The notes: generated by a model not told the origin, from the sequence alone. 64,000 nt of DNA from Bacteroidaceae bacterium (GCA_045597745.1 JAZLKQ010000528.1:2208-66207); one strand, 5' to 3'; shown: positions 1-64,000, numbered from the stretch's first letter. A program made the numbers and translations.

Positions 1-1205
1 AGCAGCACCTCACCTGTCTCGTCCGATGCCAGCTCGCACTTGTCGCGCACCTCGGCATCAAACCATACACGGAAGTAGCTGTTGCCCAGATTGTGGTTGA
101 GGCCAAGGTCATCCACCGCACATTCCATCTCAGGGCCGCTCTGCCAGTCCTTGACGTCTGCCCAGTCGGTGCCTGCCGTGTTTCGCGCCTGTGTGTGCCA
201 CAGGATATCAAGGAATATCTCCGGGTGAGTGACCTCACGTCCTCCGTTGGTGATGACTGCATAGTTGAAATACTCTCCCTGACGTACAGGGATGTCAGTG
301 CCACGTCCCACGAAGCCATCCAGCTCTGCCCTGATGACGCGCTCCACGTCTATCTGCTCCTGTGCTATGACGGCATAATTGCGGACAAACTCAATGCGGT
401 ATGATGCCTTGTCAATGAGACGCAGGTCAAGCGTGACATAAGGATATGACACAGATACCAGCTCCGGGTGGTCTATGTCTGCCGAAATGACAGCGTTGGT
501 AGTGGCATCCACCACCTGCATGGTAGTACCGACAGGCAGCGAGCCGATAGGAGTGCTGCCCTTCACAAGGCGGCATTCAATCTTCTGGAGATAGTCCTTG
601 CCGCTGGCAGCAGGAGCATCGCCACCCTCACCGATGGCGGACAGGTAGTCATACATCAGCTTGGGGTCGGCCATAGGGTCATACTGAATCCTGCCGTATG
701 AGACAAGGGCAGCGAACATGTCAACACCCTTCTCCGTTGTGGCAAGCACCAGCGTGTCACTGCGCATCTCATAGACCAGGCCTGTGCGCCAGTCCACCAT
801 CTTACCGCTGAACTCCAGCTCAAAGACCTCCTCCGGGCTGACGTTGCGCTTGACAACGAGCATGCCGCGCGTGTCGGATGCCGTCTTCACAATCTCATAG
901 TCGCGTGACTCAACCCAGCCGGCATCTGCCAGGCTCTTGCCGTTCACCTTCCATGTAAGTGAGTCCAGGTCAAGGTATTCATTGCCATTGCCATGAGCAA
1001 ACACGCGGTCAGTGTCTATGACTCTCACCTCCGGCAGGATATATGTAGGAGAAAGCCCCCTGTTAGGCTCATACTCATTACCCCCCAAGTCATACTCCTG
1101 TAGGCATGGAGAGTCAGCAGACATACACACAAGAGAGCAGGACACCGTGAGCGGTGTGAACTGCAGGCGCGTGAACTGCTGTGGCGAGATAATTGTTTTT
1201 CCCAT
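1..1205 (-). CDS. hypothetical virion/tail-module protein, 3' end outside the window
   Basis: ATG at 1205..1203 (MGKTIISPQQFTRLQF...). I hand-translated this frame down to nt 1 without a stop (about 401 codons). It is missing from the ORF track only because no stop lies in the window. It is the last gene of the minus-strand structural block. Confidence 0.7.
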   Translation of the reverse strand, partial: MGKTIISPQQFTRLQFTPLTVSCSLVCMSADSPCLQEYDLGGNEYEPNRGLSPTYILPEVRVIDTDRVFAHGNGNEYLDLDSLTWKVNGKSLADAGWVESRDYEIVKTASDTRGMLVVKRNVSPEEVFELEFSGKMVDWRTGLVYEMRSDTLVLATTEKGVDMFAALVSYGRIQYDPMADPKLMYDYLSAIGEGGDAPAASGKDYLQKIECRLVKGSTPIGSLPVGTTMQVVDATTNAVISADIDHPELVSVSYPYVTLDLRLIDKASYRIEFVRNYAVIAQEQIDVERVIRAELDGFVGRGTDIPVRQGEYFNYAVITNGGREVTHPEIFLDILWHTQARNTAGTDWADVKDWQSGPEMECAVDDLGLNHNLGNSYFRVWFDAEVRDKCELASDETGEVL

Positions 1206-1218
1206 CTTTTATATGATT

Positions 1219-2001
1219 TTATTGATTTAACTTCAAGACACCCTCCAGACTACCATACTCGGAATAGGCCATGAACGTGAACGTGTTGTACGTCCTGCCG
1301 TCCGAAATCCTCACATCATTGCGTGATATGAGTATCTCGTTGCCGCAGTTGACATGCTCCCTGTTCCACACATAGTCAGAGACCTCATCACCGCTGTCCC
1401 TTGTGCATGACCAGCCATAATACTCATCCGTGACATCGTTGCCCAGGCCATCCTCAACCCTTGCCGTCACCACCTCGGTATCATTGTACCCAAGGATGCC
1501 GTCCAGGGACTGCGTAATCACCATGTGGCGCTTCACTCCAAGCTGCTCTATCAGGACAAGGATGTCACTCTTGAGCTTGTACATCTCCTGTATGAGAGGC
1601 TCTATCTCGGCTCTTGACACCGCAGACATGGCATTGCTGTACAGGCTTATCTCTGTGCCTTCCGATATCACCGTGTCCGTACCCGGAAGCTCGTCTGTGC
1701 GTTCTTCACACACCACGAACGCATTGTGATAGTCTATCTGACAGAAACGGACACCGTCCTTGCGCAGCACGATTCTCAAGGAGTACATGCCATTGAAGGC
1801 CTGTTCCTCTTTCTTGAAGAGCCATGACACAACATTGTTGTTCAATCCCGATACAGATGTAGTCATCCTTCCGATGCACCCCCTGCCCGTGAACACCATC
1901 ATGTCATACTCATACTCCCCAAGGTCCAGCGGACTGCCGTCAACCTTAAGAATATGCCACAGGATCGTTATGTCCTTCTCTCCGCGGACAAACTGATTCA
2001 T
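1219..2001 (-). CDS. hypothetical structural-module protein
   Basis: 260-aa ATG ORF, tightly packed (13 nt to the next gene), on the same strand as the capsid block. No motif recognised. Confidence 0.6.
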   Translation of the reverse strand: MNQFVRGEKDITILWHILKVDGSPLDLGEYEYDMMVFTGRGCIGRMTTSVSGLNNNVVSWLFKKEEQAFNGMYSLRIVLRKDGVRFCQIDYHNAFVVCEERTDELPGTDTVISEGTEISLYSNAMSAVSRAEIEPLIQEMYKLKSDILVLIEQLGVKRHMVITQSLDGILGYNDTEVVTARVEDGLGNDVTDEYYGWSCTRDSGDEVSDYVWNREHVNCGNEILISRNDVRISDGRTYNTFTFMAYSEYGSLEGVLKLNQ

Positions 2002-2010
2002 GACTATTGA

Positions 2011-2667
2011 TTACTGATTGAATGATGATAACTTGAAAAAATACTCTGCCTTGTCCGTTTCCCCAAAGATGGCCAGCACCATGCCTGTCAGCTGATAGAT
2101 GATGTTGTCGGCCACGTTCTCGGCCACGTTGTAGGACGTGACACCAGAGCTGTATGCGTAACGCGGCAGATACTCAAAACGTGATATGGCTTCGCCCGGC
2201 TTATCATACTCCTTGCTCAAGGTGTAGTAACGGAATGATGTTGTCCCGTCACTCTTCTTTCCCTGGCACAGCACAAGTACGGGAGCATCATACACGCCCC
2301 TGGTGTACGGATTCTGCTGCATGCGCCCAACAGGAGAATGCTCCGGCACAGCCAAGGCAAGCGGCACAGGAGAGTCCTCTGCCCGGAACGTCACAAGGCG
2401 TAGGAAGTCCTTCTGTATGTCGAAGGACAGCACCCCATCCACTATCGTTGCCGACAGGATATCTGTAGCCGACATTATCTGTCCGTCAAGAATCTCTGCT
2501 GGTGCTGCCTGGTGAACAATGTTGATAGCCTCCGGCAAGGTCTTTGCTATGACATCATCAAGGGACGCATTGTCACCGTCCGCGAACATGGCAGACTCGT
2601 TGACACCTGCTTCATCAAGGTTCTTCCTTACGGCAGTAACCGCGTCAGACAATAGAAGGCTCAACAT
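2011..2667 (-). CDS. hypothetical structural-module protein
   Basis: 218-aa ATG ORF with 6-nt and 9-nt gaps to its neighbours in the head-gene operon. No motif recognised. Confidence 0.6.
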   Translation of the reverse strand: MLSLLLSDAVTAVRKNLDEAGVNESAMFADGDNASLDDVIAKTLPEAINIVHQAAPAEILDGQIMSATDILSATIVDGVLSFDIQKDFLRLVTFRAEDSPVPLALAVPEHSPVGRMQQNPYTRGVYDAPVLVLCQGKKSDGTTSFRYYTLSKEYDKPGEAISRFEYLPRYAYSSGVTSYNVAENVADNIIYQLTGMVLAIFGETDKAEYFFKLSSFNQ

Positions 2668-2673
2668 GGCTTA

Positions 2674-3174
2674 TCAGAGTACAAAGTTGGGGAATACGAT
2701 GCCCTTCTCGTTTGCAAAGGCTCTCATCTTGTCAACGTCAACAAGGACACCTGCCTTGGCACCTGCGGCCTTGAGTACGGCTCTTGCGCCATCAATGGTA
2801 GTAACGTCTGCAAACTCGTTACCCTCGCCACCATCCGTAGGATTCTCTTTCAGCTCTTCTGTGACAGGCTTCTCGGCCGGCTTGTCTGTCTTGCCACCCT
2901 TGCCGCCCTTTGCAGGCTTCTCCACCTTTGCAGGCTGTGGCTCTGCCTCACCATACTGACTGAAAACAACGATCTGTGAGCCGAACATCTTGCTCTCCTC
3001 AATCATGAGCTGCTCGGTAGGGTCGCATGTGACGTAGGTTGCAGGACGGTAGTAAGCGCCAGCAAGAGGATTGCCACCCTTGAACTCCAATGAAAGGAAT
3101 GCGCCACTGTTACCTACTGGTACCTGAATCTTTGCCTGTGTGTAGCCGTAAATGCCGTAAACTTTGGTAATCAT
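2674..3174 (-). CDS. hypothetical head-associated protein (decoration/auxiliary role is a guess)
   Basis: 166 aa. First gene after the capsid terminator. Beta-rich N-terminal half, a PAKVEKPAKGGKGGKTDKPAEKP low-complexity linker and a helical C-terminal tail. Confidence 0.55.
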   Translation of the reverse strand: MITKVYGIYGYTQAKIQVPVGNSGAFLSLEFKGGNPLAGAYYRPATYVTCDPTEQLMIEESKMFGSQIVVFSQYGEAEPQPAKVEKPAKGGKGGKTDKPAEKPVTEELKENPTDGGEGNEFADVTTIDGARAVLKAAGAKAGVLVDVDKMRAFANEKGIVFPNFVL

Positions 3175-3197
3175 ACTTTGTTTGTGTGTTGTTGTTA

Positions 3198-3231
3198 AAT
3201 AAAAATGGGGAAAGGGAAAGTCCCTCTCCCC
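3198..3231 (-). terminator. intrinsic terminator after the capsid candidate
   Basis: Minus-sense GGGGAGAGGGA-CUU-UCCCUUUCCCC (11-bp stem with one G.U, which would be an A.C mismatch on the plus strand) followed by ATTTTTATTT. Confidence 0.75.
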
Positions 3232-3253
3232 ACTATCAGGTTAATAAATTAGA

Positions 3254-4960
3254 TTAGACATGCTCGTTGATGATGCCCTGGAACTTTACCCAGCCTTCCA
3301 GCTCGGCATCCCACTCAACAACATCACCCTTGTCAAAGCCGTTCTCTGCATCGGCAGCAGTCAGGTAGTACTTCTTCTGCTTTGCCTCTGCTGTGAGAGA
3401 GCCGCCAGAAGGAAGTGCAGCTACTGACTCGAAGCTTGCCTGGATGCCACCAAGGTTTGCGGCATTGAGGGCAGCAGATGAAGGACATACAAGAACTGCG
3501 TTGTGACCCATCAGGTCGATGCAGTCAATGCGTACAAGGTTGTACTCCTTGGCCTCGCGTGCCTCGGCAGTCTTAGACATATCGCGCTGTGTCTGCTTTT
3601 CGTTCACAAGGTATGGACGCTCAGCGTTCTCAAGATCAAGGACGGCCATATAGTCGCTGTAACCCAGGTCGTCGAGAGCCTGTGCCCAGATGAACTCCAG
3701 TGTACCGAAGTTGTCCTCATACTTGCGGATCTTGATACCGAAGCGGTTAACCTCAACCTTGCCGATATCCTTGTACTTTGAAGCAGAGTTAACGTACTTA
3801 ATGACGCGTGACAGCTCCTTCTTGCCGCAGAATGCGTATGCATGGTCGTTTGAAGCGTTCACGGTGAACATCAGGGTAGTGATTGCCAGGAAGTCATCGT
3901 CGGTCATGTCTGCACCATGAGTGTAGAGCATAGGAATCTGACGGAGCATACCCTTCTCTGTGAATACGTCCTCACGCTGGCCTGTCTCAGGAACAAACAC
4001 CTGGATGCGTGTCTCGGTAGAGTTCCAGTGTGAACGTGCGCACTTTCTCTTGAAGTTCTCCTTTGCAGAAGCAAGGACGTGACGTGTCTTGAACGACATC
4101 TTCTTCTCTGACTCCTCAAAGAAATCAGTAACGGTAACGGTCTCAATCTTCTTCTGGAGATAGCACTTGTCATCTGTTGGGATGAATGCATCAGAAGCAA
4201 CCTTCATCTGTGACTCGGCACCAGCGGTTGACATCACATGCAGCACGGCTGTAGGATTGATGGTAACGGTCTGCGAAGCCTCAACAGGAGCATTCAGCAC
4301 CTTGAACACAACCTTGTCTGAGCCGTCCTTGTGGTCCTTGACGAACAGCACAAGCTCGCCGTCAACGATGGCATGATTCTCGTTGTCCTTCTTGTAACCC
4401 TTGACACCCTCAACAACTACGGTAGAGAACTCGGTAAGGATCTCGACGTTGTCAAATGCAGCAGCAGGGATTGTCAGCTCCTTGGTAGCAGCGGTGTATG
4501 TACCAGCTACGTTAGAGGTAGAGAATGTGATTGCGCTGCCAGTATAGGTAGCATCCAGGTCGGTAGAACCGGTAATCCAGTGTCTGTGGATATAGTCCTT
4601 TGCCTTCACTGGCTTGCAGACGCGGGCGATGATTGCCTCCTCCGGAAAGCGGAACTTACGGAACTCAACGGTCTTCTCATCATAGTCCTCTGCCATGAGA
4701 CCAGCATCGCGGATATCGGTGCCTGTCTGTGTGTGGTTAGGCAGCTGGGTCTTGTTGCCCTGCTCATCCTTCACAGGCTTCTCACCATCAGGACGGTCTT
4801 CAATATTCTCAGATGGATTAGGGTTTTCAGCATCCTGCACCGGATCCACCACTGCCATAGCAAAGCCGCAGTCAACACCTACGAAGGCTGCGAGCAGCAC
4901 AAGCAGAGCTGACAGTACACTCATCTTGTGACTCTTGATAAAATTGATTGTCTTCATCAT
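3254..4960 (-). CDS. major capsid protein candidate
   Basis: 568 aa, directly downstream of the scaffold-like ORF and followed by a strong terminator. The call rests on size and position only. The N-terminal 35 aa are oddly hydrophobic, so the true start may be a later ATG (for example 4858). Confidence 0.5.
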   Translation of the reverse strand: MMKTINFIKSHKMSVLSALLVLLAAFVGVDCGFAMAVVDPVQDAENPNPSENIEDRPDGEKPVKDEQGNKTQLPNHTQTGTDIRDAGLMAEDYDEKTVEFRKFRFPEEAIIARVCKPVKAKDYIHRHWITGSTDLDATYTGSAITFSTSNVAGTYTAATKELTIPAAAFDNVEILTEFSTVVVEGVKGYKKDNENHAIVDGELVLFVKDHKDGSDKVVFKVLNAPVEASQTVTINPTAVLHVMSTAGAESQMKVASDAFIPTDDKCYLQKKIETVTVTDFFEESEKKMSFKTRHVLASAKENFKRKCARSHWNSTETRIQVFVPETGQREDVFTEKGMLRQIPMLYTHGADMTDDDFLAITTLMFTVNASNDHAYAFCGKKELSRVIKYVNSASKYKDIGKVEVNRFGIKIRKYEDNFGTLEFIWAQALDDLGYSDYMAVLDLENAERPYLVNEKQTQRDMSKTAEAREAKEYNLVRIDCIDLMGHNAVLVCPSSAALNAANLGGIQASFESVAALPSGGSLTAEAKQKKYYLTAADAENGFDKGDVVEWDAELEGWVKFQGIINEHV

Positions 4961-4981
4961 AACTATAAAGTATTAGATTCT

Positions 4982-5749
4982 TCACTCTACATCATCCCAT
5001 ATGTTGTATGGCTTTGGTGGCTGTGGTGCAGGAGTGTGCATACCACGTCCTCCCGACATTGAAGGAGGCATGTTGCCAGCATCGTTCTTTGACCTGCGCT
5101 GTGCCACTATCTTCTGGTTGCGGCCGTCAACGATACCCTCCTGGCGTGCCGATGCCACGTCATTGTCATAGCCAAGTGCCTTGTTCGCCATCTCGAAGTC
5201 GGACTCGTCATAGGCATTGGTCAGACCCTTGTCATACACGTCAATGAGACGCACGGCAATATCCTTCTTGCGGTCAATGTCAAGACCCTTCTCATCACCC
5301 CACTTGTCCAGACGGTCAAGGAAGCTGTTCCAGTTGGCATCAGCCTCGGCAATTAGGTTGTCGTTCTCCTGCTTGCGTGTTCTCCATGACTGCAAGCCAT
5401 CAGCAAACTTGCCACGGCCATCTTCGGTAGCCAGGTCACTCAAATCATCACCAAACACCTTGACAAGGGCAGCTCTTGGGTCACCACTGCGTACCCACTC
5501 ATCAATGAAATCAGCACACTGCGGGTCACTCATCATGAGCTTCACAAGCGCCTCATCCTTCTGGCGGTATTCATCAATGGTCTTGCCCTGCTTATCCAGC
5601 ATGTCAAGAACGGCCTGTTCCAAATCGTCCACGGTTTCCCCGCTTTCCACGCTCACAGGACCGAATTTCTTGTCAGGATAGGCTTCGCTCATTCGTGCGC
5701 TGAGCCTGTCCCTGCTACTCTTAACTTCCTGAGTATTAGACTTTGACAT
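4982..5749 (-). CDS. scaffolding-like protein
   Basis: 255 aa, highly charged and helical-looking. First gene after late element #1 and immediately upstream of the capsid candidate. Confidence 0.5.
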   Translation of the reverse strand: MSKSNTQEVKSSRDRLSARMSEAYPDKKFGPVSVESGETVDDLEQAVLDMLDKQGKTIDEYRQKDEALVKLMMSDPQCADFIDEWVRSGDPRAALVKVFGDDLSDLATEDGRGKFADGLQSWRTRKQENDNLIAEADANWNSFLDRLDKWGDEKGLDIDRKKDIAVRLIDVYDKGLTNAYDESDFEMANKALGYDNDVASARQEGIVDGRNQKIVAQRRSKNDAGNMPPSMSGGRGMHTPAPQPPKPYNIWDDVE

Positions 5750-5783
5750 ATATTAATTGATTGAAATATTACAATTCAGCACT

Positions 5784-5827
5784 CAAAAATAAATCTGCTA
5801 AAAACGGCCGTTAGTCTATCTTAGCCT
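5784..5827 (-). promoter_or_regulatory. late-promoter-like composite element #1
   Basis: Minus sense: AGGCTAAGATAGAC (5827..5814), a 22-nt spacer, then TATTTTTG (5791..5784). It lies 34 nt upstream of the ATG at 5749. Confidence 0.55.
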
Positions 5828-5834
5828 AATGAAG

Positions 5835-5842
5835 TAACTTTG
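5835..5842 (+). promoter_or_regulatory. host-type -7 promoter box for the packaging operon
   Basis: TAACTTTG is a perfect TAnnTTTG (Bacteroides -7 consensus), 19 nt before the ATG at 5862. It is divergent from late element #1. Confidence 0.55.
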
Positions 5843-5861
5843 AATAGGAGCTGTATGACAG

Positions 5862-6284
5862 ATGAAAGATACTGAACTGAAGAAACAGAGGGACAGAGAC
5901 CTCTATGCCGCTTATGTTGAAGGACTCAGGCAGCGGACGTTCGCTTCGCTGGGTGAGGCGTCAGAGTATGCGCGTAAGCAGACAGCCCCCCAATACTATA
6001 TCTCCGCAAGGACTGCATCCCTGCTGATACACAAGATACAGAACAAGGTATCGCTCATTGACGTGCATGAGAGTTCGCGCAGGCGCATCTGGCAGCTCTA
6101 TGACCGTTACCAGGAATATCTGCGTGAGAACCCCGACACCAAGGAAGCGCGTGAGATCATCCTTGAGAAGCTCGTTGAGACGCCAGCACCGGAGTTCTTC
6201 CTGTCCGGCAGCAGGGCCAAGCATATCATAATAGAGGAGCGCAGACGCAGACGTTCCGTAATGCGTAACAAAGGACACCGATGA
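5862..6284 (+). CDS. small basic HTH-like protein (small terminase or transcription factor; undecided)
   Basis: 140 aa. First gene of the operon containing TerL. RDRDLYAAYVEGL...YISARTASLLIHKI looks like a Mor/HTH-type segment, and the C-terminus is RRRRR-rich. Confidence 0.6.
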   Translation: MKDTELKKQRDRDLYAAYVEGLRQRTFASLGEASEYARKQTAPQYYISARTASLLIHKIQNKVSLIDVHESSRRRIWQLYDRYQEYLRENPDTKEAREIILEKLVETPAPEFFLSGSRAKHIIIEERRRRRSVMRNKGHR

Positions 6285-6748
6285 TAGTAATCACCTTGCT
6301 TGCAGTAATCGTCCTGCTGTGTGTGCTGCACGTCAATCCGATGCTCACACCCTGCACCTATCAGTTCTTCCATGCCAACATCTTCCACATGTTGGCAAAC
6401 GGCCTTGCGCTCTACACTATATTCAGGCCAGGGAGAAAGGACAACATACCTGTTGCTGCCCTCTCCTACCTCATATCGGTGCTTGTGTTCCCGCTCTCGC
6501 ACCTCACACCCATAGGCATAAGCAACATGCTGTACGCAGCCATAGGCATGCGCACACCGCCATTCAGCAACAGATGGTGGACGGCAGCACCGACATGGAC
6601 GTTCCATGCCGTGACCATCCTCATGCTCCTCATACCGCATTTCAGCGCCGTGTCGCACATATATTCCTATATCATGGGGATATGTGCCGCCATTGTCATC
6701 CGTTTCCTCAAAGACCTCAGTCATGAAGAAGAAAGAGCCGTTAAGTGA
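6281..6748 (+). CDS. mini rhomboid-like intramembrane serine protease
   Basis: 155 aa with about six hydrophobic segments. FHANIFHMLAN fits HxxxxHxxxN, GISNMLYAAIG aligns with the rhomboid GASGAIFGLLG, and a later SHIYSYIMG supplies the TM6 His. ATGA overlap with the upstream ORF. Confidence 0.6.
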   Translation: MIVITLLAVIVLLCVLHVNPMLTPCTYQFFHANIFHMLANGLALYTIFRPGRKDNIPVAALSYLISVLVFPLSHLTPIGISNMLYAAIGMRTPPFSNRWWTAAPTWTFHAVTILMLLIPHFSAVSHIYSYIMGICAAIVIRFLKDLSHEEERAVK

Positions 6749-8861
6749 AGAAGACCTTGCGGCCATTGAGGCCATCGTCAAGGAGAACTACAAGCGCTGG
6801 GAGCAACTGCAGTGCAACTATGACCCCATCACGGGCGAGGGCCTTGCCGAACTCCTGGAGGAGAAGCGCGTAAGGCTGCGCATCCCCGACTTTGCCACAC
6901 CTGACATCCTTGTGCCGGAAGACATGATGAAGGTCAAGCTGGTTAAGAAGATTGTCAGGGCAGGAGGAATACAGAACTTCGTTGACACCTATAAGTTCAA
7001 GAGCGACACCAAGCCGACCTTTCAGGACATTGAAGACCAGCTGCGACGTGTGCGCCACAAGTACGACTACTGCCACTGGGCATACTTCTGCATCTGGATT
7101 GATGCCAAGCTTGGCGGTCGCATCCGCTTCAAGCTCAACTACGCACAGATACAGGTGCTGAAGCTGTGTCTGCGTCTCATGCGGGCAGGGAAGCCTATCA
7201 ACATTGTCATTGACAAGGCACGTCAGTGGGGCGGCTCCACGTTCTGCATCTTCTTTCAGTTCTGGATTGCCGTACACTGGGACCACTACCACTCCTTTGC
7301 TGTGGCAGCACATGTACAGGACGCAGCGCACAACGTATTCAACATGCTGACCGATGCCCTTGCCGAATATCCTGCATGGGATCTCGGTCTGCCAAGAGGC
7401 ACGGAGCTGCATTTCGGCAATGCTGGCGGCAACAAGCATGCATGGCAGATCAAGGACAAGAACAACAAGGCCGTCATGCCGTTCAAGATATTCATCGGCT
7501 CGGCAGAACGTCCTGACTCCCTGCGTTCCGGCCGTATCAGTGGCGCACACTACTCTGAGGTTGGTGTATGGCCCAACACACCGGGCAAGTCAGCGGAAGA
7601 CCTTGTGGCAGATATCTCTGGTGGTATCCCAAAGCAGCAGAAGCTCGCCATGCAGGTCTTTGAGTCCACCGCCAAGACATCCGATGACTACTTCCATGAC
7701 CTCTGCTATGACGCAGACGCAGGAGAGAGCAACTTCACCCTGCTGTTCATCGCGTTCTTCCTCATACCGCATGACACCATGCCGATTGATGACCTGTATG
7801 AGTTCGCCACATGGCTGTGGACAAACAGGAAGAACGACACACCGAAAGATGGCTGGAAGATGCCCGGCAAATACTACTGGTGGCTATGGGAGCAGGGTGC
7901 ATCCTTGCAGTCCATACAATGGTACCGCTATGAGGAGAAGAACTTCTCCAAGCGCTCACAGATGGTCAACGAGGCACCAGCATCCATGCCGGAGTCCTTT
8001 CAGTCAGCCGGACAGAAGGTCTTTGACTTCTATGACGTGGACTACATGGCACGTCACACACGCGCACCGCTGTATGAAGGTGACCTTATCAGTGATGCAG
8101 ACAAAGGGCCGGAGGTACTCAACAATATACGTTTCATCTCCAAGGCTGGCGGCAACCTCAAGATCTGGGAAATGCCCGATGACACTCCCGTCAATGACCG
8201 CTATGTGGTGGCCGTTGATGTCGGTGGCCCTAACCCGACCAGTGACTACTCTTCCGTGCGCGTCCTTGACCGCCTCATGATGATGGAGGACTTCGGTCTT
8301 GACGGCAAGCCTAACGTGGTAGCGGAAATGCACTACCATACAGACCTTGACCTGCTGGCCTACGATGCCATGCGCCTTGCCGAATGGTACAACACCGCCC
8401 TGCTGGTCATAGAGTCAAACACCATGGAGACGCGCGACCCCAACCGCGACACTGGGCCTGACGGCTTCGAGTACATCATGGACATCATTGCTGACATCTA
8501 CGGAGCAAAGAACCTGTACGCACGTCATAACAAGGAAGAGGACATGGCTGACAAGGTGGAACACAAGTGGGGATTCCATACCAACGTCAGCACCAAGCCG
8601 AAAATCATCAACAACATGAAGGTCTGTCTGCGTGACAGACTCTGGGATGAGCCAAGCAAGATTGTCACAAATGAGCTGTCCGTATATGTTGAGGACAAGA
8701 AGAAGCTGACAGCACCGAAAGGCAAAAAGGATGATGCGCTCATGGCAACCGCCATTCTCCTTTGGATAGCCTACAAGGAGATGCCAGCACCAACATGGAA
8801 GAAGAAAGAGACATTAAAGAAAGACAGGATAGTAAGCACCAACAACGCAGCAAGCCTATAA
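6723..8861 (+). CDS. terL: terminase large subunit
   Basis: KARQWGGSTF deviant Walker A, followed by an ATPase core. The C-terminal RNaseH-like nuclease has VVAVDVGG...DYSS and ...KKDDALMATAILLW acidic motifs. The start is moved to the ATG at 6723 (MKKKEPL). Confidence 0.85.
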   Translation: MKKKEPLSEEDLAAIEAIVKENYKRWEQLQCNYDPITGEGLAELLEEKRVRLRIPDFATPDILVPEDMMKVKLVKKIVRAGGIQNFVDTYKFKSDTKPTFQDIEDQLRRVRHKYDYCHWAYFCIWIDAKLGGRIRFKLNYAQIQVLKLCLRLMRAGKPINIVIDKARQWGGSTFCIFFQFWIAVHWDHYHSFAVAAHVQDAAHNVFNMLTDALAEYPAWDLGLPRGTELHFGNAGGNKHAWQIKDKNNKAVMPFKIFIGSAERPDSLRSGRISGAHYSEVGVWPNTPGKSAEDLVADISGGIPKQQKLAMQVFESTAKTSDDYFHDLCYDADAGESNFTLLFIAFFLIPHDTMPIDDLYEFATWLWTNRKNDTPKDGWKMPGKYYWWLWEQGASLQSIQWYRYEEKNFSKRSQMVNEAPASMPESFQSAGQKVFDFYDVDYMARHTRAPLYEGDLISDADKGPEVLNNIRFISKAGGNLKIWEMPDDTPVNDRYVVAVDVGGPNPTSDYSSVRVLDRLMMMEDFGLDGKPNVVAEMHYHTDLDLLAYDAMRLAEWYNTALLVIESNTMETRDPNRDTGPDGFEYIMDIIADIYGAKNLYARHNKEEDMADKVEHKWGFHTNVSTKPKIINNMKVCLRDRLWDEPSKIVTNELSVYVEDKKKLTAPKGKKDDALMATAILLWIAYKEMPAPTWKKKETLKKDRIVSTNNAASL

Positions 8862-8863
8862 CT

Positions 8864-9244
8864 ATGAACAAGATTATTGCATTTTTCAAGAAGTTGAGAC
8901 TGAAGATTGCCCGCATTATAGTCATCGCCTGGGCAAAGTTGAACTACCGCATAGCCGTTGACAAAGCCAACAAACGCTATGAAGAGGAACGCACCATGAT
9001 ATATGTTGTCGCGCAGCCGTTCCAGCCGGACGTACTCACTACCTATGACCACAGACGTTTCAAGGCAGAGAAGGCCGCATGGGGCAGACAGTACGCAGCA
9101 TTCCTCACGCTGGCAGGCATGAAAGCCGGATGCTACTATCACACTCCAGACAGAGCTGGCAACCAGGCCATGACACCGGAAGAGATAGAGAAGCGCAAGG
9201 CATACTTCATCCGCGAAAGACTCTACAAAGCAAAACTATTATAA
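8864..9244 (+). CDS. hypothetical protein
   Basis: The ATG at 8864 lies 2 nt after the TerL stop (MNKIIAFFKK...). 126 aa and basic. Confidence 0.55.
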   Translation: MNKIIAFFKKLRLKIARIIVIAWAKLNYRIAVDKANKRYEEERTMIYVVAQPFQPDVLTTYDHRRFKAEKAAWGRQYAAFLTLAGMKAGCYYHTPDRAGNQAMTPEEIEKRKAYFIRERLYKAKLL

Positions 9245-9249
9245 AGCAG

Positions 9250-9286
9250 AAAGCCCTCGTTTCACAACGGGGGCTTTCCTTTTACA
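9250..9286 (+). terminator. intrinsic terminator of the packaging operon
   Basis: AAAGCCCUCG-loop-CGGGGGCUUU (10-bp stem with one U.G, plus-strand specific) followed by a T-rich tail. It sits between convergent genes. Confidence 0.65.
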
Positions 9287-9324
9287 ACTAAATAACTAAT
9301 AACTCAAATATGAAAAAACATTGA

Positions 9325-11304
9325 TCACACTATCGGTTGCTGTCCGGGCTGCGGCCTGATGCCCTGCGGCACCACAGCCTGCTGCTGTTCCGGTGTTGCG
9401 CCAGCACTCTTCATTTCTGCCTGACGTGCCTCACGTCTCTGCTTCAGCTTCTCAATCCACGGACGCTTGCTTATCTCTGTGTAGTCATCCATGCTAATCA
9501 GACCATTGATGAGGAACTCCTTGGCATCTGCCTCGGCAATCTCACGGTAAACAGGTGTCTCTGTTGACTCCTTCACGCGCAGGTCATATGTTATGTTGCG
9601 AATCTCATTCAGCTTGAGGTTCTGGTTGTCGAATACTCCGTCAATCTCACCGCATATCTGCTGCCACCTTTCCTCATCATAGAAGGTCACAAGGTTCTTC
9701 ATCTTCTTGATGTGTATCTCCTCAATGAAGTTGTGCAGCTTCTTCAGGAACGCGGCAATGGACGTAGTAGAGTTGTTCGCCATCTGCTGGTAGAGTGCGC
9801 CCGATGCTCCGGCAAACGGTGTCTTGCCCTGCAATGCGTCCGTGATGGCTGTTGACTTGTCACCCATGCGTGAGAACGTGTCAAGGTACTTGGCCACGTC
9901 AAACGTCTGTGCATTGCCGTAGAACACCTTCGGCATCATATTCTCCATGCCCGGCTTCATATCAATGAACACCATGTCATCAATACTTGTCCATGCGTTC
10001 GCAAACTCATGCGGATCCATGTTACCCAGAATCTGCTTCGGCACTACCACAACACCCTTGGCATTGGTTCTGATGAGCCAGTCATTGAGGATGATTGCGC
10101 GGTTCATGATGATGTTGTGGTCAATCTCCGGATACAGATAGCCTTGTATCTTGCCGTCCATCATAGGTACTGCGCGAACGGTGAACGGATGTGACCTGTC
10201 AGGCAGCGGTGACTCGCCTTCCCACAGGATAGTGCCATCGGGAGCCAGGAAGCGGCAATACCAGAACTCATCAATGAAGAAGCCATCATCACCGAACTCC
10301 GTGCCGTCACCTTCTATGTATGGTATCTCCTCCTCTGTCCATCCCTGAGCAAGACCCTTCTCGCGTCTTCTCACGTTCTCCTGACGGATATACTCGCGAT
10401 ACTGGAAGTCATCGGCATCAATAATCTCCTCCGTGGCATCATTCCAGTCATGCAGCTTGATACGCGCCTTAGTCTCTTTTGTCCATGCCTCCAGCACCAT
10501 GCAGACCGTAGGGTCAGGGTCTTCCATGAACGTCAGCACGGACTCCTTGAAGCGGTCCGTAGGGTTGATGATAGCCTTCGCCTTGAACAGCTCTGACTGC
10601 TGAGAATAGATGTCGCACAGGATAGCATAGTCTGTTGCGTTACGCGCAAACTTGGCCGCTACCTTGCCGAAATCAAACTTGCACATGCGGCCAAAAGCGT
10701 TGCCGTCCCAGAAGCGTGAGTCGTCCATCTGTGTGTCGAAGATGAACATGTTAGGGTTGACGTACTGCGTCCATGAGTCATACGTCCCGTCAGGGCCACT
10801 GGTGTTGTCCCAGCTCTCATAACCTACAAGCAGACCGCCCAGACATGCCTCACGCGCCCAATCAATGTAAAGCTCATCTATCCTGTTGCGGTAGCAGTTG
10901 GACTGCACACCATTGGTAACAACCTCGCCGTACTGCTGCTCATCCTTGTCCACGGCATGACATATCGGCTCCAGCGATTCCTTGACAAGGACACCCGCCA
11001 TTGTCTCTACCTTGTTCTGTACCTGGTTTGTCTGTAGGACGGTGTTGCCTGTCTTTTGCAGGTAACGTCTCTGCGTCATCACCTCGCCATTCACCTCTAT
11101 GAGGTCACCCCACTGATCATCGTAGCCAAAGCGCACCGCCCTTGCTCGCTGCGTGCGGAACGCCTCGTTGTTCTGCCACATGTCACGGAAATACTGGAGC
11201 ATGGCAAGGTCTTTCTCCTTGCCCACAACCTTCTGTCTTGCCTTGACAGTATTCATCTTTGCAGCAGATGGTGTCTTTCGTATTAGTCTGCTCTTTGCTT
11301 GCAT
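9325..11304 (-). CDS. portal protein candidate
   Basis: 659 aa and acidic. First gene after late element #2, adjacent to the terminase operon. The call rests on size and position only. Confidence 0.55.
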   Translation of the reverse strand: MQAKSRLIRKTPSAAKMNTVKARQKVVGKEKDLAMLQYFRDMWQNNEAFRTQRARAVRFGYDDQWGDLIEVNGEVMTQRRYLQKTGNTVLQTNQVQNKVETMAGVLVKESLEPICHAVDKDEQQYGEVVTNGVQSNCYRNRIDELYIDWAREACLGGLLVGYESWDNTSGPDGTYDSWTQYVNPNMFIFDTQMDDSRFWDGNAFGRMCKFDFGKVAAKFARNATDYAILCDIYSQQSELFKAKAIINPTDRFKESVLTFMEDPDPTVCMVLEAWTKETKARIKLHDWNDATEEIIDADDFQYREYIRQENVRRREKGLAQGWTEEEIPYIEGDGTEFGDDGFFIDEFWYCRFLAPDGTILWEGESPLPDRSHPFTVRAVPMMDGKIQGYLYPEIDHNIIMNRAIILNDWLIRTNAKGVVVVPKQILGNMDPHEFANAWTSIDDMVFIDMKPGMENMMPKVFYGNAQTFDVAKYLDTFSRMGDKSTAITDALQGKTPFAGASGALYQQMANNSTTSIAAFLKKLHNFIEEIHIKKMKNLVTFYDEERWQQICGEIDGVFDNQNLKLNEIRNITYDLRVKESTETPVYREIAEADAKEFLINGLISMDDYTEISKRPWIEKLKQRREARQAEMKSAGATPEQQQAVVPQGIRPQPGQQPIV

Positions 11305-11321
11305 AGTATTTGATTAATGCG

Positions 11322-11365
11322 CAAAAATGCCAACACACATCGGCTATGCTGGTCTATCTTAGCCT
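11322..11365 (-). promoter_or_regulatory. late-promoter-like composite element #2
   Basis: AGGCTAAGATAGAC (11365..11352), a 22-nt spacer, then CATTTTTG (11329..11322). The TAA stop of the upstream gene lies inside the 14-mer. It lies 17 nt before the ATG at 11304. Confidence 0.55.
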
Positions 11366-11760
11366 TTAACGCTCCTCTTAGCCAGATAATACGATATGAC
11401 ACCTATGAGAGCCAGGAACATAAGCACACCGAAAATCTTGCCAATCTGCATCCACATGACCTGCCAGCCGGACAGGTCCTTCTCCACCTCTACGGTCACA
11501 ACCTCGCGTATGGTTGTGGTATCATGGACAGCCACCTCCTTGTCGCGCCACCTCTCGCGCCACTGCACGGAAGTCTTCTCAACATATACCGTGTCACCCT
11601 TCTCGCGTATAATGCTGGTGTTCTCTACATAGATGCTGTCGCGCACGGCAATGCTGTCATGCACCACCTGGATAATCACGTCCTCGCTCTTAGGCTGAGG
11701 AATGCTCCTGCATGATGCCATCATCAGAAGCAGAATAATGAAATATATTGTCTTTCTCAT
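11359..11760 (-). CDS. u-spanin-like outer-membrane lipoprotein with C-terminal TM anchor
   Basis: MRKTIYFIILLLMMASC lipobox signal, a beta-strand-rich middle and a C-terminal TM segment (IFGVLMFLALIGVISYYL). It is the last gene of the lysis cassette. Confidence 0.6.
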   Translation of the reverse strand: MRKTIYFIILLLMMASCRSIPQPKSEDVIIQVVHDSIAVRDSIYVENTSIIREKGDTVYVEKTSVQWRERWRDKEVAVHDTTTIREVVTVEVEKDLSGWQVMWMQIGKIFGVLMFLALIGVISYYLAKRSVKG

Positions 11761-11849
11761 GGTCTTGATAAATCAAATGGGGAAAACTTCACAGCCTCCC
11801 CCACTCCCAAAGTAACGTTCAATAATACAAAACAAAATGTCTAAAGTGG

Positions 11850-12212
11850 TCATCCGTAATAGTGCCATACAACACCGCGTGAGAGCTTCCGGCTTGTGTC
11901 GATGTGTATGTATGTCTTGCCTATCCCTATGCGTGTGACACCACATGCCAGGGCAGCTGTTATTATCTTGTATCTGTTGGAATCTGTGTTGCACCTGATA
12001 TCTACGGCGCGTCCTTCGGTGTGTGCGCCTGTGCCACTCCTGCCCTTTGATTTGTCATAGGCCGATGAACGGTAGGCAGAGTTGAGGACAAGCGGGATGC
12101 CTGCCTTTTCGCGTATGCGGTCCAGTGTTGCCATGAACTCTGGATCCATGTCGTCTATGCTGCATGAAGGGCTGCACTTCCTGAACTCGCTGTCATTGAA
12201 ATATCTTGCCAT
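11850..12212 (-). CDS. endolysin, peptidase M15 (zinc D-Ala-D-Ala carboxypeptidase-like) family
   Basis: NSAYRS...GAHTEGRAVDI...YIHIDT matches the H-x(n)-D ... H-x-D zinc ligand pattern of M15 peptidoglycan peptidases. 120 aa. Confidence 0.8.
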   Translation of the reverse strand: MARYFNDSEFRKCSPSCSIDDMDPEFMATLDRIREKAGIPLVLNSAYRSSAYDKSKGRSGTGAHTEGRAVDIRCNTDSNRYKIITAALACGVTRIGIGKTYIHIDTSRKLSRGVVWHYYG

Positions 12213-12214
12213 GG

Positions 12215-12556
12215 CTACTTCTTGTTGATTACCTTGTATGCTGCAAGTTCTTTCTCAAGGACTGTGACCTTCTCAGTAAGCGAGTTTATCAACGCGCCCT
12301 GCTTACTGATCAGCTCATCCTTCTCAATCATCGTCCTGTTCATCTCCAGTATGCGCTGACGCATCTCGTCAAGCAGCTTGCCCTGCTCCTCATAGAGCTT
12401 GCCCTGTGCTGCTATGCGCTCTTCCAGATACTGTGTCGATGCTTTCGCAACACCAAGGTTGGCCTCTTTCAGCTTAGGCCCGTAATACAGAATGGAACCG
12501 CCGCCACCAAGCAGCAGTCCGGCAAGAGTTGTGAGTATTGAAGTCCAGTCCATCAT
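12215..12556 (-). CDS. holin or i-spanin-like membrane protein
   Basis: 113 aa with a single N-terminal TM segment (WTSILTTLAGLLLGGGGSILYY) and then a long coiled coil. It lies directly upstream of the endolysin and is the first gene after late element #3. Confidence 0.5.
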   Translation of the reverse strand: MMDWTSILTTLAGLLLGGGGSILYYGPKLKEANLGVAKASTQYLEERIAAQGKLYEEQGKLLDEMRQRILEMNRTMIEKDELISKQGALINSLTEKVTVLEKELAAYKVINKK

Positions 12557-12573
12557 GTTTCTTTTTCTTGATA

Positions 12574-12617
12574 CAAAAATGGGAGCAATCGCTTGCTCCC
12601 ATAGTCTATCTTAGCCT
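12574..12617 (-). promoter_or_regulatory. late-promoter-like composite element #3 (spacer doubles as a terminator hairpin)
   Basis: AGGCTAAGATAGAC (12617..12604), a 22-nt spacer containing the hairpin GGGAGCAA-GCGA-TTGCTCCC, then CATTTTTG (12581..12574). The TAG stop of the 901-aa ORF lies inside the 14-mer. Confidence 0.55.
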
Positions 12618-15311
12618 GTTGGCAAATCGTGTCTCATAATCTATATCTATCCAAGACAGCCGTTCATCGGCCGTCAGCGTTCCCAGGATCACCATGCGGA
12701 ACATCTTCCATGAGCCGCCCCGCAGTGAAGACAGCACCTTCCATTCCCTTCCGTCCATTGAGCCAAGCAGGATATAACGTGCGTGTGCCTTGTCAAAGTC
12801 ACCGCGCAGACGTATGTCCTTTATCACCTTCCTTACGTCCGTCTCGCCAAGGTCAAACGCCCTTGTGTATATCACCTGCGGCAATGCCGTGCGCTCTCCT
12901 ACTGGCGGCAAGGAAAGGCTGTAAAGCTTGCAGATGTCACCCGTTCCCTCATACACAGATACCAGTGCTTCCGGGAAGCTGGCTACCACCCCCTGCACCT
13001 TGAGGCCTGTTGCCATGGTGTGCCATGTCTGCATTGCAAGGTCATACACCATCATGTGCGTAAAATTAGGCATGAAAAATATCAGCCTTGCTCCGGCATA
13101 ATCGTACAGACACTTTGAGTTTCTCAGCCATGCAGCGAACTGAATCGGCCCTGATACCGCATTCAGCACCCAGAAACATTCATGGTTCTCAAGCATGGTA
13201 CGCACTTCTCGCGTGACAATCTCCTTCTTTCCCATCATGGCATCGCTGATATTCTGCACCTGTGAGCCACTGATGATGTTGATACCCCTCTCTGTAAAGT
13301 ACACCACGGCCTGCTGTGTCGTTGTCACGTTGGATCCAGAGACAACAATGTCACGCGACACAAGAGGAGTCTCAATAGGAATGCCCACGCCGTTTGTCTT
13401 GGCAAGGTATATGCCTATTGACGTGAATACATAAAACGCATAGCTCTGAAGATGCTCCAGGTTGATTGTTGCGCTTGCCACGTCAAGCACGTCACCGGCA
13501 AACGTCAGCCTACCCTCGTTCACGAACAGGAACGGATTGGCACTCTCTGACATTAGCAGCTTGGTCTTGTCAGTGAATGTTGAAGCTGACGCCTCCAGTC
13601 TCTTCCTTATGAAACGTGCTATAGCATCAGCATTAGGCTCATCTACCACCCTGCGTATTGATCTACTCTTGGTGTTGTCCAGCAGGACGGCATCAAGACC
13701 ACCAAAATAGTATGACGTATTGAGCAGAGGATGCTCCTTCATGGTGAATGACCAATATACAGGGGTTGCCATGCTGATTATCTCTGCCTTATAGCACTTG
13801 GCGCTCGGATAGGAAAGGTATGCGTAAACATCAGTGTTTTCTGGTATTTCAATCTCCTGCGCCCTTGCACACTTGAAGCCACCCTCCTCGTTGGTGTACC
13901 ATATCACCGTGTAACGCTTTTCTTTACCGTCTGTACCTATTCTTGTTGCAGGGAAATGCGGATAAGACTCAGGGATATGTGCTGTCACTCCGGCAAGCAC
14001 AAGACGCTCTGCATACTCCATGGCCCTTGATGCTGCCGTATAGCGGTAATGGCTGTTCTCATCATCCTTAAGGCGCGTTTCCACGGACAGCATGTCCTGG
14101 CTCTTCGGCTCCAGCGTGACACCAACGGAAAGCTCTGCAAGGTCTTCAATGTCGTATGATGCCACCTTGTAGAACTCGCTCTTCTCCGTCATGAGGTCTT
14201 CCAGAGTCTTGCCCTCATAGTCAAACTCAACCTTGCATGTGCATGATGTCTCTCCCAAGCTGGTAATCTCCGTGAAGCGCTTTATCTTGCTTGCCATCGG
14301 CGGATTGTTCAGATCCTTGCTCAAGAAGATGTCAATGCCCTTGATGACGTCCTTCCACTGCTCCACGTCAACACTTGTCAGCAGCTTGGCAGTTGCTGTG
14401 TATGTGTCAGCAGGAGCATAGTAGAATACGCACAGAGTCTTCTCATTATTCTCATCGGTGTCACCGTCATTATATGTCAGCAGGAGACCAAGGTTCATCG
14501 TGCTGTTGACTCCGGCACCAAGAAGGACAGGCACTGACTGCATGATGTATGAGTCATCGTACAGACGCAGGGCATAACGGACAAAGACAGGAGCCGTGAA
14601 CTTCTTGTTCAACGTCTTCAGTTCGTACTGGTAGTTGTTGTACCCATCCCACAAAGCACCTTCAAGAGTCGCAATGTTCTGCTTTATATGCTCTGCCGTC
14701 AATGCGTTGCCTGTATTTGTCACGTCATAGGAGCCAGCAAGGACGTTGTTGTAATAATTCAGGAACCTCTTGTTGCCCTTCTCATAGGCCATGAACAGCT
14801 TGGTTGAGCCAGACCTTGCTAATGGTGCTTCCTTCGCCGTTGTCGTGAACTGCACGTCAACTTCGGGAAGGCCGTTGCCAATAGTCTTGTATGCTCCATC
14901 CTTGAACAGCAGATAGTACGAATCCTTGTCGGTCACAATGATGACGGTGTTGCCTATGGCCACCGTTGACAGAATCTTCTCCAGCACGTCAATGTCAAAC
15001 ATATAATCAAGAAGCTTATAAGTTTCTCCCTGTTTCACACATGCGCTGATATAAGACCTGTCATCTTTTGACAGGCGCACAAAATAGTTGGTATATGCAG
15101 ACGTCCGGTGTACGAAGAAATACAGACCTTCCTCATACCCGGCATACACGTCAGGCAGGCCTATCTCTTCTGTTACGTCCACCGGGGCAGGCATTGGTGC
15201 CTGTTCCCTGTGGTCTATCATCATGTTAGCGGATTCTGCCAGTCCTCCGTCCTCGTTCATCCTGTCACTTGGGACGCGCGATATTCCTCTCAGTTGAATT
15301 TGCTTTATCAT
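12606..15311 (-). CDS. large virion protein (tail/baseplate-size), hypothetical
   Basis: 901-aa ATG ORF that starts 1 nt after the stop of the giant ORF. No motif recognised. Confidence 0.6.
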   Translation of the reverse strand: MIKQIQLRGISRVPSDRMNEDGGLAESANMMIDHREQAPMPAPVDVTEEIGLPDVYAGYEEGLYFFVHRTSAYTNYFVRLSKDDRSYISACVKQGETYKLLDYMFDIDVLEKILSTVAIGNTVIIVTDKDSYYLLFKDGAYKTIGNGLPEVDVQFTTTAKEAPLARSGSTKLFMAYEKGNKRFLNYYNNVLAGSYDVTNTGNALTAEHIKQNIATLEGALWDGYNNYQYELKTLNKKFTAPVFVRYALRLYDDSYIMQSVPVLLGAGVNSTMNLGLLLTYNDGDTDENNEKTLCVFYYAPADTYTATAKLLTSVDVEQWKDVIKGIDIFLSKDLNNPPMASKIKRFTEITSLGETSCTCKVEFDYEGKTLEDLMTEKSEFYKVASYDIEDLAELSVGVTLEPKSQDMLSVETRLKDDENSHYRYTAASRAMEYAERLVLAGVTAHIPESYPHFPATRIGTDGKEKRYTVIWYTNEEGGFKCARAQEIEIPENTDVYAYLSYPSAKCYKAEIISMATPVYWSFTMKEHPLLNTSYYFGGLDAVLLDNTKSRSIRRVVDEPNADAIARFIRKRLEASASTFTDKTKLLMSESANPFLFVNEGRLTFAGDVLDVASATINLEHLQSYAFYVFTSIGIYLAKTNGVGIPIETPLVSRDIVVSGSNVTTTQQAVVYFTERGINIISGSQVQNISDAMMGKKEIVTREVRTMLENHECFWVLNAVSGPIQFAAWLRNSKCLYDYAGARLIFFMPNFTHMMVYDLAMQTWHTMATGLKVQGVVASFPEALVSVYEGTGDICKLYSLSLPPVGERTALPQVIYTRAFDLGETDVRKVIKDIRLRGDFDKAHARYILLGSMDGREWKVLSSLRGGSWKMFRMVILGTLTADERLSWIDIDYETRFANRLR

Positions 15312-15312
15312 A

Positions 15313-17050
15313 TCACTTCACTTTACGTTCAATTGCATTAATCAGGTCTTTTCTCACGGCATCCTGGGCCTTCATGAGTTCCTTGCGTTCATCATCACTC
15401 TCTGCTGCGCGTATTGCCTTGTCCAGGGCATTCAGCTCGCTCTTGAAGTCGTTATACAGCTCCATGATGCGGTAATCACCGTTGTCCATCAGATGCTGCA
15501 GCTTCTTCTTATCGCCAGCCTTCCTTGCTTTCTTGACAACCGTTGCCGTATGCTCGGCCTCTGCCTTGTAATACTGGAACACGTCATTCACATACGCATT
15601 GCGGTATCTCTCATCCGTTGACAAGAACAGACGTGACAGGACCGGGAACTGCCCAAGCTTGAACTCATTTCCGAACCTCTCTCCGAAGCTGCCCGGTATC
15701 TGTCCTATCAGTGCGCCAAGTGTGCCACGGTACAGCTTTTCTGCCGTTGTGCCGACACCACCTGTCACACCCTCAAAGATGTGTTCAAGGTCAGCAGGGT
15801 TGACATTGATGATACCAGCATCGTACTCATCACCGCCACTGATTACGTTCAGCATCTTTGAAACCTCAATCCAGAACTTGCCAGTATTGTTGAATACCTG
15901 GTCATACTTAGGAGTACGTTTCTTCTCCTCTTCCGTCAGGTACTTGTTTTCCTTGCGTATTGCAGCGCCCTTATAGTCCCTGTTCACCCATACCTCAAAG
16001 AACGGACTGGCGATAGAAGGAACAAATGCTGCCACTCCGTCAGTAGGATTGAGCGGCATGACATCAAGCATTGCCTTTAGTACCTCACCCATGAAGTTCT
16101 CATCGGCAGAACGGCCCATGATCTTGTTTGTAGCAATGTCACCAAGAGCATAGAATACTCTCATTTCCTGTGGCAGTGACCATTTGAAGTAAACATGGTC
16201 GTCACCAATCTTTCCACCCAGCAGAAGGTTTGTCCTTCTTGTGAAGTCAGACTGATCCAGGTAATCGTCATCATCGTCCATCATTGCATGAATGATTGCA
16301 TTCAATGCGGCAAGACCTGCATACATACCTACAAACTGGAGTGATTTCCTCTTGTCCTTCTGATACAGCTTATATGTGTTATAAAGGCCCTGTACCGAAG
16401 CATTAAAGAACATGATGAACTTGCGCCCGTTTTCTGGAATCCAGCTGAGTATTGCCGCAATCTTTGCTTCTCTGTCTGTCAGATTTTTGCCGTTCTTCCA
16501 TCTCAGTTTCTTTGCCTCCTCAACAGTAAGACTCTGGCCACTACCCTTGCGGTTGAAGTTTACGGTAATCTCCTTTGCGTCAGCGATGCACTCGCGGATA
16601 TCCTTGCCCTGCTCCCTTGATGTAAGGAACGCAGCGAAACGTGTTATCTGCTCCATGCTCTCACCGAAGCGAATGACATAGTTTGCGGCATTTACAAGAG
16701 CATATTCATCGTGCGAGAGGATTCCTCCACCATTGTAAAGGTCATTCTCCCACTCTTGCGCACTCTTGATCTGGGTGAAGCCCGTCACACCGCCATTCTC
16801 CTTGAACTCCCTGAATCTTTCATCCAGGTATGAGTTACCAAGCGTTCCGTTGGCATCAGCGTTGTTCATCTTGATTACCTTGAGCGCAATTACAAGATTC
16901 TTCCTGAACGCCCTGTTGTATTCAGGATCATTCTTGATATATGATGACATCAAAGCAAACAGAAGGTCTCGCTGTATGTTGCTTACCCAGAACTCAGGGT
17001 TGTATGATGTGCTGATGCCGGAGAAATAGCGCAGCAGCTTTCCAAAGAAA
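15313..17050 (-). other. giant ORF: C-terminal module with hydrophobic helices
   Basis: FFFGKLLRYFSGISTSY..NIQRDLLFALMSSYI (about 16921-17050), AAILSWIPENGRKFIMFFNASVQGLY, and LQFVGMYAGLAALNAIIHAMMDDDDD (16264-16345). Confidence 0.45.
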
Positions 17051-20000
17051 AATGTCTTGGAGTACGACACCTCCACGTTCAGCTCATTGTTGATTGCCTG
17101 AGCCGCCCGTGGATTGCCGTTCACATACATCATCATATCCTTGCCCATGACCTTGAACTTGATAATGTGAGCATTCTTCTCGCTTTCGCTGATATGTATC
17201 ACACTATGGTTAAGGTCAAGCTTGCTTGTTCCCTTGAACGCCAGACCTTCCTTGGCCTTGCGTTTCATGCCTGCCTCCCATGCCTCATAGGAAGCTCTTG
17301 CCTCTTCGCTTGTCAGCGATTCGCTGAGAGGTGGATAAACAGGTCTGAATACCAGTCTTCCATTATCATCCCTTACTGGCTCTCCGTCAGCATCAACCTC
17401 TTTCTCATACCACACATCGGAAATCTTCAGCAGGTTGTTGTCTGCTCTGTTGCCAGCGCAGTAATAGAGAGCAAGCTTTGCGCTATTCTTCTCGCCCTGT
17501 GCTACTGTGCTTGATGCCATGGCACCGATATAGCCGATAGGAGAAGTAGCCTGGCTCTTACGGCCCTTTGCCTCAATGATAGGATGCACGAACGCGCTCC
17601 CTGTGTAAGAACTATCATATGAGTAGAAATCATTTGCCGTGTTCTCCTTGAAACCACGCAGAGGAACGTAGTATTCAAACATGCTTGTAAGGTTGTTGTA
17701 CTGCTCGCGTGAAATCAGGTTGTAATCATACTGCATCTTAAGCGTTGACTTGGTAGCAGCGTTCACCCTCTTCCAGAGTTCATCGGCAAGGTCACCCATA
17801 CGATTCTCCACGTCTGCAACGTCCTTTGCGGCCTGTGCCTCAGTCTCTGCAATGGTCTCAAACATCGGCTTCCTTGCTTCAAGGTAACGCGCGTTGTAAT
17901 GCTCTTCTGACTCATTAGCACCCTTCTGTGGGTCGAACTTATCATCAAGCTCGCTGTATATACCAGTCAGACCGCCGTAGTCCTTCTCGCGGTATTCCTT
18001 GTACTTCGGATCAGTGCCCTTCTCAATAGCATCAAGATGCTTCTGCAGTCTTGCTTCTGCCTTCTTTTTCTTTGCATCCTTCTCCAGCTCGGTAAGGTCA
18101 GAGTTCTCTATGGCGTTGATTGCGGAATCATACTCTGCCTTGTAGTCATTGCGTGCATCGCGCTTTGCAAACACCTCGTTGCGCTCAATGCCGTGCTTTT
18201 TCATGAGGTAGTCTTCTACTTCCTCAATGGACATGCCAGTCTTTTCAACAATCTCATGAACAACCTTGTATAGAGGCTTCGCATAGTTCTCCCTCCATTT
18301 GTCTATGGCCTCCTTACCTTTTCCAGGTGCCTGGTTCAGTGCCAGTCGCACATCCTCAAACGCTTTTACCTTTTTGCCAGAAGACTTCTCCAAGGCTTCA
18401 ACAAGATGGTTAACCGAACTATACATGTCCACGGTTATTTCCTTGAACCTTGAGAATATATAAGACTCCGAATTGTTATACATGTTGGCCGCATCGTTCT
18501 CCATGCGCTCCTCAACCTCCCTGTCCCTGATGATGTCATAGGCCTTTGCCTTTGCTTCAAGGACGTCATAGGAGAAGCCAAGCCTGTGAGCAAGCTTCGC
18601 ACGTCTTACAGCCACATCAAGGGAATCTGCCCTGTTGGCATGGTAGCTCTGGAAGAGCATGTAGCGGATGTCATTGCCGCTGAGAGGAACACGGAAGAAT
18701 GGGACATGACTACGCAGCCATGACTTGATCTTCTCCCATGCCGACTGCTCACCAGGCTCAGAAGAATAGTTGTCCGTTTCTGCAAGTCCGGCAATGTACT
18801 CCTCAGTTGCCTGTGAGATATCCCAGCCATGGTGTTCACGTGCCAAGTCTATGATGGCCCTCCTTGACTTTGGCAGGTTCCTGTATATCCACCTGCAGAA
18901 GGCATCCATCTTCTCATCACCTATGAGCTTGCGCAAGCCCTCATGGCCAACTGCCTCATGGAGAACGGTCTTGACAGCTTCATTGGCACTGATGTTGTTG
19001 GCAAGACACAACACAATCTTCCCGTTGCGCCAGAAACCCATGCTGAACTTATGTCCGGCAGGCATTTCCTCGCGCGACAGGAACTCAATCTCAACACCGA
19101 TTTCCTTTGCGGCGTTGAGTGCTGCGTCACGCTTGCTTAAGGAAACCTGAGAATCGTGTACTCCGATGGATCCGTCTCCTCGAGTTCCTTCAGGCCGTCC
19201 ATCAGAAACCTCAGTGCCTCTTTCGCTTCCCGGCACTCCTCTGGAGTTCTTCTTTTCTTCTTCCGTTTCATATCCTATCTGCTGAGGATTTTCTACTGCC
19301 GACTGGGCAGTCCTTAGAACTCCACGTCTCCGCCTTCCTTCCCTTCCTTTGAATCCTTCAGTGATTCCTCCAGAAGCTCCTTCAGCCAGGCCATATCCTC
19401 CTTCGTTGCCTTCTTTCCCTTCTTCGTCTGTTCCATAATCAATGTTATCGAGATACCTTTCAACAAAATCTCTCTGCCATGAGTTCATGTAATCCATCAG
19501 CTCTACGATCCTGCTTGTTGTTATAGCTCTTGCAATCGTATGAGCCGCGAACTCTTCTGCGCCGTCTAAGTTAGAAACAAATTCGTAATAATCCTCTCCC
19601 CAGAAATCCTGAACTGCATATTTTATAGATTCTTTAAAGGTTCTTGCAAATCTGGCCTTCTCAATGATGAAATCTTCCCTACTGAGACTACTATATACCA
19701 TCTTGAAGAACGCGTGCAGATTCTCGTGGAATAATGTCCTCAACACAGACTCTGTAGTAGTCCTGCCATTTGCTATCAGCAATATCTTGTTGGCAGGAGC
19801 TTCCAGATTCCATCCATTGTACTTCCTTATTTTACCAGATACGAATTTCTCTGCATCCTCAAGGCTCATTCCTGTCTTCTGGGAAAGCTCTTCCGCAGTT
19901 ACGTCTGTAGGAACTACAACAATTTCCTTCAATGAATTAAACCTTCTGCTGAAATACCCTACAACTCTGTTGGCGAAATCGACGTCACTCTCACCCTTGT

Positions 20001-23000
20001 GTCTGTCTTCAGGGTAGTCCGTGCGGTCACGTGTGGTATCGGCCTCTGTCACATTCTCTGCACCGACATATATGCCGTCGTTGTCAAAGAACTCATCAGG
20101 CGCAACAGTCATGTCATTCTTGTGGCTATTGTACCAGAACAGACCCTGCTCCATGTCAGCAACCTTCTGCCTTGACTCTTCGTAGAACCTCTTTGCAAGT
20201 TCATCGCTTGCGTCTGCATCAGCATCAGCCTTCAGCGACTCCATTTCTGTACGTTCATCAGCAATCATGCGCTCCAGCTCAGCAGGGATATCCTCATGCT
20301 TGTACTCTGCGCCACCGAATGCCTCCTTGACAATTGCCGGAACATCTGGATGCTCGGTCAGGTCCATGCCGTCATAGTATGTCCTGAACGCTCCGCTAAG
20401 ACCTTTCTCAATGGCAGCTTCACTGCGCTCAATGTCATCCATGTTGGTAACATCAACAGAAGCTATCTGCTCGTTCATGGCTTCATGTGCCTTGCGCTTG
20501 CCTGCCTCTGTAATGCTCAGTCTGTCCGGTGCCAGGAACTTCTGCACCTCTGCATCAACGGCAGCCTTGCCGGAAATCGGCTTGGTGTCTCCTTCAACGC
20601 GCTGTGGCTCACGTCCGGCTTCACGGACAAGAGCGTCAACCTCATCCTTTGTCAGGATCTTGTTGACCTTCATCGCGCCAGTGATAATCCATGGGTCTGT
20701 TGCAGGGTTAGGATTGGTGCGGTACTCATAGTAACCATCCTCCGGCAGTCTCTTGAGTCCTGCAAGGGAGTGCTGGAACTTGCCGCTTGCGGTCATGCCT
20801 TCCTGCATGGCCTCCTCCTGGTAGTTCTTGTCCATAGCATACTCAACTTCTGCCCAGACAAAATCCTTCGGGAACAGCGTCTTGTTGCCATTCTCGTCCT
20901 TGCGGTTGAACTGAAGGGCATACGGAATCTTACCCAGATGCCATCCCGGTCTGTATGCCAGAGTGCCGGAACCGCCCTGCGTTCCCTTGCCGCCCTGCTT
21001 TACCTGTGGTCTGCCAGTCTTGGAGTCAGGAGCCTTCGTGCCTTCCTCTGCGTCAAGCCATACGCCTACAGGAGTATCAACACCGCCCTGGTTTGCAACC
21101 ATCGGTGGATACAGCTTGCCGTCCTTGCCTTTGTAGAACACCTTGTAGCCTACACCCGTCTTCTTCGGTGCTGGCTTCGTGCGGATAGCGGCTTCAACAT
21201 CGCCCTCAACAGGCTCTCCAAGATCAGTCTTGTTGACCAGGTCATACAGCACGCGGTCTGTCACCTGCTCAATGCTGTCAAAGCGCATGCCGAACAGCTC
21301 TGTGCCTACCCAGTTCCAGAACTTTTCCAGGGCCTGCTTCATGCGGTCGCGCAGACGGATAGCCTTTGCTTTCTCAAGTACGCCGTCAGCCTCTGCAATA
21401 GCCTTCTCAGCCTCTGCAATCATCTTCTTGGCATTCTCACTGCCGCTTATGCGTGAAAGCACCTCGCTGGCAATGGCATCATCACTATTCAGGTTCTGAT
21501 AGTTCTCATCAGCAAGCACCTCGTTCCATACGGCTGTACCCTTCAGCAGCTTCACGATGTCTGCCCAACCGGCAGGATTGCGCTTCTGCATGGCCTTTGC
21601 CCACAAGTGAGTGTACTCATGGATAGGAGTGTTCGGATTGATGCCGTCCGGTGACAGGTACACCTTGCCGTCCTTGGCATAGCCGTACACGGTACGGCCG
21701 TTCTTTGAGAACTGTGTCTTGTCAGTGATCTTGATATCCTTGTCGTTGAAGATGACGGCACATTCTTTATCATGCATGCCATTGTACCTGATGCCAACAA
21801 ATCCTGCATCATACAAATACTTGCTTGCATTTTCCTTGCTGCCTTCCTTCTCTGACAAGCGTTCATACAACTGATGGAAATTGTTTATATATCCATGGTC
21901 AACACCATAGGTAAACATATCAGCATACTTACCAAGCCTTCCGGCAATTTCCTTAAGGTAATTCCTATTGTCGTTACCCTCATCAATATAGTTGCTGCCG
22001 TTGTTGTCTGGAATATCTACATTATAGAGAATACCACCAAAATCAACTTTTGAAACCTCAGTCTTTAAATCGCCGACACCTTCCAGTGCGTCCCTTATCT
22101 CATCAATAAGAGCTATGTTGTTTGAGAATGTCTTTATAGCATGTTCATTGTTCTCCTTCTTTGCATCATTGAGCATCTTCTCGTATGACTTCCTGCTATT
22201 TTCAAGGTCAATCATTAGATACTCCTTCCGGTATAGTTCCTTGTTTCTCACGATGCCGTCAAGAAGAGATTTTGCACCATATACAGATGTGTCTGCCGTG
22301 ATCTCCTTGCCTGCAAAGTCAACCGTCAGATACTTGCCAGCCATAGTAGCGGCATACCTTCTGCTTGTGTCGCTATTGAATGCTACATAAGTACCCCAGC
22401 CGTGAACCTGATGACCTTCGCCCTCTCCCATGTGCGAGTGGTCGAATGCGTCAAAGTCTGCGGCAGAGCCATGGTAGGCAACCATGAGTTCCGTTTTCTC
22501 TTCCCGTATTGTTGGATTTGAGAAATCATTCAGTATCTTTGCAACAGATTTAAGTTCTGAACTTGCATCTTCGGGCATGAGGCGGATGAGGCTAACTCCG
22601 AAGAGCCAGTTTAGAACTTTTTCTTTTTCAACCCACCTCAATGAGTTTTTAAGTTCTCCTTCTCTAAGCGAAGACAGTCTTTCAAGCTCCCTGTTTGCAT
22701 CTTTAGGATGAATGCTTCTCACATTGTCTATCTCAGACACGTTGCCATTCTCATCAATCTTTACGGATATTGACAGCTTGCCGCCATTTGCTTCAAGCTC
22801 TGTCACAACAACAATGTTGGGTTTATTGTCACCATGCTTATACACAAGCATTGGTTCCTGTATTGCAGAGGCCAATCCCTTAAGGTCATCTGTTGAAAGA
22901 TTGTGCTTCTTGAGGTGCTTGTTCAAGACGTTAGGCGAAAGGGTAAGCTCTTCTGCATTGATGCCGCAAGCCTTAAGTTTTGCCATTGGCTTGCCAAGGT

Positions 23001-26000
23001 GTAGAAGTTCGTTCTGCGTCTTGTTCTTAAACCTGTCAAGTTCGCTGTCAAAGCGCTCGCTTGCAGACATCCTTTCAACATCGTCACTGAATGCTTCCTT
23101 CTCTGCCTCTTCCTGGCTTACAAGCATCACGTCATCGCCAAGTATGTCAAGCAGCTCATGTGTCACCCACTGCTTGGCATCTGTGTCGTTCTCAAAGGTC
23201 TCGTCACCCTGGGCAATCTGAGCCTCGGACCTCGCCCTTTCATATATAGGGTTAGGCTCCATGAGTCCATAGTCCGCAGCAGATACATAGTCACTGATAG
23301 GGAAGCCGTCAACGCGGTTCTTCAGGTTGATGACATCAAGAACCCTAACATTGAACTTTCTTGCCTCGTCAGCAATCTTTGATGCCGAGTTGGTATTGAT
23401 ATTGTTACCATAGACCACAAACATACCTGCGCCCATGCGTGTTGCCATGTCAGAAGCATCCTTTGCGATAGCGCTCTCATTACCCTCAATGGTGTCGTAT
23501 GGCAGATGTATGTTTCCGACAACACCCATGTCATTAGTGATGACAAGCGCACTGATCTTGTTTCTCAATCCCAGACGCTGTGTTGCGATGTATTCTGCGA
23601 TATCATTTGAGCCGGTGACCCTCTTGCGAACAGTTCCGTTTACGAAGCTGAGTTTATCAAAAGAATATACCTTCTGCTTCTTCTCCTTCTCAGGAGCATC
23701 AAGCATATCTGCAATATCCTTGTCGTAACCATTGAATGTTGCATACTGATTCTTGAACGAGTCAATGATGATTCCATCAGCAACCTTGTCACCAAATGCT
23801 TTATGGAAAGCTTCAAGCATATACCTGTCCTCACGCGAAGGATTAAGATTTCCGCTTGGATGGTTATGAACCATGAATATCTTGTCCGGGATGATGTCGT
23901 TGACAGCCGGAATAATCACACGCAGGTCAACTGAAGTACCAGCAAAGCCTCCTATGCCAAGATGAATGATAGTAGGCTTTCCGTTCTTGACAAGGACAGC
24001 GAAGGAATGCTCCACAGCAGAATCCTGTAAAGTCTTGAAGATATAGGCCACATCCTCGTATGTCCTAATCCTGTTGTTTGATGTGAAGCTGTAATGCTTG
24101 TTCTCGGTGTACTGAGCTTCCACCAGACAGAACTCATCACCTTCTAATTGACGTAACCCGATTTCGGTTGGTCTATTAACCTTCCGTTGTACTCTATTGG
24201 ACCCGGCCCTGTTATTAGCGGCTTCTCCTCCTCTATCCGATACGCTTTCGCTTTCTTCTTCCGATTCATGCAGCAAAGATACATATTCTGTTTCTTTTCC
24301 GTCTGCTGAAGTGTAAACTACGCCTGGCTCATTAAGCATCACTTTGCCATCCTCACCTACCTGCTCGTCTATGACGTTGAAAAGATTCTCAAATGCTCCG
24401 TCAATAGCCGGAATCTCCTCGCCTGCAGGGTATGGGGTATGTTCCCATGCTGCCATATACAAATCTGACTTGTCATAGGTAAGATAGTCTGACGTTCCGC
24501 CGTTGGCCTTGATCCTGCGATCAACGAACGACTCGAAGCAGCGTGCAAACAACTCAACCTTTGTGCTCCAATAAGAAGATGCACGGCCCTTATCGAACCA
24601 GATGCTGTCATCAACAAGACGTGTAGGGATAGTCTTGGTATTGGTCTCAGTATTTCTTCTCTTCTCAAGCGAAGCCTTTGCCTTCTGCAGCCTATCCATC
24701 TGATACCATACATTGTGCATGGTCTTGAACTTGCCGTGTTCTCCAGGCTTTACATCCTTGACAAGCTCAAGGAGCTTCTCTGCTGCTTCACCCTTTGGTG
24801 CAAAATTACCTGCGAACTTTCCGGTAGTAGTCCATTCCCACTTGTAGTCGGTGGAGTTCTTCAGCTCCTCTATCAGCCTGTCGTATTCTGCAAGCTGCTC
24901 AGGTGTAGGCTTGGTCACTACCTGCTCACGCTGCTTGGTCTTACGATTATACTTGTATCGTGTAAGTCCTCTCTCGAACTGCTCTCTGTAGTACTTGGCC
25001 TCGCGGTCAATCTGCTTCAGCATCTTCTCTACCTCAGCCTCAGCGTCACTGACTGCGCTCTCGTTCTCCACCACCTGCTCGGTCATTGCCTTGACGATGG
25101 CATCGAACGCTGACAGGATTTCCTTTCTTGCACCACCTCTGTAGCTGCGGCCATTGGTGAGATAATGATCTGTGCTGTGCTTTTCGGCCTTCCTATCCTG
25201 CTTGTTGTCCATCATACCGAAGTAGTTGTCCAGGGCATGTGCCCACTCATGGGCAAGCGAGCCCGCACCGTTCATCTTAGTCAGGTTGATGACAGCCCTC
25301 GCGTTCTCATAATGTGCAGCACCAGCACCGCGGAATCCTGCATTGCCCGTACCTCTCGCGCCAAACGCAATGCCCAGTTCTCCGTTGAGGCTTATTGCCT
25401 TCGGTGATATGCCAAGCACGGCAGCAAGGTCCATGAGGGAATCATATGCTATGTTCAGCACTGACTGACGTTCCTCTGTGCTGAGCCAGTTGCCGAACTC
25501 ACCGCCACGGAAGCCGAATGTATTCATGAACTGCTCGGTGGTGACGTTCTTGCCCTTCCTGTAGTCCGGCATGTTTGTTCTTGTTACCTCAGTCAGTCCA
25601 GGAATATCAAAGTTCTCGCGCTTATGCTCAACAAGTGACCTTGCGCCTTCAGGTGAAGCAAGATATGCTGCTGCCTCCTCCTTGGTATCGAACTCTGCAT
25701 ACTGTACCTCCTTGCCGTTGCTTGCACGTCTGTAGATAATATGCTTTCCCTTGTCGTTAGTGCCGACACGGAAGCCTACAGAATGTGCCTCGAACACAGG
25801 AAGAACAGCTTCTGCCTCTTCCATGGAGTTAAACACAACAAGGTTACGCTCGGAGTCAACTACAGGATGGTTTATGACACGCTTGAACATGCCCTTACCC
25901 TTCTCTTCCTCCCAGAAGGCTACAAACGGCTTTGTCTCATCATACAAAGGCTTACCCAGAGTGATAACCTCAGACTCCTTTAGAACCATTATCATGTCAG

Positions 26001-29000
26001 CAGCAGGAATCTTGAATCCCTTCTGCTTCTCAAATTCCGCGATAAGATCCTGCTTATCCTGGGTGTAATTCCTGAACTGGTATTTCTTTCTCCATGCAGG
26101 AACATCACTCTTCTTGCCAGTCCTCTTGCGTGTAATAACCTCATCCTTTCTTGCACCGCCAATCTTTTCACCGAAATCTTCCGGACGTTCAGTGATTGGT
26201 TCCTCAATGTTTACCGATGCAAGTTGTGCCTTGACTTTCACAGCGTTTGCCTTCACAGCATTTTCGGTCGGATTTTCTGCCAACTCTTCGGTCTTTGACT
26301 CAACCTCGGTTGCAGGTCCGTCCGTACCGGTAGGCGGTGTTGTGTTGTCATGCTCATCAATAATCTTTTTGATGACCGGAATGAGTTCGGCATATCTCTT
26401 GCTGAGGAGTTCGCTTGATGTGAACTCTTCATAGCGCTTCTTAAGAGAATCAAGCATGTACTGCTCACTCTCGTTGCCGTTATAGTAGTAACCGCCCTTG
26501 GTAAGGAAGAATACGGAACGCAGATCATTCACGTTGAGTTCCGGAATGGTCACGTCCTTATTGTTCTTCAGCTCATTCTTTCCTCTTTCGTATTCGGAAA
26601 CCTGGAAATCGTGAATCTCCTGCAACGCCTGCTGACTGTATGGGTCAAGCATGCTGTCAATCTTATGCTGCAGGCTGACACGCTCATTAATCAGCTCCTC
26701 CCTGTTGGCTTCTGCAAAGATGTCGTTACCTACATTCTTGAGTTCCTTACCAATTGCCTCAATGCGGTCACGCATCTCATCAATCTGTGCGTACTGCTTT
26801 GCTGTCAGCCCTGCCTCATAGACAAATTCCTGCTTTTCCAGCTTCCACTCCGGCATGGTAGTCACATTGCCGTATGTGTTGGTGCCATCAGCACTAAGGT
26901 CATAGTAGAACTTGCCCAAACCGTTAGGAAGGATTCGGATAACCGTCATTTCCTTGCCGTCAACCATGAACCTGTCACCATATCCAAACTTGGCATTGCT
27001 CATGTCCTGTGACTTGATTTCGTTCACTACCTTGTTCCAGATTTGGCGCATCTCAGCGTCACTGCCTGGGCCAGGAACATCCCTTCCTCCGTGAGTGTCC
27101 ATAGGCTCCCAGCCTTCCTCTACAATGTGAGGATTGTGGGTAAGAAGGTTGCGCACACGATTTTCGTATGCCTTTGCACCGCGTGCATCGTTTTCCTTTG
27201 ATGCAGGCTGCTCTGCTTTGTTCTCTCCGGCAATTATGCCAGCCTCCACAAGAACGTCATTCTTGCGCTCCTTGCTGTGTTCGTAGGTTTCTACGCCATC
27301 AACCCATGATGCGTTAGTGTATTCGGAAACGCTGATACGTCCACCTTCAAGCTTCCTGGCTACCACAAGAACATCTGCATCCTTAAGGTAATAGGCAAAC
27401 GTGCCGTCAGTGCGCTTCTCCATGCCGATGAACCTGTCAAGGACTGGCATGAGCTTTGCACAGGCCTTTGTAGTAGGCTCCATTTCGCTGTAGCGGGAAT
27501 ATTCCGTATCATCACCGACAGTCCTTGCAAGTCTTGGGCCGTATGCTGCTCTTGACTTGGAATCGGTTGCAGGGTTGACACCAGCATGTGCATCAATGAC
27601 AAACTTCTTTATTTCCTCCTCAACAGCCTTGCTGAACTTGTAAGGAACAGCCTGCTCAATAGCCTTCTGCTGTGCAGCATCAGCCTCGGCATGGCTGACC
27701 CCGCTGAGCTCCTGAGCCTTCTTCCTCTTTGCTTCATACTCTGCCTGCCTCTGGGCATATCTGTCTGCGGCATCCTCAAATGCTTTCTTTGCTGTCTCGA
27801 TCTGCTCCTTGTACTGCGGGTAGAGTGACAGCAGACGTTCGTATGTCTTGGCAATAGCGGCCTTGCCGTCCTGCTTGTTACCCTCATAGTTCATGGCATG
27901 GCGGTCTGCTGCACCCTTCAGGTCTCTGTCAATAAACTGATATGAGAACTTGCCAGTGATGGAATAGTACACAGCATCAGCAAAAGCTGTGTCACCGCCC
28001 TCAAAGTCACGGATATTGATTCCGTACTTCTTGTCTGCGATGATGTCATCATTGCTGTCAAGACCGTATTCCTCGCGCTTTGCCGCCAGTTTCTTTGCGT
28101 CAAGCATCTTGTATGTCTTATACATACGGAAAGCGGTGTCATTGGCAACAGGGCCGTTGTATGCGAGCGCAAAACCGTTAATACACACCTTTGTGGCAAG
28201 GTTGTCCATGATTGGCAGACCCTCTTCCGTGAATCCTGTCACCTTATAGAGGCCGCTACCATCTGAATGTGTATAGTAACCTCCAACCTTGAAGCGCTTC
28301 TCTCCTGGAACGGAACCAGCAGGCTTCTGCTCCTTTGCTTCGGCCTTCGGTGCATCTGCATTCCCCTTCTTTGTCTCGGCCTTAGTTTCCTTCTTGCCAA
28401 GTGAATCCAGCTGCTTCTGCAGTTTCTCGCGCTCCTTCTCAAGTTCTGCGCGTTCATCGGCAGCGAAGATGTCATCAGCAGGGATTCTCGCAATCTTCTC
28501 GTTGATGAGAGCAATCCTTGCCTTGATGCCAGCGCCCTTGCTTTCCTTGCGGCTCATTGTGCTTGTGCTTACACCAAGGGCATTTGTCTTTGGCTCAGGA
28601 CGCTTCTCTTCGGCCTTGAACGCAACATCGGCAGGCATGCTGTATGTTGCATCCGGCTTTGTGTTCTTTTCCACATCAAAGTTGTCTGAATATACAGACT
28701 CACCCGACACCCTATGTACAGGTACCGAACCGCCGCCTGTACCATGCTCCCGGTAGAACGTGAACTCATCGTACTGAGGACTGTAGCCTTCGTATTTTAT
28801 TGTCACCGCGTTCTTGCCCTTGCCAATCGTGGCTGTGCCATACATATCGTTGGCTACCATTGCACGCATAACCTCACCTTCCTTGCCCTCCGGGAACTTG
28901 TAGTTCTTGAGATCCTTCGGAAGGAATGGTATCGGCTTGAATACGTCTGTCATGAAGTTGAAGTAATCCTTAATGGATGTCACCACAAGACGGTCACCGT

Positions 29001-32000
29001 ACAGCGCAAGCGAAGTGTTTGGGAACCTTTCTTTATGTGCCAGCGCACGTCTGCCAATCTCCTTTGTCCAGTCTGCGCCCTTCTCGTCAGGAAGGAATGT
29101 AGTAAATATGGTGTCTATGTATGCTATCGGCTTTCCGTCAACATCATGTGTTCTCGGCCATTCGTAGTTTCTTCTGGCAGATGTCACGGACTTGTCGATA
29201 TGCACCTCATTACCGGAAGACACGGTTACACCTTCAAGGTCTTCTGCCTCATCAAGGAACGCATCAATAGCCTTGTCTCGTTCCTCCTTGGTGCTTGTCC
29301 AGACGGCATCACCTGTAGGGAACACGGCAAGACCGAACTTGTCGGCTCTGGCTTTCTCCTTTGCTTCAAGCTCAATCTGCTTCTGTGTCTTGTATGCGAT
29401 GCTCTTTTCCAGGCAGTCAACAGCAAAGTCGTACACATGTTCAATGAGTTCCTTGTACTGCGGATATTTCTTCAGCGCAAGCGGCTTCTTTTGTCTTGTC
29501 TTTTCAAGTGCGCGTGTATCACTTTCAATGTCATCAATGTTGCGGAGCCTGCTGCCTTGATAGCATTCTGTTTTTTGAAGCAGTGACTCGATTGCATCTG
29601 TTGCGTATCTGTGCCCCTCCAGTGCAAAATGTACGATACGGTCTGCAAGACTGTTGGCATTCTTGTAAATAAAGAAGTCACCCAGCGCTGCCTTCTGCTT
29701 GTCAGACATCTTGTCTTGCTCATCCTTGTATGAATCAAAGTTCCAAGCCTTTGCAAGCCTTGCAGCCTCTTTCTTAATGCGCTCACGGAAATGCTCCCAT
29801 GTTTCTTCGTCTTCCTGCTCCTCTATACGCTGCTGTGCAAGCATGGTCTGTGCTATGGCAGCACCAGCCTCTGCATGTGCTTCCTGCTCCTTCTTGAGAT
29901 TCTGTGCTGTGGCAATGGCATCCGGCTTCTCTTTGTCGAAGTTGGTAACGTCAAACGCCAGGACGTCATTGTATGAGTCCATTTCTCCCACCATGCCAGA
30001 AGCTTCCGGAAGGTCGCGCACTGCATTGTAGAATGATTTGAGGTATGGACGCACCTCATCACCAAGGTCAGCAATCATGCTTGACGCGTAGTTCACGAAC
30101 TTTCGTGCGCCACGCTCAAGATGATAGACAGCCATTTCGGTACCGATGGCAAGAATCTCTGGATCTATGCCCATGTTCATCTGACCCGTGAGTTTCTTCT
30201 TCATGCGGGCCTTCAACTGCGCATACCTCTCATCAGTAACCAGTCTGTTGCCGGAAGGATTGTGGTTCACATCGCTGTGCTCGTTGACTACAGGAGAAAT
30301 CTGCTCTTCGGTTGCAAATGCTATCTCTTTGCCGGACTTAAGCCTGTAACCATTGTTGTCTGTTCCAGCAGGAATGTAATGGCCGACAATGGTGTATTCC
30401 TTGCCATTGAACATGACATTGGAACCCTGCGGATACTTGAATGACTCCCAGCGACTCTTTTGTGGCTCAGTTACACCTTCCTCGCTCTCGGTGTTTTCCA
30501 CAGCCTGGGCAGGAGTGTTGGCGCTTTCATCTGCCTTCTGCTCCTGCTCGCCAGTCTGTGTGTTGGTATTAGATTGTATGAGTTCTGCGAATGGTACATA
30601 GCCATCAGGCAAGTAAGACTGTCTGTCAGCCTTGCTTACTCCACAGCGAGAAAGAAGAATCTCAACCCATTCCTCGCGTTCTTCTGCGGCCTTTCTGATG
30701 TTATTTAATGATGCCTGTCTTCTGCGCTCGTTAGCTGCACCTATTGTCGTGATAGTGCTTTCCAGATCTTCGTACTTGCCGCCAGCCTCAACCTTGGTGT
30801 TGTTCTTTTTATAGACGCGGCTTGCCCAGTCCTTGTACTCCTTTGCATAGCCAGGAATGTCTGCAAGAATCTTCGCAATAGCCTCACGCACATTGCTTGA
30901 TGTCGCAAGGGCCGTTGCATACTCATTCCTGCCGTGCTTGGCTTCCTGTGCAAAACTGGCCTTCTCCTCATCAAACTTGCGCTGAACCTCATCAGTTGCA
31001 TTGCCATTAGAATCAACAAGCACGTTTCGCGGACGAAGATCCTTAACTATTAGACTTGCGAATCCATGACGCTGACGCGGTGCTGGCTTGGAACCTTCAA
31101 ACTCTGCGTCAACAACATGAATATTGCCATTAGAATCAACAAGCACGTTTCGCGGACGAAGATCCTTAACTATTAGACTTCCGTTTGCATATTCCCCTTT
31201 GCCAACCCTTGAGAAGCCAAGTTGACGCATATAATCGTCTATCTGCTCCTCTGTGCATAATTTTGCATTATTAACAAATCGCTGGCGATATACGACATAA
31301 GCAGTTCCTTCCCCAAAACTTGCAATTCCAACAAGCTCGTATGCAGATTCTGGGAATAAACTATTGAATAGGGCTACTCTTTGCAGCAAATTTGCTATGC
31401 TGCCTCCCGTATGTGACAGATTGTTTACTTTGTAGATATACCCATCTTCCGATAGGTAATTATCATTCTCATCACCAGACTCAAATGGTGTACCGAAATT
31501 GGCTGTGGAAAGTTCGTGCCAAACACCTCTTTCCTTTGCCCATTTGATTGCGGCCGCAGCCTGTTCCTGACCGCTCTTGCCTTTTACTTCTCTTTCAAGG
31601 CTGAGTGCATCTTCCTGTGACGCTCCACTTCCTCCTGGACGTTCACTGGACCTTGATTCCTCAGATACTCCATTGCCTTCTGTGAGTTCTGACGGTGATA
31701 TTCGTTGAGATACTGTGTCATCGTTTTGATTTTCTTCTGCAAAGTTATCATTATTATTTTTTCCAGCAACTTCTGCTGACTGAGTTTTGCCCTTTCTTAC
31801 AAGAGTGATATTTTTTGGGATGTTCTCGCTCCAGGTTGTGCCGTCTTCCTCAAAGTACACATTGATTGCAGGCTGTCCGTTGAAAACAGTCTCCTTGATT
31901 TTCGTGATAGTCTTTTCGCCCTTATAGCCACGGACGTTGATAACATCACCAACTGCAAGCTCGTTGCCATCCTTATCTTTTGCAACATTCTCTTGTTTAT

Positions 32001-35000
32001 TTGAAGCAGCACCATTACCTTTGCTGTCAGAATCATCACGAGCAGAAAGGGGACTGCCGGATACTGATGTATGACTGATGGTGGAACGCCCGCCCACCGA
32101 TGATTTTTTCTCAATATCCTTCTTGTTCTTGTATGGCTCAGCTTTTTCATTCCAGAAGAATGATTTGTGCATTACTATTTTCCCTCCCTCATTATACATT
32201 CTGATAACAACAGCGTAACCTTTACCAATCATTTTGGTGAATGCTACACTACCATTGCTCAGGTCTTTCACATGGTCTGGATTGTTCAGAACATCTTGTA
32301 TCAGGTTGTAATCCTCATGATCAACTTCCGGATGGTGATTAACAGCATGGTCTATAAAATAGCCTTTACCGCAGTATATCCTGTTGTCTTTGAGTGTTCC
32401 ACCAAACAAAGATTGCATCCAGTCAGATGGTATATATGCAATAGGTTCAAGCTTGGCACCAAACTTTGCCACGATATCCTTTAATTCCCTTGCTTCTGCC
32501 CATTCCAAATCAGGATCGTTAAGCCAATCCTGCATTCTCTTCTGCATTTCCTTGGTATGGGCACCATCTTCAAACGATGTCTCTTCTGATTCATTCTGCT
32601 GGCTCGCATGCTTGGCATTGTAATAGTCTGCGGCCTCGGAATAGAGGATGAAGTCCACACCTGGGAACATGGCAGACAGCTCTGCCTTGAGCTTGCTTGC
32701 CACCTCAAAACCTGGAGCGTCCTCTTCGTTGAAGGACATATCATTTATGAGGACGGTAGCAATACCGTTCTCATTTAGTGTCTCTCCCTCGTTTGCTGCT
32801 ATGATGAACAGGCCGTCCCTGTATGCAGAGCCGGACCCTGTACCCATTGCAGCAGCTGCTGCCCTTGTATTCTCGTCAGCACCAAGAGGTGCAGTATAGA
32901 GTGCTGTACGGTCGTGTGAGATACCGTTGGTAAGAAGTTCAACAAGACGTGCAAGCGGATTATCCTTGGCCAATCCATGAGCATCAATGCCTACCGTCCA
33001 GTCAGGAAGGTTGTCAAGATACAGCGTACCCTCAAACTTCGCTGTGGCATCATGGATTGTTTTCTTTGCCCTTTCAACGGTAAGGCCAATCTTGCTGAGT
33101 ATGTTCCTCGCAAGATTCTCAAACTTGTTTACTTGCTCTGCTGGCTCATCCACCACGTCAGGACTGCCCGGAGCTGTGTCTGCTTGTCCTTGCTCTTGAG
33201 TTCCTGCGGTGTTATCAGCTTCTGCTGTGATGCCCAGTTCAGTGCCTCTGCCACTATCTGCGGCTTGTTCTCCTGCGCTTTCCACCACTCCTGGAACTGC
33301 GCTTTCCTCGTCTGCATTGTTTTCAGATCCATATAATGCGTTATAGTATTCGTTAATTTCATTGGCAGGTATCTCCACAAAGACACCGCCATTCAGTATT
33401 GCCTCCTCAAAGATGGTATATTCTTCCCAATTCTCAAAGCCGTAAGCCTGTGCGAATGCGTCCTGTGCATTCTGCTCATCGGCTACTGTCTGTGACTGCA
33501 TGCGTCCCAATTCGCGCTGACGTGCATCGTAGAGACCACGGACAGCGGCATAAGGAGAGTTGTTGCCAAGCACCTCATCAAGGATGTGGTCAAGTATCTC
33601 TGATACCGATGTCATGCCCTGCATGTACTCCGGCATGTTGTTGTATATGCTTTCGGCCACCTCTTCCGGGTACAGACCGCCCTTGTCGCGGTTGGCAAGC
33701 CATGAAATACGCTTCTTTCGCTCTTCCTCGGAGTCGCTGATGGTGTGCGCACCAAGTCCCTTAGTGCCGTTTGTGGCGTTGCCCCAAACGAACTTGTAAG
33801 AAGGAAGGGAACGTGTCACATACTCTGTCCATGACATAGGTTCGCCAAGCTGTGCATCAATCTCTTCAAGCGAAAGATCAGAAGAGTCTGCCTCCATGTC
33901 TATGTTACTGTCAGGTATGTTGATATTCTGCTGCTGAGCAACAGGCTTGTTGTAGCCGTCAATGATAGCCTGCAACTTGTCAATGCGCTGCTGGAGCTGG
34001 TCCTTCTCTGCAATGAGTTCCTTGCGCTCCTTGAAGTCAAGCGTCTTGTTGAACTTCTTCTCATTGTCAGCAACAGCTTTCTGCAGGGTGTTTATGACAA
34101 GGGCAATGTAGTTCTTTGAGTCCTCACCACCATCACCCTTCTGCTCATCGTTCCATGCGGCCCAGCCTTCCGGGTTCATGTTCCAGAACTGTTCTTCATT
34201 GACAGAGCCATCAGCATCAAGAGGAATAAGGTTGCCGTCCTTGTCCCTTGGACGGCCGTCATCTTCAACATCAGGCTTGGCAAGCTCATCAGCCTGCTCC
34301 TCAACGGCATCCTCTGTAGTCTCTTCAACGGCTTTGTTGGCCTCAATCAGTCCTGCAACCTCCGGCATTGTCAGCACAAGACGGATAGGACGGCCAAACT
34401 CATCCTTTGCATAGACCTGCAGGTACAGATCACCAATCTCATTGCTTACCCATTCACCAGTGCCGGTTATCTCATACGGCTGTCCCTCATGGTCAATCTT
34501 GGCAGACACTACAGTGGAACGGAAGTCCTGACGTATGTTCTCAAGCTCCATTTCATGCTTGACCTCTGCTGCATCCATCTGCTCATCGGTCATGACGTTG
34601 ATAGGTGTGCCAAGTGCAGCGGCCGCAACTTCAAGTGAAATATTTTCTGTATTGCCATTGGCATACTTGACAACATAGCCTCCAGGATACTCTGTCTGTA
34701 TTTCGCACATCTTCGGCTCCTCAACGGTACCAAGGTTGAGCTGGACACCTGGCCCAAGGTTCTTCATTGCCTCTTCGCGCTGTGCCTGTTCGTCAGACTG
34801 CATACGCTGTGCCTGGAGTTCTGCCTTGTGTTCCTTGATATAGTTATCAATGTAGGCATCATTGTCCATTGCTCCATGATCAACAATTGAGCCGTCTTCT
34901 ATGCCGTGCTGCAGCATGTCATCATCAACGAAGTGCTTTGTGCCATCCTCACAGATGACAGCACCATCAGCAGACTGGTAGAATCCGCGTGTCACCTTGC

Positions 35001-37206
35001 CGTTCTTGCCGACAAAGTCTATCTGGTGTATCTGCGGCTTTTCCTTGGTCTCATCAAGGTATTCGTATGACTCACCGCCTACGATGTTGCTTACCTCGCC
35101 ATACGCCTGTTCGCGCTCAATATTGTGTATTTCCTCTTCCATGGCCTGACCCATTTCGTTCATTGCCATGCCATGAGCGAGATCCAGGAGCTTTCTATAT
35201 TCCTTCTCATCCTTGCAGAGTGAAGCATAAGGAGCAAGCGCACGACCAATGTCCTCCGGTGTTGCAAAGCGCTTGTTGAAGAGTTCTGCAAGTTCCTCTC
35301 TTGTACCTTCCGGATCTGCGCTGTTACCTACGAGTATATCAGACATCTGTGCCACGTTGCTTGCGTACTGCTTGCTCATGGCTCTCATCTTGCGTATCTG
35401 TGTTGCTCCACTGATGCCTGTCATAAGACCGAACGAAGCAGCCATTTCAAGCTGTGATTCCCATGCTGTGCGCCTTGCACGCTGTGCATCTGTCAGGCCA
35501 TCCTCGCCAACCGTAGTGTTGTCATAGCGCACACCAGCAAGGAAAATGTCACCACCAAACTTGCCGAACTCCTTGCCGGACATGATGTCAATGCCTGGAA
35601 GGTAGCTTGCACCTACCCTTGCTGCATTGCCAATCCATTCCTCGCCCATTTCGCCAAGGAAGCCATTGAAGCCCATTTCCTTCATGAGCTGCACACCTCT
35701 TGCTGATGCTGCCCACTTGCCCATCTGATGCAGTGATACACCGCCCAGTGTTATGCCACCAGCAGCCTTGTCTATGCCTTTACCTACACCGCGCAGTATG
35801 CCGTTCAGTGACGCATCAACAGCGCCACCCATGCCCTCTGACCATACCTCTATGATAGCGTCAAGACCGCCAGAGATTATTGCGCGACCTGTGCCAAGCA
35901 GTTCTCCATCATCGGTGATGGTGTTCATGTTCTCAATGACGGTGTTCCATGATGCAGGCTGTAAAGCAACCTTGGACACAGCTTCAGTGATAGGCTTCTC
36001 AACATACCTGTATAGTCCTGCCTGTGTCTTGGTCATTTTTGAAACACGGTCAGCCATTGCAACCTCATCCTGTATTGATGTCATGAGTTCACGCGACAGC
36101 CATTTTACCATTGCGTTCTCCGACTTGCTCAGTGCCGCACCGATGCCCTTTGTCACTGCACCACTCAGCCAGAACTGAGCCATGAACGCGAGCGATTCCG
36201 TTGCGCCCTGTCCGGCAGAATAGCCCATAGACAAGTCATCTGCACGTCTGGCCTGTGCCAGCTGCATTGCAGTGAATGATTTGAGAAGAGCAGCCTCTGA
36301 AGGTGTCAGTATCCTGTCAATGTCATCAGGAGTAATCTCGTTGAGGTTGACAAGAGATTCCTGGAGCTTCTTATATACCTTGTGAACGCCACGCGCTTCT
36401 GCCGCGTCACTCAGGTTCATGGTAAGCAGTCCAAGATCCATGGCATCCCTCATGCCTTTCCAGTAGTTGACAAGGCCGTTGCTGTCATCGTACTTGCTTG
36501 GTGCTTCCCACATCTTACGCGCATCGTCCATCATGCGGTAAGCCTTGCGGTAGTTGCTCTTCGCGTCCTCACGTCCCTTGTTGGTGGACTCATCAGCCAT
36601 GCGCTGATACTCCTCTGCCGTGTGTGCTGCATTGCGGGCATTCCAGGCATAATCCTCGCCAACAGTAGGGATGGAATAATAGTCACGTCTAAGGCCTTCA
36701 CGTTCCTTGACAAGGTCATTGTAACGTCTTATCATGTCGTAGCCAGCCTGTGAAGGCGCACTCTGATTTGTCTTGATGTCCTTCAACAGCTGATCATATT
36801 CCTGCTGATGTGATTTGAGCCAACCGCCACGCTCAGCGTCATCCTCAAACTCTCCCATCCGCTGGAATGCTTCAAGCTCCTTGCCACGGAAATAGTTGCC
36901 GCGCTCATCGTTCACTACTTTCACGGTTGCATCAGGATGCTCCTTGTAGAGCTGGTCCTTCTTGGCCATGAACTTATCGTAACCGACAGACACACCCTGC
37001 TTGGCTCCGGCAAACTGCACTACAAACGAAGACTGCTTGTCAATGTTGTCACTGACAAGCGGGTCGTAGTCAAATACCTGCTGAACTGTTGCGTTAGGAT
37101 GTTCCTTGTAAAGCTGGTCCTTCTTGGCGTTGTAGGCATCTTCATCTACGAATACACCCTGCTTTGCGCCTTCAAACTGGACATAATACTGCTTCTTGTT
37201 ATCCAT
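15313..37206 (-). CDS. giant polyvalent multi-domain protein (7,297 aa)
   Basis: Uninterrupted ATG..TGA frame. It contains four HExxH-type sites, a RadC-type JAB site, an ART-like H-Y-E module, a kinase-like catalytic loop, a RelE/barnase-type nuclease-like module and C-terminal hydrophobic helices. Confidence 0.9.
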   Translation of the reverse strand: MDNKKQYYVQFEGAKQGVFVDEDAYNAKKDQLYKEHPNATVQQVFDYDPLVSDNIDKQSSFVVQFAGAKQGVSVGYDKFMAKKDQLYKEHPDATVKVVNDERGNYFRGKELEAFQRMGEFEDDAERGGWLKSHQQEYDQLLKDIKTNQSAPSQAGYDMIRRYNDLVKEREGLRRDYYSIPTVGEDYAWNARNAAHTAEEYQRMADESTNKGREDAKSNYRKAYRMMDDARKMWEAPSKYDDSNGLVNYWKGMRDAMDLGLLTMNLSDAAEARGVHKVYKKLQESLVNLNEITPDDIDRILTPSEAALLKSFTAMQLAQARRADDLSMGYSAGQGATESLAFMAQFWLSGAVTKGIGAALSKSENAMVKWLSRELMTSIQDEVAMADRVSKMTKTQAGLYRYVEKPITEAVSKVALQPASWNTVIENMNTITDDGELLGTGRAIISGGLDAIIEVWSEGMGGAVDASLNGILRGVGKGIDKAAGGITLGGVSLHQMGKWAASARGVQLMKEMGFNGFLGEMGEEWIGNAARVGASYLPGIDIMSGKEFGKFGGDIFLAGVRYDNTTVGEDGLTDAQRARRTAWESQLEMAASFGLMTGISGATQIRKMRAMSKQYASNVAQMSDILVGNSADPEGTREELAELFNKRFATPEDIGRALAPYASLCKDEKEYRKLLDLAHGMAMNEMGQAMEEEIHNIEREQAYGEVSNIVGGESYEYLDETKEKPQIHQIDFVGKNGKVTRGFYQSADGAVICEDGTKHFVDDDMLQHGIEDGSIVDHGAMDNDAYIDNYIKEHKAELQAQRMQSDEQAQREEAMKNLGPGVQLNLGTVEEPKMCEIQTEYPGGYVVKYANGNTENISLEVAAAALGTPINVMTDEQMDAAEVKHEMELENIRQDFRSTVVSAKIDHEGQPYEITGTGEWVSNEIGDLYLQVYAKDEFGRPIRLVLTMPEVAGLIEANKAVEETTEDAVEEQADELAKPDVEDDGRPRDKDGNLIPLDADGSVNEEQFWNMNPEGWAAWNDEQKGDGGEDSKNYIALVINTLQKAVADNEKKFNKTLDFKERKELIAEKDQLQQRIDKLQAIIDGYNKPVAQQQNINIPDSNIDMEADSSDLSLEEIDAQLGEPMSWTEYVTRSLPSYKFVWGNATNGTKGLGAHTISDSEEERKKRISWLANRDKGGLYPEEVAESIYNNMPEYMQGMTSVSEILDHILDEVLGNNSPYAAVRGLYDARQRELGRMQSQTVADEQNAQDAFAQAYGFENWEEYTIFEEAILNGGVFVEIPANEINEYYNALYGSENNADEESAVPGVVESAGEQAADSGRGTELGITAEADNTAGTQEQGQADTAPGSPDVVDEPAEQVNKFENLARNILSKIGLTVERAKKTIHDATAKFEGTLYLDNLPDWTVGIDAHGLAKDNPLARLVELLTNGISHDRTALYTAPLGADENTRAAAAAMGTGSGSAYRDGLFIIAANEGETLNENGIATVLINDMSFNEEDAPGFEVASKLKAELSAMFPGVDFILYSEAADYYNAKHASQQNESEETSFEDGAHTKEMQKRMQDWLNDPDLEWAEARELKDIVAKFGAKLEPIAYIPSDWMQSLFGGTLKDNRIYCGKGYFIDHAVNHHPEVDHEDYNLIQDVLNNPDHVKDLSNGSVAFTKMIGKGYAVVIRMYNEGGKIVMHKSFFWNEKAEPYKNKKDIEKKSSVGGRSTISHTSVSGSPLSARDDSDSKGNGAASNKQENVAKDKDGNELAVGDVINVRGYKGEKTITKIKETVFNGQPAINVYFEEDGTTWSENIPKNITLVRKGKTQSAEVAGKNNNDNFAEENQNDDTVSQRISPSELTEGNGVSEESRSSERPGGSGASQEDALSLEREVKGKSGQEQAAAAIKWAKERGVWHELSTANFGTPFESGDENDNYLSEDGYIYKVNNLSHTGGSIANLLQRVALFNSLFPESAYELVGIASFGEGTAYVVYRQRFVNNAKLCTEEQIDDYMRQLGFSRVGKGEYANGSLIVKDLRPRNVLVDSNGNIHVVDAEFEGSKPAPRQRHGFASLIVKDLRPRNVLVDSNGNATDEVQRKFDEEKASFAQEAKHGRNEYATALATSSNVREAIAKILADIPGYAKEYKDWASRVYKKNNTKVEAGGKYEDLESTITTIGAANERRRQASLNNIRKAAEEREEWVEILLSRCGVSKADRQSYLPDGYVPFAELIQSNTNTQTGEQEQKADESANTPAQAVENTESEEGVTEPQKSRWESFKYPQGSNVMFNGKEYTIVGHYIPAGTDNNGYRLKSGKEIAFATEEQISPVVNEHSDVNHNPSGNRLVTDERYAQLKARMKKKLTGQMNMGIDPEILAIGTEMAVYHLERGARKFVNYASSMIADLGDEVRPYLKSFYNAVRDLPEASGMVGEMDSYNDVLAFDVTNFDKEKPDAIATAQNLKKEQEAHAEAGAAIAQTMLAQQRIEEQEDEETWEHFRERIKKEAARLAKAWNFDSYKDEQDKMSDKQKAALGDFFIYKNANSLADRIVHFALEGHRYATDAIESLLQKTECYQGSRLRNIDDIESDTRALEKTRQKKPLALKKYPQYKELIEHVYDFAVDCLEKSIAYKTQKQIELEAKEKARADKFGLAVFPTGDAVWTSTKEERDKAIDAFLDEAEDLEGVTVSSGNEVHIDKSVTSARRNYEWPRTHDVDGKPIAYIDTIFTTFLPDEKGADWTKEIGRRALAHKERFPNTSLALYGDRLVVTSIKDYFNFMTDVFKPIPFLPKDLKNYKFPEGKEGEVMRAMVANDMYGTATIGKGKNAVTIKYEGYSPQYDEFTFYREHGTGGGSVPVHRVSGESVYSDNFDVEKNTKPDATYSMPADVAFKAEEKRPEPKTNALGVSTSTMSRKESKGAGIKARIALINEKIARIPADDIFAADERAELEKEREKLQKQLDSLGKKETKAETKKGNADAPKAEAKEQKPAGSVPGEKRFKVGGYYTHSDGSGLYKVTGFTEEGLPIMDNLATKVCINGFALAYNGPVANDTAFRMYKTYKMLDAKKLAAKREEYGLDSNDDIIADKKYGINIRDFEGGDTAFADAVYYSITGKFSYQFIDRDLKGAADRHAMNYEGNKQDGKAAIAKTYERLLSLYPQYKEQIETAKKAFEDAADRYAQRQAEYEAKRKKAQELSGVSHAEADAAQQKAIEQAVPYKFSKAVEEEIKKFVIDAHAGVNPATDSKSRAAYGPRLARTVGDDTEYSRYSEMEPTTKACAKLMPVLDRFIGMEKRTDGTFAYYLKDADVLVVARKLEGGRISVSEYTNASWVDGVETYEHSKERKNDVLVEAGIIAGENKAEQPASKENDARGAKAYENRVRNLLTHNPHIVEEGWEPMDTHGGRDVPGPGSDAEMRQIWNKVVNEIKSQDMSNAKFGYGDRFMVDGKEMTVIRILPNGLGKFYYDLSADGTNTYGNVTTMPEWKLEKQEFVYEAGLTAKQYAQIDEMRDRIEAIGKELKNVGNDIFAEANREELINERVSLQHKIDSMLDPYSQQALQEIHDFQVSEYERGKNELKNNKDVTIPELNVNDLRSVFFLTKGGYYYNGNESEQYMLDSLKKRYEEFTSSELLSKRYAELIPVIKKIIDEHDNTTPPTGTDGPATEVESKTEELAENPTENAVKANAVKVKAQLASVNIEEPITERPEDFGEKIGGARKDEVITRKRTGKKSDVPAWRKKYQFRNYTQDKQDLIAEFEKQKGFKIPAADMIMVLKESEVITLGKPLYDETKPFVAFWEEEKGKGMFKRVINHPVVDSERNLVVFNSMEEAEAVLPVFEAHSVGFRVGTNDKGKHIIYRRASNGKEVQYAEFDTKEEAAAYLASPEGARSLVEHKRENFDIPGLTEVTRTNMPDYRKGKNVTTEQFMNTFGFRGGEFGNWLSTEERQSVLNIAYDSLMDLAAVLGISPKAISLNGELGIAFGARGTGNAGFRGAGAAHYENARAVINLTKMNGAGSLAHEWAHALDNYFGMMDNKQDRKAEKHSTDHYLTNGRSYRGGARKEILSAFDAIVKAMTEQVVENESAVSDAEAEVEKMLKQIDREAKYYREQFERGLTRYKYNRKTKQREQVVTKPTPEQLAEYDRLIEELKNSTDYKWEWTTTGKFAGNFAPKGEAAEKLLELVKDVKPGEHGKFKTMHNVWYQMDRLQKAKASLEKRRNTETNTKTIPTRLVDDSIWFDKGRASSYWSTKVELFARCFESFVDRRIKANGGTSDYLTYDKSDLYMAAWEHTPYPAGEEIPAIDGAFENLFNVIDEQVGEDGKVMLNEPGVVYTSADGKETEYVSLLHESEEESESVSDRGGEAANNRAGSNRVQRKVNRPTEIGLRQLEGDEFCLVEAQYTENKHYSFTSNNRIRTYEDVAYIFKTLQDSAVEHSFAVLVKNGKPTIIHLGIGGFAGTSVDLRVIIPAVNDIIPDKIFMVHNHPSGNLNPSREDRYMLEAFHKAFGDKVADGIIIDSFKNQYATFNGYDKDIADMLDAPEKEKKQKVYSFDKLSFVNGTVRKRVTGSNDIAEYIATQRLGLRNKISALVITNDMGVVGNIHLPYDTIEGNESAIAKDASDMATRMGAGMFVVYGNNINTNSASKIADEARKFNVRVLDVINLKNRVDGFPISDYVSAADYGLMEPNPIYERARSEAQIAQGDETFENDTDAKQWVTHELLDILGDDVMLVSQEEAEKEAFSDDVERMSASERFDSELDRFKNKTQNELLHLGKPMAKLKACGINAEELTLSPNVLNKHLKKHNLSTDDLKGLASAIQEPMLVYKHGDNKPNIVVVTELEANGGKLSISVKIDENGNVSEIDNVRSIHPKDANRELERLSSLREGELKNSLRWVEKEKVLNWLFGVSLIRLMPEDASSELKSVAKILNDFSNPTIREEKTELMVAYHGSAADFDAFDHSHMGEGEGHQVHGWGTYVAFNSDTSRRYAATMAGKYLTVDFAGKEITADTSVYGAKSLLDGIVRNKELYRKEYLMIDLENSRKSYEKMLNDAKKENNEHAIKTFSNNIALIDEIRDALEGVGDLKTEVSKVDFGGILYNVDIPDNNGSNYIDEGNDNRNYLKEIAGRLGKYADMFTYGVDHGYINNFHQLYERLSEKEGSKENASKYLYDAGFVGIRYNGMHDKECAVIFNDKDIKITDKTQFSKNGRTVYGYAKDGKVYLSPDGINPNTPIHEYTHLWAKAMQKRNPAGWADIVKLLKGTAVWNEVLADENYQNLNSDDAIASEVLSRISGSENAKKMIAEAEKAIAEADGVLEKAKAIRLRDRMKQALEKFWNWVGTELFGMRFDSIEQVTDRVLYDLVNKTDLGEPVEGDVEAAIRTKPAPKKTGVGYKVFYKGKDGKLYPPMVANQGGVDTPVGVWLDAEEGTKAPDSKTGRPQVKQGGKGTQGGSGTLAYRPGWHLGKIPYALQFNRKDENGNKTLFPKDFVWAEVEYAMDKNYQEEAMQEGMTASGKFQHSLAGLKRLPEDGYYEYRTNPNPATDPWIITGAMKVNKILTKDEVDALVREAGREPQRVEGDTKPISGKAAVDAEVQKFLAPDRLSITEAGKRKAHEAMNEQIASVDVTNMDDIERSEAAIEKGLSGAFRTYYDGMDLTEHPDVPAIVKEAFGGAEYKHEDIPAELERMIADERTEMESLKADADADASDELAKRFYEESRQKVADMEQGLFWYNSHKNDMTVAPDEFFDNDGIYVGAENVTEADTTRDRTDYPEDRHKGESDVDFANRVVGYFSRRFNSLKEIVVVPTDVTAEELSQKTGMSLEDAEKFVSGKIRKYNGWNLEAPANKILLIANGRTTTESVLRTLFHENLHAFFKMVYSSLSREDFIIEKARFARTFKESIKYAVQDFWGEDYYEFVSNLDGAEEFAAHTIARAITTSRIVELMDYMNSWQRDFVERYLDNIDYGTDEEGKEGNEGGYGLAEGASGGITEGFKGREGRRRRGVLRTAQSAVENPQQIGYETEEEKKNSRGVPGSERGTEVSDGRPEGTRGDGSIGVHDSQVSLSKRDAALNAAKEIGVEIEFLSREEMPAGHKFSMGFWRNGKIVLCLANNISANEAVKTVLHEAVGHEGLRKLIGDEKMDAFCRWIYRNLPKSRRAIIDLAREHHGWDISQATEEYIAGLAETDNYSSEPGEQSAWEKIKSWLRSHVPFFRVPLSGNDIRYMLFQSYHANRADSLDVAVRRAKLAHRLGFSYDVLEAKAKAYDIIRDREVEERMENDAANMYNNSESYIFSRFKEITVDMYSSVNHLVEALEKSSGKKVKAFEDVRLALNQAPGKGKEAIDKWRENYAKPLYKVVHEIVEKTGMSIEEVEDYLMKKHGIERNEVFAKRDARNDYKAEYDSAINAIENSDLTELEKDAKKKKAEARLQKHLDAIEKGTDPKYKEYREKDYGGLTGIYSELDDKFDPQKGANESEEHYNARYLEARKPMFETIAETEAQAAKDVADVENRMGDLADELWKRVNAATKSTLKMQYDYNLISREQYNNLTSMFEYYVPLRGFKENTANDFYSYDSSYTGSAFVHPIIEAKGRKSQATSPIGYIGAMASSTVAQGEKNSAKLALYYCAGNRADNNLLKISDVWYEKEVDADGEPVRDDNGRLVFRPVYPPLSESLTSEEARASYEAWEAGMKRKAKEGLAFKGTSKLDLNHSVIHISESEKNAHIIKFKVMGKDMMMYVNGNPRAAQAINNELNVEVSYSKTFFFGKLLRYFSGISTSYNPEFWVSNIQRDLLFALMSSYIKNDPEYNRAFRKNLVIALKVIKMNNADANGTLGNSYLDERFREFKENGGVTGFTQIKSAQEWENDLYNGGGILSHDEYALVNAANYVIRFGESMEQITRFAAFLTSREQGKDIRECIADAKEITVNFNRKGSGQSLTVEEAKKLRWKNGKNLTDREAKIAAILSWIPENGRKFIMFFNASVQGLYNTYKLYQKDKRKSLQFVGMYAGLAALNAIIHAMMDDDDDYLDQSDFTRRTNLLLGGKIGDDHVYFKWSLPQEMRVFYALGDIATNKIMGRSADENFMGEVLKAMLDVMPLNPTDGVAAFVPSIASPFFEVWVNRDYKGAAIRKENKYLTEEEKKRTPKYDQVFNNTGKFWIEVSKMLNVISGGDEYDAGIINVNPADLEHIFEGVTGGVGTTAEKLYRGTLGALIGQIPGSFGERFGNEFKLGQFPVLSRLFLSTDERYRNAYVNDVFQYYKAEAEHTATVVKKARKAGDKKKLQHLMDNGDYRIMELYNDFKSELNALDKAIRAAESDDERKELMKAQDAVRKDLINAIERKVK
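18940..18960 (-). other. giant ORF: zincin-like site 4 (HEAVGHE)
   Basis: VKTVLHEAVGHEGLRKLIG, read from the reverse complement of ctcatggccaactgcctcatg. Confidence 0.45.
19714..19728 (-). other. giant ORF: zincin site 3 (HENLH)
   Basis: RTLFHENLHAFFK, read from the reverse complement of gtgcagattctcgtg. Confidence 0.5.
20620..21160 (-). other. giant ORF: conserved-looking module of unknown function (GYKVFYKGKDGKLYPP...LAYRPGWHLG...)
   Basis: The motif string YKVFY..GKLYPPMV..GVWLDAEEG..LAYRPGWHLGKIPYA..DFVWAEVEY..DGYYEYRTNPNP..WIITGAMKV was read from the translation. Confidence 0.35.
21607..21621 (-). other. giant ORF: zincin site 2 (HEYTH)
   Basis: NTPIHEYTHLWAKAM, roughly 35-40 aa C-terminal of the ART-like module. 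Confidence 0.55.
21720..22490 (-). other. giant ORF: ADP-ribosyltransferase-like (H-Y-E) module
   Basis: LMVAYHGSAADFDAFDHSHMGEGEG..HGWGTYVAFNSD ... GFVGIRYNGMHDKECAVIFNDKDIKI. The order His, Tyr, Glu matches PARP/diphtheria-toxin-type ARTs of polyvalent proteins. Confidence 0.5.
23740..24060 (-). other. giant ORF: RadC-like JAB/MPN metalloprotease module
   Basis: IFMVHNHPSGNLNPSREDRYML (HNHPSG at 23851..23868) is the canonical RadC/JAB HxHPSGxxxPSxxD signature. Confidence 0.8.
24480..25530 (-). other. giant ORF: zincin site 1 module (FGFRGGEFGNW ... HEWAH ... ELFARCFE)
   Basis: FMNTFGFRGGEFGNW (25486-25530), GSLAHEWAHALDNYFG (HEWAH at 25237..25251) and VELFARCFESFV (about 24515-24570). Confidence 0.55.
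26141..26182 (-). other. giant ORF: EDFGEKIGGARKDE motif
   Basis: Read from the reverse complement. It sits N-terminal to the zincin-1 module after a Thr/Pro/Glu-rich linker. Confidence 0.3.
31000..31180. repeat. perfect 58-bp direct repeat (31000..31057 and 31123..31180), in frame, inside the giant ORF
   Basis: attgccattagaatcaacaagcacgtttcgcggacgaagatccttaactattagactt occurs twice, 123 bp apart (41 codons). It duplicates SLIVKDLRPRNVLVDSNGN. Confidence 0.95.
31000..31560 (-). other. giant ORF: protein-kinase-like module
   Basis: GYIYKVNN (Lys), then LIVKDLRPRNVLVDSNGNIHVVDAEF, which resembles the HRDLKPxN catalytic loop plus a DFG-like metal-binding Asp. Confidence 0.45.
32145..32435 (-). 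other. giant ORF: barnase/EndoU/RelE-type nuclease-like (PBECR-like) module
   Basis: LKDNRIYCGKGYFIDHAVNHHPEVDHEDYNLIQDVLNNPDHV..GSVAFTK..GYAVVIRMYNEGGKIVMHKSFFW. The pattern recalls PBECR modules of polyvalent/MuF proteins. Confidence 0.4.
36895..37194 (-). repeat. giant ORF: tandem duplicated N-terminal module (2 x about 45 aa)
   Basis: YVQFEGAKQGVFVDEDAYNAKKDQLYKEHPNATVQQV and VVQFAGAKQGVSVGYDKFMAKKDQLYKEHPDATVKVV. The DNA copies are clearly related. Confidence 0.85.
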
Positions 37207-37238
37207 GTATGATGTATGTGTGTGTGTTGTTTATATGA

Positions 37239-38360
37239 TTACAGACCGTAAAAGGTTTTTGCTCCTGCTGTCTGGTCAACTGTCCCATCTGCACTGACTC
37301 CACTCATTCCATAAGCCGAAGAAGCCACTTTGCTGAGAAGTTCGGCAGACTTGTTTACATAAGGAAGCAGTTTATGACCCGCCTCGCTTGCAGTCATCTT
37401 GCCATTGTCAACGTCGTCGAGTATGTTTTTCACCTTTGCCATATCCGTACCGTCAAGGTCAGCCACATTACCAATGTGTGAGTATATGTTTGCATATAGC
37501 GACTCCGGCTTGATGTCCATGACTTGACGCTGACCGCCATTGGCATCACCTTCTATTGTGATTCTGATACTTGAAGATGAACCGCCACCACCTTCAACAG
37601 AAGCCTTTACCCTGCCGTTGGCAGCAGCACGTTCCATTGCCAGCGACTCATCGTAGCGATAGCCGCCAGGAGCTGATGCGTCCGGCACAAAGCCATTGGC
37701 CAGCATGGACGCATCCTTGCTTGATTTAGCCATGCTTTCCTGCTGTTCGGCACCGATACCCTGCATTGTCGCGCTCATCTGTGTCTTGTTGATGTCTGTC
37801 TGTGCGCCGTAAGCCTCCTTTGCTATGCCCAGTCTGCCGTTTGCCTGTTTGTCAGCAGCAGAGATCTTGAGCTGTGCCAGGTTGGTAGTGTTACCCTGAC
37901 GCAGTTGTGCAAGGTGCATCTGTGCCTGTGCTTGCTTATCCTTGATAGCATCAAGACGTGACTGCCTATGCTTGCGGTTTGCGTCTGCCTCTCGCATCCA
38001 GTTCTGTGTCATGCCCTGATACTGCTGATTGCTTGCACCCCTTGCCACTCCTGCAAGGTTGGCAATAGCCGTAGCCATTTCTGTAGCTGCGGCCCATGTA
38101 TTGCGCTTGGTCTCGGCATTGGTCAGGATATCATTCTCCTTTTGCGCGTTCTGCAAATCCTGATTGCGCTGATTAACGATGTTATAGAACGATGCCTCGG
38201 CCTGTTGGTTGGCATTGTTAATTACATCTATCTGCTCTTGTGTTTGCTGATTCTGCTCATCAAGAGCCTGCTGTGCTTGCTGTATGTACTGACCGGAAGC
38301 GGCTTGCTGCTGCTGTGCATACTTGTCAGCCTCATCCTGGTAATTCTTCTTTACACCCAT
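37239..38360 (-). CDS. Q/N/A-rich coiled-coil protein (internal/ejection or tape-measure-like; a guess)
   Basis: 373 aa with low-complexity QQAQQALDEQNQQTQEQ... ATGA overlap with the upstream ORF, and it ends 32 nt before the giant ORF. Confidence 0.6.
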   Translation of the reverse strand: MGVKKNYQDEADKYAQQQQAASGQYIQQAQQALDEQNQQTQEQIDVINNANQQAEASFYNIVNQRNQDLQNAQKENDILTNAETKRNTWAAATEMATAIANLAGVARGASNQQYQGMTQNWMREADANRKHRQSRLDAIKDKQAQAQMHLAQLRQGNTTNLAQLKISAADKQANGRLGIAKEAYGAQTDINKTQMSATMQGIGAEQQESMAKSSKDASMLANGFVPDASAPGGYRYDESLAMERAAANGRVKASVEGGGGSSSSIRITIEGDANGGQRQVMDIKPESLYANIYSHIGNVADLDGTDMAKVKNILDDVDNGKMTASEAGHKLLPYVNKSAELLSKVASSAYGMSGVSADGTVDQTAGAKTFYGL

Positions 38361-38944
38361 CAGTTATTCTCCTTTTGAAGTTTCAGACGTTCAATCTCTG
38401 CCTGTGCCGCCTGATCCTGACGCGCACCGATATAGTTGACACCAGCCGCAACACCCTGCCCTGCTGCCTGTGCTATTGCCGCACCCTGCTGTGCATGCAT
38501 TTGTGCCTGCTGCTGTGCAAGAGCATTGTCAGTCTGCTGATATCTCTGCTCAACACCTTCCTTGTAGCTCTCGGCATTAGCGGCTATGTTGCTTGTTGTC
38601 TCTGCCACGGAATCTGCGGCCTGCTGCTTCTGCATTGCTACCGATGCATCAGTGCCACCAGCAACAGCATTAGTTGCCCTTGCCGTCTTAAGGCCGTTCT
38701 GCAACAGCTCTCTCTGCTTGTTGATTGCAGCCTTTGAATCTGCTCTCTCGGTGTAGTCCTGATTCATGCGTATGTTGTACCATGCCTCGTTCTTTGCCCT
38801 CTGATTACTGATTAACCTGCGTGCCCTGTCATTCTCACGCTTGCTCTGTATTGCGCCATAGATAGCACTGCCAAGAGCAACAGCGCCACCAATAGCGCCA
38901 CCCTGCAAATTGCTTACTGCCTGCTTTATCAAATCCTCTGCCAT
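38360..38944 (-). CDS. Q/A-rich hypothetical virion protein
   Basis: The start is moved to the ATG at 38944 (MAEDLIKQ) because the longer start at 38983 falls inside late element #4. Gly/Ala-rich hydrophobic N-terminal stretch. Confidence 0.55.
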   Translation of the reverse strand: MAEDLIKQAVSNLQGGAIGGAVALGSAIYGAIQSKRENDRARRLISNQRAKNEAWYNIRMNQDYTERADSKAAINKQRELLQNGLKTARATNAVAGGTDASVAMQKQQAADSVAETTSNIAANAESYKEGVEQRYQQTDNALAQQQAQMHAQQGAAIAQAAGQGVAAGVNYIGARQDQAAQAEIERLKLQKENN

Positions 38945-38965
38945 GATGATATTTCCTTGTGGCTG

Positions 38966-39009
38966 CGAAATAAATGCAGGCATCTTTCTCTGTTGGTCTA
39001 TCTTAGCCT
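38966..39009 (-). promoter_or_regulatory. late-promoter-like composite element #4
   Basis: AGGCTAAGATAGAC (39009..38996), a 22-nt spacer, then TTATTTCG (38973..38966). It lies 21 nt before the ATG at 38944. Confidence 0.5.
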
Positions 39010-39089
39010 TACGCAGGTCATGTTATTCTGGTGTTATCCTGTGTTATTATTACATAGGTGATGCACACTTAACACAGCAAGTAGAAAAT

Positions 39090-39166
39090 TATCTATTGGT
39101 ACACATTTTCAAGTGGTGGTCTCGGATTTTCTCGGGAAAACACTTTAGCACCTGTATCTATTGGTA
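39090..39166. repeat. two copies of TATCTATTGGTA in a 320-bp non-coding region
   Basis: Perfect 12-mers at 39090..39101 and 39155..39166. GGCGAATAA also occurs twice nearby (about 39182-39199). Confidence 0.8.
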
Positions 39167-39215
39167 GAATTTTACTGAAAAGGCGAATAAAAGGGCGAAT
39201 AAGCACACACGCGCA

Positions 39216-39250
39216 CATAAAAGCAATGCCCACCCTCACGGGCAGGCATT
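39216..39250 (-). terminator. intrinsic terminator after the connector-gene operon
   Basis: Minus sense: AAUGCCUGCCC-GUGA-GGGUGGGCAUU (11-bp stem with two wobble pairs, minus-strand specific) followed by GCTTTTATG. Confidence 0.6.
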
Positions 39251-39301
39251 ACCAACGAATTTAAAAACATAAAACTTATATGACTATTTCACAGTATCAG
39301 A

Positions 39302-39607
39302 TTATCCTTCTTCTGATAGGGCATCAAGTTCCTCCTTGAAGCCCTTATGCTCTATATCAGCCTTAACCTCAACAGAAGCCAGCTTAGGCAAGACGTAAGG
39401 CACCAGGTCTTTCATTATCCTTGCTCTTTCTGCCGGATCCATGTCTTTGAGGTCTTCTGCAAGGGAGAACTCCGCTCCCTCACCTCCGTTTATGTACCCC
39501 TCAACCACAGGCGCAAGTATGTTGCGCATCTCCCTTGTGGTCTTGTTAGGTGTGTTTGGTTTGCGCCCAGCACCTGCCGGACGTTTGTCTCCTTTCTTGA
39601 ATGGCAT
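39302..39607 (-). CDS. small basic-N-terminus protein (DUF5681/small-terminase-like N-terminus; uncertain)
   Basis: 101 aa. MPFKKGDKRPAGAGRKPNTPNKTT is followed by an acidic helical tail. 1-nt overlap with the upstream ORF. Confidence 0.55.
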   Translation of the reverse strand: MPFKKGDKRPAGAGRKPNTPNKTTREMRNILAPVVEGYINGGEGAEFSLAEDLKDMDPAERARIMKDLVPYVLPKLASVEVKADIEHKGFKEELDALSEEG

Positions 39608-40146
39608 CAGAAATATCTCTTTTTAGGGCCAAAAGGCTGCATAGGCCTCTTGACCACGTTGGTTGAACGTAAGTTGTTTGTTATCTCATTCTCCAGGTCC
39701 TTGAGCTGCTTTTCGTACTCGCGGCTCTGCTGCATGCCCATGCCGGCCCCGTACCAGTCAAACAGCGCACCATACACCAGGTATCTGTGTATGTATGTGG
39801 CAACAGCCTTAAGCAGCGCATCCTTGAAGGTTGCATCAAGTATGAACTTGTATATTATCTTGCCGTCCAGAACCTGCTCGTTCCCGGCAACGTGTATCTC
39901 TACGTCATCGGCCAGGGCAAACGAAAGGAGTTGGCGCAGCTTTGCATCACGGAACTCTATGTTGCGCGAAAGAATGTGACCGTCCAGATCCTCCGTAGAA
40001 TCACTTGACATCGCATTCTCTACTTTCGGCTGTGGGACACTTGATGCTTCCGCAAACTTGTACGTCAAAGCGTCAATATCCTTATATAGCTCATCCTTTA
40101 TGATGCAAATTACGCGCTCCTTCTTTTCTTCTGTATCGTATATCAT
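39607..40146 (-). CDS. hypothetical head-tail connector-size protein
   Basis: 179-aa ATG ORF with a 4-nt overlap with the upstream ORF, in the late operon. Confidence 0.6.
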   Translation of the reverse strand: MIYDTEEKKERVICIIKDELYKDIDALTYKFAEASSVPQPKVENAMSSDSTEDLDGHILSRNIEFRDAKLRQLLSFALADDVEIHVAGNEQVLDGKIIYKFILDATFKDALLKAVATYIHRYLVYGALFDWYGAGMGMQQSREYEKQLKDLENEITNNLRSTNVVKRPMQPFGPKKRYF

Positions 40147-40616
40147 ACCTGTGGCGGCTCCTTGGTGTATATCAGTTCATCTATCTCATTGCCTATCTCT
40201 ATTGCCCGTAGGCTCCTGTTCTTGCTCATTTCTCCCTGCCCCACGTTAGCGTAGTGACGTGTCAGTATCAGGTTAACCAGAAACTCCTGCATCTTGTCGC
40301 ACAGAGACACGACCTTGTTTGCTGCACGTCTCTCTGACATCTGAAGCTGGAACACGATACTCTCCGGCATCGCCACCATAAGGTTGTCGGCAGTCGCTGG
40401 CACCGCGTCAATCACCACCGCACGTTTCAGCACGCGATGCATGACGCGCTTGAGGCTTCCCACGGCATACGTCAGTTCACGGTATATCTCTTCCCGGTTG
40501 TTAGTGCCTACCTCGGCAGAATAGCGCACGTCAGGATCCTGTATGCCTGCTGCCTCCTGACGGCTCAGCCTCTCCAGCTCGCGGAAGATTTTATCTGTGT
40601 ATAGTGTTATCTCCAT
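40143..40616 (-). CDS. hypothetical head-tail connector-size protein
   Basis: The ORF-track start at 40628 is a GTG. The ATG at 40616 (MEITLYTD) lies 1 nt after the upstream stop. Confidence 0.6.
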   Translation of the reverse strand: MEITLYTDKIFRELERLSRQEAAGIQDPDVRYSAEVGTNNREEIYRELTYAVGSLKRVMHRVLKRAVVIDAVPATADNLMVAMPESIVFQLQMSERRAANKVVSLCDKMQEFLVNLILTRHYANVGQGEMSKNRSLRAIEIGNEIDELIYTKEPPQV

Positions 40617-40617
40617 A

Positions 40618-41268
40618 TCACAACTCACTTGTTATTGTCCTGCGTGTAAGCAGCAGATTCTTTGCCTTGGCAAGCAAGGCCGTACTCTTGTCTGCATACT
40701 CCTGCACCTTGGCTTCGTACTTCTCCGCACACCAGTATGCTACCACGCTCATGATTATGTAGTCATCAATGACTGGCTTTGCCATGGCCTCCGTCCCCTT
40801 GTCCAGGTCTGGAAGGTAAAGACCGAATCCGTCACGATACAGGTCAAACGGACGTTCCGGTCCGGCACCTGTATAGGTCAGGACTATGTCGGTGTCTCCG
40901 ATATGCAGATGATATATAGGGTCTGCCTTTGGCGGCTGTACGATATACAGCTCACCACCGGACAAAGTACCGTCCGCATTGAGAACCTTGCTTCCCTGGG
41001 CAGGATTAGGCGACGTTGTGAAATACTGCCTGTTGTTATCTCCCTGCCATCTGTACCACAGCAGAGGAGTGACATACCGCGCCATGGACATGACGAAAGT
41101 GCTGACGGCATTGTCCACCATCAGCTGCAATGTTTCCTTGTCCCTTGACGTGATTGCTATGCCGTCATACAGTAGGTTGCCGTCCTTGTCCACGGCATTA
41201 GCCGCAAGGCGTGACACCTCGCGCTTTATCCCTTCCTGTATCAGAGTATCATCGATGATATATTCCAT
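40618..41268 (-). CDS. hypothetical late protein
   Basis: The ORF-track start at 41286 is a TTG inside late element #5. The first ATG is at 41268 (MEYIIDDT), only 5 nt after the -7-like box. Confidence 0.55.
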   Translation of the reverse strand: MEYIIDDTLIQEGIKREVSRLAANAVDKDGNLLYDGIAITSRDKETLQLMVDNAVSTFVMSMARYVTPLLWYRWQGDNNRQYFTTSPNPAQGSKVLNADGTLSGGELYIVQPPKADPIYHLHIGDTDIVLTYTGAGPERPFDLYRDGFGLYLPDLDKGTEAMAKPVIDDYIIMSVVAYWCAEKYEAKVQEYADKSTALLAKAKNLLLTRRTITSEL

Positions 41269-41273
41269 GGCCG

Positions 41274-41317
41274 CGAAAATATGCAAGCCATGGAACGCTG
41301 TAAGTCTATCTTAGCCT
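41274..41317 (-). promoter_or_regulatory. late-promoter-like composite element #5
   Basis: AGGCTAAGATAGAC (41317..41304), a 22-nt spacer, then TATTTTCG (41281..41274). The integrase TAA stop (41311-41313) lies inside the 14-mer. Confidence 0.5.
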
Positions 41318-42378
41318 ATTTGAGGTATCAGCTCTGCCGCCTCGCGCTTCTTCTTGTCCACCACCTTTGCGTAAATCTGCGTAGTGTTTACGTTAGAGTG
41401 TCCCAGCAGCCTTGATACGGTGTATATGTCTGCTCCGTATGTTATGAGCAATGTCGCGTATGTGTGACGTGCGCAGTGAAATGTTATGTGCTTATTGATG
41501 CCTGCCCTCTTCACCCATGTGGCCAGCACCTCGCCCAAAGCATTACGGTTGAACGCGCGGAAAACGTTCTTCATATACGGATTGCGTTTCGGAAGCCATG
41601 CTATAGCATTTTCCGTCAGTGGCACCTGCACCATCCTCTTTGTCTTGACCTGCACCTTCTCCACCATCATGCCGTTCTCATCCTGCTTTATCTCTTCCCA
41701 CGTCAGAGTCTCCAGGTCTATGAGACGGAGTCCCGTGAAGCATGAGACAAGAAACATGTTCTTGACAAGAGACTGACAAGGAGTTGCCATAAGCTTCTTC
41801 ACCTCATCAAGCGTGAGAAATTCACGCTTTACCTCTTCCATTTCCGGCTTTTCCTTTCTTGCCAGCTTGCTTGCTGGGTTGATGTCAAGAAGATCTTCGC
41901 GCACCGCAGCACTGAGCAGGGTGACAATGGTGAAAAAGTATGTGTAGCATGTGTTCACACTATACTTGCCCGTCCTCTGTAATGAACGTGAGAATTCCCT
42001 CAACCATGCACCATCTATCTCATCAAGGTACAACTTGCCCACGAACTTCTTTACCTTTGCATACCCCTCTGCGCGTGAGTGACTGCCACGACTCTCATAC
42101 TCCGCGACCTTTTCATCTATGTAATCCGAAAACAACTTGCGCTGTCTCTTCGGCTTTATTCCGGCCATACCGTTCTGGAGATCTATAGTGCGCTGTGCCT
42201 TGATGGTCATTGCCGCCTTCATGGTCTCCTGGTTCTGTATCTTGTCCAGCTTTGTCTTCTCTGCAACAAGGTACATCTTAAGATATTCCTTGCGTCTTAC
42301 ACCATTGATGCTGTAATCAAGATACAAGCTCTGTCCCTCGCGCATCGGCTTCTTCCTGAGTGTTACAAGCTCCTTCAT
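41311..42378 (-). CDS. int: tyrosine site-specific integrase
   Basis: C-terminal HCARHTYATLLITYGADIYTVSRLLGHSNVNTTQIYAKV carries the R..H-x-x-R..Y catalytic signature. The N-terminal LRKKPMREGQSLYLDYSINGVRRKEYL is a Bacteroidales-type arm-binding domain. The first ATG is at 42378. Confidence 0.9.
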   Translation of the reverse strand: MKELVTLRKKPMREGQSLYLDYSINGVRRKEYLKMYLVAEKTKLDKIQNQETMKAAMTIKAQRTIDLQNGMAGIKPKRQRKLFSDYIDEKVAEYESRGSHSRAEGYAKVKKFVGKLYLDEIDGAWLREFSRSLQRTGKYSVNTCYTYFFTIVTLLSAAVREDLLDINPASKLARKEKPEMEEVKREFLTLDEVKKLMATPCQSLVKNMFLVSCFTGLRLIDLETLTWEEIKQDENGMMVEKVQVKTKRMVQVPLTENAIAWLPKRNPYMKNVFRAFNRNALGEVLATWVKRAGINKHITFHCARHTYATLLITYGADIYTVSRLLGHSNVNTTQIYAKVVDKKKREAAELIPQIG

Positions 42379-42624
42379 AATGAGGTACAAAAAAGGGACA
42401 AATAATTAGGAAAATGTGGGAAATAGGCGGGAATTAAACGGGTAATTCCGTCCCTTCTAACACCATTTGTACCATACTCAAAAGACACTATGTCAGTCAT
42501 TTGGATAGTCATTTTACACGTTTTGCTTCTGAACATATTTACTTATATTTATATTGTATTTATATTACTAATCTATAATCTTTTATCGTGTTTTCTACAA
42601 CCCCACCCAGGGCCACTCAAGGGA

Positions 42625-43359
42625 CTAAAAGGCATTCTGGTACAAGAACACATCTGCTTCATGGGTGCCATGGTACAGATATGGCTTGCCGTTGCTATGT
42701 TTGTACTTCACATTTATCAGAAGATATTCCCCGGACAGAGATATTACATTCTGGGAATGCAGGAACTCAATGATGTTCTGCGCTATCACAAGGAAGCGGA
42801 ACCTACCCACATCCTCACGCAGTGCAATCACATAGACAACGTTGTGCTGACGGTTGTTGTCAAACGAAGCCTTGCTTATCTTTACACTTGCCTTAAGATT
42901 CTGATCCAGGTGTGTAGTCTTCACCTGGACAAAGGTGAACTTGTTATCCTTGCTGGCAACAATATCTATCCCCTCATCCACCGTCATGAGCGTTGCGTTA
43001 TATCCTCTCATCAGATACTCCGTCATGACAGCATACTCTCCTGCCCTGCCTATGAAATTGGTATCCTTTCCGCTGCCGCTATTACCGACTGGCGGTTCTG
43101 GAAGTTCCGCTTCCATCTTTGTCCTATATACACCCCTTTTGCACGAAACACTACTATCAGGGTCAGCAGACAGTTGGTAAAGAGCATCCTTTATTACCTT
43201 GATGTATTCTTTTCTTTCCTTCTCATCCTTGCCCTTGTTGAACAGCTCTCCCTGGGGAGCAAGCTTTCCAATTATCTGCTCCCTTGTCAGCCCCTTTGAG
43301 TCTGTCTTCTCAAGGATGCGTTCAATATCCTTTATGACTACTTCTATGCTTGGAATCAT
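42625..43359 (-). CDS. winged-helix + PD-(D/E)xK (restriction-endonuclease-fold) protein
   Basis: GRAGEYAVMTEYLMRGYNATLMTVDEGIDIVASKDNKFTFVQVKTT parallels the YraN/Hjc-type motif GE..A...L...GY......GEIDLIA....vfVEVK. The N-terminus is winged-helix-like (HARE/Mrr_N-like). It is the last gene of the repressor operon. Confidence 0.55.
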   Translation of the reverse strand: MIPSIEVVIKDIERILEKTDSKGLTREQIIGKLAPQGELFNKGKDEKERKEYIKVIKDALYQLSADPDSSVSCKRGVYRTKMEAELPEPPVGNSGSGKDTNFIGRAGEYAVMTEYLMRGYNATLMTVDEGIDIVASKDNKFTFVQVKTTHLDQNLKASVKISKASFDNNRQHNVVYVIALREDVGRFRFLVIAQNIIEFLHSQNVISLSGEYLLINVKYKHSNGKPYLYHGTHEADVFLYQNAF

Positions 43360-43733
43360 TTCACCACGCTTATTTCTGCCCTTGCTCCTCCTCCCTGGTT
43401 CCTACTCATGTCCAGAAAGGAGTCAAAGAGCTTATGATAATCCTTCTTCGCGCCAAGCAACTCCTTGCGCAGGTTCTCAACCTCTTTCAGGAGTGTGCCG
43501 TTATTCTCAACCAACTTGTAGTTGTTCTCTATCAGCTGATCACGGGAATGTTCCAAGCTTGTCAGGTGCTTGTCGTATATCTCCATCATGTCCTTGCACG
43601 TTCCCTGCAACTTCTCAACAATCTCGTTAGTACGGTCTATCCGGGCTTCCGATTCTTTCAGCATCGTCAGGAATGTAGGTTGCAATCCCAAGACAACGCC
43701 TTGTATAACCCTTTTAACATCTTCATCATTCAT
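43356..43733 (-). CDS. coiled-coil hypothetical protein
   Basis: 125 aa, overlapping both the cI-like gene (8 nt) and the nuclease-like gene (4 nt). Confidence 0.55.
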   Translation of the reverse strand: MNDEDVKRVIQGVVLGLQPTFLTMLKESEARIDRTNEIVEKLQGTCKDMMEIYDKHLTSLEHSRDQLIENNYKLVENNGTLLKEVENLRKELLGAKKDYHKLFDSFLDMSRNQGGGARAEISVVK

Positions 43734-44115
43734 GACCTAACTTCTTTATCAAGTCCTGTATCATGTTCCAGTACTGCTCGCACCTTGCTTCGGACTGCTC
43801 ACACCTTGCCTCGGACTGCTTCAACAGGGACTCAAGATGCTCAATCTTTATCTTGTAAGCTTCCTCATTACCACCTATTTTAATAGAGGCTGTGTTTGCG
43901 ATGCCGTGCGCAGACGCAGACATAGTCATACCATCCTGCAACATTGATGTGTCCCAGCCGTTTTCGTTTTCAAGAATCTTACGCAAGTTGTCTTCCGACG
44001 GATTGTTTACTCCATTAACCATTCTTGATACTGATGGCTCTGTTACACCTAAATATGCAGCCAATTCCTTCTGCTTAATTCCGTTTTTTCTCAAAAATTC
44101 TTTAATTCTACTCAT
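43726..44115 (-). CDS. cI-like repressor (XRE-family HTH)
   Basis: IKQKELAAYLGVTEPSVSRMVNG is an HTH_3/XRE motif, followed by a coiled-coil C-terminus. The gene is divergent from a cro-like gene. Confidence 0.75.
   Translation of the reverse strand: MSRIKEFLRKNGIKQKELAAYLGVTEPSVSRMVNGVNNPSEDNLRKILENENGWDTSMLQDGMTMSASAHGIANTASIKIGGNEEAYKIKIEHLESLLKQSEARCEQSEARCEQYWNMIQDLIKKLGHE
43774..43815. repeat. 21-bp tandem duplication inside the cI-like gene
   Basis: ctgctcgcaccttgcttcgga / ctgctcacaccttgcctcgga (2 mismatches). It encodes the duplicated heptad EARCEQS. Confidence 0.85.
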
Positions 44116-44132
44116 AATTTCTTCTCAACTTG

Positions 44133-44163
44133 TTTGTAACTTACGTAAGTTACGTTATCTTTG
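44133..44163 (+). promoter_or_regulatory. host-type early (cro-side) promoter
   Basis: TTTG (44133-44136), a 19-nt gap, then TATCTTTG (44156-44163). This matches the Bacteroides -33 TTTG / -7 TAnnTTTG architecture. Confidence 0.65.
44136..44153. promoter_or_regulatory. 18-bp perfect palindromic operator
   Basis: GTAACTTAC|GTAAGTTAC lies between the -33 and -7 elements of the early promoter, 21 nt from the cI-like start codon. Confidence 0.65.
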
Positions 44164-44219
44164 CGGTTGTCAAAGGCCTCAACATCCAACCTTCAAAACC
44201 TTTGACACCGAAAGACAAA

Positions 44220-44474
44220 ATGCAAAGTAACGATTTAAACTTGATTGACGCAAGGACTTTCCCCGAAATTTACAAGTCCATGCCTGCTGCAATGCAGCGA
44301 ACAATGCGCGAACAATTGTCGCATCAGATGAACGTGACACGCGCAACAGTTTACAACTGGGCTAATGGTACCACCACCCCACCGTATGATGACATCAAGA
44401 AGAAGGTTCAGCAGATCCTGCAAAAGAACTTCGGCATCAACGCTAACTTCCAATCTTTATTCCCGAAGAAATGA
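44220..44474 (+). CDS. cro-like HTH regulator
   Basis: The ATG at 44220 (MQSNDLNL...). QMNVTRATVYNWANG is an HTH turn motif. First gene of the rightward early operon. Confidence 0.65.
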   Translation: MQSNDLNLIDARTFPEIYKSMPAAMQRTMREQLSHQMNVTRATVYNWANGTTTPPYDDIKKKVQQILQKNFGINANFQSLFPKK

Positions 44475-44668
44475 AACCTTTCTGTGTCATGTCGGCCGTT
44501 ATCGGCTCTCTATTCAACTCGCAGTTTTACTATTTCGACACCATCCTTGAAGCCAGGCAGAAGCAGGCAGAACTACTTGTCACACTCCCGGCCAAGTATG
44601 AGGTTGAGATTTATCACACCGACCCATGGAAGAAATACAAGCGCAACTTAGTGAAATTAAGAAGCTGA
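44471..44668 (+). CDS. hypothetical protein
   Basis: 65 aa with an ATGA overlap with the cro-like gene. It overlaps the next ORF by 43 nt, so its boundaries are uncertain. Confidence 0.4.
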   Translation: MKPFCVMSAVIGSLFNSQFYYFDTILEARQKQAELLVTLPAKYEVEIYHTDPWKKYKRNLVKLRS

Positions 44669-44862
44669 CCTTGCTTGCCGCAAAGAACGTGCTTTCCGTG
44701 GCCGACCTTGCCTTGCTGCTTGACCGCTCTCCCAAGACCATATACAACAGCCTTGATGAGATACCGCACTACCGCAACGGCAAAGGCATCTGGTTCAAGC
44801 GCAGCGAGATTGAGGCATGGCAGTGTCAAGTAAAATGCTCCCCAAAGACAATACGAAGATGA
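44626..44862 (+). CDS. excisionase/AlpA-like HTH (MerR-type HTH_17) protein
   Basis: VLSVADLALLLDRSPKTIYNSLDEIPHYRNGKGIWFKRSEIEAW matches the Xis/HTH_17 pattern. Confidence 0.6.
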   Translation: MEEIQAQLSEIKKLTLLAAKNVLSVADLALLLDRSPKTIYNSLDEIPHYRNGKGIWFKRSEIEAWQCQVKCSPKTIRR

Positions 44863-45134
44863 AAACAACAATGACTATAACCTGCAAAGCAGAATTTGCC
44901 AACTACATCAAGACATGCCTGGGTTTCATCGGCTCCGGTACATACTCCTACGATGAGCTTACACACACTTTTAGGATGAACGTGTCACCGCACCACAAGG
45001 CGATGCTGCGTGACTTTATCCTTGATATCCTCAGACACGACCCGCAGGTCACAGAGAAGCCGGAGAAGATCGTGCATTTCAACCTGTGCGCAGAGAACAT
45101 CACACTATCGGAATCAATAGCACTGGCACAATGA
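44859..45134 (+). CDS. hypothetical protein
   Basis: The ATG at 44859 forms an ATGA overlap with the upstream stop. 91 aa. Confidence 0.5.
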   Translation: MKTTMTITCKAEFANYIKTCLGFIGSGTYSYDELTHTFRMNVSPHHKAMLRDFILDILRHDPQVTEKPEKIVHFNLCAENITLSESIALAQ

Positions 45135-45295
45135 AGAAGATTATCAACACCGCACTCGTCCTACTCTTCCTCGCAGGCGCATACGTCTGCTGTTTTGACA
45201 AGGCAGGCAAGGCACAGATGGTTTACAACATGGCATTCATGTGGGGATATATCCCTCTCATGTGTGGAGTAATCATGACCAACAAAACAAAGTAA
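45131..45295 (+). CDS. small membrane protein
   Basis: The ATG at 45131 (ATGA overlap). 54 aa with two hydrophobic segments. Confidence 0.45.
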   Translation: MKKIINTALVLLFLAGAYVCCFDKAGKAQMVYNMAFMWGYIPLMCGVIMTNKTK

Positions 45296-45301
45296 CGCAA
45301 T

Positions 45302-46129
45302 ATGAGCAACCTGAAAGAATTTAACCTGGCAATAGGTCAGGAAAGAACCAAGGACTACCTCAAGGGTATGCTTGGCAGTGAGAAGAAACGCGACTCTTTT
45401 GTCACAACCCTTACGGCTGCTGTCAGCGATGACAAGCTCTTGCAGAAATGCGACCCCATGAGCATCATGTATGCAGCACTCAAGGCCACCGCCCTTGACC
45501 TGCCGATAGACAAGAATCTCGGTTATGCCGCCCTGATCCCATACAAGGACAACGAGAGCGACAAAGAAGTAGCGCAGTTCCAGATCATGCGCAACGGATG
45601 GATAGAGCTGGCACAGCGAAGCGGCAAGATACGCACCATCGTGAACGAAGTTGTCCATGAAGGCGAGCTTGTCAGCAAGAACAAGTTCACAGGCGAATAC
45701 ATCTTTGATGAAGACAAGCGCACATCTGACAAGGTTATCGGCTACATGGCTTACGTCTATACCACCGACGGGTTCCAGAAGACAATCTATTGGGACGAGA
45801 AAAAATGCCGCCAGCATGCAAAGACCTACTCCAAGACCTACAAGAAGGGCAAAGGACTCTGGGTTACAAATTTTGATGCCATGGCTCTGAAGACGGTGCT
45901 GAAGCATCTTATCACCAAGTATGTGCCAAAATCGGCCGCTATGCTTGAGGCTATCCGCACAGACCAGGCTGTACTCGGTGAAGACCTTGCACCCAAGTAC
46001 ATTGACAACCCTGTTGAGTACACGGAAGCGCAGGACGTGACCGATGAGACACCGGCATACAACGACCTGGTTGAGGAGAAGAAGGAAGAACTGCGCCAGC
46101 GTCAGAACACAGCACCTGAACTGCCATGA
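45302..46129 (+). CDS. recT: RecT-family single-strand annealing protein
   Basis: CDPMSIMYAALKATALDLPIDKNLGYAALIPYKD...AQFQIMRNGWIELAQRSGKI follows the RecT core pattern. Confidence 0.75.
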   Translation: MSNLKEFNLAIGQERTKDYLKGMLGSEKKRDSFVTTLTAAVSDDKLLQKCDPMSIMYAALKATALDLPIDKNLGYAALIPYKDNESDKEVAQFQIMRNGWIELAQRSGKIRTIVNEVVHEGELVSKNKFTGEYIFDEDKRTSDKVIGYMAYVYTTDGFQKTIYWDEKKCRQHAKTYSKTYKKGKGLWVTNFDAMALKTVLKHLITKYVPKSAAMLEAIRTDQAVLGEDLAPKYIDNPVEYTEAQDVTDETPAYNDLVEEKKEELRQRQNTAPELP

Positions 46130-48165
46130 ACAAGTACAGCAGTTATTCCGCAGACCAGTTAGAGGAACTCTTCTCCAACTATCTGATAGACTCCTGGAGC
46201 TACAGCAAGGTAAGCACCTTTGCACGTAATGAGAAAGCATTTGAAATGCTCTACATCTACTGCGAGAAGGAACGCCGTTCAGTGTCATCCATTGCTGGAA
46301 ACGCCTATCATGAAGCGCTGAAAGCCTACTTTGAGAACTGGACAGCCGTAATAGGCAGCAACCAGAACATCGTGTCCATGACAGAGCTGGCCTATCAGTA
46401 CATTGATGAGATCCCGGCTAACGACTGGCGTCTGTCCGACAAGTTCCCTACGGTTGACGCAGCAAGAGAGGAAGCCACAAAGCTTGCAACCGCCCTCATA
46501 ACGAACTTCCTTGCCGAAGCAGACATCTATACGCATGACCTTGCAAAAGTCCTGTCAGTAGAAGTCAAGGAATCAGCATGGGTAGTGTGCAACGGTGTTG
46601 ACATACCTCTGCCTCTGCATTACATTGCAGACCTTGTGGCTGAGACCTTTGACGGCAAGACCATCGTAATAGACCACAAGAGCAAGTCAGCCTACACCCC
46701 TGCCGATGAGATTGCACTTACCCACGGACAGCAGGCAATCACCTACGTCCTGGGATATGAAGCAACCAACCCAGGAAGCAAGGTTGATGAAGTCTGGTTC
46801 ATTGAGAACAAGGCAAGCAAGAACCGCGACAAGTCAGCACAGCTCCGCAAGCACGTCATCACCATGGACGATGACACACGCAAGCTGTATGAGTACTATC
46901 TGTATGAGCCACTGAAGCGCATGCTGTCAGCAGTCTCTAACCCCGATTATTCTTATCTCATCAACAACACCGACAACCTTACGGACAAGGCTGCTCTCTA
47001 TGAGTTCTCTGCCCGTACACTCATTGCCGAGGTTGATGACTTCAACGTACCGGACGGAAAGAAAGAGGCCATTGCCCGCAGACTCCGCAAGATCAAGGAC
47101 TCCAGCATGGCCATGATTTCCCCGAAGGTTATCTCAACGTTCCGCAAGAACGCTGCATCATTCATCACTTTTGACTACACGAACACGAATATGACAAACA
47201 CAGAGAAGATTGAACACGCTTTCCGTTCATTCGGCAAGCAAGTGCAGGTGGCCCATGAGATTGAAGGCTTCTCCTGCAACACATACCTGTGCCAGGTTGC
47301 CGCCGGAGTGCAGCTTGGTTCCCTCAATTCATACGTCAAGGACATTGCATACGCTCTTGATGTACCTACGGTACGCATCGCCCGGGAACTTGTCATGTAT
47401 GACGGCAAGTCCTATCTGAGCATTGAGGTCAACAAGAAGAACACCGAGACCCTGCTGTGGGACAACGGCTATGCACATGACAAGGTTATCCCTGTCGGCC
47501 TGAACAACTTCCGTCAGCCCGTAGAATGGAACCTTGACAACCACTCCACACCACACGTCCTTGTCTGTGGCGCTACTGGCTCCGGCAAGTCCGTCATGGT
47601 ACGTTCATCAATCCGCTACGCGCAGTACATCGGAGTCCAGGACATCATAATCCTTGACCCAAAGTATGAGTTCTGCGACATTGAAGGTGACAGCAATTGT
47701 GAAATCCGCGTCTATAACGACATCCGCGACATTGAGACCGCCCTTGAAGGCATGGTAGCAACCATGAACGAAAGGGTACGCAACAAGGAGAAGAAGCTTA
47801 CGCTTGTAGTCTTTGATGAGTTTGCCGATGCTCAGGACCAGTCCAAGGAACTGCACCGCAAGGATAAGGACTACCCTACAATGCCGATGGAGGTATCATT
47901 CAAGATGCTCCTTCAGAAAGGACGTTCATGCGGTTTCCGCTTCCTTGCCGCTACACAGCGAGCAGACACCAAGACCATATCAGGCAGCACCAAGGTCAAC
48001 TTCCCGGTGCAGATCTGCTTCCGCGTACCAAAGGCAATTGACTCAAAGGTTGTCATTGATGAGGAAGGAGCCAACGGCCTTGCAGGTAAGGGTGACGGAC
48101 TGATGAAGTCACCGGAGTATCTTGACCAGCTTGTACGATTCCAGGGATTCTATTGCGAAGAGTGA
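46126..48165 (+). CDS. RecB-like PD-(D/E)xK nuclease fused to FtsK/HerA-type ATPase
   Basis: N-terminal half: IADLV...IVIDHKSKS...HGQQAITYVLGY (D, DxK and QxxxY motifs). C-terminal half: LVCGATGSGKSV (Walker A), LTLVVFDEFAD (Walker B) and FLAATQRAD (FtsK-type ATQRP). Confidence 0.75.
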   Translation: MNKYSSYSADQLEELFSNYLIDSWSYSKVSTFARNEKAFEMLYIYCEKERRSVSSIAGNAYHEALKAYFENWTAVIGSNQNIVSMTELAYQYIDEIPANDWRLSDKFPTVDAAREEATKLATALITNFLAEADIYTHDLAKVLSVEVKESAWVVCNGVDIPLPLHYIADLVAETFDGKTIVIDHKSKSAYTPADEIALTHGQQAITYVLGYEATNPGSKVDEVWFIENKASKNRDKSAQLRKHVITMDDDTRKLYEYYLYEPLKRMLSAVSNPDYSYLINNTDNLTDKAALYEFSARTLIAEVDDFNVPDGKKEAIARRLRKIKDSSMAMISPKVISTFRKNAASFITFDYTNTNMTNTEKIEHAFRSFGKQVQVAHEIEGFSCNTYLCQVAAGVQLGSLNSYVKDIAYALDVPTVRIARELVMYDGKSYLSIEVNKKNTETLLWDNGYAHDKVIPVGLNNFRQPVEWNLDNHSTPHVLVCGATGSGKSVMVRSSIRYAQYIGVQDIIILDPKYEFCDIEGDSNCEIRVYNDIRDIETALEGMVATMNERVRNKEKKLTLVVFDEFADAQDQSKELHRKDKDYPTMPMEVSFKMLLQKGRSCGFRFLAATQRADTKTISGSTKVNFPVQICFRVPKAIDSKVVIDEEGANGLAGKGDGLMKSPEYLDQLVRFQGFYCEE

Positions 48166-48166
48166 T

Positions 48167-49054
48167 ATGGAAGTCAAGGGATTCGTATTCTACAAATCAT
48201 TCCTCACGGCAATTACTATGCTGCCGGAAGACTGTCAACTCCAGATGTTCAAGGCTATATGCGACTATGGCCTTGAGCATATTGAGCCGCAGTTTACAGG
48301 AAACCATGCGCAGTTTCTTGTTGCGCTATGGGTAAGCATTCAGCCACAATTGGACGCAAACTATGACAGGTTCTTGAATGGCTGCAAAGGTGGCGCTCCG
48401 CTTGGTAATCAGAACGCAAGAAAACAACCTAAAACAACTCAAAACAACCCCAAAACAACTAAAACAACAGAAACAACCGAAAACAACCAAAAACAACCTA
48501 AAGATAAAGTAAAAGAGAAAGAGAAAGAAAAAGAAAAAGCAAAAGAGAATGATTCTTTTTATTCTTCTTCTTTTCCTCCTTTGTCGGAAACTCCGAAGAA
48601 AGAAGAACAACAAAAAAAAGATTTTCTTCTTCAGATCCAGGAAACATTCTTCTTCCGCAACTACCAGACGCCAAGCAAGGAGGTGCAGGATTTCCTTTCG
48701 TACAACAACCTTGGTGACCGCACCTGGGAGACCATGACAGCCGCACAGCGCAACGCAGCACTGCAACGATGGACGCAGAAGCCGCCACAAAAGCCGCGCT
48801 TCACCGATGAGCAACTGGCCATGTGGAAGGAAGTACTTGGCAACATCCGCAGAAGCAAGGCCCCAGAGGACATCATCGCAGACGCGATAGCAGACTCGCT
48901 GAACTTCCTGCACAAGGGAGAAACGCTTAAGATCTGTTGCTCTGATGCACTGATGCACTACCTGGAAGCGAACCTCAACATCGTGGCATCGCCAATACGC
49001 AAGTACATGGCAGCACACGGACTCAAGGAACTGCATTACAACATCACGAAATGA
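48167..49054 (+). CDS. replication-organizer-like protein (DUF6291-like N-terminus)
   Basis: The ATG at 48167. GFVFYKSFLTAITMLPEDCQLQMFKAICDYG...DRFLNGCKGGAPLGNQNA is typical of phage replisome-organizer N-domains. The central low-complexity linker is encoded by the iteron array. Confidence 0.55.
   Translation: MEVKGFVFYKSFLTAITMLPEDCQLQMFKAICDYGLEHIEPQFTGNHAQFLVALWVSIQPQLDANYDRFLNGCKGGAPLGNQNARKQPKTTQNNPKTTKTTETTENNQKQPKDKVKEKEKEKEKAKENDSFYSSSFPPLSETPKKEEQQKKDFLLQIQETFFFRNYQTPSKEVQDFLSYNNLGDRTWETMTAAQRNAALQRWTQKPPQKPRFTDEQLAMWKEVLGNIRRSKAPEDIIADAIADSLNFLHKGETLKICCSDALMHYLEANLNIVASPIRKYMAAHGLKELHYNITK
48421..48497. repeat. iteron-like array: 8 x AAAACAAC at 9-11 bp phasing
   Basis: Copies start at 48421, 48431, 48441, 48452, 48461, 48470 (one mismatch), 48480 and 48490. 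A polypurine tract (48500-48550) follows, then a T/C-rich tract (48553-48583). Confidence 0.85.
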
Positions 49055-49224
49055 ACAGGAACAAGGAGAATACGATACGCAGGCTGATGTACGATATCCG
49101 CGAGATTACCGACAAGGAACTGCCAACAGGACTTGCACTCAGGGTAAGCAACAAGATTGACAAGATTAGCCTCATACTGAAAAGAGACCGCACAAGGCCA
49201 TTTAATTGCCCTGAGAAGAAATGA
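49051..49224 (+). CDS. small hypothetical protein (57 aa)
   Basis: ATGA overlaps at both ends (MNRNKENTIRRLMYDIREI...). Hand-translated; below the ORF-track cutoff. Confidence 0.4.
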   Translation: MNRNKENTIRRLMYDIREITDKELPTGLALRVSNKIDKISLILKRDRTRPFNCPEKK

Positions 49225-49400
49225 AAGACGTTGGAAGTATAATTGCCTACCGCACCCTAAACGGAGAGCGTAGAGGGAAAATTAGAGAGATTATCAAGGG
49301 AAGCAAAATTTTGAAGATAACAACAGCAACCGTAGCCTACCTTGTCGAGCTTGACAACGGCAAGAAGGTAGTGGTTGGAGAAAGCAGCATAATAGAATGA
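49221..49400 (+). CDS. small hypothetical protein (59 aa)
   Basis: ATGA overlaps at both ends (MKDVGSIIAYRTLNGERRGKI...). Hand-translated. Confidence 0.4.
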   Translation: MKDVGSIIAYRTLNGERRGKIREIIKGSKILKITTATVAYLVELDNGKKVVVGESSIIE

Positions 49401-50170
49401 TAAAACCAGAGAAACTGATAATGGCAACGGCAGAGCTTGCCGGATGCAGGTACGGAGAGATAATAGGCGACGAGAGGACTGTTCCCCTGCCCTTCTGCCG
49501 CATGCTCATTGCGGAATACTACAAGTTGCAGCACATGAGCAACAAGCAGGTTGGAGAGGTCATAAACAAGCATGCGAGTACAATAAACCATTACAACAGA
49601 CAGCTTGCCAGCATCAAGGCCCAGCCGAGCATGTCAGAGCAGGCAATACTCAACAAATGGGACGATACCATTGCAAGGCTGGAACGCGAAGAACTGGAAG
49701 AGCAACTGAAAAACATTCCGGTCAAGGTGGTAGAGAAGCCGCACAAGTGCCAGCTGTCAAAGCAGCTTGAGAAAACCCGCGAAGGCAAATGCGTCATGAG
49801 TGACATGGCTGTCCTGTACTGCTGCTGCGACATTGTGGACACGCTGACAAAGGAACTGCTTGAAAGAGGCCCCCATGTAGGAGTAAAACTGACATCTGAG
49901 CTGAAATTCGCAGTAAGCAAGCTGGCGTATGGCGGCAAGCTGTTCCGCAACCAGATAAGCAAGGAGCCAGTATTTCAGCAGAACGCAGTACGCATCTGTG
50001 CAGACATCTTTCTGCTTTTTATCCGCACCATCATTGACCGCTCAACAGAAGACGTTGACATGAAGATCATGTACGATGCCCTTGTGAACACGTTCCCAAG
50101 CAAGAGAGGATTCTATGACCTTGACTCTGCCAAGGCATTCGTTGAACTTGTAAAGAAAGAAAATGGCTGA
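49397..50170 (+). CDS. DnaA-domain-IV-like HTH protein
   Basis: ERTVPLPFCRMLIAEYYKLQHMSNKQVGEVINKHASTINHYNRQL resembles the DnaA C-terminal DNA-binding domain pattern (R...aR.iamYl......s...IG..f...HSTV.h). Confidence 0.5.
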   Translation: MIKPEKLIMATAELAGCRYGEIIGDERTVPLPFCRMLIAEYYKLQHMSNKQVGEVINKHASTINHYNRQLASIKAQPSMSEQAILNKWDDTIARLEREELEEQLKNIPVKVVEKPHKCQLSKQLEKTREGKCVMSDMAVLYCCCDIVDTLTKELLERGPHVGVKLTSELKFAVSKLAYGGKLFRNQISKEPVFQQNAVRICADIFLLFIRTIIDRSTEDVDMKIMYDALVNTFPSKRGFYDLDSAKAFVELVKKENG

Positions 50171-50288
50171 CAAATGTAAAGGATGCAAGCACTACCGCCG
50201 GGTATGGGATAGTGACCTGGAATGCTGGGAACACATCTTCCAGGACGAGTGTTTCAAATGTAAAGACAACAGCAACTACGAAAAATAA
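50163..50288 (+). CDS. 41-aa Cys-rich (CxxC...CxxC) micro-protein
   Basis: MADKCKGCKHYRRVWDSDLECWEHIFQDECFKCKDNSNYEK. Hand-translated; it overlaps the upstream stop by 8 nt. Confidence 0.35.
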   Translation: MADKCKGCKHYRRVWDSDLECWEHIFQDECFKCKDNSNYEK

Positions 50289-50289
50289 C

Positions 50290-50820
50290 ATGGAAAGAAA
50301 GATAGGAGAAGTTTTTAAGTACGACGGCAAGGCGTATATGGCAGTTATGGATACAAATCATTCTTGTTCTAACTGTGCGTTTGTCAAGCAACCTAAATGT
50401 ACAAGTTTGGCTGAGGTGGGTTTATGTTCGAAGCTTGACAGGAAAGACAGAACTGATGTCGTGTTTGCAGAAGTAACGCATGCTGAGCCAGACAAAGCAA
50501 GAGAACCGATAGAGGGAGCAAGACGTCTGATAGAGGGTTCAAATTTTGACGCCATCCTGAAGGAAATGTCAGAACTTCACAAGAAGAAAAATACAGACTA
50601 CGGAAACGCATTCGCAGACTCATTCAAGGAGTTTGGATTGGTTACTGCTGTTATCCGTCTGAACGACAAAATGAATAGACTTAAGAGTCTCGCAAAGCAG
50701 GAGGCACAGATCAAAGGAGAGAGCATCCGCGATACACTGATAGACCTTGCATGCTACGCAGTAATGACAATTGAAGAACTTGATAAAACAAAAGACATTG
50801 AACGTAAAGAGTCAAAATAA
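50290..50820 (+). CDS. DUF1599-like (nucleotide-modification-associated) protein with Cys-rich N-terminal domain
   Basis: The ATG at 50290. C-terminal KKNTDYGNAFADSFKEFGL..AVIRLNDKMNRLKSL...ESIRDTLIDLACYAVM matches the DUF1599 pattern. Confidence 0.55.
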   Translation: MERKIGEVFKYDGKAYMAVMDTNHSCSNCAFVKQPKCTSLAEVGLCSKLDRKDRTDVVFAEVTHAEPDKAREPIEGARRLIEGSNFDAILKEMSELHKKKNTDYGNAFADSFKEFGLVTAVIRLNDKMNRLKSLAKQEAQIKGESIRDTLIDLACYAVMTIEELDKTKDIERKESK

Positions 50821-50821
50821 C

Positions 50822-51097
50822 ATGGAAAGCAAAACGATACTGAAGATAAGCACCTGCAACGAAGGTGTCACTATTGAAGGAAACCTTGAATCCAAGCTGA
50901 TAACAAGGACAGCGCAGACCATCGGCGAGAATCTGAAAACAGACGAAGACGGCCAGATGAGCAAGCTATTCGCATTCTTTGTCATGGTACTGGAGATGGC
51001 AATGGCTAACATGACACCGCTCAACGCGGCCGAGTTCATGACAAGGGTCATGGAGAGTTCTGACGCAATCAGGGAAACAATGAAAAATGACAAGTAA
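50822..51097 (+). CDS. hypothetical protein
   Basis: The ATG at 50822 lies 1 nt after the upstream stop. 91 aa. Confidence 0.5.
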   Translation: MESKTILKISTCNEGVTIEGNLESKLITRTAQTIGENLKTDEDGQMSKLFAFFVMVLEMAMANMTPLNAAEFMTRVMESSDAIRETMKNDK

Positions 51098-51701
51098 GAT
51101 GAATACATTATTAGCAAGCCACAACAGCTGGTCATACTTAAGACCAAAGAGTTTATTCATGCGCCCCTTTGCTTTCATGGCAAGGTGCCAGGAGACAACA
51201 ATCAGCCAGCAGTGGGCATACGGAGTAAGATGCTTTGACCTGCGCGTCCGCTTCGATGCCGACGGCAAGCCGTACCCATGCCACGGACTGATACGCTATG
51301 ACGGTGACGTGATAGCAGACCTGATAGAACTGAACAAGATAGCAAGGGCCTGGCATAACACCTTCCATGTGCGCGTCATGCTTGAGGACAACATCTTCAC
51401 GTTTGACATTGCCTATCAGCACAGACACTACTTTGATTTCTGCAAGGCAATTGACAGAGGAGATTTCCCGTACCTGCAGTTCTTTGGCGGCTGGACCAAG
51501 AGCGAATGGCGCTCCGCCACCATCTACGACTTCAAGACAAAGGAGCCGAGCATCATAGAGAGACACGCATCGGTGTCCGGCTACGGCCATAACCTACGCG
51601 CCCTGTGGCCCAAGCTCTACGCAAAGCGCCACAACAGGGAATCGTTCTACGGCAGCCACTCTGCTGACTACCTCATGTTGGACTTCATAAACCAGATCTG
51701 A
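51087..51701 (+). CDS. PI-PLC X-domain-like phosphodiesterase
   Basis: LASHNSWSY...ARCQETTISQQWAYGVRCFDLRVRFDADGKPYPCHGLI aligns by eye with Bacillus PI-PLC PGTHDSGTF...[24 protein letters not shown]....LHHG. An alternative ATG lies at 51099. Confidence 0.55.
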   Translation: MTSKMNTLLASHNSWSYLRPKSLFMRPFAFMARCQETTISQQWAYGVRCFDLRVRFDADGKPYPCHGLIRYDGDVIADLIELNKIARAWHNTFHVRVMLEDNIFTFDIAYQHRHYFDFCKAIDRGDFPYLQFFGGWTKSEWRSATIYDFKTKEPSIIERHASVSGYGHNLRALWPKLYAKRHNRESFYGSHSADYLMLDFINQI

Positions 51702-51868
51702 TGGAAACACTGCAATGGATAATACCCTACTTCTTTGACTCAACGAAGCATTTCCTGGAACTCCTGCTTCTGATATTCGCGTCATTCGTGACCATCAAGG
51801 CATCGTTCCATCATTACATACACCGATACAACGACTACGGCGATGACGAAGCAGGACGTGATAAATGA
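51701..51868 (+). CDS. 55-aa small membrane protein
   Basis: METLQWIIPYFFDSTKHFLELLLLIFASFVTIK... Hand-translated; 1-nt overlap with the upstream stop. Confidence 0.3.
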   Translation: METLQWIIPYFFDSTKHFLELLLLIFASFVTIKASFHHYIHRYNDYGDDEAGRDK

Positions 51869-52241
51869 GCTGGAAGCCGCTTTCGGGCCACTTGTCAGCG
51901 CAGAGGAAATGGAACTGCTGACGGACTACTCAATAGCACGCGGCACGATGCCGACCAAGCAGGAGGTTGCCGCACTCAAGTTCGCAAAGGCATGGGCAGA
52001 GAAGAAAGCAGAAGGCGAGGTCATAAGGCTCAAGGCTTGGAACCTCAAGTTCTATCAGCATATCTCATCCCAGAGCAACGCGCTTAAGATGTGGAAGCAG
52101 ACCATGCACAAGCCGGAACTGGAGAACGAACATAAGCAATGGACCATGAGGTGCCGTAAGCTTGAGGAACAGGCAGAACAGATAGTGAGAGACGTTGAAA
52201 GCAAACGTGCAGCAGCACAGGCAAGATTACAATTCGGGTAA
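51843..52241 (+). CDS. hypothetical coiled-coil protein
   Basis: 132-aa ATG ORF in the early operon. Confidence 0.5.
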   Translation: MTKQDVINELEAAFGPLVSAEEMELLTDYSIARGTMPTKQEVAALKFAKAWAEKKAEGEVIRLKAWNLKFYQHISSQSNALKMWKQTMHKPELENEHKQWTMRCRKLEEQAEQIVRDVESKRAAAQARLQFG

Positions 52242-52243
52242 TT

Positions 52244-52651
52244 ATGGAAAGCAAGTACCACAGCAAGAAAGTAAAGACCAAGGCCGGAAAGTTCGACTCC
52301 AAGCTGGAGTATTACAGGTATCTGATGCTGGCCAAAGCAGAGCAGCAGGGACTAATCTCAGACCTGCGCAGACAGGTCGAGTACGAACTGATTCCACGGC
52401 AGACTGAGCAGGAAATAACAGAAGAGACGGTGCAGCTCAAGACAAGAGTCAAGACCAAGGTCAAGGTAGTGACCAAAGTTGTAGAGCGCTCTTGTTCATA
52501 CAAGGCAGACTTCGTATATGTCAAGGACGGCAAGGAGATCATTGAGGACACCAAGGGCATGCACACCCCTGACTACATCATCAAGCGCAAGCTCATGAGA
52601 TACCAGGGCCACCCTATCAGGGAGATAATGAAATCAACAGACAGCATCTGA
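52244..52651 (+). CDS. DUF1064-like (PD-(D/E)xK, resolvase-like) protein
   Basis: KFDSKLEYYRYLML...QVEYELIP...YKADFVYVKDGKEIIEDTKG...IKRKLM follows the DUF1064 pattern. Confidence 0.6.
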   Translation: MESKYHSKKVKTKAGKFDSKLEYYRYLMLAKAEQQGLISDLRRQVEYELIPRQTEQEITEETVQLKTRVKTKVKVVTKVVERSCSYKADFVYVKDGKEIIEDTKGMHTPDYIIKRKLMRYQGHPIREIMKSTDSI

Positions 52652-52653
52652 CT

Positions 52654-53049
52654 ATGAAACTGATAGACATTTCTTCGGGAGAGCTTCATAACGAAGCCTC
52701 CCTCCGCCTGACAGAAGGCAAGTACCGATGCACCCTGTCTGCCAAGGCATGCGAACTGCTGGGGCTGACAAAGGAGAACAACAAGATCCGCTTCGTGACA
52801 ACCGAGAACACCCCTGGCAGGCTGTACGTCTGCGCAACCAAGAGACGCACAGGCATTCCGGTTAACGTGTCCATCAAGGACAGGAAGGCTGGCTACATAC
52901 ACTCCAAGAAGCTGTACAAACTGCTTGCCGGGAAACTCCAGGGACCAGGACTCTACCGCATCTGCGAAGAGGATACCATAACCGATGACTACGATGGAAC
53001 GGTATGCTACGGCATATTCTTCCGCAACTTACAAAGTACAAGAAACTAA
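52654..53049 (+). CDS. hypothetical protein
   Basis: 131-aa ATG ORF, 2 nt after the upstream stop. Confidence 0.5.
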   Translation: MKLIDISSGELHNEASLRLTEGKYRCTLSAKACELLGLTKENNKIRFVTTENTPGRLYVCATKRRTGIPVNVSIKDRKAGYIHSKKLYKLLAGKLQGPGLYRICEEDTITDDYDGTVCYGIFFRNLQSTRN

Positions 53050-53060
53050 AACAGAAATCT

Positions 53061-53249
53061 ATGACAGACTACAAAAAGACAAAGACCAGACTCAGATGTC
53101 TGGAAATGGCAATTGACACTGCAAAATGTTGCGGTCACTTATCAGACACCAGAAAAATACTCCACGAAGCAGAAGCGTATTATGCATTTATCGCAGACGA
53201 ACAGCACCCGGTGCTGGATACGTTTCTCCCTGAAAGACTCCCACTATGA
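53061..53249 (+). CDS. hypothetical protein
   Basis: The ATG at 53061 (MTDYKKTKTRLRCLEMAID...). 62 aa. Confidence 0.4.
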   Translation: MTDYKKTKTRLRCLEMAIDTAKCCGHLSDTRKILHEAEAYYAFIADEQHPVLDTFLPERLPL

Positions 53250-53395
53250 AAAGAACTATCCTTTTATTCCTTACAATGATTGCTTTCTACGCAATGGGAA
53301 TAGTTGAGAGTTATATCCACTCTATTGTGTTTGCAATAGCCGTTGGTATCTTGGCTGCTGTGATTGCATCATATATTAATGAGAAGATGAAATAA
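53246..53395 (+). CDS. 49-aa membrane micro-protein
   Basis: MKRTILLFLTMIAFYAMGIVESYIHSIVFAIAVGILAAVIASYI.. ATGA overlap. Hand-translated. Confidence 0.35.
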   Translation: MKRTILLFLTMIAFYAMGIVESYIHSIVFAIAVGILAAVIASYINEKMK

Positions 53396-53438
53396 AATGG
53401 ACAAGGCACTATTTAATAAACGATAACAACAAATAACG

Positions 53439-54098
53439 ATGAAAACGTACAAGGGTTTTGACAAGAACTTGCAGTGTAGGGGCTTTCAATACGAAGTCGG
53501 CAAGGAGTATGAAATTGAGGGTGAGATATCAGTGTGCAACAGGGGCTTTCATGCCTGCGAGTCACCACTGGAGGTGTTTGACCATTATGACATGTTGACT
53601 TCCAGATTCTGCGAGGTTGAGCAGACAGGCAAGATTGACAAGGGAAATGGCACAACAAAGGTGTGCTCGTCAAAAATAAAAGTCGTTGCAGAGCTTAAGC
53701 TGGCTGACATGATTAGGCTGGGCGTGGAATGGCTCAAAGAGGTGACATCGCACACAACAGGTGCAGAAAATGATAATGGCGGTTACTATGCACAGATAGG
53801 CAGTAGCGGTGACTCTGCAAAGATAGGCAGTAGCGGTGACTATGCAAAGATAGGCAGTAGCGGTGACTCTGCAAAGATAGATTCAACTGGCAGCGATAGT
53901 GTTATCTGCTGCGCAGGTAATAACTCTGTTGTCAAGGCAAAAAAAGGCAGCTGGATAACGCTTTCGGAATGGAAATACGATGATCAGAAAGAGCGGATGG
54001 TCCCGGTATGTGTAAAGACGGAGTATGTGGACGGTGACCGCATAAAGGCAGACACTTGGTATTGTTTGAAAAATGGCGGTTTTGTGGAGGTAAAATGA
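53439..54098 (+). CDS. conserved phage hypothetical protein (YKGF..C.GFqYe..C..GFHAC N-domain + SGDxAKIGS repeat domain)
   Basis: MKTYKGFDKNLQCRGFQYEVGKEYE...CNRGFHACESPLEVFDHYD, followed by IGSSGD[SY]AKIGSSGD repeats. Confidence 0.6.
   Translation: MKTYKGFDKNLQCRGFQYEVGKEYEIEGEISVCNRGFHACESPLEVFDHYDMLTSRFCEVEQTGKIDKGNGTTKVCSSKIKVVAELKLADMIRLGVEWLKEVTSHTTGAENDNGGYYAQIGSSGDSAKIGSSGDYAKIGSSGDSAKIDSTGSDSVICCAGNNSVVKAKKGSWITLSEWKYDDQKERMVPVCVKTEYVDGDRIKADTWYCLKNGGFVEVK
53794..53880. repeat. 27-bp in-frame tandem repeat, 3.2 copies
   Basis: agataggcagtagcggtgactctgcaa at 53794, 53821 (1 mismatch) and 53848, plus a partial copy at 53875-53880. Confidence 0.95.
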
Positions 54099-54427
54099 AG
54101 CACATATACATATCCCTGCCAATGACTGGCAGAAAAGAAGCAGATATTGAGGGTGACATCATGGTCGCAAAGGCAAAGCTCAAGCAGATGTTCCCTGATT
54201 GTGAGATAACAAGCCCTTTGGACATATACAAAGCAAACAAGGAGATTGTTGGGCATCTGCCAGACGGACTCAAATACGCGGTCTTGATGGGCAAAGACGT
54301 TGAGCATATCATCGGTCGGTGCGACACGGTGTATTTCTGTTGTGATCCTGCAAGTTGTAGCAGTAGAGGTGTCCGCGCTGAGTTTGAGATTGCAAAGGTG
54401 TATGACAAGGAAATACAGATTGGGTAA
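54095..54427 (+). CDS. DUF4406-like (nucleoside 2-deoxyribosyltransferase-fold) protein
   Basis: MKHIYISLPMTGRKE...GRCDTVYFCCDPASCSSRGVRAEFEIAKVYDKEI follows the pattern iYiagPmtG...cD.v..l.gW..S.Ga..E...A. ATGA overlap. Confidence 0.55.
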   Translation: MKHIYISLPMTGRKEADIEGDIMVAKAKLKQMFPDCEITSPLDIYKANKEIVGHLPDGLKYAVLMGKDVEHIIGRCDTVYFCCDPASCSSRGVRAEFEIAKVYDKEIQIG

Positions 54428-54429
54428 TC

Positions 54430-54669
54430 ATGAGTAGAAAATTGATGGCATACATGGCATCTGCACTTGCCATGAGCGCGACAACAGGATATGTTCCTAA
54501 CAGCCAAAGAGGGCCGTCTGATACACGCAACAAAGGCTGCAACCCTAAGAGGTGCAAGTCATGCGCGTTATTCCACAAGCACAACTCTTATAGGTGTAAT
54601 TGCGACAAATACCCACTTAGAAGCCCTATGGATATAGCGTGTAATGATTATAAAAAACGTAAGAGATAA
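54430..54669 (+). CDS. Cys-rich hypothetical protein
   Basis: 79 aa: KGCNPKRCKSCALFHKHNSYRCNCDKYPLRSPMDIACNDY. Confidence 0.45.
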   Translation: MSRKLMAYMASALAMSATTGYVPNSQRGPSDTRNKGCNPKRCKSCALFHKHNSYRCNCDKYPLRSPMDIACNDYKKRKR

Positions 54670-54681
54670 ACTATATATGAT

Positions 54682-54846
54682 ATGAGCTTATACAAGAGAT
54701 TCGTACCTTATCACACTTGCACCGAATGTGGTTCTCATCTTGAAGAAGGAGATCCTATGTGGGTTGAAGGCTTTACAATCCTGTGTGAAGACTGCGTGAA
54801 TAAAGAGACAACGCAAACGAAACAATTTAACACAAAACAACTATGA
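54682..54846 (+). CDS. 54-aa zinc-ribbon-like micro-protein
   Basis: MSLYKRFVPYHTCTECGSH...ILCEDCVNKE (CxxC...CxxC). Hand-translated. Confidence 0.35.
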   Translation: MSLYKRFVPYHTCTECGSHLEEGDPMWVEGFTILCEDCVNKETTQTKQFNTKQL

Positions 54847-55199
54847 GTGAAATTTACTGGATTACGAGATTGGACGGCATTATAATCGCCTCTTTTATTG
54901 TCTGCTTAGTATCAGTCGTTATTGCGGTGATATATTCCGTTGTGGCAGTGGATAACTACCGAGAGTATGGCGAAGACGACAATGACTATAAGTCCGCCAA
55001 AAGGATTGCAAAGAAAGCATGGATGGCACTCATCATTTCCCTACTCATTACCGTTTTCTGCCCGTCAAAAAAAGAAATGCTGGCCATCTGTGGCATCGGT
55101 GGTACTATTGACTACATCAAAAGCAATGACAAGGTGGAGGAACTGCCAGAAAAGGTGATTGATGCTTTGGACAAGTATGTCGATACGTTGACAGAATAA
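54843..55199 (+). CDS. membrane protein (2 TM)
   Basis: 118 aa with the hydrophobic segments IIIASFIVCLVSVVIAVIYSVVAV and AWMALIISLLITVFC. Confidence 0.5.
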   Translation: MSEIYWITRLDGIIIASFIVCLVSVVIAVIYSVVAVDNYREYGEDDNDYKSAKRIAKKAWMALIISLLITVFCPSKKEMLAICGIGGTIDYIKSNDKVEELPEKVIDALDKYVDTLTE

Positions 55200-55221
55200 T
55201 AAACCTAACACAACAGAAGAC

Positions 55222-55599
55222 ATGGATAGGAATAAAGCTATTGAGATATCAAACACAATACACGTATTAAGACCTTTTGAGGACATCGTAACGAGACAAA
55301 CACGTTATGCGGTATTACCGCCACCTGACCCTATTAGGGAGTCTTGTATTTGGAAAGAACCTCTTTTCAACACAGAAGCGGAAAACGTAAAGGAGGTAGG
55401 AGAAAAGTTTAGGGCATACCACACGTTTGGGCATCCGAGTTTGTTTAAGCCATCTTTGACTGAAGCGTTGGAAGCCATACCAGAGGAGTTGGTTGGAAAG
55501 TTCAATGCCATTTCTATTGAGTATCAAGGATTCAATTATGATAACTCAAAGCACCGTTCTATGGTGACGGCTTATTCTGTTGATATAAAGACGTATTGA
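55222..55599 (+). CDS. hypothetical protein
   Basis: 125-aa ATG ORF. Confidence 0.5.
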   Translation: MDRNKAIEISNTIHVLRPFEDIVTRQTRYAVLPPPDPIRESCIWKEPLFNTEAENVKEVGEKFRAYHTFGHPSLFKPSLTEALEAIPEELVGKFNAISIEYQGFNYDNSKHRSMVTAYSVDIKTY

Positions 55600-55600
55600 A

Positions 55601-55765
55601 ATGAAGACAAAACTATTAAAGAAGTACGGCAAGGCGATGAGCATCTTTGCTGTCTATTGCGGTGACAAGTCTGCAAGGGCTGTGATACATGAGTATCACT
55701 TCTGGCGCAGATGGCTAAAGCGGAGAGATTATAAGACGTACAAGAAATTAAAACAGGAACAATGA
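55601..55765 (+). CDS. 54-aa basic micro-protein
   Basis: MKTKLLKKYGKAMSIFAVYCGDKSARAVIHEYHFWRRWLKRRDYKTYKKLKQEQ. Hand-translated. Confidence 0.3.
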   Translation: MKTKLLKKYGKAMSIFAVYCGDKSARAVIHEYHFWRRWLKRRDYKTYKKLKQEQ

Positions 55766-55914
55766 GTAGAGAACTTGAAATAGCACAAATGAAACCTTGG
55801 CAGAGTCAAGGATCAGAATGTGAGTTTGACTGCATCGGATGCCCATACTTTTTAGGTGTGAGCATGCAATGCGGCAACGTATATATATATTGTGATTCAC
55901 CAATCGGAAAGTAA
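55762..55914 (+). CDS. 50-aa Cys-rich micro-protein
   Basis: MSRELEIAQMKPWQSQGSECEFDCIGCPYFLGVSMQCGNVYIYCDSPIGK. Hand-translated; ATGA overlap. Confidence 0.3.
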   Translation: MSRELEIAQMKPWQSQGSECEFDCIGCPYFLGVSMQCGNVYIYCDSPIGK

Positions 55915-55956
55915 TATGAGTTTTTTTGCATGAGACTTCCGTAAAGCAATGGAACT

Positions 55957-56274
55957 ATGAGCAAATATTTGAATTTTAACCAGAATTACAACGGCAAGTT
56001 GTGGAATAAGTACTTCACCACAATCAGAAGCAAGGAAACAATACAAGAGAAAGAACTGTATATAGGCGATGTTGTTGATATACAAAAAGACCATCTTTCG
56101 TTGTTTCGTGCAGAGATTATACATATTGAGCATATAGACCTTGACAACCTTACGGAGTCACAAAGAACGTTGTTGATGATTGATGTTGGTTGTCATTGGA
56201 CACAGGCGGCTTATTTCGCGAAGAGCGTTTATAAGTCAAACGAAGTAGCTGTAATAACCTTAGAAAAAAGATAA
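55957..56274 (+). CDS. ASCH-like domain protein (tentative)
   Basis: 105 aa. The call is tentative: the size and beta-rich composition resemble ASCH/PUA-like small domains, with no motif-level proof. Confidence 0.4.
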   Translation: MSKYLNFNQNYNGKLWNKYFTTIRSKETIQEKELYIGDVVDIQKDHLSLFRAEIIHIEHIDLDNLTESQRTLLMIDVGCHWTQAAYFAKSVYKSNEVAVITLEKR

Positions 56275-56276
56275 CT

Positions 56277-56486
56277 ATGACAAGAGAAGAACTGAGAAAT
56301 GGAGCAGTTGTGTGCCACGTTAAGCACAACCGTAACTACAGGATAGTATCCTGCAATATGAGGTACAAAGACAGCGTAAATGGATGGACTGACGCAGTTA
56401 CATACACACCTCTGTATGACAACGATTACGAAATGTTTACGAGGGAGTTGCAGTCATTTTTGGACGAATTTGAATTGAAGAAATGA
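56277..56486 (+). CDS. DUF1653-like small protein (tentative)
   Basis: VVCHVKHNRNYRIVSCNMRYKDSVNGWTDAVTYTPLYDNDYEMFTRELQSF resembles the DUF1653 pattern (Y.H.K....Y.v......vvY..ly...vRp...F). Confidence 0.45.
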   Translation: MTREELRNGAVVCHVKHNRNYRIVSCNMRYKDSVNGWTDAVTYTPLYDNDYEMFTRELQSFLDEFELKK

Positions 56487-56680
56487 GAGCAATATGTAAT
56501 GTGTGCAAGGACAAGGATACTTGCTCATACCTCAAGCGAGGCAAGGAGAGTGACTGCATAGATGTCCAGACCTCAGACTATGGTTATGAAGAAGCCGTAA
56601 ACAAGTCTGCTGAATGGATGAGAAATCACAATGCGGGAGAAGAGGTCATTGAACAATATGTTAAAGACATGGAGGGATAA
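56483..56680 (+). CDS. Cys-containing hypothetical protein
   Basis: 65 aa, ATGA overlap. MRAICNVCKDKDTCSYLKRGKESDC... Confidence 0.45.
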   Translation: MRAICNVCKDKDTCSYLKRGKESDCIDVQTSDYGYEEAVNKSAEWMRNHNAGEEVIEQYVKDMEG

Positions 56681-56683
56681 AAT

Positions 56684-56845
56684 ATGGCAATACACAACAA
56701 AATTGAAAGTCACGGCAAGGAACATCTCAGACTCCGTAGAAAGATGAAGCGGTGGATGAATAAGTACATTCGCAGACAGCCTATTGAAGAAGACGAGGCA
56801 GGTAGAAAGACTAATCGTAAACCAACAAAAGACTGGGAGTATTAA
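56684..56845 (+). CDS. 53-aa basic micro-protein
   Basis: MAIHNKIESHGKEHLRLRRKMKRWMNKYIRRQ... Hand-translated. Confidence 0.3.
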   Translation: MAIHNKIESHGKEHLRLRRKMKRWMNKYIRRQPIEEDEAGRKTNRKPTKDWEY

Positions 56846-56848
56846 CGT

Positions 56849-57010
56849 ATGAACATAGCGGAAATCGCAAAATGTAGTGTTGATTTTGACTACCTCAGTG
56901 ATTGGTATCTCAGCAGCATAAGTGATGAAGAACCACCTGTATGGACGGAGGAGCATCTGAAAGAATTATTCAACGATTTCTATGTTATACCGAAGAATAA
57001 CAATGTTTAA
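56849..57010 (+). CDS. 53-aa acidic micro-protein
   Basis: MNIAEIAKCSVDFDYLSDWYLSSISDEEPPVWTEEHLKELFNDFYVIPKNNNV. Hand-translated. Confidence 0.3.
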   Translation: MNIAEIAKCSVDFDYLSDWYLSSISDEEPPVWTEEHLKELFNDFYVIPKNNNV

Positions 57011-57024
57011 AAAATAAAAGGACT

Positions 57025-57420
57025 ATGATAAAGGAAGACAAAGCAATAGAGTACGTTCAGAATGTCACTAAAGACAGATTAAACATTGATGCAGAACCAT
57101 GCTTCTCAGAATATCAAATGGTAAATGCATGGTTGGCAGGATATAAAAAGGCACAGCAAGAGGTGTTTGACGACATTCTGGAACATAACAAGGACGTGTT
57201 GGAAAGGCTCAAAAACAACGTGCCACCACCAACAGAATCAAAGTACAAGAACCTTGATTGGAAGGATATCAGGCAGATAGTTTTACTTGCTGACAACATG
57301 CTTGACATGGCAGACAAGAAAGAGTTGTTGGCATTCGGGCAGGAGGGCTATTACAGAAATATTCTTGATAGGCTAATAAAGATTGAGGAGTATGACCGCA
57401 ATAAAAGCACAGACAAATAA
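57025..57420 (+). CDS. hypothetical protein
   Basis: 131-aa ATG ORF, last larger gene of the early block. Confidence 0.5.
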   Translation: MIKEDKAIEYVQNVTKDRLNIDAEPCFSEYQMVNAWLAGYKKAQQEVFDDILEHNKDVLERLKNNVPPPTESKYKNLDWKDIRQIVLLADNMLDMADKKELLAFGQEGYYRNILDRLIKIEEYDRNKSTDK

Positions 57421-57466
57421 ACAAAGCAAACGTAGGATGAAATACAATTTGGAAAGATGATGAACG

Positions 57467-57637
57467 ATGAGATTAATATGTGACCCAAAACAAAATGCAC
57501 TATTAAAATGCAGATGCGGTGCTATCATTGAATTAACACGTGAGGAATATAAAGAAAAAGTGGAGCTCGCAAGTTTTAATAATTGGATAGATTGTCCTTG
57601 TTGCTATAGAATGTTAATCCCGTCAATGCGACTATGA
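57467..57637 (+). CDS. 56-aa zinc-ribbon-like micro-protein
   Basis: MRLICDPKQNALLKCRCGAIIELT...WIDCPCCYRMLIPSMRL. Hand-translated. Confidence 0.3.
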   Translation: MRLICDPKQNALLKCRCGAIIELTREEYKEKVELASFNNWIDCPCCYRMLIPSMRL

Positions 57638-57777
57638 ACGAAGAGAGATGTTGCGGCAACTGCAAGCACTTTGAGGACGAGGACATACACGGCAGAGGGT
57701 TCTGCACTCTGACAAAAGGATTGTACGGCTGGAGCTGGTGCAGTGACGTATGTAAAGATTGGGCAGAGAATACATAA
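57634..57777 (+). CDS. 47-aa Cys-rich micro-protein
   Basis: MNEERCCGNCKHFEDEDIHGRGFCTLTKGLYGWSWCSDVCKDWAENT. ATGA overlap. Hand-translated. Confidence 0.3.
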   Translation: MNEERCCGNCKHFEDEDIHGRGFCTLTKGLYGWSWCSDVCKDWAENT

Positions 57778-57810
57778 AAAAGGCAGGGAGATTCATCAAG
57801 AGTCTCCCTG
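57775..57810 (-). terminator. intrinsic terminator between convergent blocks
   Basis: Perfect 8-bp stem CAGGGAGA / TCTCCCTG (57784-57791 and 57803-57810). In the minus sense it is followed by CCTTTTTTATG. It may also stop plus-strand transcription. Confidence 0.65.
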
Positions 57811-58218
57811 TCTTGTAGTACAGCCGCTGCACAGGAACTGTATAGCTTCCGGGTACACCTTCTCTGCAATGAGTCCGCGCAGATACTCTATCTCCTCCCC
57901 TTCTGGATCCAGGTGAATCTTCTGCGCTATATGCTCGGCAAGGTGACCCTTCTCATGGTCCAATGTATTCCAGAACTGGGCAGCATCAGAAGTCCGCCCT
58001 ATCACCATGACAGACGCACGTCTCGCGTTGTTGGTGTAGGTAAGACCATTGTTCAGCTTCCCGGCCATAAGGTTGCGCGTTGCACGTCTCATAAGATGAT
58101 GAGGACAGTCATATCTCTTCAAAGCCATAAGAACGGCATCGGCATCAGACGGAACCACGTCATAGAACGCAATGATCTCCCAATCCCAGCCATACAGATA
58201 AATGTGACGCACCATCAT
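57796..58218 (-). CDS. small HExxH metalloprotease-like protein
   Basis: The ATG at 58218 forms an ATGA overlap (the ORF-track start is a GTG). FWNTLDHEKGHLAEHIAQK recalls the ImmA/IrrE-type motif HExxHxxxH. Confidence 0.5.
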   Translation of the reverse strand: MMVRHIYLYGWDWEIIAFYDVVPSDADAVLMALKRYDCPHHLMRRATRNLMAGKLNNGLTYTNNARRASVMVIGRTSDAAQFWNTLDHEKGHLAEHIAQKIHLDPEGEEIEYLRGLIAEKVYPEAIQFLCSGCTTRQGDS

Positions 58219-58619
58219 AGCATATCCTCCCACATGATAGGCTCACCGCTGCCGATGCAGTCAGCATAGAAGCGTGTGAACGCAATACCGTCATAGCCGT
58301 CTGGGTCATCCAGGTAGTCCCGGACAAACAGGGCAAGACGCGCCTCCTCAACGATTGCAGAGTTCCAGTAGTCAGCCTTCGCCATGGCAAGGACGTACAC
58401 ATGATCGTAGCCCTTGGCATTCTTCAGCTTGATGCCATGACGCGCAAGCAGCTCATCAGCATCCTGCTTTGTACAGGTGACCTTGTTTCCGTTCCTGTCA
58501 CGCATCCTGCCGACGGCCCACTCACACATGGCCTTACTGAAATGCCAGGAATAGGCCGACAGGTATTCCTCCATGCCAGAAGGAAACCTGTCCTTTGAAT
58601 CAAGCCTACACTTACACAT
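58215..58619 (-). CDS. hypothetical protein
   Basis: The first ATG is at 58619 (the ORF-track start at 58622 is a GTG). 134 aa. Confidence 0.5.
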   Translation of the reverse strand: MCKCRLDSKDRFPSGMEEYLSAYSWHFSKAMCEWAVGRMRDRNGNKVTCTKQDADELLARHGIKLKNAKGYDHVYVLAMAKADYWNSAIVEEARLALFVRDYLDDPDGYDGIAFTRFYADCIGSGEPIMWEDML

Positions 58620-58631
58620 CACAACAACAAT

Positions 58632-58895
58632 TTACATGTAACGTCCGTTGCGACCACGGCTCCTGCGCTCGCCCATGTAGCCGCCTCTGCGACCCATGCG
58701 CTCACCCATTCCACCATGACGCATCCCGTAGCGCTCACCCATATCTGGGTCATCGCCCATTTCTTCCATGGCTGCTTCGTAACCCTCTTCGTAGCCACAT
58801 TCATAGGCCTTGCGCTCTTTCTCGCTCATGTCATCCGGCATCTTGTCACCGTATGACTCTCTTATTTCCCAATACTTTGCCATAACATCACACAT
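58632..58895 (-). CDS. hypothetical Gly/Arg/Met-rich protein
   Basis: 87 aa with an acidic N-terminal half and a C-terminal (Y)MGER(R) repeat tail. An alternative ATG lies at 58883. Confidence 0.45.
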   Translation of the reverse strand: MCDVMAKYWEIRESYGDKMPDDMSEKERKAYECGYEEGYEAAMEEMGDDPDMGERYGMRHGGMGERMGRRGGYMGERRSRGRNGRYM

Positions 58896-59241
58896 TGATT
58901 AACTGAAGTCTATTGTTCACTCTGTCGTAGAAGCACAGCAGTATGCCACCTGTGGTAGCAATGTCTGCAACGGTAGCCAGTGTACCATCATACATATACA
59001 GAGGTAACCCACTGCCCACTACTCCCTGCGTACCGAACTCCACATTGTTGTCCTGTGCAAGAGTTGCGGTGTTGACGTTTATCTTTACCCAGAAGCCACC
59101 GAAGAACGGTGCGCGTCTCTGTGGATGGTCGTTGAACAGGAATGTAGTAATGGTTGCAGGTGCTGCGCTCTCACTCACACCGATGGTTTCTATCATCGGA
59201 AAACCGCCACGATTGGCATATCTCAATGGTACTGTAGCCAT
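58888..59241 (-). CDS. hypothetical beta-rich protein
   Basis: The ORF-track start at 59280 is a TTG. The ATG at 59241 (MATVPLRYANRGG...) lies 10 nt after the upstream stop. Confidence 0.5.
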   Translation of the reverse strand: MATVPLRYANRGGFPMIETIGVSESAAPATITTFLFNDHPQRRAPFFGGFWVKINVNTATLAQDNNVEFGTQGVVGSGLPLYMYDGTLATVADIATTGGILLCFYDRVNNRLQLINV

Positions 59242-59251
59242 AACGATAGAT

Positions 59252-60094
59252 TTATGACCACACTCCGTTGTTGACACCAATGCCGTAAGGATTCAGGCCA
59301 AATGCCTGATATGCTACACAGTTAGGTACCGCGGTAAACGGCTGATAAGGCACGTTGTAGGTTTGCGGTTGCTTGCACTGGATATCGTTCAGCATCTGAA
59401 GGATTGGAGCAAGCTCCGCCTGACGTTCTGCACGGCTGTTAGCAGCGGTAAGGGCGGCAGTAAGAGAAGCAATCTCCCTATCCTTGCGAGAGTCCTCAAT
59501 GGCATCAAGTTTACCAAGCACAGCGCGCGTGTTGGCATCATTGTTTGCTGCCAAGTCACCAAACCCACGCTGAATCATATTAGACTGCTGAAGGTTGTTG
59601 ATTTGATTCTCATAACCCATCCTTGTCACGTCCTGCCTTACGTCACAGCAGCATGACTGCAACTGATTAGCAAGAGCCATATTGCCGTTCTGGATAGAGT
59701 TCACAATCTGTGCTGATGACATACCAATCTGGTTGCCTATGTTACAGATAGAAGACTGCACACCATTGATAGCGGCATTTACAGCGTTAAAGTCGCAGTT
59801 GATGGCGGTAGCAAGTTCATGTACCGCACCCTGATTACCCTTGATGGCATCCATCAGGAGAGTAGAGTTCTGGTTGTCACTCAACTGCTCACGGATAGAG
59901 TTGAGGTTGCAGTTGGCATTGCCGCCATTACCAAACATACCACCATTCTGAAAAGCGGCAAGGAATATCAATGCCCAGATAGGGTTATTGAAGTAGTTGC
60001 CACCACCGAAGCCTCCGTTCATAGACAGAAGCAGATTGGGGTCTAAGCCCCCGTTTCCAGATCCCTCTGGAAAAACATACGTTTTGTCACTCAT
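59252..60094 (-). CDS. Asn/Gly/Cys-rich hypothetical protein with one hydrophobic segment
   Basis: 280 aa: GSGNGGLDPN..NGGFGGGNYFNNPIWALIFLAAFQNGGMFGNGGNANCNLNS, then a coiled-coil-like middle with a spaced Cys pattern. Confidence 0.55.
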   Translation of the reverse strand: MSDKTYVFPEGSGNGGLDPNLLLSMNGGFGGGNYFNNPIWALIFLAAFQNGGMFGNGGNANCNLNSIREQLSDNQNSTLLMDAIKGNQGAVHELATAINCDFNAVNAAINGVQSSICNIGNQIGMSSAQIVNSIQNGNMALANQLQSCCCDVRQDVTRMGYENQINNLQQSNMIQRGFGDLAANNDANTRAVLGKLDAIEDSRKDREIASLTAALTAANSRAERQAELAPILQMLNDIQCKQPQTYNVPYQPFTAVPNCVAYQAFGLNPYGIGVNNGVWS

Positions 60095-60149
60095 AACATA
60101 AAAATTTTAGTACACATCACCGGGACTCCGCGCGTCAATCCCGACAGGA

Positions 60150-60157
60150 CAAAGTTA
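60150..60157 (-). promoter_or_regulatory. host-type -7 promoter box
   Basis: Minus-sense TAACTTTG is a perfect TAnnTTTG, just downstream of the terminator at 60166-60195 and 55 nt before the ATG at 60094. Confidence 0.5.
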
Positions 60158-60165
60158 TGAGCAAT

Positions 60166-60195
60166 AAAAAAGGCCACCTAAAAGTTAGGTAGCCT
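60166..60195 (-). terminator. intrinsic terminator
   Basis: Minus sense: AGGCUACCUA-ACUUU-UAGGUGGCCU (10-bp stem with one U.G, which would be a C.A mismatch on the plus strand) followed by TTTTTT. Confidence 0.75.
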
Positions 60196-60231
60196 ATACG
60201 AATCAAGTTCTGCGCAAATAACGCGCTTGTT

Positions 60232-60597
60232 TTATGCTTGCTTGTGTCTCAGACACATCAAATCAAAAGCCTCATGGCAATACTCTGCCATCTGCTGGCT
60301 GGTCTTGATGAACTGCTTGTTGTTGTTACAGCGCTCCGAATAGTCACGGAAGATCTTGCAGACATACTTTGCCTTTGAACGTATCTCCTTCGGCTCCAGC
60401 TCCTGTCCTCTTGCAAGATATACGGCAAGGGCTACGTCATCATTGCTGTACCCAAGCCTACGCATGTACTGCACCACAAGATACCTGGCATCAATGGCGG
60501 CATTAATCTTTGAGTCCTCAAGGATCCAGGACACAGGACACTCACACAACTCTGCTGCTTTGTTCAGCAACAAATCCAATACCTCAGTTCTTTTCAT
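60232..60597 (-). CDS. DnaA-domain-IV-like HTH protein (tentative)
   Basis: VSWILEDSKINAAIDARYLVVQYMRRLGYSNDDVALAVYL fits the DnaA_C-like pattern (..R.....aR.l..Y..r..g.s...ia...). Confidence 0.45.
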   Translation of the reverse strand: MKRTEVLDLLLNKAAELCECPVSWILEDSKINAAIDARYLVVQYMRRLGYSNDDVALAVYLARGQELEPKEIRSKAKYVCKIFRDYSERCNNNKQFIKTSQQMAEYCHEAFDLMCLRHKQA

Positions 60598-60802
60598 GGC
60601 TTCTATATTTTGGTATCAATGTATTCATGATATAATCCCTCTGCTTCGCACGCTTATGCTTGATTGCAGCGTGAACGTCCTCAAACCTCCAGCGCAGAGT
60701 ATTATTGACAGATACAATATACGCACCAGCATTCCTGTCATACCGGGCAGCACAGACCCTGCCAGCTTGCTTGCGCAAACGCTTTAGTAACTTAGTTTTC
60801 AT
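60584..60802 (-). CDS. small basic hypothetical protein
   Basis: The start is moved to the ATG at 60802 (MKTKLLKRLRKQ...) because the longer start at 60862 lies inside the terminator hairpin and upstream of the -7 box. Confidence 0.45.
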   Translation of the reverse strand: MKTKLLKRLRKQAGRVCAARYDRNAGAYIVSVNNTLRWRFEDVHAAIKHKRAKQRDYIMNTLIPKYRSHEKN

Positions 60803-60817
60803 TGTGATGCTTTTCTG

Positions 60818-60825
60818 CAAATATA
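60818..60825 (-). promoter_or_regulatory. host-type -7 promoter box
   Basis: Minus-sense TATATTTG is a perfect TAnnTTTG, 15 nt before the ATG at 60802. Confidence 0.5.
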
Positions 60826-60846
60826 CAACAAACAAGATTTCACAAT

Positions 60847-60873
60847 ATAAAAAGGAGAGCATTTCTGCCCTCC
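60847..60873 (-). terminator. intrinsic terminator after the tail-fibre gene
   Basis: Minus sense: GGAGGGCA-GAAA-UGCUCUCC (8-bp stem with one G.U and a GNRA-type loop) followed by TTTTTAT. Confidence 0.7.
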
Positions 60874-60917
60874 TCCAGGATTAGGACAACCGATTTCAAT
60901 TCGTTGAATCCAACGAA

Positions 60918-62165
60918 TTAACCACCGTTATATATGCGGTTGAAAACAAGCTTGCCATTTTCCTCTGCTGCACGGAAGCGGCCGTTGCTTACTATATCAA
61001 AGCCCTGTGGTGAGACACGGAAGCCAAAGCTGCCAATGGTACCTTCTATCATACCATCATCCTCACTGACCTTGAACATGCGTGTATTCTGTTCCGTAGT
61101 ACCGAAGCGGCAGAGGATGCCGTTTGTCGCAACTATGACCAGGTTGGTGCGCTTAACCGAACCGTGTACATATCCACTAAGGTAAGCAGGAAAAGAATAT
61201 GGACCAGTCATGGCACCTGGGCCACCGACAGAACAAACTACTATCACATGAAGATAATAATGCCCATCGTTCGGTATGTCAGCGGTAAACCCTTTGCTGA
61301 GATATTGCCTCAACACCCTATGGTTTGGGTCTGTTGTTCCTTCAAAGAAGAACACCTCTTCGTAAAGTTTCTCCCTATCTGTGGTATCATACAGATAGAA
61401 GGTAACAGTATAACTTACATTACCTATTCCAGCCGTAGAGCTTTGGCCATCATAGTTGAGAGGACCCCGGTATGCTTCTATCCAAGACCTGCTCCCGCTC
61501 ACTTCAATGGTGTTACCCTTCTCCTGCTGTCCCAAGTCAATGAAATGCGCACCTATCTGCTGTGTCCCCCAATGACCATTGCAGTCTATGTCTGCGTCTG
61601 ACCGCGGAATGGACGTTATAAGCGTTGATGTGGATTGCTCCTCAACGTCACCAATCCCACCGGCAACAACCCTTGCAACAGGCACACCCTTGCTGTCAAG
61701 AATCTGTATGGAGTCACCTTCTATTACAACCTTGTTGTTGTTGCGTGACGGCAGGGTATCCAGCCGCTTGACCGTCAGGGCATCAATGAATGCCTGTGAT
61801 GCCGCCAGGCTCTGCACATTGATATAATCGGCAGAGAGCTGCTTTGTCAGTATGAGTGGAGAGATCAGCGGACGCAGCACGTCCGCTTTCTCCCAATACT
61901 CGCCCTCTACCAATGGTACGGCAGAGGATGACGTGTGTGTCTTCCTGCACACATAGGCATTAAAGTTGTCGCGTCCATAGATGCTGACATCCCGGTCAAT
62001 GACAACATCAAGGTAGCGCACCCCATCCGTCTTCAAGGCCTCATCGTTGTGGTACTCAATGCCCATCTGCCACACGGACGTGCGTACAGAGCAGCCATCG
62101 TAGCCAGTGTCACCCTTCGGCCCCGGCTGCATGAACCTCACTGTCTGCGACCCACGGATTGCCAT
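60918..62165 (-). CDS. tail fibre protein
   Basis: 415 aa with an N-terminal collagen-like PGPKGDTGYDG. The following motif YVCRKTHTSSSAVPLVEGEYWEK is common in phage fibre shafts. 1-nt gap to the upstream ORF. Confidence 0.6.
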   Translation of the reverse strand: MAIRGSQTVRFMQPGPKGDTGYDGCSVRTSVWQMGIEYHNDEALKTDGVRYLDVVIDRDVSIYGRDNFNAYVCRKTHTSSSAVPLVEGEYWEKADVLRPLISPLILTKQLSADYINVQSLAASQAFIDALTVKRLDTLPSRNNNKVVIEGDSIQILDSKGVPVARVVAGGIGDVEEQSTSTLITSIPRSDADIDCNGHWGTQQIGAHFIDLGQQEKGNTIEVSGSRSWIEAYRGPLNYDGQSSTAGIGNVSYTVTFYLYDTTDREKLYEEVFFFEGTTDPNHRVLRQYLSKGFTADIPNDGHYYLHVIVVCSVGGPGAMTGPYSFPAYLSGYVHGSVKRTNLVIVATNGILCRFGTTEQNTRMFKVSEDDGMIEGTIGSFGFRVSPQGFDIVSNGRFRAAEENGKLVFNRIYNGG

Positions 62166-62166
62166 A

Positions 62167-62526
62167 TCAGCCTACTATTGCGTGACCAGCCTCTGCGCAC
62201 ATCGTGCGCCACATATCAAAGCCACGGAAGGCAACGATGCCCTCACCATCAAGGTTACCTGCAAGGATATCCTTCACGGCATTGGCAAGAAGCGCAATCT
62301 CATCCTTTGGGGCAAAGGCAGCTTCAATGAGCTGACTCTTGATATGGCCATACTCCTTCAGACCGTCAATCTCTACCTGGAAGGCTTCGTATGTTACAGA
62401 CTCTGCACCTTCTGCATCAGTGCCTACAATCTCTTCAATGTCCAGGCTGACAGTCTTTGTCTCTGGATCATACACAGCTGGCATGACATCCATGCTGCGC
62501 TTTGACAACATTCCAATCTTCTTCAT
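62167..62526 (-). CDS. acidic hypothetical protein (fibre-associated?)
   Basis: 119-aa ATG ORF between the RT and the tail fibre. Its acidic composition is unlike Avd. Confidence 0.5.
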   Translation of the reverse strand: MKKIGMLSKRSMDVMPAVYDPETKTVSLDIEEIVGTDAEGAESVTYEAFQVEIDGLKEYGHIKSQLIEAAFAPKDEIALLANAVKDILAGNLDGEGIVAFRGFDMWRTMCAEAGHAIVG

Positions 62527-62541
62527 ATCAGAACAGATTTA

Positions 62542-63927
62542 TTATTCTTTATACACAATCTTACCATCCACAAGGCTCACGTCCTTGCCACCAATGGCCA
62601 GTATCTCTATTTCGTCATCCACCATGTCATAGTTGTTGCCGTCCTGCCGTATAATAGTAGAAAACCTTGATACGTCATTGTCATCAAGAGCCTTGACCAT
62701 CGCCTTGATGCCTATGCTGTTGGTGATGACCTTGCCCTTCATGCCACCGCTCAAGGTGACATGCATCGCAAGCCTGTTAGGCCCATGCTTGGTCTTCACG
62801 CCAAACACCCAGTCTGAAATGACAATCCTGTCTCCCACCACCATGCGCATGCTCATCGGGCGTTCATCAATGATTCTCACGCCATCCCTGTCAGCACGCG
62901 GCTGACGCGCGATGCCCAGCTCCTTCAGTCCAACCTTTGACATAGTGTTCTTCTTATATAGTTCATGGCAGCTCCTTCCTCCATGTTTAAGCATTCCCCA
63001 CGCCGCAGCATCCAGCTCCCTTATGCGCTTCTTGCTGGTGACATGACTCCTGTGTCTCAGCCACCGTGCCTTGTTACGTCTGCGCCAGTACATGATGCCA
63101 TCCTCATAGTACACGAAGCCCAGGATATCCAGGCCACTGTGAAGAGGAGCGACAACCATAGGGTGCAGCCTGAAGCCAAGCGCCTCAAGACGTGCCACCA
63201 GCCGCTTTGCATTACGCCTCACCTCGCCCTTTGTCCTGCCCATGATGAGTATGTCATCAAGGTATCTGAGGTAATAGTGTATGCGGAGCGCCTCCTTGGC
63301 ATGGTGGTCAACACCATTCAGGGCGATGTTGCCCGCCAACTGACTCACCCTGGCACCCAGAGGTATGCCTACACCATCCTTACGGAACGTGCGTAACGGT
63401 TCAACGAATGCTTCAACATATTCCCTGTCCTTGAAGATACGCAACATCTCTGACTCAACAAGTGCATGAGGAATGTTCTCATAGTACTTGCAGATGTCAA
63501 GCTGTGCATACCAGCGCGTGCCGTCAGGATCTCTCCGTATCCAGTCACGCGCCTGAAGCGCAGCCTTTATCTGTCCATATCCCTTACGGCTGGCATAGGT
63601 GTGCCGTATGAAGGACTTATCAGCCCGGTTTTCGCCAGCAAGGACAAGGCTCTGCTGTTGTATATGATTAGGATGGAAATGGAGCTTGCTGATGTCCCTC
63701 ACCTTGTCAGAACCGCTCTTGCGCTTCTCCGTGATGTAGGGATGTGTCTTCATCGTGCGGTCTATCATCTGCTGCTGTATCTCAACCATGTTGGCCATGC
63801 GGTTTGCCACATGCAGCTTGAGACCCCTGTTGTGCTTCATCTTCCTGCGTACCGTGACCGTCTCTGCATAGCGCAGGTTGTCCCAGTCCCACATGGTATC
63901 ATATATGTTACCTTTCCTCTTAGGCAT
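62542..63927 (-). CDS. DGR-type reverse transcriptase with C-terminal extension
   Basis: GIPLGARVSQLAGNIAL (63337-63369) fits the DGR signature [ILV]GxxxSQ. YLRYLDDILIMG (63244-63279) is the YxDD box. By eye it is collinear with Bordetella phage Brt (LDICKYYENIPH, GLDILGF). About 125 extra residues follow the thumb. Confidence 0.85.
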   Translation of the reverse strand: MPKRKGNIYDTMWDWDNLRYAETVTVRRKMKHNRGLKLHVANRMANMVEIQQQMIDRTMKTHPYITEKRKSGSDKVRDISKLHFHPNHIQQQSLVLAGENRADKSFIRHTYASRKGYGQIKAALQARDWIRRDPDGTRWYAQLDICKYYENIPHALVESEMLRIFKDREYVEAFVEPLRTFRKDGVGIPLGARVSQLAGNIALNGVDHHAKEALRIHYYLRYLDDILIMGRTKGEVRRNAKRLVARLEALGFRLHPMVVAPLHSGLDILGFVYYEDGIMYWRRRNKARWLRHRSHVTSKKRIRELDAAAWGMLKHGGRSCHELYKKNTMSKVGLKELGIARQPRADRDGVRIIDERPMSMRMVVGDRIVISDWVFGVKTKHGPNRLAMHVTLSGGMKGKVITNSIGIKAMVKALDDNDVSRFSTIIRQDGNNYDMVDDEIEILAIGGKDVSLVDGKIVYKE

Positions 63928-64000
63928 TGCGATTAATGCTTGCTTCTATTCTTCAAGGAGCGTTCGAATCACTGCTGACCTACTAACACCTTTGGGCAGT

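Follow-up and report, generated by a model that had tools for sequence, protein, structure and literature searches.

Features of the locus

The window, the whole 64,000-nucleotide stretch of Bacteroidaceae DNA analysed here, contains at its right end the gene of a reverse transcriptase (RT) of the type found in diversity-generating retroelements (DGRs), the 3' end of a structured spacer RNA and a conserved downstream gene for a 119-aa protein (Table 1). The RT frame reported by the initial annotation is real and starts with ATG. Its translation includes both of the motifs quoted for it, GIPLGARVSQLAGN and YLRYLDDILIMG, and the 73 nt of upstream DNA said to remain inside the window are exact (63928-64000). 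The distance to the next ORF, given as 16 nt, is counted here as 15 nt.

Table 1. Positions of the features in the window, with the evidence for each
Feature	Position	Strand	Basis
Structural gene cut by the left edge, synteny anchor	1..1205	-	tblastn; open frame through nt 1
415-aa downstream gene, context and not part of the DGR	60918..62165	-	tblastn
119-aa acidic protein, pI 4.5, 15 nt downstream of the RT	62167..62526	-	tblastn; alignment
DGR reverse transcriptase gene, 461 aa	62542..63927 (stop codon included)	-	ORF; RVT_1; PHROG 1423; bRT matches
C-terminal extension domain of the RT, residues 335-461, mainly beta strands	62545..62925	-	family conservation; model
RT core (fingers, palm, thumb), residues 1 to ~310	62998..63927	-	bRT alignment; AlphaFold2 model; family alignment
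3' element of the structured TR-RT spacer RNA	63935..63999	-	alignments; covariation; covariance model R1

The reverse transcriptase

The protein matches Pfam RVT_1 above the gathering score (E 1.9e-12) and PHROG 1423, 'reverse transcriptase' (E 1e-54). The core contains the catalytic YLDD as well as LGARVSQ, which conforms to [ILV]GxxxSQ. An identical protein (P0001) is encoded on an NCBI contig of 67,070 nt. The protein database holds one further relative with 81% identity (P0002) and more than 100 full-length relatives at 41-49%; all are about 455-480 aa long and the C-terminal region is conserved throughout. Every residue that is invariant in the family alignment, the catalytic motifs included, is kept in the window RT. 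In the motif GARVSQ it has a Val at the position where at least 90% of the family have Pro (GIRPSQ). No second RT was found within the 64-kb window.

An AlphaFold2 model of the RT, made with 30 family members in the alignment, has a mean pLDDT of 82.5. Most 10-residue blocks of residues 11-260 have a pLDDT of at least 79, with dips to 58-66 near residues 71-80 and 111-120, and the values are 57-78 by residue 310. Residues 310-333 form a basic linker of low model confidence that leads into the C-terminal domain.

The RT is collinear with Brt of Bordetella phage BPP-1, as the initial annotation had proposed by eye: residues 1-275 align to residues 1-267 of the 328-aa chain 8ub7_A (phmmer, E 2e-15). 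This chain, the BPP-1 bRT, is the best match to the RT among all PDB sequences at the same E value, and it ranks ahead of the group II intron RTs and Drt3a. The fold comparison gave the same answer. The RT model again has 8ub7_A as its best PDB match (E 5.4e-18; TM 0.84 when normalised to the target); the RTs of G2L4, group II introns, DRT9, DRT2 and retrons rank lower. Sequence, motif and fold therefore all bear out the proposed identity of the protein as a DGR-type RT.

Models of other RT classes also recognise the protein. It matches TIGR04416, the group II intron RT model, with E 2.5e-19 and 69.6 bits (curated cut-off 300), the Drt3a model with E 3e-11 and 43 bits (cut-off 200), the retron St85 model with 24 bits (cut-off 235), and several PADLOC UG/DRT models with E values from 1e-15 to 1e-20. 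No Rfam family, those of intron and retron RNAs included, reaches its gathering score in the window.

The C-terminal domain of the RT is conserved across the family alignment, and when modelled alone it reaches a pLDDT of 93. Residues 348-433 match PHROG 19665, a family of unknown function (E 2.5e-6). A search of PDB folds gave no significant match; the weak ones, with E values of at least 0.08, are OB-fold proteins, Teb1, PrgE and SSB among them. The BFVD search matched other viral RT-domain proteins significantly and, lower down, phage ssDNA-binding proteins weakly (E 0.015-0.2, TM about 0.4). From these weak fold matches the modelled domain is possibly OB-like and nucleic-acid-binding.

The spacer RNA

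The 73 bases upstream of the RT align to the 3' end of the spacer that separates TR (template repeat) and RT in related loci, and the alignment includes the invariant GGTGTTAGTA. Besides GGTGTTAGTA, the 3' element of the spacer has a closing helix with a hairpin inside; what remains of the spacer would lie beyond nt 64000. RNAalifold predicted 23 pairs in the spacer of the relatives, and 15 of the 23 show compensatory changes. The closing helix is paired in 93.9% of cells, a level reached by 0 of 500 shuffles. The window has A-U at the two outermost pairs of this helix, positions at which most of the family have G-C and U-A.

A covariance model, R1, was built from 20 relatives, with the window and L002, the contig of the closest relative, left out. 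Over the 64 kb it gave one significant match, full-length and placed exactly at the element listed in Table 1 (51.4 bits, E 7.7e-10), the next hit having an E value of 0.84. R1 also finds L002 and five Bacteroidales genome loci; it gave no match in Hankyphage. Rfam has no family for this RNA. By analogy with BPP-1, the spacer may have a role in priming.

TR/VR cassettes in related genomes

Three related loci were analysed in detail: an IMG/VR contig (L001), a prophage beside integrase and his genes in a MAG (L003), and a Logan contig (L004). Each has a pair of repeats of 106-109 bp just upstream of the RT. The mismatches between the two copies fall on adenines of the RT-proximal copy, the TR, in 17 of 17 cases in L001, 13 of 13 in L003 and 13 of 14 in L004. 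The distal copy, the variable repeat (VR), lies in a target gene of 446-458 aa, with its end 60-70 nt short of the stop codon. A 105-aa ORF that runs across the TR in L004 was taken as spurious; it lacks conservation among the other loci and its sole match is a sub-threshold one in Pfam.

A systematic scan covered 42 further IMG/VR loci with RTs 40-48% identical to that of the window, 40 of them with upstream DNA. All 40 have a repeat pair (106-124 bp) just upstream of the RT, and in 36 of these at least 80% of the mismatches are on TR adenines. The remaining four (L022, L023, L045 and L046) have a repeat pair with mixed mismatches that are not adenine-specific, thus decayed cassettes exist in the RT family. 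The distance from the TR end to the RT start is 198-358 nt in the IMG/VR loci, and a GC-rich TR 3' end, ...CTCGGCTCGC, is common to the TRs across the relatives. In DGRs homing is directed by an IMH/IMH* pair together with a hairpin at the 3' boundary of the VR. According to the genome records the hosts of the RT relatives are Prevotella, Porphyromonadaceae, Proteiniphilum, Rikenellaceae and Bacteroidaceae.

The target gene of the relatives matches PHROG 5302, 'tail protein', and its products gave no match in Pfam or among all PDB sequences. DGR targets encode a ligand-binding fold, usually that of a C-type lectin. The VR encodes QLWLWGGxSxxGSxCGLAY..., which we take to resemble VRs of the C-type-lectin type. 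A profile search with the target proteins found 653 homologues; the target protein of the 67,070-nt contig is not among the 120 of these matches that were listed.

Pairs of near-identical genomes indicate where change occurs. Between L009 and L049 there are 21 differences in 2.2 kb, of which 11 fall in the 113-nt VR, every one at a TR-adenine position. L013 and L012 differ at 20 sites, 14 of which are in the VR. Since such genomes differ mainly in the VR, diversification appears to be ongoing in the family.

Search for repeats and a target in the window

A sensitive self-blastn of the whole 64 kb found no adenine-biased repeat pair, in agreement with the earlier inspection by eye. It returned only three short tandem-type repeats, two in a giant ORF and one at 53762-53880, and their mismatches are not adenine-biased. 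The window was also scanned on both strands with adenine-masked TRs of L001, L003 and L004 and the partial TR of L002. The best scores, 44/84 and 29/49, stood against shuffled maxima of 40 and 27, with nothing clearly above background. A tblastn search with the target proteins of three relatives found no target homologue in the window, the best E value being 0.39. The suggestion that the target might be remote is thus not supported inside the window.

The sequence outside the window

The closest relative of the window RT, P0002, is encoded on Logan contig L002, which starts 269 nt upstream of the RT gene, within a TR that is placed 212 nt before the RT start. Over its first ~58 nt the contig aligns to the TRs of other relatives, in their 3' half. 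A second contig of the same sample, L057, has an 86%-identical homologue of the gene that is cut by the left edge of the window, and its gene order is 411-aa, 71-aa, 355-aa and target homologue. The target homologue runs off the end of the contig at ...GQLWLVGGSSG / ...DNFWYDAAGQLWLVGGSSG, which is the start of the VR in other relatives. As L057 ends at the VR start and L002 starts in the TR, the assembler evidently broke this genome at the TR/VR pair. The break argues, indirectly, that both repeats exist in the lineage of the window itself. Two other contigs start upstream of the RT, L006 at 279 nt and L005 at 508 nt.

The left-edge gene is homologous to a 423-aa protein of L003 (tblastn, E 1.8e-83) and corresponds to the gene three genes upstream of the target in relatives. 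P0243, which is encoded on the same 67,070-nt contig as P0001, continues this gene for 11 aa beyond the window. That contig leaves 3,070 nt outside the window. The content of the gap was predicted from its parts: 36 nt for the end of the left-edge gene; 2,518 nt for the distance in L057 to the contig end just inside the VR; ~305 nt for the rest of the VR, the target gene tail and the intergenic stretch, from relatives; ~51 nt for the missing 5' part of the TR; and 196 nt, from L002, for the unseen part of the spacer. The prediction of ~3,106 nt and the missing 3,070 nt are about 1% apart, in keeping with a genome that is circular or circularly permuted.

The unseen 3,070 nt would accordingly hold the gene end, the 71-aa and 355-aa genes, the target with its VR, the TR and the 5' part of the spacer. 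In extended window coordinates the TR of the window genome is predicted at ~64,140-64,250 and the VR at ~64,400-64,600, both on the minus strand. The expectation that TR and target probably lie beyond nt 64000 is supported by this comparison, with the repeats of the window genome deduced from the TR/VR pairs seen across the family, the split assembly of the closest relative, the spacer element in the window, and the size and synteny of the 3,070 nt.

The RT had been placed at the head of a tail-fibre operon. It lies instead inside a co-directional structural block, directly after the target. The order of the block, put together in part from relatives, is 411-aa, 71-aa, 355-aa, target with VR, TR, RT, 119-aa and 415-aa genes.

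Accessory and downstream genes

The accessory variability determinant (Avd) is present in about 74% of DGRs, and is thus a common component and not a defining one. Avd sequences are poorly conserved, so a divergent Avd could escape detection. A Pfam search of the cassette ORFs of the relatives and their neighbours gave no Avd-family match, and none of any kind above the gathering score. For 56 small ATG-start ORFs of the window, 32 families were matched, and no Avd-like one is among the 25 of them listed. The target stop and the TR are 150 nt apart in L001, which leaves no room for an avd gene in the relatives. The initial annotation expected any Avd beyond nt 64000. None is to be expected there, since the whole family is an Avd-less TR-RT cassette.

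A homologue of the 119-aa protein lies directly after the RT in 46 related loci (tblastn). Members of this family are 119-150 aa long with a pI of 4.2-5.2, and the window protein gave no match in Pfam, PHROG or PDB. It may be a DGR accessory factor or merely a conserved tail-module gene. The 415-aa gene that follows has 35% identity over 83 aa to an 897-aa protein of L003 (tblastn, E 2e-6) and matched no protein family. From its size and position, the large gene (897-1912 aa) after the RT in relatives would be a tail fibre.

Proposed mechanism and alternatives

In all likelihood the RT belongs to an Avd-less DGR with the order target(VR)-TR-spacer-RT, carried by a temperate Bacteroidales phage of ~67 kb, the TR and VR of the window genome being deduced from comparison. 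By analogy with BPP-1, the RT would bind an RNA made of the TR and the ~210-nt structured spacer. Synthesis of cDNA would begin at the boundary between TR and spacer, copy the TR and misincorporate opposite template adenines, again as in BPP-1. The cDNA would then take the place of the VR in the ~450-aa tail-protein gene, which lies immediately upstream and has the VR at its 3' end, and the surface with which the tail protein binds its receptor would change. Priming, homing and any part played by the C-terminal domain and the 119-aa protein are putative.

That the protein might instead be a group II intron maturase, a retron RT or a defence-associated RT (DRT/UG/Abi) is suggested by its matches to the generic models TIGR04416, Drt3a and PADLOC UG/DRT. 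All these scores are, however, far under the curated cut-offs, and the window has no group II intron RNA, retron RNA or other Rfam family. The [ILV]GxxxSQ motif is present, the bRT is the best match by both sequence and structure, every relative with context has a TR/VR pair, and the C-terminal domain resembles no nuclease or effector fold. Such an assignment is extremely improbable. A cognate or second target located remotely, among the minus-strand structural genes of the window, is scarcely more credible. DGRs with multiple targets are known (Wu et al. 2018, PMC5758913), the contig of one relative has a second RT paralogue and a TR-like sequence ~10 kb off, and the window was scanned with the TRs of relatives and not with its own. 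Nevertheless the adenine-masked scan stayed near the shuffled background, tblastn found no target homologue (best E 0.39), and the window has no second RT.

It is also very unlikely, if a little less so, that the DGR is an orphan or decayed one that kept the RT and spacer while the TR/VR pair was lost or drifted in the window genome. The repeats of this genome come from comparison and not from observation, four of the 40 relatives have mixed mismatches, and the RT has Val in GARVSQ where at least 90% of the family have Pro. The BPP-1 bRT, however, shows that this Pro is dispensable, since it has Thr at the corresponding position of the motif. All family-invariant residues and catalytic motifs are present, and the spacer element scores as well as it does in relatives with intact cassettes. 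Furthermore, the start of a VR and the 3' end of a TR are both present in the closest relative, and the length of the missing DNA, 3,070 nt, agrees with a full cassette.

Significance

DGRs in phages of gut Bacteroidales are already documented, in Hankyphage, in crAss-like phages and in large metagenome surveys. The DGR of the window adds a member, not a concept, to the known systems. To an annotator it says that a tail protein is very probably being diversified in this phage of ~67 kb, that the gene lying upstream of the RT deserves attention as the determinant of host range, and that the TR/VR pair is where assemblies of phages of this kind are prone to break. What is added, modestly, is the description of a family: an Avd-less TR-RT cassette, a covarying spacer RNA outside Rfam, an RT whose extra C-terminal domain folds with confidence, and a small acidic protein that is invariably next to it.

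The one aspect with some potential for novelty is the working of an RT that has no Avd but an additional C-terminal domain. It is conceivable, and on balance doubtful, that this is an Avd-independent DGR in which the C-terminal domain, the spacer RNA and perhaps the 119-aa protein take over the task of the Avd pentamer of BPP-1. If so, the RT would be a compact mutagenic enzyme of essentially a single polypeptide. If the C-terminal domain does replace Avd, it would offer a minimal system for studying adenine mutagenesis or for tools of targeted diversification.

Comparison with known systems

The BPP-1 DGR (mtd-avd-TR-brt; bRT structures 8ub7 to 8ubf) resembles the present system in several ways. 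The RTs are collinear from the fingers over the palm to the thumb. Both systems have target(VR), TR, spacer and RT in this order on one strand among tail genes, adenine-specific mismatches (here in relatives) and a structured RNA between TR and RT. In BPP-1, the RNA segments flanking the TR are reported to be needed for cDNA synthesis (bioRxiv 10.1101/2023.10.23.563531). The two also differ. The RTs have only 22% identity in the fold alignment, and the window RT has 461 aa against 328 aa because of a C-terminal domain of ~125 aa. Searched against all PDB chains, which should include Mtd, the target of the relatives gave no sequence match, and the spacer of ~210 nt is not in Rfam. With no avd gene found here, the mechanism of BPP-1 cannot apply without modification.

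Hankyphage (Bacteroides phage p00, BK010646) has the closest RT among deposited phage genomes, with 29% identity. The match spans 93% of the query (residues 3-429) and so includes most of the C-terminal extension. The annotated order of Hankyphage, VR, TR, ~210 nt and RT, and its host order, Bacteroidales, are the same (PMC6199706). Hankyphage differs in being a 43-kb Mu-like transposable phage with a target of more than 2,200 aa (Benler et al. 2018, PMC6199706). A small basic ORF was proposed to be Avd-like in that phage (Benler et al. 2018, PMC6199706); its pI is 9.7. No homology to the 119-aa family could be detected in the ORF that follows the RT of Hankyphage.

In the survey of Wu et al. 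(2018, PMC5758913) an acidic accessory protein, CH1, has 160-169 aa and a pI of 4.7, and the family of 119-150 aa is like it in charge and context only. The same survey found that 29% of DGRs have no accessory gene, their TR-RT core being 'Architecture A1', and that one DGR lineage lacks avd (PMC5758913). It also reported that some 20% of DGR RTs continue beyond the thumb by up to ~150 aa, a stretch in which no motif was recognised (PMC5758913). The RT family of the window fits among these DGRs, with its TR-RT core, its lack of avd and its C-terminal extension.

Phage genome context

The features annotated in the window are collected in the table. The 568-aa gene has a syntenic counterpart of equal length on contig L057, which together with contig L002 from the same sample represents the closest relative, and Pfam places an SU10-type major capsid domain in the L057 gene. 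No tRNA genes were found in the window, nor was any Rfam family matched there. Together with the integrase, the portal, this capsid-syntenic gene and the exonuclease/ATPase protein, this indicates that the window derives from a tailed, temperate phage with a genome of about 67 kb.

Features of the window
Feature	Position	Strand	Size	Match or context
568-aa gene	3254-4960	-	568 aa	syntenic with 568-aa gene of L057
Portal gene	9325-11304	-		PHROG 156
Giant ORF	15313-37206	-	7,297 aa	Pfam: phage 'polyvalent protein'
Tyrosine integrase gene	41311-42390	-		PHROG 1, E 2e-52
679-aa protein gene	46126-48165	+	679 aa	exonuclease-like N-terminus and FtsK/terminase-like ATPase
Small acidic protein	62167-62526	-	119 aa, pI 4.5	directly after RT

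The giant ORF occupies one third of the window in a single reading frame, unusually long even among polyvalent proteins. It carries the Pfam domains Kinase-PolyVal (E 9e-29), PBECR3 nuclease, LPD1, RadC-like JAB, MuF_C, ART-PolyVal and LPD38. Comparison of the window with itself also showed short tandem repeats inside this ORF, at 31000-31190 and 36923-37182.

A separate direct repeat of tandem type, 65 bp long with 85% identity and a 54-bp offset, lies at 53762-53880 (+), in the vicinity of the ORFs 53439-54098 (+) and 53932-54507 (-). The two copies of this repeat show no adenine bias in their mismatches.

Repeat pairs and assembly breaks in related phages

Short-read assemblies of these phages tend to break at the template repeat (TR)/variable repeat (VR) pair. 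In the closest relative, L057 stops where the VR begins (nt 13735-13754) and L002 begins within the TR (nt 1-61). This pair may be a common site of fragmentation or mis-circularisation in the genomes of DGR-bearing phages. Of two further related contigs, L006 starts only 279 nt and L005 508 nt before the RT, as measured to the RT rather than to the TR.

Four of the 40 scanned relatives (L022, L023, L045 and L046) keep a TR/VR pair, located roughly 280-360 nt before the RT, with mismatches that extend beyond template adenines. Possible explanations are that the cassettes are decaying, that the assemblies are recombinant or chimeric, or that the TR itself has mutated.

A related 74-kb phage contig, L001 (IMGVR_UViG_3300032007_000069), has a second RT paralogue at nt 7-976, with 59% nucleotide identity; the first RT lies about 10 kb downstream of it. 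A TR/VR-like stretch is found at the start of this paralogue (nt 11-62), and some members of the RT family may thus have two DGR cassettes.

An acidic protein next to the RT

A small acidic protein is also encoded directly downstream of the RT in 46 related loci. Searches of Pfam, PHROGs and PDB gave no match to the 119-aa protein. Compared on charge and context alone, it resembles CH1, the acidic accessory protein of Avd-less DGRs (Wu et al. 2018, PMC5758913).
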